Shown here: piece by piece, positions 1-32,000 of the stretch
Layout: each line of letters starts with the position of its first letter
How positions within the stretch are numbered: the first letter of the stretch is position 1
Assembly (NCBI GenBank): GCA_029260265.1
Contig: JAJDDO010000023.1
Coordinates: 8,418 to 40,417 of the forward strand
Direction of reading: 5' to 3'
Length of the DNA stretch: 32,000 nt
Source: Phycisphaerales bacterium
Lineage (GTDB): Bacteria > Planctomycetota > Phycisphaerae > Phycisphaerales > UBA1924
Notes under the pieces: model-generated
The model's database searches: none
What the model was told of the DNA's origin: nothing
The model's input: the letters and a program-made list of their open reading frames with translations, nothing else
Translations under genes and position numbers: made by a program

Positions 1-1301
1 ATTGCACCGATGATCTCCAGCGTGACTTCACCCTCCTGAGCAATATTGGATGGAAGGTCAATGTACAACGGCCCGCCGATCGGCGAAGCAATCTCGGCTA
101 CCCGGTCAACCACTGGTACCCGAAAAACCGCATGTGGCATACGGTACCGATCGTCAAAGTCCTGTGGATCCAGCCACGATCCGATTTGGATGAATATCCC
201 TTCGGTACGCTGCGACATGAATCGGATCTTCAAAGACTCACCGGGGGCGGCGTACATACCTGTAGATCGCCAGCCGGGGATCGCATCGGAAAATGTGAGT
301 CGATGAGTCACGCGCGGTGCGCTATCTGGAACAGTGCCAGGGAATGCTGCGGCGCTCGGGTGTGCGTGTGCGGTTTCTGGATGAAGCGACGCTCGGCGTG
401 AGTCCAGATCAAGCAATGCGCATGCGAGCGGATTCTCTGCGAGTTTCAGTGGCTGCTCAGCCATGGAATGGAAAGCTTTGGTGAGTTTTTTCCTGTAGCG
501 ATCGCGGAGTTGATCCGCCCCAATCACGAGTGAACTGTCGAGCGGCACAATAGCAAGTGCTCCACGCACGATTCGTGCTGCCAGCACGCGATCTCCCTGT
601 TCCTCACCTGCCAGTGCGCGGAGTGCTCTTTCAGCGTTGGCCAGCCTTGCTGTGGAATCATCCAGCGTATACAACCCGTCGCGACCTGGTGACAACGCGC
701 GATCTGTGTACATAATCCCATGCTCGCTGAGCAGCCTGTTAGCTGCAAGATCATCGACATCTGATGCGTGTCCCAGTTGGATCTGACCCCATGCCGTTTC
801 CACAGACATCATTGACCCGCCTGCCTCGATCCATTTCAGAAGATGCTCAAGTCGCCCCGCACGCGCGAATGACTGCGGGGAGCCCACGATCAGATCGACT
901 CCGTCCAAATCGACTTCGCCGGATGTGCCACCCACAACTGTGAGTTCTACATCGCGATCTTTCAATGCTCCTTGAAGAGCGTCAGAGATGCCCCATGCGT
1001 GTTGTGCTCCATGATCTGTAAGCCACAAGAGTTCGTCCACGATGAACTGGCGTGTATTCGCTCGGTCTTCAGTCAAAAAACCGCCGTGCCCGATCGCGGA
1101 CACACGCCCATTCCCGACCGCTGCCCGTGCGCCGAGCACTGTTCCATCGGGCATAGATGCAGTCGCTTCAGCTGATCCGAACACCACAAGCGATGATGGA
1201 TTGCCAGCCGTGTAAATGGCATCGTGTGAAGTCACAGCGCGGGCGATCTTGGGGCTAACAATCAATAGCAGAACAAACATGTGCAGTAGATTTGTTTTCA
1301 T
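1..1301 (-). CDS. Secreted M60-like (enhancin/TCAF-like) protein, partial; the 3' end runs off the left edge of the window
   Basis: Absent from the ORF track because no stop codon lies inside the window. My own reverse-complement translation from the ATG at 1299-1301 reads MKTNLLHMFVLLLIVSPKIARA..., which looks like a signal peptide, and appears to stay open to base 1. I hand-checked only the first ~21 codons. The rest was read by eye, supported by the absence of any listed complete ORF in that frame. The distal part (THRLTFSDAIPGWRSTGMYAAPGESLKIRF...IQIGSWLD...IASPIGGPLYIDLP) resembles the jelly-roll N-domain that precedes M60-like peptidase domains. Confidence 0.5.
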   Translation of the reverse strand, partial: MKTNLLHMFVLLLIVSPKIARAVTSHDAIYTAGNPSSLVVFGSAEATASMPDGTVLGARAAVGNGRVSAIGHGGFLTEDRANTRQFIVDELLWLTDHGAQHAWGISDALQGALKDRDVELTVVGGTSGEVDLDGVDLIVGSPQSFARAGRLEHLLKWIEAGGSMMSVETAWGQIQLGHASDVDDLAANRLLSEHGIMYTDRALSPGRDGLYTLDDSTARLANAERALRALAGEEQGDRVLAARIVRGALAIVPLDSSLVIGADQLRDRYRKKLTKAFHSMAEQPLKLAENPLACALLDLDSRRASLHPETAHAHPSAAAFPGTVPDSAPRVTHRLTFSDAIPGWRSTGMYAAPGESLKIRFMSQRTEGIFIQIGSWLDPQDFDDRYRMPHAVFRVPVVDRVAEIASPIGGPLYIDLPSNIAQEGEVTLEIIGA

Positions 1302-1527
1302 GATTGGAAGTATATACGGAACTCAGTACGGGATCAGTCCAGAGTGGTTGACCAGCAAGCTTGTGTGGTATGCATGGGGCTTAGCGTATGGCCCGCTTGC
1401 AGTTCCATCTTGTTGCTTCGTAGTGATTTTACTGAACCGTTTCGTATCGGGCTGGGAATGTCGATAGCTCGTATAATCAAGGCTCAGAACCAGAGACTGT
1501 TTGCCAAATCTTTCAGCTCACCCCGAT

Positions 1528-3156
1528 TTAGAGCATTCGCGAGCGCATCTGCTTCCGCAGTTTTGCCGCGAGACGAGCACCTACAAGCTGTTCCTCGTCG
1601 AGCACTTCGTGTGCCCCGGCCTCATAGAGCTCTGGGACATGCCGGTGGTAACGCCCGCGAGCGATTACATGAACAACGGGCGTGCTGTTGCGGATCTGCT
1701 TGATCACCGCAATCGCCGCGAGCGGGTCGGGGATCGTCACGATGGCGATGTCGGCATGATGCATCCCCAGGTGCTCGAGCACATCCGCGTGCGACGCGTC
1801 CGCCGTGTGCGCATGAAATCCCATCGTGCGTGCTGCCCTGATCGTTGATGGGCTCATGTCCACAACATCCACCCGGATGGGCAGTTTGATCGCTGCCGTG
1901 CCGATCGCCATGCCCGCGGGGCCGAACCCGATGATTACGAGACGCTGACGATGATCGGCCGATTCACCCATATCCAAAGAGGTCCTAGGCGATTTTCCAA
2001 GGCCCAGCATCCGATGAATCCGATTCGATGCGCGCGGCGCGAGCATCACGAGATAGGGCGTAACGAACATTGATAAGATCGTTGCAGAGACGATCAGGGT
2101 GAACTCATCATCGGAGATCAGCCCACCCGTCGCGGCCGCCGCGGCGAGTACGAAGGAGAACTCGCCCACTTGCGCCAGACAGATGCCCGACGCAAGCGAT
2201 GTCCGACTCGGAACGCCGAATGCTTTGAGCACACCCCAGATCACGAGCGCCTTGCCCACGACAATTGCTGCGAGCAACGCGATGACCGAGCCAAAGTGCT
2301 CGACGAACCAAGCAGGGTCACCGAGCATTCCGATCGTTGCGAAGAACAAGGTGACGAGCAGGGTTTTGATCGATGAGACATCCGCACGGATCTGTGTTGC
2401 GAAAGGTGACTCCGCGAGGATCATCCCAGCGACGAATGCGCCCAGTGCGGGGGACAGCCCGAGCTCGTGTGATCCCCACGCGGCACCGATCCCCACGACG
2501 AACGCGAGCAAGATCGGGAGGTCCCGGTTCTGACGAAGCGCGTCCATGCCGAGCACGAGCGGTGCGATCTTGTTGAGCAGGAGAAGCAATACTACGACAA
2601 GCACGCCCGAGAGTGCGAGTGCTTTGAGCATCCCGATGCCCACCTCGCTCATGGAACCCTCGCCTCCGAGCACCGTAACGATCAAGAACAGTGGCACCAC
2701 CGCGATGTCCTGCATGAGCAGGATCCCCAACGCATAGCGCCCGTGGACACTCTCGATCTCTGCGCGAGCGATGAGTAATCGCAGAACACAGGCCGTCGAG
2801 CTCAACGAGACGATCGCGCCGATGGAAACGGATGCAGCGGTCCCCAATCCGAACGCTTTTGCGCCGATGAATCCGACGCCCATTGTGACGAGGATCTGAG
2901 CAGCCCCGCCGCCCAGCGCTGCAACACCGAGACGCTTGAGGCGAGGCCAAGAGAACTCAAGCCCGATTGCAAAGAGTAGGAGTGCTACGCCGAGCTCTGC
3001 AAGGTGCTGGACATGCTCTCCGTCGGATACCAAACCAATCGAGTTGGGTCCGATGAGTGTTCCGGCTGCGAGGTATCCGAGTATTGCGCTCTGTTTCAGT
3101 CGTTCACAGAGCACGCCCAGTACAAGCGCCCCCCCGAGCAGGATGAGGATCTCCAT
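1528..3156 (-). CDS. Kef-type monovalent cation:proton antiporter (CPA2) with a C-terminal TrkA-N/RCK domain
   Basis: 542-aa ORF. The polytopic N-terminal part begins MEILILLGGALVLGVLCERLKQSAILGYLAAGTLIGPNSIGL, as in the KefB/KefC Na_H_exchanger family. The C-terminal Rossmann motif is LVIIGFGPAGMAIG. Confidence 0.9.
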   Translation of the reverse strand: MEILILLGGALVLGVLCERLKQSAILGYLAAGTLIGPNSIGLVSDGEHVQHLAELGVALLLFAIGLEFSWPRLKRLGVAALGGGAAQILVTMGVGFIGAKAFGLGTAASVSIGAIVSLSSTACVLRLLIARAEIESVHGRYALGILLMQDIAVVPLFLIVTVLGGEGSMSEVGIGMLKALALSGVLVVVLLLLLNKIAPLVLGMDALRQNRDLPILLAFVVGIGAAWGSHELGLSPALGAFVAGMILAESPFATQIRADVSSIKTLLVTLFFATIGMLGDPAWFVEHFGSVIALLAAIVVGKALVIWGVLKAFGVPSRTSLASGICLAQVGEFSFVLAAAAATGGLISDDEFTLIVSATILSMFVTPYLVMLAPRASNRIHRMLGLGKSPRTSLDMGESADHRQRLVIIGFGPAGMAIGTAAIKLPIRVDVVDMSPSTIRAARTMGFHAHTADASHADVLEHLGMHHADIAIVTIPDPLAAIAVIKQIRNSTPVVHVIARGRYHRHVPELYEAGAHEVLDEEQLVGARLAAKLRKQMRSRML

Positions 3157-3339
3157 GATGGTGTGCCAGAACTCGGAAATGTTGCGGCCCTCGCCGTCCG
3201 TTCGAAGATCGATGTACGCCAGTACCCGCCTATATTGATTCTATTCACCCGAACTGTTCCTCGCGCATATCCACTCCAGTTTCAAACTGATGTGTTAGAA
3301 TCAAGATAATCGCGTTCACTCACTTCTGAATGGATCAAT

Positions 3340-5037
3340 ATGAAATCGATCGCCGCTCAGATCATCATCCTTACCCGCCAACGCAGCTCACGCCGGAACC
3401 TCAAGGCATTGGCTAAGTTTATTGTGGCGCTCGTGGTGATGATCGTGGCCTACACATTCATATTCCACCTCATCATGGATTACGAGGACAAGGAGCATAC
3501 CTGGCTGACCGGTTTGTACTGGACCCTCGTGACGATGTCCACAACGGGATTCGGTGATCAGACCTTCGAGAGCGATCTCGGCAAGGTCTTCACCATCGTG
3601 GTCATACTCTCGGGCACTCTTTTCCTGCTCGTGCTGCTCCCGTTTACATTCATCCAGTTTTTCTACGCACCGTGGGTCGAGTCGCAAGCCCAGGCGAGCA
3701 CGCCACAGAGCCTCCCTGAAAACGAGCGAGATCATGTTCTACTCACCCAGCTCGACCCAGTGACCGAAGCGCTCATCAAGAAGCTCGAGCAGTTCGGGCA
3801 TAGATATGTGTTGATCGTAGAGGGGATCGATGAAGCACGCCGATTGCATGATCAGAACTACCGGGTCATGCGTGGCGATCTCGATGACCCAGAAACATAC
3901 ATAGCTGCCCGACTGAATCAGGCATCGATGCTCGTCTCCACACTCAGCGATGCCGCAGATACCACCGTGTGCATCACGGCTCGTGGAGTGACTGATATCA
4001 CGCCTGTGGTGACAACCGTCGAAGACCCTATTTCAACCAAAATCCATGAAATGGCGGGCGCGAGCAACACGATCCGACTCCCCGAGATCATGGGTCATGC
4101 GCTCGCGCGTTGCAGCTCGGGCGGTGACGCGATCACGCATACCGTCGCGACCTTCGGCACTCTGCAGCTCGCTGAGGCAAACGCTTCCAAAACCCCCCTC
4201 GTCGGCAAGACCCTTCGGGAAAACCGATTAGGTGATCTGGGAGTCAGCGTAGCGGGGCTGTGGGAAAGAGGTCAGTTCAAGCCAGCACGACCCGATAGTG
4301 TTGTGAATCCCAACACCGTCCTCATGATCGTTGGATCGGAGCAGCAGCTCTTCAACTATGACGAACACTTCGCAATCTACGCGGTCTCTGGCGAACCCGT
4401 TATACTCATCGGATCCGGACGCATCGGGCAAGCTACCGCCGAGGCGCTTGAGGCGCGCGGCGTGAGCTATCGCGTCATCGAACAAAATGCCCGGCGGGTC
4501 ATAAACTCCGAAATCACGATTGTCGGCAATGCCGCAGACCCGGCAATCCTCGAACAGGCAGGGATCGCTATGACGCCCACCGTCATCATCACCACCAATG
4601 ACGATGACACCAACCTTTATCTGACCCTGCTGTGCCGGCAATCAAATCCCGATGTCGAGATCATCGCACGATGCACCCTCGACAAGCATGTGAAAGCGCT
4701 GCACAAAGCTGGCGCGGACTTCGTTCAATCGTACGCGTCGATTGGCGCATCGAGCATCTTTAATCTGCTTCAGAAAAGTCGGGTGGTTACCGTCACGCAG
4801 GGGCTTGACGTCTTCCGCGTGAATGTCCCCGGGGAAGTCGCCGGCAACACCATCGCCGAGTGCGGTATCCGTGAAAAGACCGGATGCACGATCATCGGCT
4901 ATCACAAAGACGACTCGCTCGAGCCCAATCCACGCCCAGACACAATCCTTGTGGAGGGGCGTGAGATGCTCATGATCGGCGATTGGGAATCCCGCAACAG
5001 CTACTTCAAAGCATACAACATAAAGGGCGGAAACTGA
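3340..5037 (+). CDS. Two-TM potassium channel with tandem RCK (TrkA-N/TrkA-C) domains
   Basis: 565-aa ORF. It has two TM helices flanking a pore loop with the filter-like motif TMSTTGFGD. These are followed by cytoplasmic RCK-like segments (HVLLTQLD...; VILIGSGRIGQATAEALEARG). It is divergent from the Kef gene across a 183-bp spacer. Confidence 0.85.
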   Translation: MKSIAAQIIILTRQRSSRRNLKALAKFIVALVVMIVAYTFIFHLIMDYEDKEHTWLTGLYWTLVTMSTTGFGDQTFESDLGKVFTIVVILSGTLFLLVLLPFTFIQFFYAPWVESQAQASTPQSLPENERDHVLLTQLDPVTEALIKKLEQFGHRYVLIVEGIDEARRLHDQNYRVMRGDLDDPETYIAARLNQASMLVSTLSDAADTTVCITARGVTDITPVVTTVEDPISTKIHEMAGASNTIRLPEIMGHALARCSSGGDAITHTVATFGTLQLAEANASKTPLVGKTLRENRLGDLGVSVAGLWERGQFKPARPDSVVNPNTVLMIVGSEQQLFNYDEHFAIYAVSGEPVILIGSGRIGQATAEALEARGVSYRVIEQNARRVINSEITIVGNAADPAILEQAGIAMTPTVIITTNDDDTNLYLTLLCRQSNPDVEIIARCTLDKHVKALHKAGADFVQSYASIGASSIFNLLQKSRVVTVTQGLDVFRVNVPGEVAGNTIAECGIREKTGCTIIGYHKDDSLEPNPRPDTILVEGREMLMIGDWESRNSYFKAYNIKGGN

Positions 5038-5140
5038 TCGACCGGAAAACGGCTGCCTGAGCGTTGGGCGAGCAGATTGCGACACAGCGGTAGACCAGTG
5101 TTTGCGGCATCCACCCGTACGGCGAGTTTTATGCTACAGA

Positions 5141-5422
5141 TCAATTTTCCGGCTTCACCTTGATCACCGGATACAGTAATCGCGGATCGTCACCGACATG
5201 ATGTCGTCTGATCGTGATCTTGGGTTCGAGTTCGCCTCCTTCGGTATAGCGTATTGGTTCCGGTCGACGCAATCCGAGCTCAGCCTCGCATGGTGTCAGC
5301 ATACCAAGAGATGCGTGCGGGCGGTAGAGATTGTGCCAGATCACGAAGCTCTCCAGTCGTTTCTGAATCGAGGTGAGGTCGGGCGTTACGACTGATACCC
5401 GCCACCATCGTTTAATGGGCAA
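5141..5422 (-). pseudogene. Truncated integrase-core (rve/DDE) transposase remnant; only the C-terminal ~90 aa remain
   Basis: The ORF opens with TTG and encodes ...SIQKRLESFVIWHNLYRPHASLGMLTPCEAELG.... This matches the conserved C-terminal signature of rve-type transposases (W.NxxRPHxxLGxxTPxE). No catalytic DDE region lies upstream, so I read it as a decayed IS fragment. Confidence 0.65.
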
Positions 5423-5629
5423 AAACTATTCTACGAGAACGATGACTGATCGCGGTTGGATTTGAAAAGAAATCGGTTTGCCAGGGGTTCAGAAACTCTA
5501 ACCGGTCTTCAATTGAACCAGAAAAGATCAGCGAACTCGATTGTGTGAGAACAGCAACGATTCAAGAGGCCGTGTTCGATGAACACAGGTGGTGTTTCAT
5601 GATTCGTCGATACACCGGATCTCATCTTC

Positions 5630-6478
5630 TCATTCCACAGGTTCCTCACACCCGGCATGAAACAAATCCAAGTATGCGAAGAGGTCCTGAAGATTGAACA
5701 CATCAAACGGCGCCGCGATATCGGCACCCGGGTCCTGGTCATTCAGCAAAGTGAGGAACGCAAAGATGTCCTCCAGATTGAGGATCCCCTCGTAAGGCGG
5801 CGCGAGGTCTGCCACGCATGAAGTGCGTGTGATGCGGAGTGTCCCGATTCTTGGGGCTCCGGCGAATGGGAACTGATTGGAGAGATTAACGATTGGGATG
5901 TGGGGAGCGATGTTTGAGTTTGATGAGGTGTAGTTTGTGCCGGCATCAGTCCCAGAATCATATGCATCGAGGTCGATGGTAACTTCTTGGATCCATATGC
6001 CGTCTTGCCGGAGGTCGAGATCGTAAATTCCTACGAACCAGTCTGGGCTCGGTGCGATCATCGTGACAAGTGAAAGCAGTGGGTAGTCTCCATCCACTTC
6101 AATTGTCCCCGATGCCGAGCCTGGCGAGAGCGGGATCGATCCGAACAAGAGGAACTGGTCGGCGGTTTCGTTGCTGATGTGTGCAAGAACTTCTGAGCGG
6201 AGCGCGTTGGTGCCTCCTGTTTCAGCCATGATTTCGATTCCATTTGTCGCGATCGCATTGGGAGACCAGAGGCTCAGCTGATCGTTGTGGGTTGCACCGA
6301 CGATGGGGGAGAAGTGTGGATTGTTGGGAAACCCAACGGGATGAGTCACTTCACTCCACTCAGCAATGAACTCGAACTGATAGGTCGCCTGGTCCTGAGC
6401 AATGGTGGTGTTCACGAATCCCGCAGATAATGCAAGCGAGAGCAGATTACGAGCGGCATTCCGAGTACGAATAGTCAT
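5630..6478 (-). CDS. Secreted Spondin_N domain protein with a C-terminal GC-type dockerin-like tail
   Basis: The track ORF runs to 6712, but the internal ATG at 6476-6478 gives a signal peptide, MTIRTRNAARNLLSLALSAGFVNTTIAQDQ. The body (YQFEFIAEWSEVTHP...HFSPIVGATHN...MIAPSPDWFVGI...DAYDSGTD) fits the Spondin_N fold family. The tail has two repeats, NLEDIFAFLTLL and NLQDLFAYLDLF, and ends in AGC. Confidence 0.7.
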   Translation of the reverse strand: MTIRTRNAARNLLSLALSAGFVNTTIAQDQATYQFEFIAEWSEVTHPVGFPNNPHFSPIVGATHNDQLSLWSPNAIATNGIEIMAETGGTNALRSEVLAHISNETADQFLLFGSIPLSPGSASGTIEVDGDYPLLSLVTMIAPSPDWFVGIYDLDLRQDGIWIQEVTIDLDAYDSGTDAGTNYTSSNSNIAPHIPIVNLSNQFPFAGAPRIGTLRITRTSCVADLAPPYEGILNLEDIFAFLTLLNDQDPGADIAAPFDVFNLQDLFAYLDLFHAGCEEPVE

Positions 6479-6734
6479 GAAGATATCCAGTTGGGCGTGT
6501 GATTGATGACACTGGCATTTTAACGGCGATTGTCGTGAAAGTATTCCAGGTATTGAGAATATTCTCTCTGAGTTGTTTGGTGTGCGGATGGCTTGAGCGT
6601 CAGAAACTCGACCACGATCCAGCAGTTGATTCATGCTCCGATGAGGATCCGATTTGAGATCGGCATGGTCGCATTGTTTCGCGTATTGAAGGCAGTGCAG
6701 AATGCCATTCACCAGAGATCTTGTCTACCAGTGT

Positions 6735-6753
6735 TCTGTTGGATTCCAACAGA
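6735..6753. repeat. Perfect 8-bp inverted repeat (hairpin) TCTGTTGG-att-CCAACAGA in a divergent intergenic region
   Basis: Read directly: 6735-6742 is the reverse complement of 6746-6753, with a 3-nt loop. Function unknown. Confidence 0.6.
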
Positions 6754-6757
6754 GTGG

Positions 6758-6783
6758 GGGCGCAATGCATCAATAATGCGCCC
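6758..6783. repeat. Perfect 7-bp inverted repeat GGGCGCA-(12 nt)-TGCGCCC, immediately after the previous hairpin
   Basis: Read directly: 6758-6764 pairs with 6777-6783. The loop contains the palindrome ATGCAT. Function unknown. Confidence 0.55.
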
Positions 6784-6918
6784 ATTCTATGCAATCGGTC
6801 ACATACAGAATGGGCTCATTATTGGGGGAAGCTCGTGGAAACATGTTCGGAACAAGAGTGAAATCGGTTCATTTTTGGAGCAAAAATAATGGGTTTCCAA
6901 TCTGAAATGCTCTGATGC

Positions 6919-6951
6919 GAAGACGGAGTTGATATGCTTCATCTCGTCTTC
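6919..6951 (+). promoter_or_regulatory. 7-bp inverted repeat GAAGACG-(19 nt)-CGTCTTC in the probable 5' leader of the RyR-domain gene
   Basis: Read directly: 6919-6925 pairs with 6945-6951. It lies about 20 nt upstream of the AAGGAG Shine-Dalgarno at 6971-6976. It could be an operator or a leader hairpin. Confidence 0.3.
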
Positions 6952-6982
6952 TGCTTTGAACCTTAGATCGAAGGAGACTCTT

Positions 6983-9511
6983 ATGCCTCAGGCGATTGAG
7001 CAAGTACTTCTGAACGCCCTCGCAGTGGTTGTATTGCTATCGCTGCTCTGGATGCTCTTTGGGGGTTGCTTGCCTTGGTTGCGTCACCGAGCAAGGGCGG
7101 GTAATGGACCAGTGTTGCTGTTCTATGGCTTGCTGGCGTTCATGATGGGGCTCTATGGATGGTCCGCGAATGGAACCGCTGAGGGATACATTGATGCGAT
7201 GTATTTATCAGTGCAGCATCTCTATCTGAATGCGCCCCAAGAAGGGGCAGATCATTGGGCTGTGCAGATATCGAGACTCTTTGCCATCGCATCAGTAGTG
7301 CTGATCGGTGCCGAGGTGATTCGGCGATTGTTTGAGGATTCAATACAGAGTTTGGCGCTCTTGCTGGCACGAAAGCGTGTGGTCATCATCGGGTTCGGCG
7401 ACACGGGTGCAACGCTGTTTCGAGAGATAGTGGAGATGAACAATCTACTTCCCGCCGAGTTCGCTGGAGTTCGCAAAAAACACATCGTTGTCATCGAGCT
7501 TGATGGTGGGAACGAACAGATCGGGACAGCGAAGACTCGTGGCGCGAGCGTGATCGTGGGAAACGGGCTAGATCGTGCAATCCTGAAGCGAGCGGGGGCT
7601 CATAGGGCAAGTTGTGTGTTTTTTACGATGGCATCCGATCAACGGAACACGGATGCCGTGGCAGCTATATCTGAGCTCAGGCGGGAGAGGCAGGTGCAGT
7701 CTCATGTATCGTGGTATGTTCATCTGCGGGACACTGGGTTGGAGCGTGTTTTGGCGCGTGTACTCAGAGTTAAAGGAGAAAGGAAGTGGGTTCATCTTCA
7801 AACTTTTAATGTGCTTGACCTCGCCGCCCGTGATGCTGTAGAGCAATGTTTGACGGATCTGAGGCCGGTCGAGGATCGGCAGGTGTTCCACTGTATCATC
7901 GTGGGCTTTGGCAAAATGGGACAGCTGCTTACACGCAGAATAGCAGAATCCGCACACTTTGAGAATCTGAAGCGGACTCGGATCACCGTTGTGTATTCGG
8001 CGAACGAACAGGATCAAATCTCGGATTTCTGCGGGCGGCACCCGGCAATCTTTGGTGAGCAGTGCGGTCATGATCCCTGGAATCCCAATCCCGATCGAGA
8101 CGAGTGGTCGTATGAGGAATCGGGATCAGGTGTGTCCTTCGTATGTAACGGCGGCTTTGTTCGTGATGGAGCCGCCCCGCGAAGTCGAGTATTCATGGAT
8201 CAGATCATGGCGGTAGCAAAGACCAATGGTGTGCTTCCAACGGTTTTCTTATGCGCCGATTCAAATGAGGATGACTCGGCGGCCTTTGCTCTGCGTACAG
8301 AACTCGATTCAAGGTTCAACGCCAACGATGCCCCCGGCGAACCCGCTCACCCAGTGCATATCTTCTCCTATATCCCAACCCGCCCCCCGATCGCGTACGC
8401 AACGGAGCGCCTGGGGCTGACCATGTTCGGAGCAGTTTCCACGGTGTGCACACTGGAAGCATTGGCGGGAAGTCTTGATCGAAAGCTCGCAGAAGCATTT
8501 GCACGACGATACAACGATCGAATGGCTCAAGAGCAGAGTGAATCAGATGATCTCGATGGGTGGGAGATCGCATCGAATCTTGCTGCAGCACGCCATGTGC
8601 ATGCGAAACTCGCGGTGCTTGGACTCTGTGTCAGTTCAGTTCGAGAGGGTTTCACTCCGACACCCATTGTGGTCGAGGTTTCCCAACAAAATGGAGGCGG
8701 ACCGGATCATTCTTTATCAACAACGCTGGCGAAGATGGAGCATAACCGTTGGATGGCGGAGCGTTTGATGGACGGTTGGCGATTTGGTCCTGGATCAAAC
8801 GAACTTCGGCTCCGTGCGTCCATGCTCGATTGGAGCAAGCTTCCAGAAGCGGAGCGTAAAACGGATCAAGATCAGATCAGCGAAGCCCTTCTTGTTTGCT
8901 CGGATTCAAATCGATTCGTGCTCAGTCAACGCGAGGCAAGGCTCAAGTGGGGCGCAGGACATGCTGCGTTGAGCTTCATGCAGGACCATCGCAAGCAGAG
9001 TTTGGTGATCGGATGGACCGGACCGCACAAGTTGGAGGACAAGGAAAATGGCAGGGATGCGTTGGGTGCTTTAATCGGGACATTGGGGAAATCCCAGCGA
9101 GCGAAGATCGGTGTCGCTGCTGAGATATCAGCGATTGGATCGATTGCAAATGATGTTGATCTGATGGTCATAGATATCCTTGTGGAGCAAGGTCTGCCGT
9201 ATGATTTAGAGTTGCCCATGCATACCCAACAGTCGGATAAGATCGAGAAAATGATCAAGGAAGCCCGGTCTGTGGAGCGGAAGAAACCAACGGTCGAGCA
9301 GGATCAGCAATGCAACCTGTTGGGAGAACAGATCGTGACTGCGTGCGATGTGCTCATTGCGGTATGGGACGGGGAGCCTTCGCGGGAAATGTGCGAAACG
9401 GCAGCGGCTGTTCGATTGGCTCGTTCAAAAGGGAAGCCTGTCATTACCATTTCTCCAGACGACGGATCTGCATGGTATCAAAAACCGGATCTTGGCGGTG
9501 GTGGTGCGTGA
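6983..9511 (+). CDS. Membrane protein: 3 TM / two TrkA-N-like Rossmann domains / RyR (ryanodine-receptor repeat) domain / C-terminal SLOG/LOG-like Rossmannoid domain
   Basis: The track ORF starts at 6929. I prefer the ATG at 6983, which has AAGGAG 6 nt upstream. Three hydrophobic helices sit at the N-terminus. The glycine loops are VVIIGFGDTGATL and CIIVGFGKMGQLL. The RyR signature is LAKMEHNRWMAERLMDGWRFGP...LDWSKLPEAERKTDQDQI. The C-terminal ~160 aa (SLVIGWTGPH...CDVLIAVWDGEPSREMCETAAAVRLARSKGKPVITI) resemble SLOG or nucleoside 2-deoxyribosyltransferase-like folds. Confidence 0.75.
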   Translation: MPQAIEQVLLNALAVVVLLSLLWMLFGGCLPWLRHRARAGNGPVLLFYGLLAFMMGLYGWSANGTAEGYIDAMYLSVQHLYLNAPQEGADHWAVQISRLFAIASVVLIGAEVIRRLFEDSIQSLALLLARKRVVIIGFGDTGATLFREIVEMNNLLPAEFAGVRKKHIVVIELDGGNEQIGTAKTRGASVIVGNGLDRAILKRAGAHRASCVFFTMASDQRNTDAVAAISELRRERQVQSHVSWYVHLRDTGLERVLARVLRVKGERKWVHLQTFNVLDLAARDAVEQCLTDLRPVEDRQVFHCIIVGFGKMGQLLTRRIAESAHFENLKRTRITVVYSANEQDQISDFCGRHPAIFGEQCGHDPWNPNPDRDEWSYEESGSGVSFVCNGGFVRDGAAPRSRVFMDQIMAVAKTNGVLPTVFLCADSNEDDSAAFALRTELDSRFNANDAPGEPAHPVHIFSYIPTRPPIAYATERLGLTMFGAVSTVCTLEALAGSLDRKLAEAFARRYNDRMAQEQSESDDLDGWEIASNLAAARHVHAKLAVLGLCVSSVREGFTPTPIVVEVSQQNGGGPDHSLSTTLAKMEHNRWMAERLMDGWRFGPGSNELRLRASMLDWSKLPEAERKTDQDQISEALLVCSDSNRFVLSQREARLKWGAGHAALSFMQDHRKQSLVIGWTGPHKLEDKENGRDALGALIGTLGKSQRAKIGVAAEISAIGSIANDVDLMVIDILVEQGLPYDLELPMHTQQSDKIEKMIKEARSVERKKPTVEQDQQCNLLGEQIVTACDVLIAVWDGEPSREMCETAAAVRLARSKGKPVITISPDDGSAWYQKPDLGGGGA

Positions 9512-9933
9512 GCGAGGGGCCGCGGTGTACACCACACTCTCGAAAGGAATAGAGTGTATTGCCGACGCGTCCATCAGTTTCCCTTGGTCGTCATTTGAAC
9601 TCGTATGACAGGCGAGTGGTAACGGATTGAGCATGATGCGGGATTGGGTTGATTCCGTTCGAAGAGCACACTGAATAGAAGTGGTGCGCTTCAATACCCA
9701 ATCGGATTTTCGTTCGAGGCGTGATTTCATGGATTGCCTGTCGTTGCTCCTGCTGACCGCCGGAGCACTGGTGTACAGAAGATCTCGGAATCCACGCAAA
9801 AACGCATCAAGGATTTTACATGCCACTCGTTGCTGAATCCGATTTTAAAAGTTGCTATATGTTCAAGATTGGCATCATGCGCATTTTTGTTCTGCGGCTA
9901 AGTGATTCGGCAGAAATGATTTAGGTATGTTTG

Positions 9934-9962
9934 TTGTGTCAAATCTCCTCAGTTGATATACT
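9934..9962 (+). promoter_or_regulatory. Candidate sigma70-like promoter for the TIR-STAND operon (TTGTGT-17 nt-TATACT)
   Basis: The candidate -35 is at 9934-9939 and the -10 at 9957-9962, with a 17-nt spacer. It sits in a stretch that I counted at 36% GC (43 G+C in 9841-9960). It lies about 25 nt upstream of the ATG at 9988, which is preceded by AGGGG. Promoter consensus in this lineage is not well defined. Confidence 0.25.
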
Positions 9963-9987
9963 ATTCAACGCGACAGCTTAGGGGCCA

Positions 9988-12900
9988 ATGAACATGGGGT
10001 CAGTCAACTTTATCCAGCCTGTCTATTGCCCGACATGCGGAGTGGTTGCGCGGGTACCAGTTCCTCAGGTAGGGTCGGTGGTCAGATGTTCACTATGCGC
10101 GTCGCAGATTACGGTGAATGCGGGAGAAGATGTCTTTGTTTCCTACTCTTCATGTGACGACGAACTGGCTCAATGCATTGCTGCTGAGCTTCATAAGAGA
10201 AACATTCGGTTCTGGCTGGCGCCCCATCTTATCAATCATGGAGAAGCATTTCCCGATCGTATTGAGAACGCTCTCCATCAGGCATCCGTAGTCATTGCGT
10301 TGGTAACGCAAGACGCTGTTGAGTCTCCGTGGGTTGGGCATGAACTTTCAATCGCGATCAGCGCCCGCAAGAAGGTTGTTCCGGTATTGTTCGACGATGT
10401 TGTCCTCCCGAGTGGGTGGGGTCTTCGTACTGTAGAATCGCAGCACATCTTGACCAATCGCGATTCTTTGAGTGATGCTTTGGCATCGCTGGCTTCAGAG
10501 GTTGCAAAGCAGTTGGGGCCCCAGGTCGCTCGGGAGTTGCGTGTTCCAGCAGCTCGGCAAATACAGCGGGCGATCACTCCTGTTGGGATTGACCGGAGTC
10601 TGAAACTCTTTGTGGGCCCTCAGCAGTACACCAGCGAGTATCGTGACAAGTTCTTCGGCCGCGAACTCGAACTCGCCGAGCTCATCCGGAGGCTCAAGGA
10701 TGAGCGAATCATTACAGTTGTTGCTCCGTCGGGTGCGGGGAAGAGTTCCTTGCTCGCCGCGGGGCTCGAGCCGGCGATCAAGGGTGAGGGTTGGCAAGTG
10801 ATATCCGGTGCACGCGTTGGACATCCGCCCGATCCCAATCTCCGCTTCCCTTTTAGCTCGGTGTCGAATGTGTTTACATTCTCCGCGATGCGTGGGGTAT
10901 CAGAGGCAACCGAGGGGATTGAAGAGGTCCGCAGTGGATTGACTGCTGGGCGATCAATCGCCGAATGCCTGAGGAGGTATCCGAGGCAATCGAATACGCG
11001 AAGGCTACTGATCCTGGATCAGTTCGAAGAGATATTCACGCAATACCGGCACCGGCATGAGCATCGTGTGGATTTTGGCACCCAGCTTGAGCAAGCTCAA
11101 CGAGAAGATCCCGATCTTACCATCCTGATTGCGATGCGCCAGGAGTATGTCGTTGATCTCAATCACCTCATGGAGTCGGTTCCGAAGGAGTTGAGATCCT
11201 CTCGATTCGAGCTCCGGCGGCTGGGCAACCAAACATTGGAAAGGGTGATCTCAGACATTGCTGCACCCCAAGCGAGATTTGCGAAAGGGGTAGCAAAGCG
11301 GATCATCGATGAGCTGAACACCATTCATGTTTTGACAGAGAATGGGGATGTTGAAACAAAGGCTGGCGAGTACATTGAGCTTGTTCATTTGCAAATTGTG
11401 TGTCAACATCTTTGGGAAACTCTTCGACCGGGGCAGGTCGTAATTGATCACCAAGATCTTGACAACGCGGCAGAGCAATCAGGACAGTTGAACTTTGATA
11501 TGTTCGTCCGCAGCGCTCTTAATCAGTTCTATGCAAAGACTGTTGCGGCGGTTGCAGGAAACCGTGGAAACACCGAGCCACGCGTGGGTGATGATATTGG
11601 GCAGCCTCAACCCGCAGATACTGTAAAAGCCTACCCAGAAGAGCTCATCAGGCTCGGGTGCCGAGGATTCGTCACCAGAGAGCATACACGGAGGCAAATC
11701 CACGAAGAGGGAGGCTATGTCGGAAGGCTTCCGAGTTGGGTGGTTCAGCAACTCGCCGATCGGTACCTTCTAAGGCTCGATACTGCGGGCTCGGTTCGGT
11801 ATTATGAGCTCTCACATGATCTTCTTGCGCCGATCGTCGCGAATCAGAGCGACCCACGGGCGGAGAACTTGCTCTATGCTGCCGAGTTACTCAAGAAACG
11901 ACTTGACGGAGTGTTGCTCAGCAGAAACGGGTCCCTCACAGGATGGTTCGAAGAAGCAGACGAACTGCTCACACAATGCGAAGTTTATCTCGATGCTCCA
12001 GGCTATCTGCTCAAAGATGAGTGTGAGATCCTCTTGCGAGCAAGCATCAAGTCCGGCAAAGAACTTGCACGATGGTCACAGCGTGTTTTCGAAGACGCCC
12101 CTGATCTTTACGAAGTTGTTCTACTTGATGCGATTGATGCGGACCAACCTGAGATCAGAAAGCATGTCATCTGGATGCTCAGGGACTGTCAAGATCCGGA
12201 TGTGGTTCCCAAACTTCTGGAGCTGCTCGTCAATGATGTCTCGCAGCCGGTCCGTTTCGAGGCGGCTCTCGCCCTGTTGAAAATTGATGATGAGCAACTC
12301 TTCGATGAACTCTTCCGCCGAAGCCGGAACGATCCATCAAACCAACAACTCTCCCGTGCTGTTGCGATGCTGCTCGCGTTAGCTGATGAGTTGGCTGAGT
12401 CGAAGTTCAATACTGCATTCGATGCCCTCCGCGGGCATGGGAGATGGAACATCCGAATCATGGCATGGGGAATTCGGATGCGCGAAGCGGTGGCGATTCT
12501 CCCCACAATTCTCTTGGTCACCGCGGTTTTTGCGGGCGGATTCGCGGCTTGCTACAAATGGATACCCGGCAACTACAACTGGGGACTGGTTCAAGCAAGC
12601 CCAGGGGCTTTCATGGGGGTTTTTCATGGGCTCATCGCGGGGACTATCTGGGGCGGTGGGATCTCGGCAGGTGTAGCGATCCATAGGCTTGTGTTCTTCC
12701 AAGCCCGGCATCGTACAGGAGTGCTGCGCCCATTCGGCTCGATCATCGCTGGGGGCGTTGCGGGTATTCTCAGCAGCATAGTGGTCGTGCTGGTCCTCAC
12801 CAATACATATGAACTTCCTTCTTTGGAACGCATGGGGTGGATAGGTTCCAGAGTAATCGAGACAGAAATCGAAGGCGGATCCACAAAGCTTGAAGTCTTT

Positions 12901-13356
12901 GTGCCAAGCCGCCTAGAAACCGAGTTCTACGCCGATTTATTCTTACATACAAGAATGGGTTGGGCACACCTCATCCTTGGCACTTTTCTCGGGATTGGAA
13001 TCGCGGCAACCACAAATAGTGCTCGTTCGAGCCCCGCTTGGGAGCGATTCCTAGATCAACAATCCGCATTCGTTGGACTCAGGCAGATCGCATTGAGTGC
13101 GAAGCAAATTTTCACACTCACGCTCCGTCATCTTTGGCCTGTGTTGATTACACAACTCATCGGCGGTCTGATTGTGTACAACCTGGTTCGCCCTGGGCTC
13201 GGTGCAAAGGGGCGGAACAACTCGCCGTTGTACGGAATTATTGGTGATGCGTCCACACAAGTGATCGGGACCCTTGGTGCGGTCGTTGGCTTAGGCGTTG
13301 TCACGATCATCATCAGGCACGGCATGGTCATCAAGCCGCGGAGCAAAGCCCGATGA
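9988..13356 (+). CDS. Zinc-ribbon / TIR / P-loop STAND NTPase / HEAT-repeat / ~6-TM protein (NLR-like)
   Basis: 1122-aa ORF with these elements in order:
- CPTCG...CSLCAS zinc ribbon (aa 14-38), MJ0042-like.
- TIR-like domain from DVFVSYSS (aa 48 to about 175), with the glutamate of ESPWVGHEL retained (nt 10342-10344).
- Walker A APSGAGKS (nt 10723-10746).
- Walker B LLILDQFEEIF.
- YYELSHDLLAPIV, typical of STAND winged-helix modules.
- HEAT-like repeats (PEIRKHVIWMLRDCQDPDVVPKLLELLVNDVSQPVRFEAALALLKI).
- About six Gly-rich hydrophobic helices (aa 834-1108). Confidence 0.85.
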   Translation: MNMGSVNFIQPVYCPTCGVVARVPVPQVGSVVRCSLCASQITVNAGEDVFVSYSSCDDELAQCIAAELHKRNIRFWLAPHLINHGEAFPDRIENALHQASVVIALVTQDAVESPWVGHELSIAISARKKVVPVLFDDVVLPSGWGLRTVESQHILTNRDSLSDALASLASEVAKQLGPQVARELRVPAARQIQRAITPVGIDRSLKLFVGPQQYTSEYRDKFFGRELELAELIRRLKDERIITVVAPSGAGKSSLLAAGLEPAIKGEGWQVISGARVGHPPDPNLRFPFSSVSNVFTFSAMRGVSEATEGIEEVRSGLTAGRSIAECLRRYPRQSNTRRLLILDQFEEIFTQYRHRHEHRVDFGTQLEQAQREDPDLTILIAMRQEYVVDLNHLMESVPKELRSSRFELRRLGNQTLERVISDIAAPQARFAKGVAKRIIDELNTIHVLTENGDVETKAGEYIELVHLQIVCQHLWETLRPGQVVIDHQDLDNAAEQSGQLNFDMFVRSALNQFYAKTVAAVAGNRGNTEPRVGDDIGQPQPADTVKAYPEELIRLGCRGFVTREHTRRQIHEEGGYVGRLPSWVVQQLADRYLLRLDTAGSVRYYELSHDLLAPIVANQSDPRAENLLYAAELLKKRLDGVLLSRNGSLTGWFEEADELLTQCEVYLDAPGYLLKDECEILLRASIKSGKELARWSQRVFEDAPDLYEVVLLDAIDADQPEIRKHVIWMLRDCQDPDVVPKLLELLVNDVSQPVRFEAALALLKIDDEQLFDELFRRSRNDPSNQQLSRAVAMLLALADELAESKFNTAFDALRGHGRWNIRIMAWGIRMREAVAILPTILLVTAVFAGGFAACYKWIPGNYNWGLVQASPGAFMGVFHGLIAGTIWGGGISAGVAIHRLVFFQARHRTGVLRPFGSIIAGGVAGILSSIVVVLVLTNTYELPSLERMGWIGSRVIETEIEGGSTKLEVFVPSRLETEFYADLFLHTRMGWAHLILGTFLGIGIAATTNSARSSPAWERFLDQQSAFVGLRQIALSAKQIFTLTLRHLWPVLITQLIGGLIVYNLVRPGLGAKGRNNSPLYGIIGDASTQVIGTLGAVVGLGVVTIIIRHGMVIKPRSKAR

Positions 13357-14333
13357 ATCCGCACTCGCGAGACCAACAAACTGGTTCAGTTCACGGTCAC
13401 CTGCCCGAAGAGGTGTTTCGTTTGATTGCCCACAGGCGGACTCTGCAAAGCGATGGAGTTCCGTCGGACGATGGATTCAAACTCGGGCTTGTTGTCGAGG
13501 GCGGTGGGATGCGAGCAGCGGGGTCTGCTGGTGCGGTGGTGGAGTTAGCTGAGCTTGATTGTGTTGATGTGTTCGACTCGGTGTACGCTACCTCTGCTGG
13601 GGTTATGAACGCGGCATATTTCCTGAGCGGGCAGCATCAGATGGGCATCACGATCTACTTTGACGATCTGACCAAGCGCCAGTTTATCAATCGTTTCCGA
13701 TTCTGGAGAATCATGGATTTGGATTGGGTGTTCCGTGAAGTGATTCAGCATTCCAAGCCGCTTGATGTGACCTCCATGCTCGATTCCAGACCAGAGTTTC
13801 ATGTTGCAGCGACTGACTTTGATTCGGGAGAGAGAACACTGATCAATGTGAAAGAGCCAACTGTTAACCCGTTGGCGGCATTAAAGGGAGCGATGGCCAT
13901 CCCGGTCCTCTACAACAAAGCAGTCGAGGTAGATGGGGCGAGACTCTTCGATGGTGGACTGCTCAATCCATTTCCAATAGCCGATGCCATCGATGCAGGT
14001 TGCACGCACATCCTGGTTCTGCTCAGCAGAGGAGCATCTTACCAAAGAGATGCCACGCACCCGTTGATGTCTATGCTGTTTGATTGGTACTTTGCCCGAG
14101 GAGCAAAGTGCCTTCGCGGCATGTTCCGCCGCTACCCTGAGCTCGACAGAGCAGCAAGAGATCTCGCGTTTGCCAGGAAGAGACTTCCAGATGGTGTCCA
14201 TATAGCGACAATTTGCCCACCATCAGATTGCCCGCTGCAGCGGAGTACTGTTGACAAGGAGCGATTGATCGCTGCGAGCCGCTTGTTTGGAAAAGAGATA
14301 AAACATTCGCTGGCGAAGATGTGTGAATCGTGA
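13353..14333 (+). CDS. Patatin-like phospholipase
   Basis: 326-aa ORF. The oxyanion motif is VVEGGGMRAA, the nucleophile elbow is YATSAGV (Ser81), and the catalytic Asp motif is LFDGGLLNPFP. Its ATG overlaps the upstream TGA (ATGA at 13353-13356), with GGAG at 13340-13343. Confidence 0.85.
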   Translation: MNPHSRDQQTGSVHGHLPEEVFRLIAHRRTLQSDGVPSDDGFKLGLVVEGGGMRAAGSAGAVVELAELDCVDVFDSVYATSAGVMNAAYFLSGQHQMGITIYFDDLTKRQFINRFRFWRIMDLDWVFREVIQHSKPLDVTSMLDSRPEFHVAATDFDSGERTLINVKEPTVNPLAALKGAMAIPVLYNKAVEVDGARLFDGGLLNPFPIADAIDAGCTHILVLLSRGASYQRDATHPLMSMLFDWYFARGAKCLRGMFRRYPELDRAARDLAFARKRLPDGVHIATICPPSDCPLQRSTVDKERLIAASRLFGKEIKHSLAKMCES

Positions 14334-14341
14334 GCGCGTTC

Positions 14342-14360
14342 AATCCCGGAGGCGGGATTT
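14342..14360 (+). terminator. Candidate intrinsic terminator after the patatin gene
   Basis: AATCCCG-gagg-CGGGATT is a 7-bp stem with a 4-nt loop. It starts 9 nt after the stop codon and is followed by TTCTGCT, so the U-tract is short and imperfect. Confidence 0.4.
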
Positions 14361-14478
14361 CTGCTAAAATCGAAACGGCTCAAGAATGATTGCTTGCCAT
14401 AGCTTTGGATACATATCGCAACTCAGCTTGGCAGCGGATCGTAATTGAATACAATGCGTGTTCTAAAGGGGTACAGCG

Positions 14479-15081
14479 ATGAGATGTAGTACATGTGGGG
14501 CTTCAGGATCCGGGCGGTTTTGTTCATCGTGTGGTGGCGCTCTTTCCGCCCCATCGGGGTGTGCTGCGTGCGGGCAGGCACTCTCGCCTGCCGATACCTT
14601 TTGTGGCTCTTGTGGTCATCGGGTTGAGGGGCAGCAGGTTTCGCGTGGCGCTGTTCACGCGTCGCCGCCTCCGCGGACTGCGCCGCAGCCAATGCCACGC
14701 CATCAATCTCCGGCGCCCGTTCGGCATGTGCAACCGGCGATCGGTGCGACCCGATCATGGACGGTGGTGGTTACGCTGATTGCCGCGATTCTCCATATAC
14801 TCGGTTCGCTCGTGATCGCGCTCGAGTTTGCGCTCTGGATTGTGAATACTGGTGACGACGGGACCAGGATCATGCTCGGCGTCATGGCCGGTTTGTTGGT
14901 GTTGGGAGCCTTGTTCTCGCTGATTTGTGCGATCGGTATCATGTCGGGCAGCAGGTTCGCTTGGGTTTGTGGGATTCTGGCGTGTGTGTTCGGGATCGTT
15001 GCGGCACTCCCGACGATCATCTTGTTTGTGTTCTTGCTGGTGCCGCCAACACGGGCATGGGTGCGTGCCCGCTCTGGCTAA
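14479..15081 (+). CDS. Double zinc-ribbon membrane protein (N-terminal CxxC x4, Pro-rich linker, 3-4 TM helices)
   Basis: 200-aa ORF. It begins MRCSTCGASGSGRFCSSCGG...CAACGQALSPADTFCGSCGH, then a proline-rich spacer, then hydrophobic helices (VVVTLIAAILHILGSLVIALEFALWIV and others). AAAGGGG lies 7 nt upstream of the ATG. Confidence 0.7.
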   Translation: MRCSTCGASGSGRFCSSCGGALSAPSGCAACGQALSPADTFCGSCGHRVEGQQVSRGAVHASPPPRTAPQPMPRHQSPAPVRHVQPAIGATRSWTVVVTLIAAILHILGSLVIALEFALWIVNTGDDGTRIMLGVMAGLLVLGALFSLICAIGIMSGSRFAWVCGILACVFGIVAALPTIILFVFLLVPPTRAWVRARSG

Positions 15082-16097
15082 CGGTCTCGGTACCGGCCAT
15101 TCGCATGAACCGCGATAAAAACACTCCGCCACGGGTGGTCGGGGGCTTGGATCTGATAGATACCAGGCGACTCAAACTGGAGCACATGCTGTTTGCCCGT
15201 GTCGAGTGAGAGCGGGATGATTGTGTGTCCCCCCGGCATTGGTGCCCGCACAAGCACTTTGATTTCAAAGCCATTCGGATTCGAAAGCGTGAGCGAGTCG
15301 GTGATCGCCAGATCACTCCATGTTGGTCTGATCGAGGTTGGACCGATGATGGCGTGATTCGGTTGCGATCGTTGAATCCCAGCATACTGGAAGAGCACAA
15401 ACCAAAGGCATACCAGCGCGTTCCCGACCCAGCCAACCAGCCACGCACGAGCACCGAACGGGCGCCAAGTTCGTAGCCTTTCTGGTCTTTGGCAGAGGAT
15501 TCCAAGGGGGATTCCGTACCAGATATGCCCCGTGTACGCGAGCAGTAGCCCATAAGATGCTTTGCGAATCGCGAATACCTCGCCGAATGGAGAGAGTACG
15601 GCGAGTGTTTCGAGCATCAAACCCCACACAATGGCCCAAGCCCAATGGCGACGAAAAACGACCAGAGCAAAGATCCATCCGAAGGTGATGCCGTTAGAGA
15701 GGTGGTACGCGAATCCCACCAAATCAGTAAAGAGTGTTGAACTCGATGAGCCCGTTGCCCACAAGCCGTACACGCGTATCGGCGAGAGTGTGTTGGTCCC
15801 CGCGATATCAAATGGGATCCGGAACATGTCGTATCCGATTGTGCCGAGAAGCCCGCCGACGAGCCCTGCTTTCAGGCGCAAGAGCAACTCGGCATCTTTC
15901 TCCAATCGTGCCCAAATCCAGCAGAAAATCATCACACAGCTCGCAAGCGGAACGACGAATACCATCCAAGTCAGCATCCTCGGGCCATCAGAGAGATGAC
16001 TCAGCAGCATGGTAATGCTGACGAAACAGCTCAAGAGAAAGAGTGTCTTGCGGATCGCACTGCGAGAAGGCTTCATGAAAGAAGTATAGGTGTGCAT
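15078..16097 (-). CDS. Polytopic membrane protein of unknown function with a C-terminal ~90-aa beta-rich soluble domain
   Basis: The track ORF extends to 16343, but that extension overlaps the divergent gene that starts at 16127. In-frame ATGs at 16097 (MHTYTSF...) and 16076 (MKPSRSAIRK...) precede the first TM helix. There are about 7 hydrophobic helices. The exact start is uncertain. Confidence 0.6.
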   Translation of the reverse strand: MHTYTSFMKPSRSAIRKTLFLLSCFVSITMLLSHLSDGPRMLTWMVFVVPLASCVMIFCWIWARLEKDAELLLRLKAGLVGGLLGTIGYDMFRIPFDIAGTNTLSPIRVYGLWATGSSSSTLFTDLVGFAYHLSNGITFGWIFALVVFRRHWAWAIVWGLMLETLAVLSPFGEVFAIRKASYGLLLAYTGHIWYGIPLGILCQRPERLRTWRPFGARAWLVGWVGNALVCLWFVLFQYAGIQRSQPNHAIIGPTSIRPTWSDLAITDSLTLSNPNGFEIKVLVRAPMPGGHTIIPLSLDTGKQHVLQFESPGIYQIQAPDHPWRSVFIAVHANGRYRDR

Positions 16098-16126
16098 CCA
16101 GGGGGCAATTCCACTATAGTAGATGG

Positions 16127-17290
16127 ATGAATACGGGACCACAGTTCTGCACTCACTGCGGCGCAAGCACTCAGGCGGGCGCTGGATTCTGCACGGCTTG
16201 CGGGTCTCAACTCGGAGGCGCGGTTGCCGCCCAGCCTGCTCATCCTCACCAGCCCCATCTGAGAGCGGTCTATCGCCAAGCAAAGCGTACGAAAGCCAAG
16301 CTGTTTTCCTTCCGTCGTTTCTTCGCTTTTTCCGGTGTTTCACTTCTCGGCATCGGGCTCGCGGACGGATGGAAGGAAACGCTCAATGGTGTTGCTCCAT
16401 TGCACGCGATCCTTGGTGTACCCACTCCGAGCAGCGCCATAGGAGGGAGCATTTCGCTTGCGTTTCACGGGTTTCTGGCTGGAGTCGTGATCGGGCTCAT
16501 CCGATCCCTGTTGTCTGGGCAACTTTTAAAAGTCTTTCAATCGCCGGCCAAGCCAATGATGATGTTTTTCATGTGCGCGATTGTTGCTGTTCTTGCGCCT
16601 GATGCGATGGGTGACGATGGGGGGATTATTGAGCTGGCACGAGGTGCCGCGATTGTGCCAAATCTCACCGTGTTGATCGGGAGTTCTGCAGCCGCGGGCG
16701 CCGGGTTGAGCGCTGGAGTGGGAGTGGTGACGGTTATTGTGAACGGAGCCGTTTCTTCGGTGTCGCGCCCACCGACCGCTCCAAGCTCGGGCAGAACCGG
16801 TAGGGAAACGGGACCAGGAGTGTCAAATCCAGCTCAGAGCCAAAGTCCTCCTGCCCAATCGCCTATAGGCCGAAATGACAACCAAGGAAATGAACAGGAA
16901 GAAGAGGAGCCACCAAACTTCACGCTCGATATTCAGACCGATGGCGGGCGGACCAATATCTTGGCCGATGACCGAGATGAGCTCGGAGTTTCCGCAACCG
17001 TGTTCTGTGACAAGCCAGAAATTGACACAAGCCAGATGGCGGGTTCGATTACCTTTACCGCCGGCGGACCAGCAGTTGATTGGGTCCAACTCGGTCAACG
17101 GATGACGAGCGGGAGCACAGCAATGATTGATGTGAAGGCTAAGCCACCTACGCCAGAGAGCGTGCTTCTTGAATCCGGCGCGATTCTGACTGTTCGACTG
17201 ACGCTCGGGCGGGCGGTTTTTTCTGGTGTTGTGAATCTGACTGTAGAATCGTCTGACTACCACCTTGAGATCGTCTATGACACAGAGTAA
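16127..17290 (+). CDS. Zinc-ribbon / multi-TM / low-complexity linker / C-terminal Ig-like domain protein
   Basis: 387-aa ORF. It begins MNTGPQFCTHCGASTQAGAGFCTACGSQL, followed by several hydrophobic segments. A Q/S/P/E-rich linker follows (SNPAQSQSPPAQSP...NEQEEEEPP). The last ~115 aa look like a beta-sandwich. Confidence 0.7.
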   Translation: MNTGPQFCTHCGASTQAGAGFCTACGSQLGGAVAAQPAHPHQPHLRAVYRQAKRTKAKLFSFRRFFAFSGVSLLGIGLADGWKETLNGVAPLHAILGVPTPSSAIGGSISLAFHGFLAGVVIGLIRSLLSGQLLKVFQSPAKPMMMFFMCAIVAVLAPDAMGDDGGIIELARGAAIVPNLTVLIGSSAAAGAGLSAGVGVVTVIVNGAVSSVSRPPTAPSSGRTGRETGPGVSNPAQSQSPPAQSPIGRNDNQGNEQEEEEPPNFTLDIQTDGGRTNILADDRDELGVSATVFCDKPEIDTSQMAGSITFTAGGPAVDWVQLGQRMTSGSTAMIDVKAKPPTPESVLLESGAILTVRLTLGRAVFSGVVNLTVESSDYHLEIVYDTE

Positions 17291-20200
17291 TCCAGACCGG
17301 GCACCAATGCAATTCCGCATACAGGATGACGGCGGATACGCGCCGCAAAGAATCACGCTGCGCGGATGGAAGGGGAAAGAAGGAACCCGCGAAGAGCCCG
17401 CGAAGTTGAACCGGGCGGAAGTTGAATCCGAGATTCCAGATGTTTTTTCAGCTGTCGATTTCAGCCTGCTCGAGGATGGATCTATCGAAGGGTGGATCGA
17501 ACTCGAGCAGAACTTTGTCATGGCACCGCGGTTCTTTGAAGTGATCAAGGATCCCATTGAAGTGCAGGTGAAGGCATGGATCGAGTCTCCCGACGATGCC
17601 ACAGCGGAACAGCCCGAGATATTGATTAAACAGCAACTCACCGTGAAGATCGAAGATGGATATCAGGTGGTGGTGGATAACCCCGAAGAGGGCTTGCTCG
17701 ATCTTCAGGAGGGGCCAACGGAGATCCCGTTTACACTCAAGATCAGTACACCGAACGCAACACCAGCAGCCAATCTACGGGTGCGGTGTCGTATCTCTGA
17801 AGGAGAGCAGCCGACGCTTCAAGGTGAACTTATGGTCGATGGAGGGACGACGGATGATGCAGGACTCGTATCGATGCAGTATCGAACTCGTGCAAGCGGG
17901 TCAATGCGTGGGGGGGAGGCACCTGGCGTTTCTCTGCAGGTGACACGCGTCAGTGAATCTGCTGATCAAAATGAGATTGAGATCGGGAAAATCACGCTCG
18001 TCGCGGCTCCGCGTGTGACACTCCGAATCGAGAAACCATCGCTAAGCGAAGAGCCCATCAGCGGAGCCGCATTGTCTTACCCGCCAGAGTTGGCCCTTGG
18101 CGGGACATTCCTGCTCAAGCCGAGGGCGGTTATCGAGGTGGAGGGCAAACGGTATGAGAGCGAGAAGGTCATTCGTGATGCGAAGATCTTTGTTGTTGAA
18201 TCGGATACGGATGACCCGCTCGCATGGAGCGAAGAGCATCAAGCATACGAGTTCGTTCTTCGATCTCCGCAAGGCCCAAGCTTGGTGTCCCAGTCAGCGC
18301 CAACACGAGAAGGAGTGATCGGCGAGCCAAAGTCATTCCTCGTAGCGATTGATTCGGGGACTGGGAGCAAGGATCTGAGCGGGGGTGCGATTGGGGCTGC
18401 GCTGGGCGATGTTATGCAAGACTCCAACCGGCTTGTTGGGCGGTATGGACCATTGACGGGACCCGCGGCAGTTGCAGATTTTATTCAAGGGCTCGTCGAT
18501 CGTGCCGCAGAAGCACCCGCTGATACACTCGGAGAAGAGATCAAAGAGTGGCCGCAATGCGCCGCTCGCGCTGCGGAAACATATTCGAGCACAATCAACA
18601 CGGCGGATGCCTTCGAGAGATCGCTCACGCTGCACAAGTATTCGTATGAAATGTTCCTGACCAACTGGATTGGATTTTGCGTCGAGTTGTTCTTTGGATG
18701 GTTCCTCGATGCTGCGGGTTATCTCGCGCGAAGCGGCTCTGAGTTTGCATCAACGGGTGCAGAGAATGTTCGCAAGAGGGTTTCACGCACGGTCGGGGAC
18801 GATGCGGTCGATGGGCTCTCCGCAAGGATCAGAAAGCAGCTTGGCGATGTGCAAGATTTTTTCCGGCGCGAGGTGGATCGGGCGGAGCGAACGATCAATG
18901 AACTGACAAGCAAAATCCAAGATCACCAACGCCAAAGAGTGGACTATGAAGCGGCACGCGAGGCGACGAAAGAAGCCGCGGACGAACTCGCTCAGTTGCA
19001 GCGTGTGTCTGACCCCCTGAAGGAGGCCTTGGAGCAAGGCAAGCAGAGGAAGGGGCGAATCCAGTATATTGAAGATGAGATTGCCCGCCTGGCCGAGGAG
19101 TGGAGGCCGGTCGCCGGTGAACACCTGCGGCTCAAGGATCAGCTCGACCGTGCAAGGCAGAGTCTTTCGGAATATTCTCAGAGTGCAAAGAGAGAGACCC
19201 CCGCGGTCCAGAAGCTCATTGAAGAAGCACAGGCGATTCTCGATGAGGGCGGCCCAAGATTAGAGCGCCTTACGGAGCAAGTGGAGTCCGCCAAGAGAGA
19301 GATCGACGGGCTGACTCGTGAGAGCGAGGAGATCAAAAACAGTCTCGCGACCGATCCACCGCCCTCCGAGCAGGCGGCTGCCGAGGCGATAGAAAAAACA
19401 CGATTGGCCGAGGAGGCGGTGAGATCCAAGGCTCAAGTTGCACATCGGGCTCAGATTCAAGATATCAGGAGCCAAGCTAAGATTGAAGAGCTTGAGCTGC
19501 AGCGAAGCATCGCTCAAATCGAGCGAGATGAGCTGAGCACACTCTACCGCAGGAGCCAAGATTCGTCGAGCGAACTCACCGCAGAGCAAACCAAAGAGTT
19601 GCTCGATGACATGCACAAGAGGCAGACCAAATCCGTTGAGGCCCGCCTCAGGCAGTTCGAGCCGGTGATCGAGCGTCTATCCGGTCAACTCGAAGAACTC
19701 CGATCCAAAATGGTCGAGTTGTTCCATCCTGGTCACAATGTGTTCAAGGATTATTTTACTGCTGTTGAGGAAATTCGCCGCACAAAGCTGCGATTAAGAT
19801 CCGGGGACTCCTTCAGGCTGCCATTAGTATCCGGGCTGCACGGCGAAGCCGGAGAAGACGCGGCCAAGGGCGCGGTCAGCCGAGACGATGCGGCAGAGCA
19901 GCTCGAACAAAGGCTCAAAGAGCTCCAACTTGAAATCCGTAACGCTCAGCAAGGAGCTGCGACTCACACCGGCGGCAAGCTCGTGCCGGAGGACGAGGGG
20001 TATTTTCGGTGGTTCCTTGACAGCGCTGCCTCGGGCGTGTCGATGCTAATTGGGGTGCTTGTCAAAGTGGTGTATTGGACACTGGTTGTTCTTTCGCTTG
20101 GCGGTGTCATGATCCTCTTTGAAGCAGCAAAGGCTATTTTGTCGCGGCTCATGGCGGCAGCCTTTGCAACCTCGTTTATGACAATCCGTTATCTTGCAGA

Positions 20201-20990
20201 TCAGTTTTCCTTCGAGGCCGGCAAGGGGCCGCAGCACAAACATTCAGCCCAGAATCTTGATCGGGTCAAGGGCCGCTTCGCGAATGATCCAATGTTCACA
20301 GGGTTCTTTATGGATCCGCGAACCAATCGGGGTTCGAAGGGCGATCTTTCCCGGGTGTTATTGATCGTTGCTGCGCCAGAGGTGTATTTTCAGGGCAACA
20401 AGGATCGGGACAAAGAGTCGTTGTTCAAACGATTCGGCGGGGCGTACAACGAGTACTACACACGCCAGCGACGCACATTCGAGCTGCTCGTGCAGCGTTT
20501 TGCAGCCGATGCGCTTGACCCCAAGGGCTGGGCGAGGCAGCAATGGCCCACTGTGCAGACCGTGGCTCCAAGCCTCGATGGATTACTCAGTGAAGCACGC
20601 GACTACGAGGGTGATTTTCTGGCGGCAAGGGATGGAAAGTTCACCTCAAGCGCAGCCAGATTGCTTGAAGGCGGCGAGTATACATGGCAGGATATTGATC
20701 AACTGATCGATTGGTTTGTGTGGATCTTTGGCACCATTGTCCGCTTGGGGGCGTTGATCGCTGCGATCGCACTGCTGGCTGGTTCGTTGGGAGCATCCGC
20801 ATTTATTCTGCCGGGAGCGCTCGTGGCGGCTGATATCGTCGAGGTGATCTCAATGTTTGTACGATCCACCTTTATCAGCATACTGGTGCACAACCGGGTA
20901 ATCGGAATACAAGAAGATGTCGTCGTCACAGCGGTGCTCGAACACGAAGAAAGATACGGCCCACAGGGTGGGGGAGCCAGCGATGGATAA
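17277..20990 (+). CDS. Giant membrane-anchored coiled-coil protein (N-terminal Ig-like beta domains, ~380-aa coiled coil, several TM hairpins); no recognised family
   Basis: The track ORF begins at a TTG (17265). The first ATG is at 17277 and overlaps the upstream gene by 14 nt; an alternative ATG lies at 17307. Residue numbers below follow the track ORF.
- aa 1 to about 370 are beta-rich.
- Hydrophobic segments lie at aa 463-487, 923-972 and 1146-1209.
- aa 520 to about 900 show a heptad-like, charged E/R/K/Q/L-rich sequence.
- I saw no NTPase motif. Confidence 0.75.
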   Translation: MTQSNPDRAPMQFRIQDDGGYAPQRITLRGWKGKEGTREEPAKLNRAEVESEIPDVFSAVDFSLLEDGSIEGWIELEQNFVMAPRFFEVIKDPIEVQVKAWIESPDDATAEQPEILIKQQLTVKIEDGYQVVVDNPEEGLLDLQEGPTEIPFTLKISTPNATPAANLRVRCRISEGEQPTLQGELMVDGGTTDDAGLVSMQYRTRASGSMRGGEAPGVSLQVTRVSESADQNEIEIGKITLVAAPRVTLRIEKPSLSEEPISGAALSYPPELALGGTFLLKPRAVIEVEGKRYESEKVIRDAKIFVVESDTDDPLAWSEEHQAYEFVLRSPQGPSLVSQSAPTREGVIGEPKSFLVAIDSGTGSKDLSGGAIGAALGDVMQDSNRLVGRYGPLTGPAAVADFIQGLVDRAAEAPADTLGEEIKEWPQCAARAAETYSSTINTADAFERSLTLHKYSYEMFLTNWIGFCVELFFGWFLDAAGYLARSGSEFASTGAENVRKRVSRTVGDDAVDGLSARIRKQLGDVQDFFRREVDRAERTINELTSKIQDHQRQRVDYEAAREATKEAADELAQLQRVSDPLKEALEQGKQRKGRIQYIEDEIARLAEEWRPVAGEHLRLKDQLDRARQSLSEYSQSAKRETPAVQKLIEEAQAILDEGGPRLERLTEQVESAKREIDGLTRESEEIKNSLATDPPPSEQAAAEAIEKTRLAEEAVRSKAQVAHRAQIQDIRSQAKIEELELQRSIAQIERDELSTLYRRSQDSSSELTAEQTKELLDDMHKRQTKSVEARLRQFEPVIERLSGQLEELRSKMVELFHPGHNVFKDYFTAVEEIRRTKLRLRSGDSFRLPLVSGLHGEAGEDAAKGAVSRDDAAEQLEQRLKELQLEIRNAQQGAATHTGGKLVPEDEGYFRWFLDSAASGVSMLIGVLVKVVYWTLVVLSLGGVMILFEAAKAILSRLMAAAFATSFMTIRYLADQFSFEAGKGPQHKHSAQNLDRVKGRFANDPMFTGFFMDPRTNRGSKGDLSRVLLIVAAPEVYFQGNKDRDKESLFKRFGGAYNEYYTRQRRTFELLVQRFAADALDPKGWARQQWPTVQTVAPSLDGLLSEARDYEGDFLAARDGKFTSSAARLLEGGEYTWQDIDQLIDWFVWIFGTIVRLGALIAAIALLAGSLGASAFILPGALVAADIVEVISMFVRSTFISILVHNRVIGIQEDVVVTAVLEHEERYGPQGGGASDG

Positions 20991-21315
20991 AACACTCTCC
21001 GACATACTTGAGGGCGTAAAGCTTACGGAATCGAGAAACGCGGACCGCCGTAGCGAGCTTGACTCTTGGAGCGACCAGCTGATGCGTCGCGTTGTTGAGC
21101 AGGGCGAACGCCGAATCCGTCGAGAAGCCGCCAAGAAGGCACGCCAAGTCGTCTCAAAGTCATTCGGCACGCCCAAAGTGCAAACTGCTGTTCAGAGTGA
21201 AACAAAATCGAGTACACTCATCCTCCTCCCATTTTGCACCCGCTGCGGGAACCGTTGCAAGGATTCCCACAAGTTCTGCACGAACTGCGGCAAGGAGCGG
21301 CGCAAAAAAGAGTAA
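20983..21315 (+). CDS. Small helical protein with a C-terminal zinc ribbon
   Basis: The ATG at 20983 (MDKTLSDILEG...) overlaps the stop codon of the giant gene by 8 nt. The C-terminus is FCTRCGNRCKDSHKFCTNCGKERRKKE. Confidence 0.6.
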   Translation: MDKTLSDILEGVKLTESRNADRRSELDSWSDQLMRRVVEQGERRIRREAAKKARQVVSKSFGTPKVQTAVQSETKSSTLILLPFCTRCGNRCKDSHKFCTNCGKERRKKE

Positions 21316-21500
21316 GCAACCAGATTTTTCTAGCACCGCCTTGAGAACCGAATCGCTGCTCATGCATTTGCCTTGTGAACAAAGGGTTGTTCTCTGCTCA
21401 GACTTACGCGGAGGCAAAGCTATCGGGTGATGATGTTCTTGGCTCGGTGTGGAGGACAGGGTAACTTCTGATTCCCTCTTGAGATCGAGTAGGCGACAAG

Positions 21501-22424
21501 CTACCCGTTGAGTGGTTTGAAAACGCGGTCCATCCGGCTTGCGATTTCTGAAAGGCGATCCTCGTCGCCGCCACCCACCTCGGCCGTTGCCCAGCCCTTG
21601 TAGCCAATCTCATCGAGCGCCCCGCATACTTTGGCCCAATCTGCATCTCCGTCGCCAATCTTGACACTGAACCCATTCCAGAGCCCTTCGTCATTGCGTT
21701 TCTGGCGGGAGAAATCTTTCACATCAAGCTTGAGGATCCGTTTGCCAAGAGTTCTGATCCATTGATCTGGGTAGCCGTAGTTGACAATGTTGCCGATATC
21801 AAAGTACCAGCCGACGCGGTCCGAGTTGAACTCGTCCACATACCGGGCGGCTTCCATCGGCGAGAGAAGGAAGTTGTTCCAGACATTCTCGAAAGCGATC
21901 GAAACACCGAGCTCTTCTGCGGTCGGAACATGCCGAGCAATCTCTTCAACTGATCGGTCGTAGGCTTGGGCGTAGCCCATTGTTCCATTGACGACAGCGG
22001 GCACAACGAGTACCGAAGTCCCCCCAAGGGCTTTGCAGTCATGGATTGCAGTGTTGAGCGATTCGCCTGCTTCCTTTCGGACCTGGGCATCGGGGTGATT
22101 GAACGGCTTGCTCCAATGGGATGAGAGCACAACGCCGTGGATATCGAGCCCGGTTGCTTGCTTTGCAGCGAGTGCTTCGTCGAGATTCCATCCGGCGGGT
22201 GAGTCCAACTCTACGCCATCGAACCCGCATGACTTGGCAATCGCGAACTTCTCAAGCATGGTGTTCTTGGTTTGGATCATGCCAAACTTGAGCGCCATAT
22301 GGATGGGCTGCTCTGAGCGATTGCTATTGCCAAACGAGCTTGCGATGCCGGGCATCGCTGCCATGCCAGCAGAAACAATCGCGGCCTTTTCTATGAACTC
22401 TCTTCTATTCATATCACTCATCAT
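21501..22424 (-). CDS. Tat-exported sugar phosphate isomerase/epimerase family protein (xylose-isomerase-like TIM barrel)
   Basis: 307-aa ORF with the twin-arginine signal MMSDMNRREFIEKAAIVSAGMAA. TIM-barrel family motifs include GFDGVEL, AFENVWN and WYFDIGN. It starts 6 nt after the upstream gene's stop codon, with GAGG overlapping that stop. Confidence 0.85.
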   Translation of the reverse strand: MMSDMNRREFIEKAAIVSAGMAAMPGIASSFGNSNRSEQPIHMALKFGMIQTKNTMLEKFAIAKSCGFDGVELDSPAGWNLDEALAAKQATGLDIHGVVLSSHWSKPFNHPDAQVRKEAGESLNTAIHDCKALGGTSVLVVPAVVNGTMGYAQAYDRSVEEIARHVPTAEELGVSIAFENVWNNFLLSPMEAARYVDEFNSDRVGWYFDIGNIVNYGYPDQWIRTLGKRILKLDVKDFSRQKRNDEGLWNGFSVKIGDGDADWAKVCGALDEIGYKGWATAEVGGGDEDRLSEIASRMDRVFKPLNG

Positions 22425-22430
22425 CGAACC

Positions 22431-23777
22431 TCAAATCGTTTCATTGGTGCCGGGGATTGCAAGCGGTGGGGTTGTTCGTGGTCCGAATTCCCAGGGCTGG
22501 GCATTCATCTCAACTTGTGAGTTCATGGCTTGTTCCCAGGTAACCACCCGCCCCGTGTAGGCCGCCATCCGACCCATGATGGCAAGCAGTGAGGTGTGCG
22601 ACATGAATCGCCCATCATTCACTGGCTTCGCATTTCGGATGGATTTGAAGAGTACATCGTGCTCACGCTGGTACATATCGTTGCTTCCCGCGGCGCCTTT
22701 CCACGGGCGAGAGCCCTCGATCGTATGGGTCCCGTTCCATGGTTGCATCGTGCAGTTACCCTCGCTGCCAATGAAGTAGGCAGAGTTGTCCGAGGGTGTG
22801 TTGGGCCAGTGGCGGCACATGTGATACGCCCGCACACCGTTGTCGTACTCATAAATCAATGAAAAATGGTCCCACACATTCCCGGTCTCGGCGACATCCG
22901 GGCGGGTTTGTCGGCCGCCAACCCCGAAGCAACGCGCCGGCGTGCGGTCTTGCATCGCCCATGCTTGCCAGTCAATCGCATGCACCGCTTGCTCGGCGAC
23001 ATGGTCGGCGGAGAGCGGATTAAAATATTGCCAGTTCCTCAGTTGGAACTCCCCGTCAGACCATTCAGATTTGCGTTTCTTCGGCTCGACCCACCCAGTT
23101 GTGTTGTAGGTTGTTTGGATGGTGTGCAGATCACCGATTCCGCCCGTGTGAATCGCCTTCATGGTCTCGCGTACCTGATCCTGGTATCGCCAGCAGAAGC
23201 CCGACATGAGGGACAACGATTTTTCCTTCGCAACCTTGGCAGACGCAAGCACTGAACGAACACCCGGAGCATCCACAGCCACCGGTTTCTCGCAGAACAC
23301 ATGCTTGTTGGCATCGATTGAGTAACGCAGGTGTTCGGGGCGGAATGCCGGGGGCGTAGTGAGGATCATCACATCCACACCCGAGGCGAGCACCTTGTGA
23401 ATCGCATCGAAACCAGAGAACTTCCGGTTGTCGACCTGGATTTTCTTTGCCCAGGTGTCCGTGCTTTGCTCGTCATCGAGATCAAGCATCGCCTCTTTGG
23501 CATAGTGCAGGCATGGCGCCAGTCTCTCTTCGAAGACATCGCCCATCGCCCAAAGCACGGATCCTGGGTCGGCCTTGAGGGCTTGAATGACCGCCCCGGT
23601 GCCTCGCCCGCCACAGCCAACAACACCGACCTTGAGTGTGTTCTCGGCGCGCAGCCCGGCGATTTTGCCGAAGCTCGGATGAGCAAAAACCGCGGCAGCA
23701 CCGATCGCAGCGGTTGATGCGGTGAATGATCGCCTCGACATCAAGAGGTTGGGATCAATCGGTTTGGTTGGTGACAT
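22431..23777 (-). CDS. Tat-exported Gfo/Idh/MocA family oxidoreductase
   Basis: 448-aa ORF. The twin-arginine signal is LMSRRSFTASTAAIGAAAVFA and the Rossmann loop is KVGVVGCGGRGTGA. AAGGA lies 6 nt upstream of the ATG at 23777. Confidence 0.85.
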   Translation of the reverse strand: MSPTKPIDPNLLMSRRSFTASTAAIGAAAVFAHPSFGKIAGLRAENTLKVGVVGCGGRGTGAVIQALKADPGSVLWAMGDVFEERLAPCLHYAKEAMLDLDDEQSTDTWAKKIQVDNRKFSGFDAIHKVLASGVDVMILTTPPAFRPEHLRYSIDANKHVFCEKPVAVDAPGVRSVLASAKVAKEKSLSLMSGFCWRYQDQVRETMKAIHTGGIGDLHTIQTTYNTTGWVEPKKRKSEWSDGEFQLRNWQYFNPLSADHVAEQAVHAIDWQAWAMQDRTPARCFGVGGRQTRPDVAETGNVWDHFSLIYEYDNGVRAYHMCRHWPNTPSDNSAYFIGSEGNCTMQPWNGTHTIEGSRPWKGAAGSNDMYQREHDVLFKSIRNAKPVNDGRFMSHTSLLAIMGRMAAYTGRVVTWEQAMNSQVEMNAQPWEFGPRTTPPLAIPGTNETI

Positions 23778-24624
23778 TTTTCAATCCTTCTAGGGTTTGC
23801 TGGTTTACACCATCTGCTTCGATGACAAAGCGGAATCCGACCCATGAGCAGTCCGCGAGCCACCATTGGCTTTTAGGAATCTGTGGGTCTGATTGATTCC
23901 ACGAACTTGTTTGTTTCTGGAACGATTCCCCTGTGCAGTCGTTCGCAGAATCTCTGTATCCGCCTCCGAATGCGATGGGCCGTCTTGTCTGGCTCATGAC
24001 CCATTCAGCCGCATTGCCGTGGGTATCGTACAGCCCGAAGCTGTTGGGGACTTTTAGTCCAACCGGATGGGTTGACTGTTCGGCGTTGTCCGCAAACCAG
24101 GCAATGGAGTCGAGCGATTCGGCATCAGTACCGCAGCAGAAGCTGCCGTCCTCCCCGCTGAGGGCGAGGTAGGTCCATTCGTCTTGGCTCGGCAGACGGA
24201 TTTCCAGACCGGTCTTTGTCCCGAGCCAGTTGCAGAACCCTTCGGCGGCCTGGCGGGTCATCCCAATCGCAGGATACGCATCATGCCCAAAACCACGATC
24301 AGGAGGGACATAGGGCTTGCTGGGGCGTGATATCGCATCCGCACCCGAGCCCTCTTCGGGCTCGTCGAGCCTGTACATGTAGATGTCATAGAGATCCCAA
24401 GTGACTTCCGTCGTCAGAACATACAATGCGGGGATCGAAACGGCCCGATCCTCGTGCTCGATTGTGGCCTCTGGGCAGAGCACGATGGTAAAGGATTCAG
24501 TCATCCCCGGCACACGCAACTCGATTTCCTGAACAGGCCGAGTTGGAGGAGATGCAAAAATGAATGGTGTCACAGAGCCCATGCACACAGCAGCACCACA
24601 TACTCGTAAATGGGTTCTCTTCAA
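23755..24624 (-). CDS. Formylglycine-generating enzyme family (SUMF1/FGE-sulfatase domain) protein
   Basis: 289-aa ORF with the motifs YVLTTEVTWDLYD, YPAIGMTRQAAEGFCNWL, RLPSQDEWTY, FGLYDTHGNAAEWV and VGFRFV. The codon at 24624 is TTG, and an alternative ATG lies at 24582. The 3' end overlaps the next gene by 23 nt. Confidence 0.8.
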   Translation of the reverse strand: MKRTHLRVCGAAVCMGSVTPFIFASPPTRPVQEIELRVPGMTESFTIVLCPEATIEHEDRAVSIPALYVLTTEVTWDLYDIYMYRLDEPEEGSGADAISRPSKPYVPPDRGFGHDAYPAIGMTRQAAEGFCNWLGTKTGLEIRLPSQDEWTYLALSGEDGSFCCGTDAESLDSIAWFADNAEQSTHPVGLKVPNSFGLYDTHGNAAEWVMSQTRRPIAFGGGYRDSANDCTGESFQKQTSSWNQSDPQIPKSQWWLADCSWVGFRFVIEADGVNQQTLEGLKNVTNQTD

Positions 24625-25606
24625 GCTTACCCTTTATCTAGGAGCAGCCTTTGCCCTGCTTTCGTGCGCATCAATCAACAGCCAGCCCGCGATCGAACCA
24701 GATGTTACACTCAACCGCTATGAGTACGCAAGCATCCATATGGGATCTCGTTGCTCAATTGTGCTCTACGCTCCAACCGAGCATGAGGCTGCCGCTTCCG
24801 CACGGGCTGCATTTGATGAGATCGCAAGAGTTGAAGAGACCCTGACCGATTATCGTCCCGACTCGGAATCAATGCGGGCAACTTCTCAGCCAAGGGGCAC
24901 CTGGGTGATTGTTTCTCAGATCCTGTTCGAAGTGCTCGAGCGGTCTGCTCTTTTCTATGAGTTGAGCAACGGCGCGTTCGATCCAACGGTGGGCAGGTTC
25001 ATCCATCTCTGGCGTCACGCGCAACTCGAATCCAGAACGCCGTCACGAGTTGAGTTGGTGGATGCAGCGTATGCGGTAGGGTTTTCATCGATCCAACTGG
25101 ATAAAGCAAACAACCGTGTTCGGTTTATGCGTGCTGGGATAATTCTGGACTTCGGAGCAATCGGAAAGGGATTCGCCGCAGACCGAGCGCTCGAAATTCT
25201 CCGTTCTCATGGTTGCGATGCGGCTCTCGTTGATATTGGTGGTGATATTGCGATGGGTGATCCACCACCAAACAATCCTCGCGGTTGGGATGTATCAGTG
25301 CAATCGGGGAACGGGGCTGAGTGGTCCACGCCGCTGCATTCATCGGCCATCGCGACTTCGGGGGATCTCGAGAGGCATTACGAGCAGAACGGCATCATTT
25401 ATTCACACATACTCGACCCCCGCACGGGCGTTGGAGTTACACATCGGCGTGCGGTGACGGTCATCGCCCGCGATGGGACCACCGCGGATTCTGTTGCCAG
25501 TATCGTCTCTGTTCTTGGTGAGCAGATCATCCCCGTGCTTGAGGATCGTTTTCCTGGAATCCGGATTCTGATAGAAACCAGACCACGATATGATCAGCAA
25601 CCATGA
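24560..25606 (+). CDS. apbE: FAD:protein FMN transferase (ApbE family), probable lipoprotein
   Basis: 348-aa ORF with a lipobox-like AFALLSCAS. ApbE motifs include FDPTVG, LDFGAIGKGFAADRA, ALVDIGGDI, IATSGDLERH and SHILDPRTG. GGAGGAG lies 8 nt upstream of the ATG at 24560. An alternative ATG lies at 24581. Confidence 0.85.
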   Translation: MNGVTEPMHTAAPHTRKWVLFKLTLYLGAAFALLSCASINSQPAIEPDVTLNRYEYASIHMGSRCSIVLYAPTEHEAAASARAAFDEIARVEETLTDYRPDSESMRATSQPRGTWVIVSQILFEVLERSALFYELSNGAFDPTVGRFIHLWRHAQLESRTPSRVELVDAAYAVGFSSIQLDKANNRVRFMRAGIILDFGAIGKGFAADRALEILRSHGCDAALVDIGGDIAMGDPPPNNPRGWDVSVQSGNGAEWSTPLHSSAIATSGDLERHYEQNGIIYSHILDPRTGVGVTHRRAVTVIARDGTTADSVASIVSVLGEQIIPVLEDRFPGIRILIETRPRYDQQP

Positions 25607-25858
25607 GGAGTGCCAAACTATGCATTGCCGTGGAACAACGGGGCAGGCCAAATCAGCCGGCGAACAATAAGCCGTTACTCTTTGCGTAGTCGCCAAGCGT
25701 CATCTGCAAGATGGCGGTAAGATAGAGGATATGAGGTGATCGCATTGAATACCACAATCCGTGTCTAGGCAGGCTGGATCCCCGCGAGGGCGCGGAGACC
25801 ATTCGAAAACTCTTGACCGCCGCGATGGCGATCAAGAACAGAAAGGAATCGATACACG

Positions 25859-27049
25859 ATGAAACTCTTTGCTGCAAGCGTTGTACTGATGGGGATTTCG
25901 ATGGGCGGGTGCGAGGTTCTTCAGGCAGGCGAGAACGCTGGTGAAGACGGATGGGTTGAACTCTTCAATGGCAAAGACCTGAGCGGTTGGGCGTGCGAGG
26001 GAGATCTGGACGCATGGGGGGTGGTTGATGGGGAACTTGTCACACTCAAGCCCGGCGAAGGGTGGTGGATCCGCACGGACAAAATGTATCGGGACTTCGA
26101 ACTGACGCTGGATTTCTGGATGCCCGTGGATGGCAACTCGGGTGTCGGGCTCCGCGGATCATCCAACGGAGACCCCGCGTTCACCGGGTTTGAGGTGCAG
26201 ATCCTCGATACCTATGGGCAAGATCCCGAAGATCACACCTGCGGATCAGTCTACACCGCGATCACGGCTTCAGAGATGGCGGTAAAACCCGCGGGGCAGT
26301 GGAACACCTACCTCATCCGCGTAGTTGGCGATACGATTGATGTCACTCTCAACGGCGTAGAGATCATCAAGCACGAAGCACTCGATGAGCGGGGGTACTT
26401 CCGGTCGCCAGACAATCCGCTGCCGCTTAATAGACGGGCAACGACAGGGTACATCTCGCTGCAGGACCATGGGCATCCGTTCCGGTACAGAGATATCAAG
26501 ATCAAAGACCTTTCGGTTGATCCCGAGCCCGACGGGATGGTGGCGTTGATTCATGAAAACCTAGATGGCTGGTTGAGCGAGGACCAAGCAGAGTGGGCCA
26601 ATGAAGGAGGATCAATCGTGGGGCGGAAGGGTCCTGGGCATTTGTTCACCAAGACCGAATATGCGGATTTCGAGATGCGGGCGCTCGTGAAAGTCAACGA
26701 CCGAGGGAACTCGGGGATGTACTTCCGTGTCCAGCCGAACCCGGATCCGAACAACCCATGGCCGATCGGGTACGAGGCGCAAGTGGATAACCATGATCCA
26801 AAGAACTTCACCGGGGTGGTGTACGACAAGGCGTGGGCTGCCGCACACGATGCACCGATCACGCGTGATGATGCTTGGTTCGATTATCGAGTGCGGGCAC
26901 AGGGCGATTGGATCCGCACATGGATCAATGGGGAACGAATGGTGGATGCAAAGCTGAATGAGTTCGATCGGGGTCGGTTTGCGGTGCAGGGGCACCATGA
27001 TGGAAATGTCATCGAGTTCCGTGATATCCGGGTGCTTGAACTGGATTGA
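25859..27049 (+). CDS. Secreted protein with two DUF1080 (3-keto-disaccharide hydrolase-like, LamG fold) domains
   Basis: 396-aa ORF with the signal or lipobox-like MKLFAASVVLMGISMGGC. Two copies of the DUF1080 pattern are present. The first is GWVELFNGKDLSGW...DGEL...YRDFELTLDF...NSGVGLR. The second is NLDGWL...YADFEMRALVKVNDRGNSGMYFRV. Confidence 0.85.
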   Translation: MKLFAASVVLMGISMGGCEVLQAGENAGEDGWVELFNGKDLSGWACEGDLDAWGVVDGELVTLKPGEGWWIRTDKMYRDFELTLDFWMPVDGNSGVGLRGSSNGDPAFTGFEVQILDTYGQDPEDHTCGSVYTAITASEMAVKPAGQWNTYLIRVVGDTIDVTLNGVEIIKHEALDERGYFRSPDNPLPLNRRATTGYISLQDHGHPFRYRDIKIKDLSVDPEPDGMVALIHENLDGWLSEDQAEWANEGGSIVGRKGPGHLFTKTEYADFEMRALVKVNDRGNSGMYFRVQPNPDPNNPWPIGYEAQVDNHDPKNFTGVVYDKAWAAAHDAPITRDDAWFDYRVRAQGDWIRTWINGERMVDAKLNEFDRGRFAVQGHHDGNVIEFRDIRVLELD

Positions 27050-27058
27050 GCATGGCTT

Positions 27059-28201
27059 TCAGATGCAGACCACGCGGCCCTTGGCTGCACTCTCGACGCT
27101 GCACTCGACGAAACGAACTCCCCGTCGCCCGTCCTCAATGGTAGGGATCAGCCGCGCCAGCCTTGATGGCTCGCCTGCCCCATGCATTGAGCGGATCGCA
27201 TCGGTCACGCCACGGTAAACATTCGCGAACGCTTCGAGGTACCCCTCGGGGTGTCCTTGAGGAATGCGCGTAGAGATAATCGCGTCGTTGTCAAGCCCGG
27301 GCCCTCCACGCGTGTAGGTGATCGGGTTGGCATCGAGGAGGGTGACCACCAGTTCGTCAGCGCATTCCTGGTTCCAGATAAGTGAGCCTTTGTCGCCGTA
27401 GACGCGAAGGCTGAGCCCGTTGCCCTGACCGATACAGATCTGCGACACAGTGAGCACCCCGTGGGCACCGCCCTTGTAGTTGATGAGCACGCTCGCGTCG
27501 TCATCGAGTTGACGCCCTGGGACAAACGAATGGAGCACAGCATAGACCGATTCGGCTTCGAGCCCGGTGACAAAGGCACCCAGATTTTCGGCGTGTGTCC
27601 CGATGTCTCCAAGGGCGCCACCGATCCCCGCGCGGTCAGGATCAACTCGCCACGCGGCCTGTTTTTGACCCGTGGATTCAAGGTCGGACGCGAGCCAGCC
27701 CTGATGGTATTCGAGAAAGACCTTACGGATGGTGCCCAGTACCCCGCCGGCGATCATGGCTCTGGCTTGGCGGACCATCGGGTAGCCGGTGTAGTTGTAA
27801 GTGATGCAGCAGAGCAGGTTGTTTGATACGGCGAGATCTGCGAGTTCTTGGGCTTGGGCGCTTGTGTGGGTTGCGGGCTTGTCAAGGACGACATGGAACC
27901 CGTGTTCGAGGGCTGCTTTGGCGATTGGAAAATGTGAATCGTTGGGTGTGACGATCACGACGAAGTCGACACGGTCCTCACGCGTGGCTTCTCGCTCGAA
28001 GAGTTCCTGAGAAGTTGAATATGAACGATCTTCGGGTAATCCAAGCATTCGAGCAGATTGGATTGATCGATCGGGCGTTGACGAGAGGGCTCCAGCGACG
28101 AGCGTGGCGCAGCTGTCGAGTGCAATGGCGTGCCGATGGACCTCGCCGATGAATGCCCCGGTGCCGCCACCGATCATGGCGTAGGTGAGTGGCTTGCTCA
28201 T
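27059..28201 (-). CDS. Gfo/Idh/MocA family oxidoreductase (cytoplasmic)
   Basis: 380-aa ORF. The N-terminal Rossmann loop is [16 protein letters not shown]. There is no signal peptide. Its ATG overlaps the upstream stop codon (ATGA at 28198-28201). Confidence 0.85.
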
Positions 28202-29205
28202 GCTTGATCTTCCTTGTCAAATGAGGCATCGAACGCGCGATCGGACGATGGGAAGTCGATGCTTCGGACAAAGTCCGCCGCCTCGCGGGCGCCGTGCTCG
28301 CGATCCATCTCGCTGTCCTCCCATTCAACACTCAGCGGACCCTGGTAGTTGATTCGGTTGAGCGCACGGATGATGGATTCGAAATCGACATTCCCCCGCC
28401 CGGGCGATCGGAAATCCCATCCACGGCGGTGGTCGCCAAATGGTCGGTGCCCACCGAGGATCGAGTTGGTGCCATCGAGCGTTGTCGCGGCATCCTTGAT
28501 GTGAACATGGAAGATGCGGTCGGGGAACCGGGTGACAAGCTTGGCCGGGTCGAGGCCCTGCCAGATCAGGTGCGAGGGATCGAAGTTGATGCCGAAAGCG
28601 GGGTGCCCGTCGAGTGCGGCGAGCGCGTGCTCAAAGGTCACGATGTCGTAGCTGATCTCGGTGGGGTGGACCTCGAGGGCGAAGCGGATGCCGTGCTCGG
28701 TGAACGCGTCAAGGATCGGTCTCCACTGTGAGCCAAACTGTTGGTACCCGGCGGCGATATCATCTTCCGAGGTCGGGGGAAAGAAATAGAGCTTGTGCCA
28801 GATCGGCGAGCCCGTAAACCCGTTGACAGTGTTGACACCCATTCGGCTTGCAGCACGGGCAGCATCGATCATGTCTTGGGCAGCTCGATGTTGCACGCCG
28901 GCGGGGTCTCCATCGAGCCAGATGCGGTCGGGGAGGATCGCACGGTGCCGATCGTCGATGGGGTCAGAGACAGCTTGCCCGACGAGGTGGTTTGATAGAG
29001 CGTAACAGTTGAGCCCGTGAGCACCAAGGATATCGAGTTGAGATTGGCAGTAGGCATCTTCGCTCAGGGCGCGGTCGATCTGGAAATGATCCCCCCAGCA
29101 CGCGAGTTCGAGCCCGTCGTAGCCCCACGCCGCGGCCTTCTCGGCAAGTTGGGCAAGGGGCATATCAGCCCATTGGCCGGTGAAGAGGGTGATGGGTCTG
29201 GTCAT
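28198..29205 (-). CDS. Sugar phosphate isomerase/epimerase family protein (xylose-isomerase-like TIM barrel)
   Basis: The track ORF starts at 29238. I prefer the ATG at 29205 ([17 protein letters not shown]...), which has GGAG 7 nt upstream. TIM-barrel motifs include [28 protein letters not shown] and HVHIKD. Confidence 0.85.
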
Positions 29206-29305
29206 TGCACGCTCCGCTTTGATTGGATCGGTGGGCATTTGGGATCCGTTTCTGATAGACTCACGCTCTCGATCCCACAGTTTCTATACAAGAGGATACA
29301 CCAGA

Positions 29306-30562
29306 ATGGCACAGAAGGATCAAAGGCTCGGCGGAATCGTCGGGATACAACTCTCGGCGATGATGTTTCTCCAGTTCTTTCTGTGGGGGGCGTGGTATGT
29401 GACCATGGGGCCGTTTATGGGCGAGGTGAAGATGTCCTCGGAGACCATCGGGTGGGCCTATTCGGTTGGTCCAATCGCGGCGATTGTATCGCCGTTCTTT
29501 CTTGGGCTATTCGCGGATCGGTACTTTGCGACCGAGCGGATCCTTGGAATTCTGCATCTTCTTGGTGGCGGGTTCTTGTGTCTGGCCCCGTACGCTGCGG
29601 AACAGTCTTCGGATCTATTTTTGATCGCGATCCTGCTGCACATGCTGTGCTACATGCCCACACTCGGTCTGACCAACACACTCGCGATGCACAACATGAC
29701 CAACGCCGAAAAACAATTCCCATTGATCCGGGTGTTCGGCACGCTCGGGTGGATTCTCGCCGGGATCGCGATCTCTGAACTTGCGTTTGATAAATCGCCC
29801 AATATGTTCTACCTCGCGGGTGGGTCGGGGGTACTTCTTGGGCTGTACAGCTTCTTTCTCCCGCACACCCCGCCGCCGGCGAAGGGGCAGAAGTTTTCGC
29901 CGAGGGATGCGATCGGGCTCGATGCGCTATCACTGATGAAGAATCGATCATTCGCGGTCTTTGCGGTTTGTTCGTTTTTGATCTGCATTCCCTTGGCCGC
30001 GTACTACAGCTTTGCTGGTAAGTTTGTCGGGGATATGGGTGTAGAGAATATTGGGCAGACGATGTCTTACGGGCAAATGTCCGAGGTTGTGTTTATGGTG
30101 GTGATGCCCCTGTTCTTTGCTCGCTTCGGGGTGAAATGGATGCTTGCGATTGGGATGCTTGCTTGGGTGGCGCGGTATGGATTGTTTGCGGGGGCTGCGG
30201 ATGAGCAGATAAAGTGGATGGTGCTCAGCGGGATCATCCTGCACGGGATCTGCTACGACTTCTTCTTCGTCACAGGGCAGATTTACACCGATCAGGTTTC
30301 GGGCGCCAAGATTCGAGGACAGGCACAGGGCTTCTTGGTGCTGATCACCCAGGGGCTGGGGATGCTCATCGGGGCGCAGCTGTCGGGTAAACTGGTCGGG
30401 CATTACACAACCAAGGTCGGCGATGTGAGCACCACGGATTGGGGTCAGGTCTGGATGTACCCGGCGGCATTCTCGCTGGCGGTCCTTGTGGTCTTTGTCA
30501 TCTTGTTCAGGATAGAAGATTCACCAAGATCTGAAACAGAAGAGGTGACATCATCGGATTGA
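29306..30562 (+). CDS. MFS transporter of the nucleoside:H+ symporter (NupG/XapB/YegT-like) family
   Basis: I prefer the internal ATG at 29306 (MAQKDQRLGGIVGIQLSAMMFLQFFLWGAWYVTMGPFM), which has AGAGGA about 10 nt upstream. The FLQFxLWGxW motif is typical of the Nuc_H_symport family. The protein has 12 hydrophobic helices. Confidence 0.8.
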   Translation: MAQKDQRLGGIVGIQLSAMMFLQFFLWGAWYVTMGPFMGEVKMSSETIGWAYSVGPIAAIVSPFFLGLFADRYFATERILGILHLLGGGFLCLAPYAAEQSSDLFLIAILLHMLCYMPTLGLTNTLAMHNMTNAEKQFPLIRVFGTLGWILAGIAISELAFDKSPNMFYLAGGSGVLLGLYSFFLPHTPPPAKGQKFSPRDAIGLDALSLMKNRSFAVFAVCSFLICIPLAAYYSFAGKFVGDMGVENIGQTMSYGQMSEVVFMVVMPLFFARFGVKWMLAIGMLAWVARYGLFAGAADEQIKWMVLSGIILHGICYDFFFVTGQIYTDQVSGAKIRGQAQGFLVLITQGLGMLIGAQLSGKLVGHYTTKVGDVSTTDWGQVWMYPAAFSLAVLVVFVILFRIEDSPRSETEEVTSSD

Positions 30563-31585
30563 AACGCTTGCTCGCTGGATCATGCTCCGCTGCTCGGCGT
30601 CGAGAACTTTGGCGACAATCACAGCATCGAGTATCGGGGCGGTGCAGTCTTCGGCTTGGTTTGCAATCTGATCGAGCATCCACCTGATCTCTCCGTCGTA
30701 TCCGGTGAGCGGGCTCGTTTGGATCGGGGTTGATTGATCGCCCTCGTGGATGATGAGCTGGTCATCACGGTTGAAGTCAAAGTCGATGGTGGCTTGATCG
30801 CACACCACTGCGCAACGCATCTGGAAGCCGGCGGCGGGCTGATGATCCCATGCTGCTTGGGCGGTGACATGGATCGGGGCGGCTGGATAGTGGTACAGCG
30901 TGGTCAGGTGGAGGCCATCGCCAGAGGTGGTCACCGCGGCGGGTTTGCCGAAGCAGTGGACGATGAAATCCGTGTCGTGGATGTGCAGATCATAGAGAAC
31001 GCCTCCAGAACGCGAATCGTCGGCGTAGAAATCGGCAGACCACTTTGGCCTTGACCCAAGCCGATGAAAAACGGCGCTGCGGACCGATCCATACCTGTGC
31101 GATCGGATCAGTTCCCGGATCTGGACCCATGCGGGCCAGTGGCGCATGCACATCGCGGGAATGCAGAGGTGCTCGAAGAGCGCCGCGGCCGATGCAAGGC
31201 GTTGGACCTCTTCAGGATGAGTTGCGATTGGCTTTTCGATGAGGACATGCTTGCCGGCCTTGAGAGCCGCGATCGCGAGCTCCACATGCGTGTCGGTGTG
31301 GGTGCAGATCGAAACAAGATCAAGAGCGGGGTGATTGATGATCGCGTCGGCGTCCTCGTACAGCTCGATTCCGGCGGTGTCGATTTCATTCTCAGGATCG
31401 CCAATGTTGCCCGAGGTTTGACCATCGTTGATGCTTTGAATGTTCCTGTCGGCGATCGCGAGGACCTTGCAGCGGTGCCCGTCGCGATGGGCGCTTTGGT
31501 AGGCTCTGGCGTGCGTGCGGCCCATGAAGCCGAAGCCGATGATGCCGATCTGAATAGAATTTGTGGCGCCGGTTGGTCTATTCAT
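30551..31585 (-). CDS. Gfo/Idh/MocA family oxidoreductase
   Basis: The track ORF extends to 31645. I prefer the ATG at 31583-31585 (MNRPTGATNSIQIGIIGFGFMGRTHA), which overlaps the upstream TAG by 8 nt. It carries a Rossmann loop and the EKP motif (HVLIEKPIA). The start is uncertain. Confidence 0.8.
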   Translation of the reverse strand: MNRPTGATNSIQIGIIGFGFMGRTHARAYQSAHRDGHRCKVLAIADRNIQSINDGQTSGNIGDPENEIDTAGIELYEDADAIINHPALDLVSICTHTDTHVELAIAALKAGKHVLIEKPIATHPEEVQRLASAAALFEHLCIPAMCMRHWPAWVQIRELIRSHRYGSVRSAVFHRLGSRPKWSADFYADDSRSGGVLYDLHIHDTDFIVHCFGKPAAVTTSGDGLHLTTLYHYPAAPIHVTAQAAWDHQPAAGFQMRCAVVCDQATIDFDFNRDDQLIIHEGDQSTPIQTSPLTGYDGEIRWMLDQIANQAEDCTAPILDAVIVAKVLDAEQRSMIQRASVSIR

Positions 31586-32000
31586 GCGGACACCCATTCT
31601 TGCAGGCGATTGTCCGTGCCTCGATGACATCCTTGATCCGCTCATCGCCCGCCTCGCGTTCGATCACGGCATTGATCGGCTGGGGCAACGCACGGATGGT
31701 GCGGAAGAAATGGGTCCAGTCGACCTCTCCATGCCCAACAGGGACCTCGGCACCCCAGTTGCCCGGAGTATCAGTAGTGTTCGAGTCCTTTATGTGGACC
31801 TGAACGATCCGTTCTTGGAGGAGTTCGATGGCGCGGGCGGGATCGCCCATGCCGTACAGGATCATATTCGCGGGATCGAAGTTGATGCCGACGGTTGACA
31901 TGTTCGGTTCGTCGAGTAGTTCAAGGAGTGACTCCGCACGCTCCTGCCCGGTTTCGAGCGCGAGGTTGATGCTGTAGTTTCCGAAGATGTCTGCGATTGC
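31578..32000 (-). CDS. Sugar phosphate isomerase/epimerase family protein (xylose-isomerase-like TIM barrel), 5' end outside the window
   Basis: The track lists 31578-31901, but the frame stays open to base 32000 (...AIADIFGNYSINLALETGQERAESLLELLDEPNMSTVGINFDPANMILYG...VHIKD). The gene therefore continues beyond the right edge. Confidence 0.8.
   Translation of the reverse strand, partial: AIADIFGNYSINLALETGQERAESLLELLDEPNMSTVGINFDPANMILYGMGDPARAIELLQERIVQVHIKDSNTTDTPGNWGAEVPVGHGEVDWTHFFRTIRALPQPINAVIEREAGDERIKDVIEARTIACKNGCPHE

What the first reader, a model, noticed from the sequence alone, without database searches (positions are those of the whole stretch)
6983..9511. An unusual membrane protein combines 3 TM helices, two TrkA-N-like Rossmann domains, a RyR repeat domain and a C-terminal SLOG/LOG-like domain
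Seen in the sequence.
- The N-terminal hydrophobic helices resemble a channel-like or anchor module.
- There are two GxGxxG Rossmann domains (GFGDTG and GFGKMG).
- There is a clear RyR-domain signature (EHNRWMAERLMDGWRFGP...LDWSKLPEAERKTDQDQI).
- A final ~160-aa alpha/beta domain has first-strand and late motifs (IGWTGPH ... CDVLIAVWDGEP...ETAAAV..ARSKGKPVITI) that recall SLOG, LOG or nucleoside 2-deoxyribosyltransferase-like ligand-binding folds.

Established knowledge. SLOG domains bind nucleotide-derived ligands, for example ThsA binding a cyclic ADPR isomer, and the TRPM channel N-terminal SLOG-like domains. RCK/TrkA-N domains gate ion channels in response to ligands.

Inference. This could be a ligand-gated membrane effector or channel regulator rather than a housekeeping transporter.
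Basis: partly seen in the sequence, partly recalled or inferred. Interest (0 to 1): 0.7.

Follow-up and report, generated by a model that had tools for sequence, protein, structure and literature searches.

The report
TIR-linked RCK–RyR–SLOG membrane effector
This gene encodes a membrane protein that looks like a ligand-gated channel carrying a ryanodine-receptor-type nucleotide-binding domain and a SLOG domain, and it belongs to an uncharacterised bacterial family that sits next to TIR immune-signalling genes, which suggests a bacterial counterpart of cyclic-ADP-ribose control of ryanodine-receptor channels.

Summary
Window 6983-9511(+) is an intact 842-aa ORF with:
- three hydrophobic helices;
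- a TrkA_N/RCK domain, followed by a second RCK-like Rossmann domain;
- a RyR (R12) domain;
- a C-terminal domain whose confident model (pLDDT 92) matches YpsA, ShosA, the MoCo-carrier protein and DprA, so the fold is SLOG.

- The TM-RCK-RCK-RyR core is a sizeable, uncharacterised family: 269 cluster representatives at E<=1e-30, and most of the related genome loci are from Planctomycetota.
- TIR is the commonest neighbour family. Local TIR hits number 13 of 99 genes at distance 1-2 and 0 of 167 further away (p=1.6e-6). The TIR partners have very different architectures, and every full-length TIR domain keeps the catalytic Glu.
- Here the next gene is TIR-nSTAND1-HEAT-TM, which is translationally coupled to a patatin gene.
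- The RyR domain keeps the residues that bind 2'/3'cADPR in phage RyDEP (H587, W590, D628; R611 replaces His).
- The same SLOG subfamily is fused to either end of the core or encoded next to it.

Two caveats apply.
- The window's own SLOG has lost its glycine-rich ligand loops.
- Pore formation is not shown.

Best reading: a TIR-signal-gated membrane effector, a new variant of Thoeris-like systems.

The parts
6983..9511 (+). Whole gene: 842-aa TM-RCK-RCK-RyR-SLOG protein (P0001).
   Evidence: The ORF is and the domain hits. Five orthologues at 39-67% identity align full-length or nearly so; P0004 is N-terminally shorter.
7004..7330 (+). Membrane module. TM1 is aa 8-30 and TM2 aa 42-62. A conserved short helix plus loop spans aa 66-90 (YIDAMYLSVQHLYLNAPQE) and is a candidate re-entrant pore loop. 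TM3 is aa 92-116.
   Evidence: Hydropathy is and loop charges. AF2 secondary structure gives H41-61, H68-82 and H91-116, but pLDDT is only 41-55. Y74, Q78, L82 and N83 are conserved across 68 family representatives. hhalign against K-channel pores aligns in register but gives only 5% probability. No family member hits Ion_trans_2.
7370..7852 (+). RCK1 / TrkA_N Rossmann domain (GFGDTG).
   Evidence: Pfam TrkA_N matches aa 133-241 at E 3.7e-13. TrkA_N is found in 68 of 68 family representatives.
7880..8422 (+). Second RCK-like Rossmann domain (GFGKMG) with an insertion.
   Evidence: Only weak Rossmann hits at aa 305-343. The full-length model matches tandem-RCK gating rings: GsuK at E 1.8e-8, then TrkA, CASTOR and Slo1. 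The model is low-confidence.
8471..8902 (+). RyR (R12-type) module; the Pfam core is aa 576-637. The candidate cADPR-isomer binding site is H587, W590, R611 and D628.
   Evidence: Pfam RyR. PDB RyR Repeat12 at E 1.2e-11. Alignment with RyDEP gp78 puts H587, W590, R611 and D628 on H75, W78, H100 and D117. H587, W590 and D628 are conserved in at least 90% of 68 representatives.
8930..9487 (+). YpsA-like SLOG domain with degenerate ligand loops: H681P, G724D, A725V, G802E, G804C, G805E.
   Evidence: AF2 pLDDT 92. Foldseek finds YpsA, ShosA, MCP and DprA. Ten of 29 conserved columns deviate, the most of 67 sequences. Identity to orthologues is 46%, against 65% among the orthologues themselves.
9988..13356 (+). 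Neighbouring TIR_2 - nSTAND1 - HEAT protein with a C-terminal multi-TM region. It is the presumed signal generator. The TIR domain is at about 10132-10434.
   Evidence: Pfam TIR_2 at 2.7e-19, nSTAND1 at 1.1e-33 and HEAT_2 at 2e-10. The catalytic Glu column is conserved.
13353..14333 (+). Patatin-like phospholipase. Its ATG overlaps the TIR-STAND stop codon (ATGA).
   Evidence: Pfam Patatin at 6.2e-18. The overlap was read. A patatin gene also follows the distant homologue P0007.

Best explanation
The protein is the membrane effector of a TIR-based, Thoeris-like conflict system.

Shown:
- It belongs to a family built from a 3-TM module, tandem RCK domains and a RyR (R12) domain.
- Members of that family are encoded directly beside TIR-domain genes.
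- Its clade has added a YpsA-like SLOG domain.

Inferred mechanism:
1. The neighbouring TIR-STAND protein detects an invader, oligomerises, and its TIR domain turns NAD+ into an ADP-ribose-derived signal, most likely a cADPR isomer.
2. The signal binds the RyR-domain pocket (H587, W590, R611, D628) and, in orthologues with intact loops, perhaps also the SLOG domain.
3. Binding is passed to the RCK gating assembly.
4. A pore made of TM2, the re-entrant loop and TM3 opens. The resulting ion leak depolarises the cell and arrests or kills it.

In this particular copy the SLOG has lost its glycine-rich ligand loops, so sensing would rest on the RyR domain, possibly with the RCK domains.
For: Domain architecture.

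TIR linkage of the whole family:
- TIR_2 is the top Pfam family among the +-2 neighbours in 32 genome loci, with 12 of 94 proteins plus 2 DUF4062.
- A local TIR HMM finds 13 of 99 genes at gene distance 1-2 and 0 of 167 at distance 3 or more (Fisher p=1.6e-6).
- Ten of ten checked neighbours pass the TIR_2 gathering score. Their other domains all differ: nSTAND1, NB-ARC, Sel1-DUF2610, Pkinase-FGE, SIR2_2, TPR, or none. TIR is therefore the only constant partner.
- Nine loci carry the TIR gene on the same strand within 500 bp.

The SLOG-fused clade:
- A TIR gene lies within 2.5 kb in the window and in L002, L004 and L008.
- L009 has a TIR-like gene 973 bp upstream, detected only by my local HMM.
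- L001 has a DUF4062 gene 5 kb away.

Other support:
- The catalytic Glu is retained in every full-length TIR domain of the neighbouring proteins.
[quoted passage not shown] The binding residues are conserved here.
- The same SLOG subfamily is fused C-terminally, fused N-terminally, or encoded next to the core. On its own it occurs in SLOG-SLATT_1-TIR and TIR-SLOG operons.
- The topology matches that of 2TM/P-loop RCK channels.
Against: - No experiment has been done, and no ligand or ion flux has been shown.
- Pore homology is not established. There is no Ion_trans_2 hit in 68 members, hhalign gives 5% probability, and the TM region of the model has pLDDT 41-55.
- The loop YLNAPQE is not a known selectivity filter.
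- The window's SLOG lacks the conserved glycine loops.
- About 60% of genome loci show no TIR within two genes. Several of those contigs are short.
- There are no PADLOC hits.
- TIR-STAND proteins are usually read as self-contained NADase effectors rather than signal producers.
- The 477-bp gap to the TIR gene means co-transcription is not shown.
Confidence: 0.55

Rival explanations
1. Signal-buffering regulator rather than effector. The RyR domain keeps the His/Asp dyad that makes RyDEP a glycosidase. It, and perhaps the SLOG, would sequester or hydrolyse TIR-made cADPR isomers at the membrane. That would set an activation threshold or protect the cell from its own TIR proteins. The real killer would be another gene, for example the patatin.
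For: - H587 and D628 align with the catalytic dyad H75/D117 of RyDEP (PMC13232231).
- A patatin effector is translationally coupled to the TIR-STAND gene and also sits next to P0007.
- Some SLOG relatives, such as LOG and the deoxyribosyltransferases, are hydrolases (my knowledge).
Against: - A sponge or hydrolase needs neither three TM helices nor a tandem RCK assembly. These are present in 68 of 68 representatives.
- Most RyDEP homologues that keep the dyad bind but do not cleave (PMC13232231).
- Most TIR-linked loci have no patatin gene.
Confidence: 0.15
2. NAD(H)-sensing channel. The TrkA_N/RCK Rossmann domains bind NAD+/NADH. The protein would respond to NAD+ depletion caused by the neighbouring TIR NADase, not to a dedicated signal molecule.
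For: - RCK1 has an intact GxGxxG followed by an acidic residue after beta2 (VVIELD; sequence).
- The closest structural matches, GsuK, KtrA and TrkA, are nucleotide-regulated (ligand facts from my knowledge).
- TIR-STAND proteins are commonly NAD+-depleting effectors (as stated in 10.64898/2025.12.03.692087 for Avs-type TIRs).
Against: - It does not explain the near-universal RyR domain with conserved cADPR-contact residues.
- It does not explain the repeated recruitment of a SLOG domain.
Confidence: 0.12
3. Ordinary K+ homeostasis component: an RCK-regulated K+ channel or transporter regulator, with the TIR neighbour being a coincidence.
For: - TrkA_N domain.
- A Kef-type antiporter and an RCK K+ channel lie 2-5 kb upstream in this window.
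Against: - Those K+ genes are not seen in the other loci whose gene content was listed, and no transporter family ranks among the common neighbours.
- There is no K+ selectivity filter and no Ion_trans_2 match.
- The TIR enrichment is strong and position-specific.
Confidence: 0.05

Closest known systems
Thoeris-type TIR signalling systems (ThsB TIR plus a ligand-activated effector). The closest are type I ThsA (SIR2-SLOG), type X ThsK ('ion channel') and the untested 'SLOG and 4TM' candidates of Yirmiya et al. 2025 (10.64898/2025.12.03.692087).
   Same: - A TIR gene with an intact catalytic Glu sits next to a gene that joins nucleotide-sensor domains to a membrane or toxic module.
- A SLOG domain is present, as in ThsA.
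- The output is channel-like, as in ThsK.
   Different: - The effector architecture (3TM + tandem RCK + RyR +- SLOG) does not appear in that paper's text or held tables. Searches for 'RyR' and 'TrkA' returned 0 hits, though Table S1 was cut when stored.
- ThsK is a 208-aa P-loop protein (TLTYGG) with no significant similarity to this protein (E 2.6).
- There is no SIR2 domain.
- Many partner TIRs are large STAND, kinase or repeat proteins rather than small ThsB proteins.
- Defence has not been tested.
Phage RyDEP and other RyR (R12, PF02026) domain proteins (PMC13232231); bacterial RyR-domain structures 3NRT and 6UAG.
   Same: The RyR domain is shared, with the ligand-contact residues aligned: His, Trp and Asp conserved, and His100 replaced by Arg.
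   Different: - RyDEP is a 138-aa soluble anti-defence enzyme or sponge encoded by phages.
- Here the domain is embedded in a host membrane protein beside RCK domains and next to TIR genes. That implies a sensor role rather than an evasion role.
Tandem-RCK channels and gating rings: GsuK, MthK, TrkA/KtrA, CASTOR/POLLUX, Slo1.
   Same: - The layout is TM segments followed by cytoplasmic RCK Rossmann domains.
- The best fold matches are to these proteins.
- The topology matches an outer helix, loop and inner helix followed by RCK.
   Different: - There is no TVGYG-type filter and no Ion_trans_2 match.
- There is an extra N-terminal TM helix.
- The RyR and SLOG additions are unknown in these families.
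Eukaryotic ryanodine receptors and oomycete PKD-RyR channels.
   Same: A RyR domain is attached to a cation-channel-like protein. The link to cADPR chemistry is suggestive.
   Different: Apart from the RyR domain, no similarity to eukaryotic ryanodine receptors was detected. The pore and the overall architecture appear unrelated.
YpsA / DUF1273, YAcAr and DprA-type SLOG proteins (Burroughs et al. 2015 classification, from my knowledge).
   Same: - Same fold by Foldseek.
- Relatives of the domain hit the YAcAr, YpsA, Nuc_deoxyrib_tr and DNA_processg_A Pfam models weakly.
   Different: - It is a distinct subfamily, mostly standalone proteins of about 157 aa with the motifs TGHR, LAxGAD and AVWDGEPARGxGGT. 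No hit listed reaches a Pfam gathering score.
- The window copy has lost the glycine loops.

Membership tests
RCK / TrkA_N (PF02254) | Rossmann domain matching the TrkA_N model above its gathering score, with a GxGxxG motif. | tested here: met
   50.3 bits against a cut-off of 23.8 at aa 133-241, with GFGDTG. Found in 68 of 68 family representatives.
Tandem-RCK gating ring (GsuK / TrkA / Slo1 type) | Two consecutive RCK folds per chain. | tested here: inconclusive
   The second Rossmann domain is sub-threshold in Pfam. The full-length model hits GsuK (E 1.8e-8), TrkA, CASTOR and Slo1. However, the model's mean pLDDT is 56.6 and the rmsd values are 8-18 A.
P-loop cation channel (Ion_trans_2 / K+ channel pore) | Selectivity-filter signature (T-V-G-Y-G or a variant) after a pore helix. 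| tested here: not met
   The loop reads YLNAPQE, and the family consensus is Y..Q...LN.
P-loop cation channel (Ion_trans_2 / K+ channel pore) | Detectable sequence or profile homology to the pore domain. | tested here: not met
   None of 68 members hits Ion_trans_2 at E<=0.01. hhalign against KcsA, MthK, NaK and the window's own K+ channel gives 5% probability (P=0.007), although the alignment is in register.
P-loop cation channel (Ion_trans_2 / K+ channel pore) | Topology of outer helix, re-entrant helix and loop, then inner helix, with the C-terminus cytoplasmic. | tested here: inconclusive
   Hydropathy, loop charges and predicted secondary structure all fit. The model confidence in this region is too low to test the fold.
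RyR / R12 domain (PF02026) | Match to the RyR model above its gathering score and to solved RyR repeats. | tested here: met
   29.6 bits against 27.4. The profile hits RyR1 and RyR2 Repeat12 at E 1.2e-11 to 3.6e-10, and bacterial 3NRT and 6UAG at about 2e-5.
RyR / R12 domain as cADPR-isomer binder (RyDEP-like) | Ligand-contact residues H75, W78, H100 and D117 of RyDEP. | tested here: met
   H587, W590 and D628 are identical to the RyDEP residues, and R611 replaces H100. H587, W590 and D628 are conserved in at least 90% of the family.
RyR / R12 domain as cADPR-isomer binder (RyDEP-like) | Actual binding or cleavage of 2'cADPR or 3'cADPR. | not testable with these tools
   This needs biochemistry.
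SLOG superfamily | Rossmannoid SLOG fold with SLOG proteins as nearest structural neighbours. | tested here: met
   The pLDDT-92 model has as top hits YpsA 2nx2, ShosA 8zva, MCP 2iz5, DprA 4ljk and TM1055 1rcu. Relatives hit the YAcAr (17), YpsA (12), Nuc_deoxyrib_tr (10) and DprA (10) models weakly.
SLOG superfamily | Conserved glycine-rich ligand-binding loops. In this subfamily they are LAxGAD and PARGxGGT, plus TGHR. | tested here: not met
   The window copy reads IANDVD, PSREMCET and TGPH. Ten of 29 conserved columns deviate, the most of 67 sequences. Orthologues P0002-P0006 keep the loops.
Thoeris-like TIR signalling system | An adjacent TIR-domain gene with the catalytic glutamate. | tested here: met
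   The TIR_2 gene lies 477 bp downstream. The Glu column is conserved. The association is family-wide.
Thoeris-like TIR signalling system | Match to a curated Thoeris or defence-system model. | tested here: not met
   The target has no PADLOC hit. The TIR neighbour matches the ThsB and Thoeris type III ThcB4 models only below their cut-offs.
Thoeris-like TIR signalling system | Protection against phage, and effector activation by a TIR product. | not testable with these tools
   This needs experiments.
Thoeris type X effector ThsK | Sequence similarity to ThsK, the 208-aa P-loop protein. | tested here: not met
   The best BLASTP E-value is 2.6. ThsK was identified from the Vibrio sp. JCM 19052 locus.

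The most novel reading that the evidence does not exclude
The TM-RCK-RyR family would be a prokaryotic cation channel gated through its RyR (R12) domain by TIR-made cyclic ADP-ribose isomers. That makes it a bacterial forerunner or analogue of cADPR-to-ryanodine-receptor signalling. It would also be the first bacterial example of a STAND/TIR sensor relaying to a separate channel effector, as plant TNL receptors do via helper-NLR channels. The SLOG domain would serve as a second, interchangeable nucleotide sensor.
Probability: 0.3. Interest if true: 0.9.

Novelty: new variant of a known kind. Interest (0 to 1): 0.78.

Why it matters
- It would add an unrecognised effector class to TIR/Thoeris-type immunity, common in Planctomycetota and scattered across other phyla.
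- It would give a host-side role to the RyR domain, complementing the 2026 finding that phage RyR-domain proteins bind or destroy cADPR signals.
- It would provide a simple bacterial model for an old question: can cADPR-type molecules act directly on a channel through a RyR Repeat12-type domain?
- It suggests that large TIR-STAND proteins can act as signal generators for a separate effector, not only as NAD+ depleters.

Tried and rejected
- **Sequence-only assignment of the C-terminal domain.** Pfam and PDB searches gave only weak Nuc_deoxyrib_tr and YtoQ hits. Structure prediction was needed.
- **Full-length AF2 with 6 sequences.** The model was poor (pLDDT 56.6, TM region 41-55), so the pore fold could not be tested.
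- **hhalign of the family N-terminus against K-channel pores.** The alignment is in register but the probability is only 5%. I reject it as evidence of homology.
- **Pfam scan of 68 family members for Ion_trans_2.** No hits.
- **tblastn of the RyR region against the phage collection.** No match. I took RyDEP from MN234187 instead.
- **Identity with Thoeris type X ThsK.** Rejected.
- **K+ operon hypothesis.** Rejected, because the upstream Kef and K+-channel genes are not seen in the other loci examined.
- **Hidden frameshift behind the odd SLOG loops.** The alternative frames contain no GPGGT, so the changes are substitutions.
- **Promoter and terminator scan of 6600-10100.** Uninformative.
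- **Literature searches.** Searches for RyR with TIR, SLOG, RCK and Thoeris found no description of this gene pair.
- **Source organism.** The cluster look-up returned no name.
Full report
**1. The observation**

Window 6929..9511(+) is one long ORF. The ATG at 6983 gives 842 aa, and that start matches the N-termini of orthologues.

- **TM helices.** Hydropathy shows three hydrophobic helices at aa 8-30, 42-62 and 92-116.
- **RCK1.** Pfam finds TrkA_N at aa 133-241 (E 3.7e-13), and only weak Rossmann hits at aa 305-343 for the second GxGxxG domain.
- **RyR.** Pfam finds RyR at aa 576-637, above its gathering score. A profile of the six orthologues hits RyR Repeat12 structures at E 1.2e-11, and the bacterial RyR-domain structures 3NRT and 6UAG.
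- **C-terminal domain.** Sequence methods alone gave only weak Nuc_deoxyrib_tr and YtoQ hits for the last ~190 aa. A profile search then found 425 relatives. Most are standalone proteins of about 157 aa, with consensus GVTGHR...SSLAxGADQLFA...AVWDGEPARGxGGTADVV.
- With 67 of these as the alignment, AlphaFold2 gave a confident model (pLDDT 92, pTM 0.89).
- Its best PDB neighbours are YpsA (2nx2, E 9e-6), ShosA, the MoCo carrier protein, DprA and TM1055. By my knowledge of Burroughs et al. 2015 these are all SLOG-superfamily proteins.
- Relatives of the domain also hit the YAcAr, YpsA, Nuc_deoxyrib_tr and DprA Pfam models weakly.

**2.

The window's SLOG is degenerate.

- At 29 columns that are at least 85% conserved in 67 sequences, this copy deviates at 10. 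That is the most of any sequence; the next has 6.
- The changes sit in the glycine-rich loops and the TGHR motif: H681P, G724D, A725V, G802E, G804C and G805E.
- The five orthologues keep these motifs.
- The window's SLOG is 46% identical to the orthologues, against 65% among the orthologues themselves. The other domains show no such lag, with ratios of 0.89-1.11.
- The alternative reading frames contain no hidden GPGGT. The differences are therefore substitutions, not frameshifts.

**3. The family**

- Only seven proteins share the full architecture or nearly so.
- An exhaustive profile search of 1.84 billion cluster representatives found 269 with E<=1e-30. Most are 580-780 aa and cover profile positions ~40-640, which is TM + RCK + RCK + RyR without SLOG.
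- All 68 sampled members have TrkA_N, 58 have RyR, and none hits Ion_trans_2.
- In species-representative genomes there are 33 loci. Most are from Planctomycetota, with others in Bacteroidota, Verrucomicrobiota, Desulfobacterales, Myxococcota and one archaeon. Almost all of these genes end right after the RyR domain.

**4. Genomic context**

- In the window, the next gene (9988-13356) encodes TIR_2 + nSTAND1 + HEAT with a C-terminal multi-TM region.
- Its stop codon overlaps the start of a patatin phospholipase gene.
- In the SLOG-fused clade, a TIR gene lies within 2.5 kb in L002, L004 and L008. L001 has a DUF4062 gene 5 kb away. L009 has a TIR-like gene 973 bp upstream that only my local HMM detects, plus an nSTAND1-Ank gene downstream.
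- Across 32 genome loci of the SLOG-less family, TIR_2 is the most frequent Pfam family among the two genes on either side: 12 of 94 proteins, plus 2 DUF4062.
- With a local TIR HMM, hits occur in 13 of 99 genes at distance 1-2 and in 0 of 167 genes further away in the same loci (Fisher p=1.6e-6).
- Ten of ten checked neighbours pass the TIR_2 gathering score. Their other domains all differ: nSTAND1, NB-ARC, Sel1-DUF2610, Pkinase-FGE-sulfatase, SIR2_2, TPR, AAA, or none. The TIR domain is the only constant.
- Nine loci have the TIR gene on the same strand within 500 bp.
- The Kef antiporter and RCK K+ channel upstream in this window are not seen in the other loci whose gene content was listed. 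No transporter family ranks among the common neighbours.

**5. The RyR domain as sensor**

[quoted passage not shown] The contacts are H75, W78, H100 and D117.

- I took gp78 from MN234187 and aligned it with the RyR regions here.
- H587, W590 and D628 fall on H75, W78 and D117. R611 falls on H100.
- H587, W590 and D628 are conserved in at least 90% of 68 family representatives.

The TIR link holds for members without SLOG. That makes the RyR domain the most likely receiver of a TIR product.

**6. The SLOG link**

- The same SLOG subfamily is fused to the C-terminus of the core (P0001-6, P0250, P0351).
- It is fused to the N-terminus in P0341 and P0363.
- It is encoded by an adjacent gene in L010, L014, L025, L070 and L075.
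- On its own it occurs in a SLOG-SLATT_1-TIR operon (L049), next to TIR genes (L057, L064, L071, L072), and with a caspase-like protease (L046).

TIR, this SLOG subfamily and the RCK-RyR core thus form a small network of fusions and adjacencies.

**7. Is it a channel?**

- **Topology fits.** The 31-41 loop is positive and so inside. The 63-91 segment is acidic and so outside, and it holds a short conserved helix and loop (Y74, Q78, L82, N83). TM3 leads into the cytoplasmic RCK domains. This is the layout of MthK and GsuK, with one extra TM helix.
- **Fold matches fit, with a caveat.** The full-length model, although poor (pLDDT 56.6), matches GsuK, KtrA, TrkA, CASTOR, MthK and Slo1 best.
- **Homology is not shown.** There is no filter signature, no Ion_trans_2 hit and only 5% hhalign probability.

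Pore formation is an inference, not a result.

**8. Comparison with known systems**

- Thoeris systems pair a TIR with a ligand-activated effector.
- Yirmiya et al. (10.64898/2025.12.03.692087) list 29 predicted types. They include type X with an 'ion channel' effector whose signal is unknown, and untested 'SLOG and 4TM' and 'SLOG Patatin' candidates.
- I located ThsK in the Vibrio sp. JCM 19052 locus. It is a 208-aa protein with a TLTYGG P-loop and shows no significant similarity to this protein.
- 'RyR' and 'TrkA' do not occur in that paper's text or held tables. Table S1 was cut when stored.
- Literature searches found no description of a TIR + RCK-RyR pair.
- PADLOC has no model for the target.

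I therefore rate it a new variant of a known kind.

**9. Verdict**

- The most likely mechanism is a TIR-signal-gated membrane effector that senses through its RyR domain. In this copy the SLOG is degenerate.
- Confidence is about 0.55. The main uncertainties are whether a pore forms, what the ligand is, and whether the protein is an effector or a signal buffer.

Noticed in passing
window 9988-13356 (+): The TIR_2-nSTAND1-HEAT protein ends in a region of about 290 aa with several hydrophobic helices (aa ~829-859, 915-943, 1049-1067, 1088-1117). A STAND NTPase with its own C-terminal multi-TM domain is unusual. Its stop codon overlaps the patatin start (ATGA at 13353-13356).
   Followed up: partly
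window 14479-20990: Downstream of the patatin gene lie two zinc-ribbon (DZR / Zn_Ribbon_1) proteins, at 14479-15081 and 16127-17290. A 1241-aa protein with no Pfam hit follows at 17265-20990. These may belong to the same conflict island.
   Followed up: no
window 1528-5037: A divergent pair: a Kef-type CPA2 antiporter with a TrkA_N domain (1528-3156, -) and a canonical Ion_trans_2 + 2xTrkA_N/TrkA_C K+ channel (3340-5037, +). This neighbourhood is not seen in the other homologue loci examined.
   Followed up: yes
window 5630-6712 (-): A bacterial protein with a Spondin_N domain (E 5.6e-43), directly upstream of the target and divergent from it.
   Followed up: no
L046-L048 (SLOG gene at L046:5001-5477): A standalone 158-aa SLOG relative overlaps a Peptidase_C14 (caspase-like) gene by 4 bp, with a Trypsin_2 gene nearby. 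This looks like another SLOG-linked conflict module.
   Followed up: no
L049:5001-7805: An operon of SLOG (215 aa), SLATT_1 (212 aa) and TIR (394 aa). It links this SLOG subfamily to TIR independently of the RCK-RyR core.
   Followed up: partly
L023:1488-4652 and L033:12502-13899: Two unusual TIR partners of the family: TIR-Pkinase-FGE_sulfatase-3keto-disaccharide-hydrolase (1054 aa) and SIR2_2-TIR (465 aa).
   Followed up: no
P0341, P0363 (representative library): Family members with the SLOG domain at the N-terminus (aa ~12-187) rather than the C-terminus. This implies independent fusions. P0395 (298 aa) looks like a soluble RyR-SLOG protein or a fragment.
   Followed up: partly
L044:3369-3995 compared with window aa 71-81: The second-best local BLASTP match between ThsK and the target pairs the ThsK pore helix (NAIYLSVANAF, just before TLTYGG) with the target's DAMYLSVQHLY. 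It is not significant (E 3.4), but it lies in register with the proposed re-entrant loop.
   Followed up: partly
L002:1-5314: The orthologue P0003 lies in an island with an RHS/PT-HINT/Ntox50 toxin, transposase fragments and a second, small TIR gene. This is consistent with a conflict-gene island.
   Followed up: no

Follow-up and report, generated by a model that had tools for sequence, protein, structure and literature searches.

Zorya is an anti-phage system in which ZorA, a membrane protein of the MotA type, extends a very long coiled-coil tail into the cytoplasm. In Myxococcus xanthus, the Agl-Glt focal-adhesion machinery includes GltJ, which carries a ZnR-linker-GYF switch, and the giant coiled-coil protein AglZ (PMC11135422). 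ZnR-GYF modules serve as cytoplasmic switch or recruitment modules on bacterial membrane proteins; they are widespread, including in Planctomycetes/PVC bacteria, and are probably switches with unknown ligands (PMC11135422). Here we analysed a Phycisphaerales window (the whole 32-kb stretch of DNA) that holds a cassette of three genes, g1, g2 and g3, with some likeness to both systems. The cassette encodes a putative membrane complex that is rare and previously undescribed, as none of its three proteins resembles a described family.

Gene layout and extent of the block

On the plus strand, g1 (16127-17290) encodes a putative membrane anchor of 387 aa, delineated from the ORF list, hydropathy and a family alignment across nine loci. 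It is followed by g2 (17277-20990, plus strand), encoding a 1237-aa giant protein, and by g3 (20983-21315, plus strand), encoding a putative 110-aa adaptor recognised from the ORF list and a Zn-ribbon profile. The longest ORF of g2 begins at 17265 and gives 1241 aa, against 1237 aa from 17277; that of g3 begins at 20917, and its 110 aa are counted from a conserved MDKTL start. Public gene calls on the same contig (387, 1237 and 110 aa) are identical to g1, g2 and g3 as given here. The initial annotation had described three overlapping ORFs, and its coordinates hold, with overlaps of 14 nt for g1/g2 and 8 nt for g2/g3; the g2 start, and hence the first overlap, is less firm. In the two closest homologues, the public calls begin at the equivalent of an alternative ATG at 17307, a start that leaves a 16-nt gap between g1 and g2 and no overlap. 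Conservation extends to the upstream ATG, which however sits within the conserved Tyr-Asp codons ending g1, and sequence comparison leaves the start ambiguous between 17277 and 17307. A GGGGGAG Shine-Dalgarno-like run was found 6 nt 5' of the g3 ATG at 20983. The closest homologues are 54-69% identical in amino acid sequence over the full length, which excludes chance; for g2, full-length homologues showed 54% identity overall and 62-69% in the terminal modules.

The unit had been taken to consist of three genes only, whereas the conserved block begins further left, at 14479, and includes two extra genes between 14479 and 16076. The first, g0a (14479-15081, plus strand), encodes 200 aa with an N-terminal double Zn-ribbon, supported by DZR/Zn_Ribbon profile matches and a count of four CxxC motifs, followed by three hydrophobic TM segments. 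A 200-aa orthologue occupies the same position (1263-1865) in another Phycisphaerales locus, L001. The second, g0b (15078-16076, minus strand), encodes a polytopic, DUF6789-like membrane protein of about 332 aa with a β-rich C-terminal domain of about 100 aa. Its ORF spans 15078-16343, but aligning it with the L001 orthologue (59% identity) moved the start to the Met at 16076; the public gene call is 339 aa. g0b and g1 are divergently transcribed across a 50-nt gap, and the L001 orthologues of g0a and g0b share the 4-nt convergent overlap seen in the window. By blastp, g0b matched L010_a (6e-13) and L014_a (8e-17), proteins of two related loci, the latter scoring 23.5 bits against Pfam DUF6789, under the cut-off of 27.1. 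Both g0a and g0b accompany the trio in its nearest relative, and one of the two also does so in distant relatives. They are accessory genes of the conserved block and might act as lineage-specific membrane partners of the complex.

Family distribution, neighbourhoods and searches for known relatives

An exhaustive HMMER search of 1.84 billion representatives for relatives of g2 returned 14 hits, all named 'hypothetical'. They came from Acidobacteriota, Anaerolineales and Chthoniobacterales MAGs and also from metagenomes, and a genome scan added one relative in a Phycisphaerales MAG. The relatives are sparse and 930-1500 aa long, and no member from a cultured organism was identified among them. 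The operon, previously called an orphan, thus belongs to a multi-phylum family. Co-conservation of the trio was borne out. In 12/12 loci, a small protein with an N-terminal helix and a Zn-ribbon, GYF and/or FHA domain is encoded 3' of the giant; in 10/12, a g1-like gene or gene pair lies 5' of it, and in one the g1-like part is fused to the giant as a TM+β segment. The giant gene and the small gene overlap or are separated by at most 17 nt in 10/12 loci. Across at least four phyla, the trio is therefore co-inherited in 12 loci, tightly linked in most.

Homology of flanking proteins between loci was checked by BLAST. The L001 locus contains the same five-gene block in entirely different flanks, with imuB/dnaE2 downstream. 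Among related loci, six encode a TM + Reg_prop β-propeller protein, four encode Zn-ribbon/Pro-rich/TM proteins and four are adjoined by a PhnS/Fbp-type ABC importer. When two of the Zn-ribbon/Pro-rich/TM proteins were tested, one gave a weak 3-keto-disaccharide-hydrolase/lectin-like match; a similar C-terminal motif was read by eye in a second protein. Around the distant relatives, the gene neighbourhoods suggest a link with envelope-facing proteins more strongly than one with classical defence. The window lineage has none of the propeller, GYF, FHA and ABC components of these relatives, so an envelope-relay reading leans on the distant relatives.

Searches of g1, g2 and g3 against Pfam, NCBIfam, PADLOC, PHROGs and PDB profiles gave no significant match except for Zn-ribbons, and Foldseek searches with two AlphaFold models of g2 (full length and with the stalk removed) gave none, in agreement with the initial annotation, which had recognised no family. 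It had likewise seen no Walker or catalytic motif in the giant, and the searches concur: the window proteins have no Walker A motif and no catalytic family match in Pfam, PADLOC or NCBIfam, and no enzymatic domain was found in 21 family members. None of the homologues belongs to a characterised machinery. Together with the co-conservation of the trio, these results uphold the earlier proposal of a membrane-embedded multi-protein complex with no enzyme domain.

Protein architecture and competing readings

g1 consists of a Zn-ribbon, about four TM segments, a low-complexity acidic/Pro linker and a C-terminal β domain. The Zn-ribbon (16145-16213, plus strand; residues 7-29, CTHC...CTAC) scored 27.1 bits against PF13240, above the cut-off of 25; five relatives have a helical/Trp-rich N-terminal module in its place. 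The hydrophobic region (16310-16762, plus strand; residues ~62-212) contains about four TM segments by hydropathy, and a conserved loop precedes the last one, reading PDAMGDDGGIIELARG in the window and ADDFLRDP..DGLRT in relatives, with two Cys in Chloroflexota-type loci. Judged from the Cys pair and the positive-inside distribution, both termini would lie inside and the loop outside. The C-terminal β-rich domain (16910-17287, plus strand; residues ~262-387), delimited by blastp and a g1-family HMM, is the best conserved part of the family, with blastp matches to L010_up1 (5e-16) and L014_up1 (4e-18). In one lineage the g1-like TM+β segment and g2 form a single polypeptide, and two such fused giants, P0016 and P0029, matched the g1-family HMM over residues 341-476 (E 5e-10 and 2e-8).

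The AlphaFold models of g2 were mediocre (pLDDT 62 and 65; pTM 0.43 and 0.60). The first ~370 aa had been described as β-rich and Ig-like; AlphaFold DSSP and pLDDT bear out a β-rich region of about 350 aa (17307-18347, plus strand; residues ~11-357), and no fold match was obtained for the Ig assignment. Only its last module, residues ~250-330, was confidently modelled; the region is conserved among close homologues and partly alignable across the family. It is followed by a helical domain that ends in hydrophobic helix 1 (18384-18728, plus strand), defined by AlphaFold and family alignment A10, which carries the motif F..sL.LH..aY.RF..N.INF..ELxF with an invariant Glu (invariant alignment residues L79, L111, E131 and F134). 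The pLDDT is 83-90 in the helical domain and drops to about 50-70 over hydrophobic helix 1, which is moderately hydrophobic across the family. All three hydrophobic regions noted earlier in g2 were recovered in place, their hydrophobicity kept across the family, but the first is probably not a transmembrane hairpin, since AlphaFold puts nt 18651-18725 within one long continuous helix and its equivalents in relatives contain several Asn, Asp and Glu residues besides the invariant Glu.

The charged helical stalk (18798-19955, plus strand; residues ~508-893), recognised by composition (E 14%, R 12%, A 11%, L 10%) and long AlphaFold helices, is not the uninterrupted coiled coil of ~380 aa first described, because it contains prolines (residues 580, 611, 642, 660, 694-696, 796, 818 and 849); AlphaFold splits it into several helices, the longest of 80, 65 and 51 aa. 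Its length varies from 244 to 584 aa in relatives while the N- and C-terminal modules stay constant. Hydrophobic region 2 (20001-20204, plus strand; residues ~909-976) has two predicted helices, strongly hydrophobic in long-stalk subfamilies and more amphipathic in the ~930-aa subfamily. Next comes a conserved α domain (20205-20684, plus strand; residues ~977-1136; alignments A7 and A9) with the motifs FFxFP, GAYxEYY..Q, ALDP and YE..F, for which searches of PDB and Pfam found no relative. The C-terminal hydrophobic helical hairpin (20685-20954, plus strand; residues ~1137-1226), defined by family hydropathy and A9, is hydrophobic in every family member, with EWTxQDxD..IEW before it and R...TMPDV.G.QFD after it (invariant Asp, near-invariant Arg). 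In A9, L188, D247 and D322 are invariant, and Q172, Y218 and R304 nearly so.

g3 begins with a charged helix (20983-21147, plus strand), followed by a linker and a C-terminal Zn-ribbon (21232-21297, plus strand) identified by profile match and two CxxC pairs. The Zn-ribbon (residues 84-105) scored 23.6 bits, just under the PF13240 cut-off of 25, with both CxxC pairs present; the Zn-ribbons previously seen in both proteins flanking g2 are thus confirmed, that of g1 above the cut-off and that of g3 slightly below it. In relatives the N-terminal helix of the small partner is constant and the C-terminal interaction domain is exchanged among Zn-ribbon, GYF_2, and FHA plus Zn-ribbon.

Our tentative reading, which we consider quite possible, is that the cassette encodes a rare, undescribed, horizontally scattered inner-membrane anchor–stalk–adaptor complex, a scaffold or relay almost wholly on the cytoplasmic face. 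g1 would be a four-TM anchor exposing a single short conserved loop outward, and its cytoplasmic C-terminal β domain would dock onto the N-terminal β-array of g2. g2 would attach to the membrane by its conserved C-terminal hairpin, as the family-wide conserved hydrophobic regions suggest, with a second hold in this lineage through the additional hydrophobic helix pair, and would send its charged, segmented stalk into the cytoplasm, reaching ~28 nm if its ~385 aa double back into a hairpin of two arms. The N-terminal helix of g3 may bind g2 while its Zn-ribbon recruits a cytosolic partner. A cytoplasmic location is suggested by the Zn-ribbons and by a Lys/Arg-rich segment after the last TM in fused and split forms; it is fusion and linkage that suggest the g1-g2 and g2-g3 contacts. 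With an anchor, a cytoplasmic stalk and a recruiting adaptor, the complex would be expected to act not as an enzyme but as a scaffold or relay that links a cue from the envelope or membrane to partners in the cytoplasm.

The scaffold reading leaves the very sparse, patchy distribution over phyla unexplained; mobile accessory modules and conflict systems typically show such a pattern. This distribution and the shuffled interaction domains (Zn-ribbon/GYF/FHA in g3, Zn-ribbon versus helical module in g1) would fit a novel anti-phage or conflict system whose membrane complex detects infection or a disturbed envelope. The complex might use the stalk and the Zn-ribbon adaptor to signal, on the model of the ZorA tail, or kill the cell by abortive infection once the g2 hydrophobic hairpins insert into the membrane. 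The window block adjoins a TIR-nSTAND1-HEAT gene that overlaps a patatin gene, and GC3 over 5630-21315 (0.55-0.63) is somewhat below that of the flanks (0.64-0.71); an Acidobacteriota locus lies <5 kb from the PADLOC candidate PDC-S01 (2e-171) and near DUF4062, NWD1-type and Peptidase_S74 genes. However, the association with the TIR and patatin genes suggested by the initial annotation is not conserved, as the five-gene block is differently flanked in L001, and defence is for this reason the weaker rival. Most other loci have housekeeping or envelope neighbours (ABC importer, cytochromes, two-component systems), the Acidobacteriota cassette proteins have no PADLOC match, and in the window PADLOC gave coiled-coil noise alone, confined to the stalk (LmuB 1.6e-5, JetC ~2e-3). 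The usual effectors and sensors, such as a nuclease or NTPase, are missing from the block. Among the weak best Foldseek matches are the α-pore-forming toxins SmhB, MakA and AhlB as well as XptA1, a Tc toxin (E 0.005-0.05), which would fit a killing role, but they are not significant and are gone once the stalk is taken out of the model. On balance we consider a defence role unlikely.

Less probable again is a membrane-shaping, tethering or repair device, in which a coiled-coil protein, anchored by hairpins, would bridge or curve membranes like the mitofusin/atlastin heptad-repeat tethers, chlamydial Inc proteins or PspA/Vipp1-type guardians. Hydrophobic helical hairpins on both sides of a long helical region, the lack of an enzyme domain and hosts that include PVC bacteria with complex endomembranes would fit, and by eye some N-terminal helical modules of g1 relatives resemble SHOCT-type bihelical modules, which occur on membrane-stress proteins. 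Yet neither a GTPase nor any ESCRT-III/PspA similarity came up in profile searches or Foldseek, family members are also found in Acidobacteriota and Anaerolineales, two groups in which endomembranes are not a known feature, and the Zn-ribbon/GYF/FHA adaptors would be left unexplained. Tape-measure proteins are, like g2, long and helical, often with hydrophobic hairpins, and one BFVD match was to a tape-measure protein (E 0.46), but it is highly improbable that the block is a remnant of a phage or other mobile element in which g2 served as a tape-measure-like or injected structural protein. There was no PHROG family for g1 or either g2 terminal module, weak Zn-ribbon-type PHROG matches alone for g3 and g0a, no relative among 2.9 million viral contigs, no viral fold match at E <= 1e-3 in BFVD, and no capsid, terminase, tail or integrase gene in the window or any related locus. 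We rejected this origin as effectively refuted, in line with the earlier judgement that it was unlikely.

Comparison with known systems

As in phage tape-measure proteins, g2 is repeat-poor and has hydrophobic segments, but PHROG, viral contigs and BFVD lend no support to such a kinship, and phage genes are absent from its surroundings. The full-length g2 model shares long helical bundles and hydrophobic helical hairpins with the ClyA-family α-pore-forming toxins SmhB, AhlB and MakA and with XptA1, the A subunit of a Tc toxin, which were among its top Foldseek matches (E 0.0045-0.05). These matches are not significant (TM-scores 0.35 or less) and are absent with the stalk-less model; g2 also differs from these toxins in its size, three to four times theirs, in lacking a secretion signal and in its obligate membrane and Zn-ribbon partners. 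The stalk also weakly resembles the arms of SMC, JetC, LmuB and Rad50, with matches to LmuB (1.6e-5, PADLOC) and SMC (about 1e-3, NCBIfam) and to antiparallel SMC/JetC arms in Foldseek (E 0.02-0.1; target TM-score of at most 0.48). All of these lie within residues ~510-840 and score far under family cut-offs (17 bits vs 567), and g2 has no ATPase heads, Walker motifs or hinge.

Like ZorA, g2 would be a membrane-anchored protein with a long helical stalk into the cytoplasm and possible defence-island neighbours. In contrast to Zorya, no block protein matches a PADLOC Zorya model, and the block has no MotA/ExbB-type TM domain, ZorB-like partner or ZorC/D-type effector. With GltJ and AglZ the cassette shares putatively cytoplasmic Zn-ribbons on membrane-complex proteins, GYF domains in its relatives, and a partner of >1000 aa that is mostly coiled coil. 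GYF domains bind Pro-rich sequence, and the four related loci with Zn-ribbon proteins encode very Pro-rich linkers, a parallel to a GYF ligand. There is no sequence or fold relationship past the generic Zn-ribbon and GYF domains; g3 of the window has no GYF domain, unlike GltJ, and the block has no MglA/MglB, AglRQS motor or TonB-like domain. Unlike AglZ, g2 is itself predicted to be membrane-anchored and has conserved non-coil modules.

Gene layout and relatives of g1, g2 and g3

An ORF scan placed the three adjoining genes on the forward strand, with g1, the putative membrane anchor, at 16127-17290 (387 aa), g2, the giant protein, from TTG 17265 or ATG 17277 to 20990 (1241 or 1237 aa), and g3, the small adaptor, from a conserved ATG at 20983 to 21315 (110 aa), within an ORF which itself opens at 20917. 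Public calls for this contig (Logan SRR15505515) agree exactly, at 387, 1237 and 110 aa. The initial annotation had described overlapping genes, and overlaps of 14 nt (g1/g2) and 8 nt (g2/g3) were indeed found, with a GGGGGAG run 6 nt 5' of the g3 ATG; however, the g2 start is ambiguous, as the two closest g2 homologues are publicly called from a position equivalent to ATG 17307, which would turn the first overlap into a 16-nt gap. The upstream ATG is also conserved, yet it falls within the codons for the conserved Tyr-Asp at the C-terminus of g1, so its conservation is no proof of a start. Whichever start is used, g1 and g2 are tightly packed. The promoter and terminator scan was uninformative, showing one σ70-like site upstream of g0a, the leftmost gene of the block, and terminator-like sites mostly within genes.

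The Zn-ribbons that the initial annotation saw in both flanking proteins were recovered. Zn_Ribbon_1 (PF13240) is defined by two CxxC knuckles ~10-15 residues apart, with a Pfam gathering threshold of 25 bits. Residues 7-29 of g1, with CTHC at residue 8 and CTAC at 22, scored above the threshold (27.1 bits, E 3.5e-6), and residues 84-105 of g3 scored just under it (23.6 bits), with the knuckles CTRC at 85 and CTNC at 99 both kept in orthologues. To the left lie two accessory membrane-protein genes, g0a (14479-15081, forward strand), whose 200-aa double Zn-ribbon/3-TM product is conserved in the window and in the related locus L001, and g0b (15078-16076, reverse strand), which encodes a putatively DUF6789-like membrane protein. 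The two genes are convergent, and their stops overlap by 4 nt in both genomes (window 15078-15081, L001 1862-1865). The window's g0b had no Pfam match (the DUF6789 cut-off, PF20587, is 27.1 bits), and is related by blastp (8e-17) to L014_a, itself at 23.5 bits against DUF6789 and so below the cut-off; a DUF6789-like membrane protein is present in the window, L001, L010 and L014.

Searches of all five proteins against Pfam, NCBIfam, PADLOC and PHROGs returned only Zn-ribbon matches and coiled-coil noise, and Pfam searches of 21 g2-family members returned coiled-coil noise only. PDB profile searches, performed with the close homologues and with the family-wide C-terminal and pre-stalk domains, gave nothing below E 0.05. 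Foldseek gave no match at E <= 1e-3, either for the near-full-length g2 model against PDB or for the stalk-less model against PDB and BFVD. With the stalk included, the best PDB matches were XptA1 (0.0045), the SmhB, MakA and AhlB toxins and the coiled coils of SMC, JetC and dynein, and with the stalk-less model nothing fell below E 0.1. These results suggested, within the limits of mediocre models, that the conserved g2 modules have no detectable structural relatives. The initial annotation had recognised no family for any of the three proteins, and the profile and Foldseek checks agreed, placing g1 and g3 by their Zn-ribbons only and g2 nowhere. No enzymatic domain was found in any cassette component, and a limited literature search on DUF6789 and on coiled-coil/Zn-ribbon/TM defence genes found no description of the cassette. 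Placed by none of the curated libraries and structure resources tried and described in none of this literature, the cassette counts as an undescribed system.

Relatives of g2 were found in several ways. A word-indexed search with full-length g2 returned only two close full-length homologues, 54% identical overall and 62-69% in the terminal modules, with a stalk ~150 aa longer; one of them comes from a Phycisphaerales MAG. With the window's own g2 N- and C-terminal modules, fused without the stalk, as query, phmmer was run exhaustively against 1.84 billion representatives and returned 14 proteins at E 2e-19 to 4e-4 (5e-17 to 4e-4 for the distant members). A 1220-aa chimera of two distant members, used as a word-indexed query, returned one of its two subfamilies and gained four further members. 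The word-indexed search missed sequences identical to parts of its queries: the C-terminal alignment A1 returned nothing, its own self match included, and the chimera did not return the g2 relative P0008. Its index is evidently incomplete for the family, and a negative from it means little. Motif patterns, which detect close relatives only, were used to scan genomes and metagenomes; besides a duplicate of L002, the yield was a single Phycisphaerales MAG, the one species genome of 185,579 with a match. The scan of 2.9 million viral contigs found no relative.

The family amounts to about 20 distinct proteins from the 1.84 billion representatives, and its full-length members are 930-1510 aa long. 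Every member comes from uncultured bacteria, and those with a source name belong to Acidobacteriota, Anaerolineales and Chthoniobacterales MAGs, all annotated 'hypothetical'. The description as an orphan operon therefore did not survive, since the family, with the 14 phmmer proteins and the close homologues, spans several phyla.

Architecture of the giant protein

As a working definition, the g2 family has four elements in fixed order: a pre-stalk helix motif (L.LH..aY.RF..N.INF..ELxF) with an invariant Glu, a variable helical stalk, a C-terminal α domain with FFxFP, GAYxEYY..Q and ALDP, and a terminal hydrophobic hairpin between EWTxQDxD and G.Q.D (G.QFD). In the window's g2, the pre-stalk motif was recognised together with the stalk and the terminal hairpin, as were most motifs of the α domain, with FFMDP in place of FFxFP and QED in place of QFD. 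Family alignments also showed a few invariant polar residues. In the numbering of alignments A9 (C-terminal module) and A10 (pre-stalk domain), the pre-stalk helix has an invariant Glu131, the QDxD motif an invariant Asp247, and the terminal hairpin an invariant Asp322 and a near-invariant Arg304. Family members have 244-584 aa between the pre-stalk helix and the C-terminal module, which itself measures 313-376 aa.

AlphaFold models were built from 21-23 aligned family members, and reached pLDDT 62 and pTM 0.43 for near-full-length g2 and pLDDT 65 and pTM 0.60 without the stalk. The last β module was modelled confidently, as were the pre-stalk helical domain (83-90), the greater part of the stalk and portions of the C-terminal domain. 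The first ~350 aa were β-rich in the model, in line with the initial reading of this region, although its Ig-like assignment found no fold match. The stalk, previously taken as an uninterrupted charged coiled coil, is helical and rich in charged residues (E 14%, R 12%, A 11%, L 10%), but prolines at 580, 611, 642, 660, 694-696, 796, 818 and 849 break it up, and AlphaFold splits it into helices of which the longest is 80 aa. Within residues 575-643 (window 18999-19206), prolines 580, 611 and 642 are exactly 31 residues apart, a spacing that hints at a repeated helical unit.

The three hydrophobic regions of g2 are real, and their hydrophobicity is kept across the family; their earlier designation as three TM hairpins holds less well for the first, which was modelled within one long helix and contains in relatives several Asn, Asp and Glu residues as well as an invariant Glu. 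We do not regard this helix as a TM hairpin, as it is probably too polar in relatives to cross the bilayer. An extracytoplasmic stalk was tentatively rejected on the same polarity argument. In line with the initial annotation, which saw no Walker motif, Walker A was searched for and was absent.

Conserved neighbourhood of the cassette

Gene order was compared in 12 loci, namely the window, L001, L002/L004, L005, L006, L007-9, L010, L011, L012, L013, L014 and the P0010 locus. A small gene lies 3' of the giant gene in all 12, with an overlap or a gap of at most 17 nt in 10 of them. Its product begins with an N-terminal amphipathic helix, followed by varying C-terminal domains: a Zn-ribbon alone in the window, L001, L002, L011 and L012, GYF_2 in L007, L010 and L014, GYF with a double Zn-ribbon in L006, FHA, GYF and a double Zn-ribbon in L005, FHA and a Zn-ribbon in the P0010 locus, and a double Zn-ribbon, after a 37-aa ORF, in L013.

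On the 5' side, a g1-like gene is present in 10 of the 12 loci, as a single gene in seven (cut off by the contig end in L002 and L006) and divided into two genes in L007, L011 and L012. BLAST E values among the relatives ranged from 1e-4 to 1e-139, and from 5e-16 to 4e-18 against the window's g1. The P0010 locus has in this position two genes of matching size (221 and 331 aa), which are candidate g1 equivalents by size and position. L013 is without a separate g1; there, the g1-family HMM matched giant residues 341-476 (P0016, E 5e-10; P0029, E 2e-8), and the L013-type giant is a Rosetta-stone fusion in which the last g1 TM and β domain are joined to g2. An extra N-terminal part is thus present in the giant of this lineage (P0029 at L013 1224-5519; P0014, P0016), made up of a signal-anchor, an external domain of ~300 aa, a TM segment and the g1-like β domain. 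The initial annotation had proposed examining the trio's order in other genomes, and the order proved to be conserved, through the small partner in 12/12 loci, the g1-like gene in 10/12 and the fusion. On these sequence grounds, g1-g3 are well supported as a real, conserved, multi-phylum complex.

Some relatives have, in place of the Zn-ribbon at the g1 N-terminus, a module of ~65 aa with a SHOCT-like helical part, judged by eye, and then a Trp-rich G.WW..DP..G.W motif (L005 8365-9993; L007 2017-2745 and 1153-1866; L011 8152-8784; L012 7569-8228). The L005 and L011 copies had no Pfam match, and L007 has a second, free-standing copy of the module on the opposite strand.

Further accessory genes recur less regularly among the relatives. 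A TM protein with a Reg_prop β-propeller occurs in L005, L007, L010, L011, L014 and the P0010 locus. Proteins with a Zn-ribbon, an extreme proline-rich linker, one TM segment and a C-terminal external domain occur at L006 6389-7555, L007 9243-10631, L013 6704-7837 and L014 8633-9661; the L014 protein (L014_dn3) has a weak 3-keto-disaccharide-hydrolase (lectin-like) match, the L013 one (L013_dn2) a C-terminal motif similar by eye, and L006_dn3 only Zn-ribbon matches. Their linkers are candidate ligands of the GYF domains in the small subunits of their loci. A PhnS/Fbp-type ABC importer lies in L011 (13932-18354), the P0010 locus (JGI 3300072015, 6654-10959) and L006 (7701-11213), and a binding protein of the same type lies 9 kb off in L005 (22897-23993). 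The importer consists of a binding protein, a ~535-aa fused permease and an ATPase; it spans two subfamilies and none occurs in the window. The TM β-propeller gene is directly 3' of the importer in two of the four loci.

The flanks of the window are of another kind. A 1122-aa TIR + nSTAND1 NTPase + HEAT-repeat gene (9988-13356) overlaps by 4 nt a patatin-like phospholipase gene (13353-14333), and together (9988-14333) they look like a two-gene sensor/effector conflict module; just upstream, 6929-9511 encodes an 860-aa protein with TrkA_N (NAD-binding) and RyR domains. The initial annotation had tied the trio to the TIR and patatin genes as one accessory block. Both genes are missing at L001, where the five-gene block persists, and a functional tie was rejected because the flanks are not conserved. 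Downstream of the block, L001 8991-14414 contains a 256-aa gene without Pfam match, possibly imuA-like by its position, followed by imuB-like (IMS_C) and dnaE2-like (DNA_pol3_alpha) genes, and the three resemble an error-prone polymerase cassette.

Proposed working and comparison with known systems

Our preferred reading, a tentative one, is that g1-g3 assemble at the inner membrane, on its cytoplasmic side, into an anchor–stalk–adaptor complex acting as a scaffold or relay. In this arrangement, g1 would anchor the complex and possibly sense by an external loop, g2 would serve as hairpin-anchored stalk and scaffold, and g3 would dock by its helix and recruit a partner by its Zn-ribbon. The presence of Zn-ribbons argues for a cytoplasmic location. 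About four hydrophobic segments were found in g1, and the loop before the last is the best-conserved membrane-proximal motif of the family; it contains two Cys in Chloroflexota-type loci, a pair which suggests that the loop is external. The stretch after the last g1 TM is Lys/Arg/Pro-rich in both split and fused forms, from which we infer that the g1 β domain and the g2 N-terminus are cytoplasmic. With g2 helix 1 too polar in relatives for a membrane pass, the stalk should be cytoplasmic too. The giant protein would be held by its terminal hairpin, hydrophobic in all members, and in long-stalk subfamilies also by hydrophobic region 2. An envelope origin of the cue is suggested by what accompanies the cassette in relatives, namely external propellers, Zn-ribbon/Pro-rich/TM proteins and the ABC importer.

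A bolder version, which we think somewhat unlikely, is a new envelope-to-cytoplasm machine resembling a focal-adhesion or receptor scaffold, or else a membrane-triggered immune sensor, without fold relatives among solved structures. Here, a tiny external sensing loop on the anchor, joined in relatives by β-propeller and lectin-like proteins and the ABC importer, would signal through a ruler-like stalk of lineage-specific length to swappable Zn-ribbon/GYF/FHA adaptors. A defence system, which seems unlikely, would fit a distribution as patchy as this one, the shuffled domains, the window's own TIR-STAND and patatin genes, and the presence of PDC-S01, DUF4062 and NWD1 near the cassette in L005, but the cassette had no PADLOC match, its flanks are not conserved, its neighbours elsewhere are mostly non-defence, and no effector was found. 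A membrane tethering or shaping device, which draws on the architecture only, is improbable. A phage or mobile-element remnant is very improbable and was rejected, as searches of PHROGs (g2 termini), viral contigs and BFVD gave no significant match. The remaining probability goes to something not yet imagined.

Rare hypothetical operons are common. If the preferred scaffold or relay reading holds, this one would represent a multi-subunit membrane complex kept from Planctomycetota to Chloroflexota and lying outside every curated library tried; if it were a defence system, it would have a membrane-based mechanism without any known effector domain. It is experimentally tractable, with a three-gene core, a natural fusion marking one interface and a natural stalk-length series for 'molecular ruler' work, and it offers concrete partners for the widespread, ligand-less bacterial Zn-ribbon/GYF/FHA adaptor modules.

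Several named systems share parts of this architecture. In SMC, JetC, LmuB and Rad50, halves of an ABC-type ATPase head (Walker A/B, signature motif) flank an antiparallel arm, whereas g2 matched them only at residues ~510-840, with 13-21 bits against cut-offs of 567-1000, and has no Walker A; an SMC-like ATPase was rejected for lack of ATPase heads. Zorya ZorA has a MotA/ExbB-type TM domain, and its partner ZorB a conserved Asp in the TM and a peptidoglycan-binding domain, whereas no Zorya PADLOC model was matched among the 8 proteins scanned and no MotA_ExbB Pfam match was found. Phage tape-measure genes have their own PHROG or Pfam family and lie between tail-chaperone and distal-tail genes. 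Such an origin had been called unlikely and was rejected, with no PHROG for the g2 termini, no relative in viral contigs, no viral fold match (BFVD) and no phage gene in the window. ClyA-family α-pore-forming toxins would be recognised by a significant fold match to the helical tail and hydrophobic head domain, whereas the best match, with models of moderate confidence, had E 0.017 and TM-score 0.35 and was gone with the stalk-less model.

The GltJ-type ZnR-GYF switch is defined by a contiguous Zn-ribbon and GYF with a flexible linker in one protein. The window's g3 had no GYF_2 match, whereas the small proteins of its relatives L006 and L005 carry GYF_2 and Zn-ribbon together. In Myxococcus, the ZnR-GYF switch of GltJ recruits the giant coiled-coil protein AglZ (PMC11135422); according to the same paper, such modules, their ligands unknown, are common among PVC bacteria. 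The GltJ/AglZ switch is the closest documented logic to the proposed working of the cassette.
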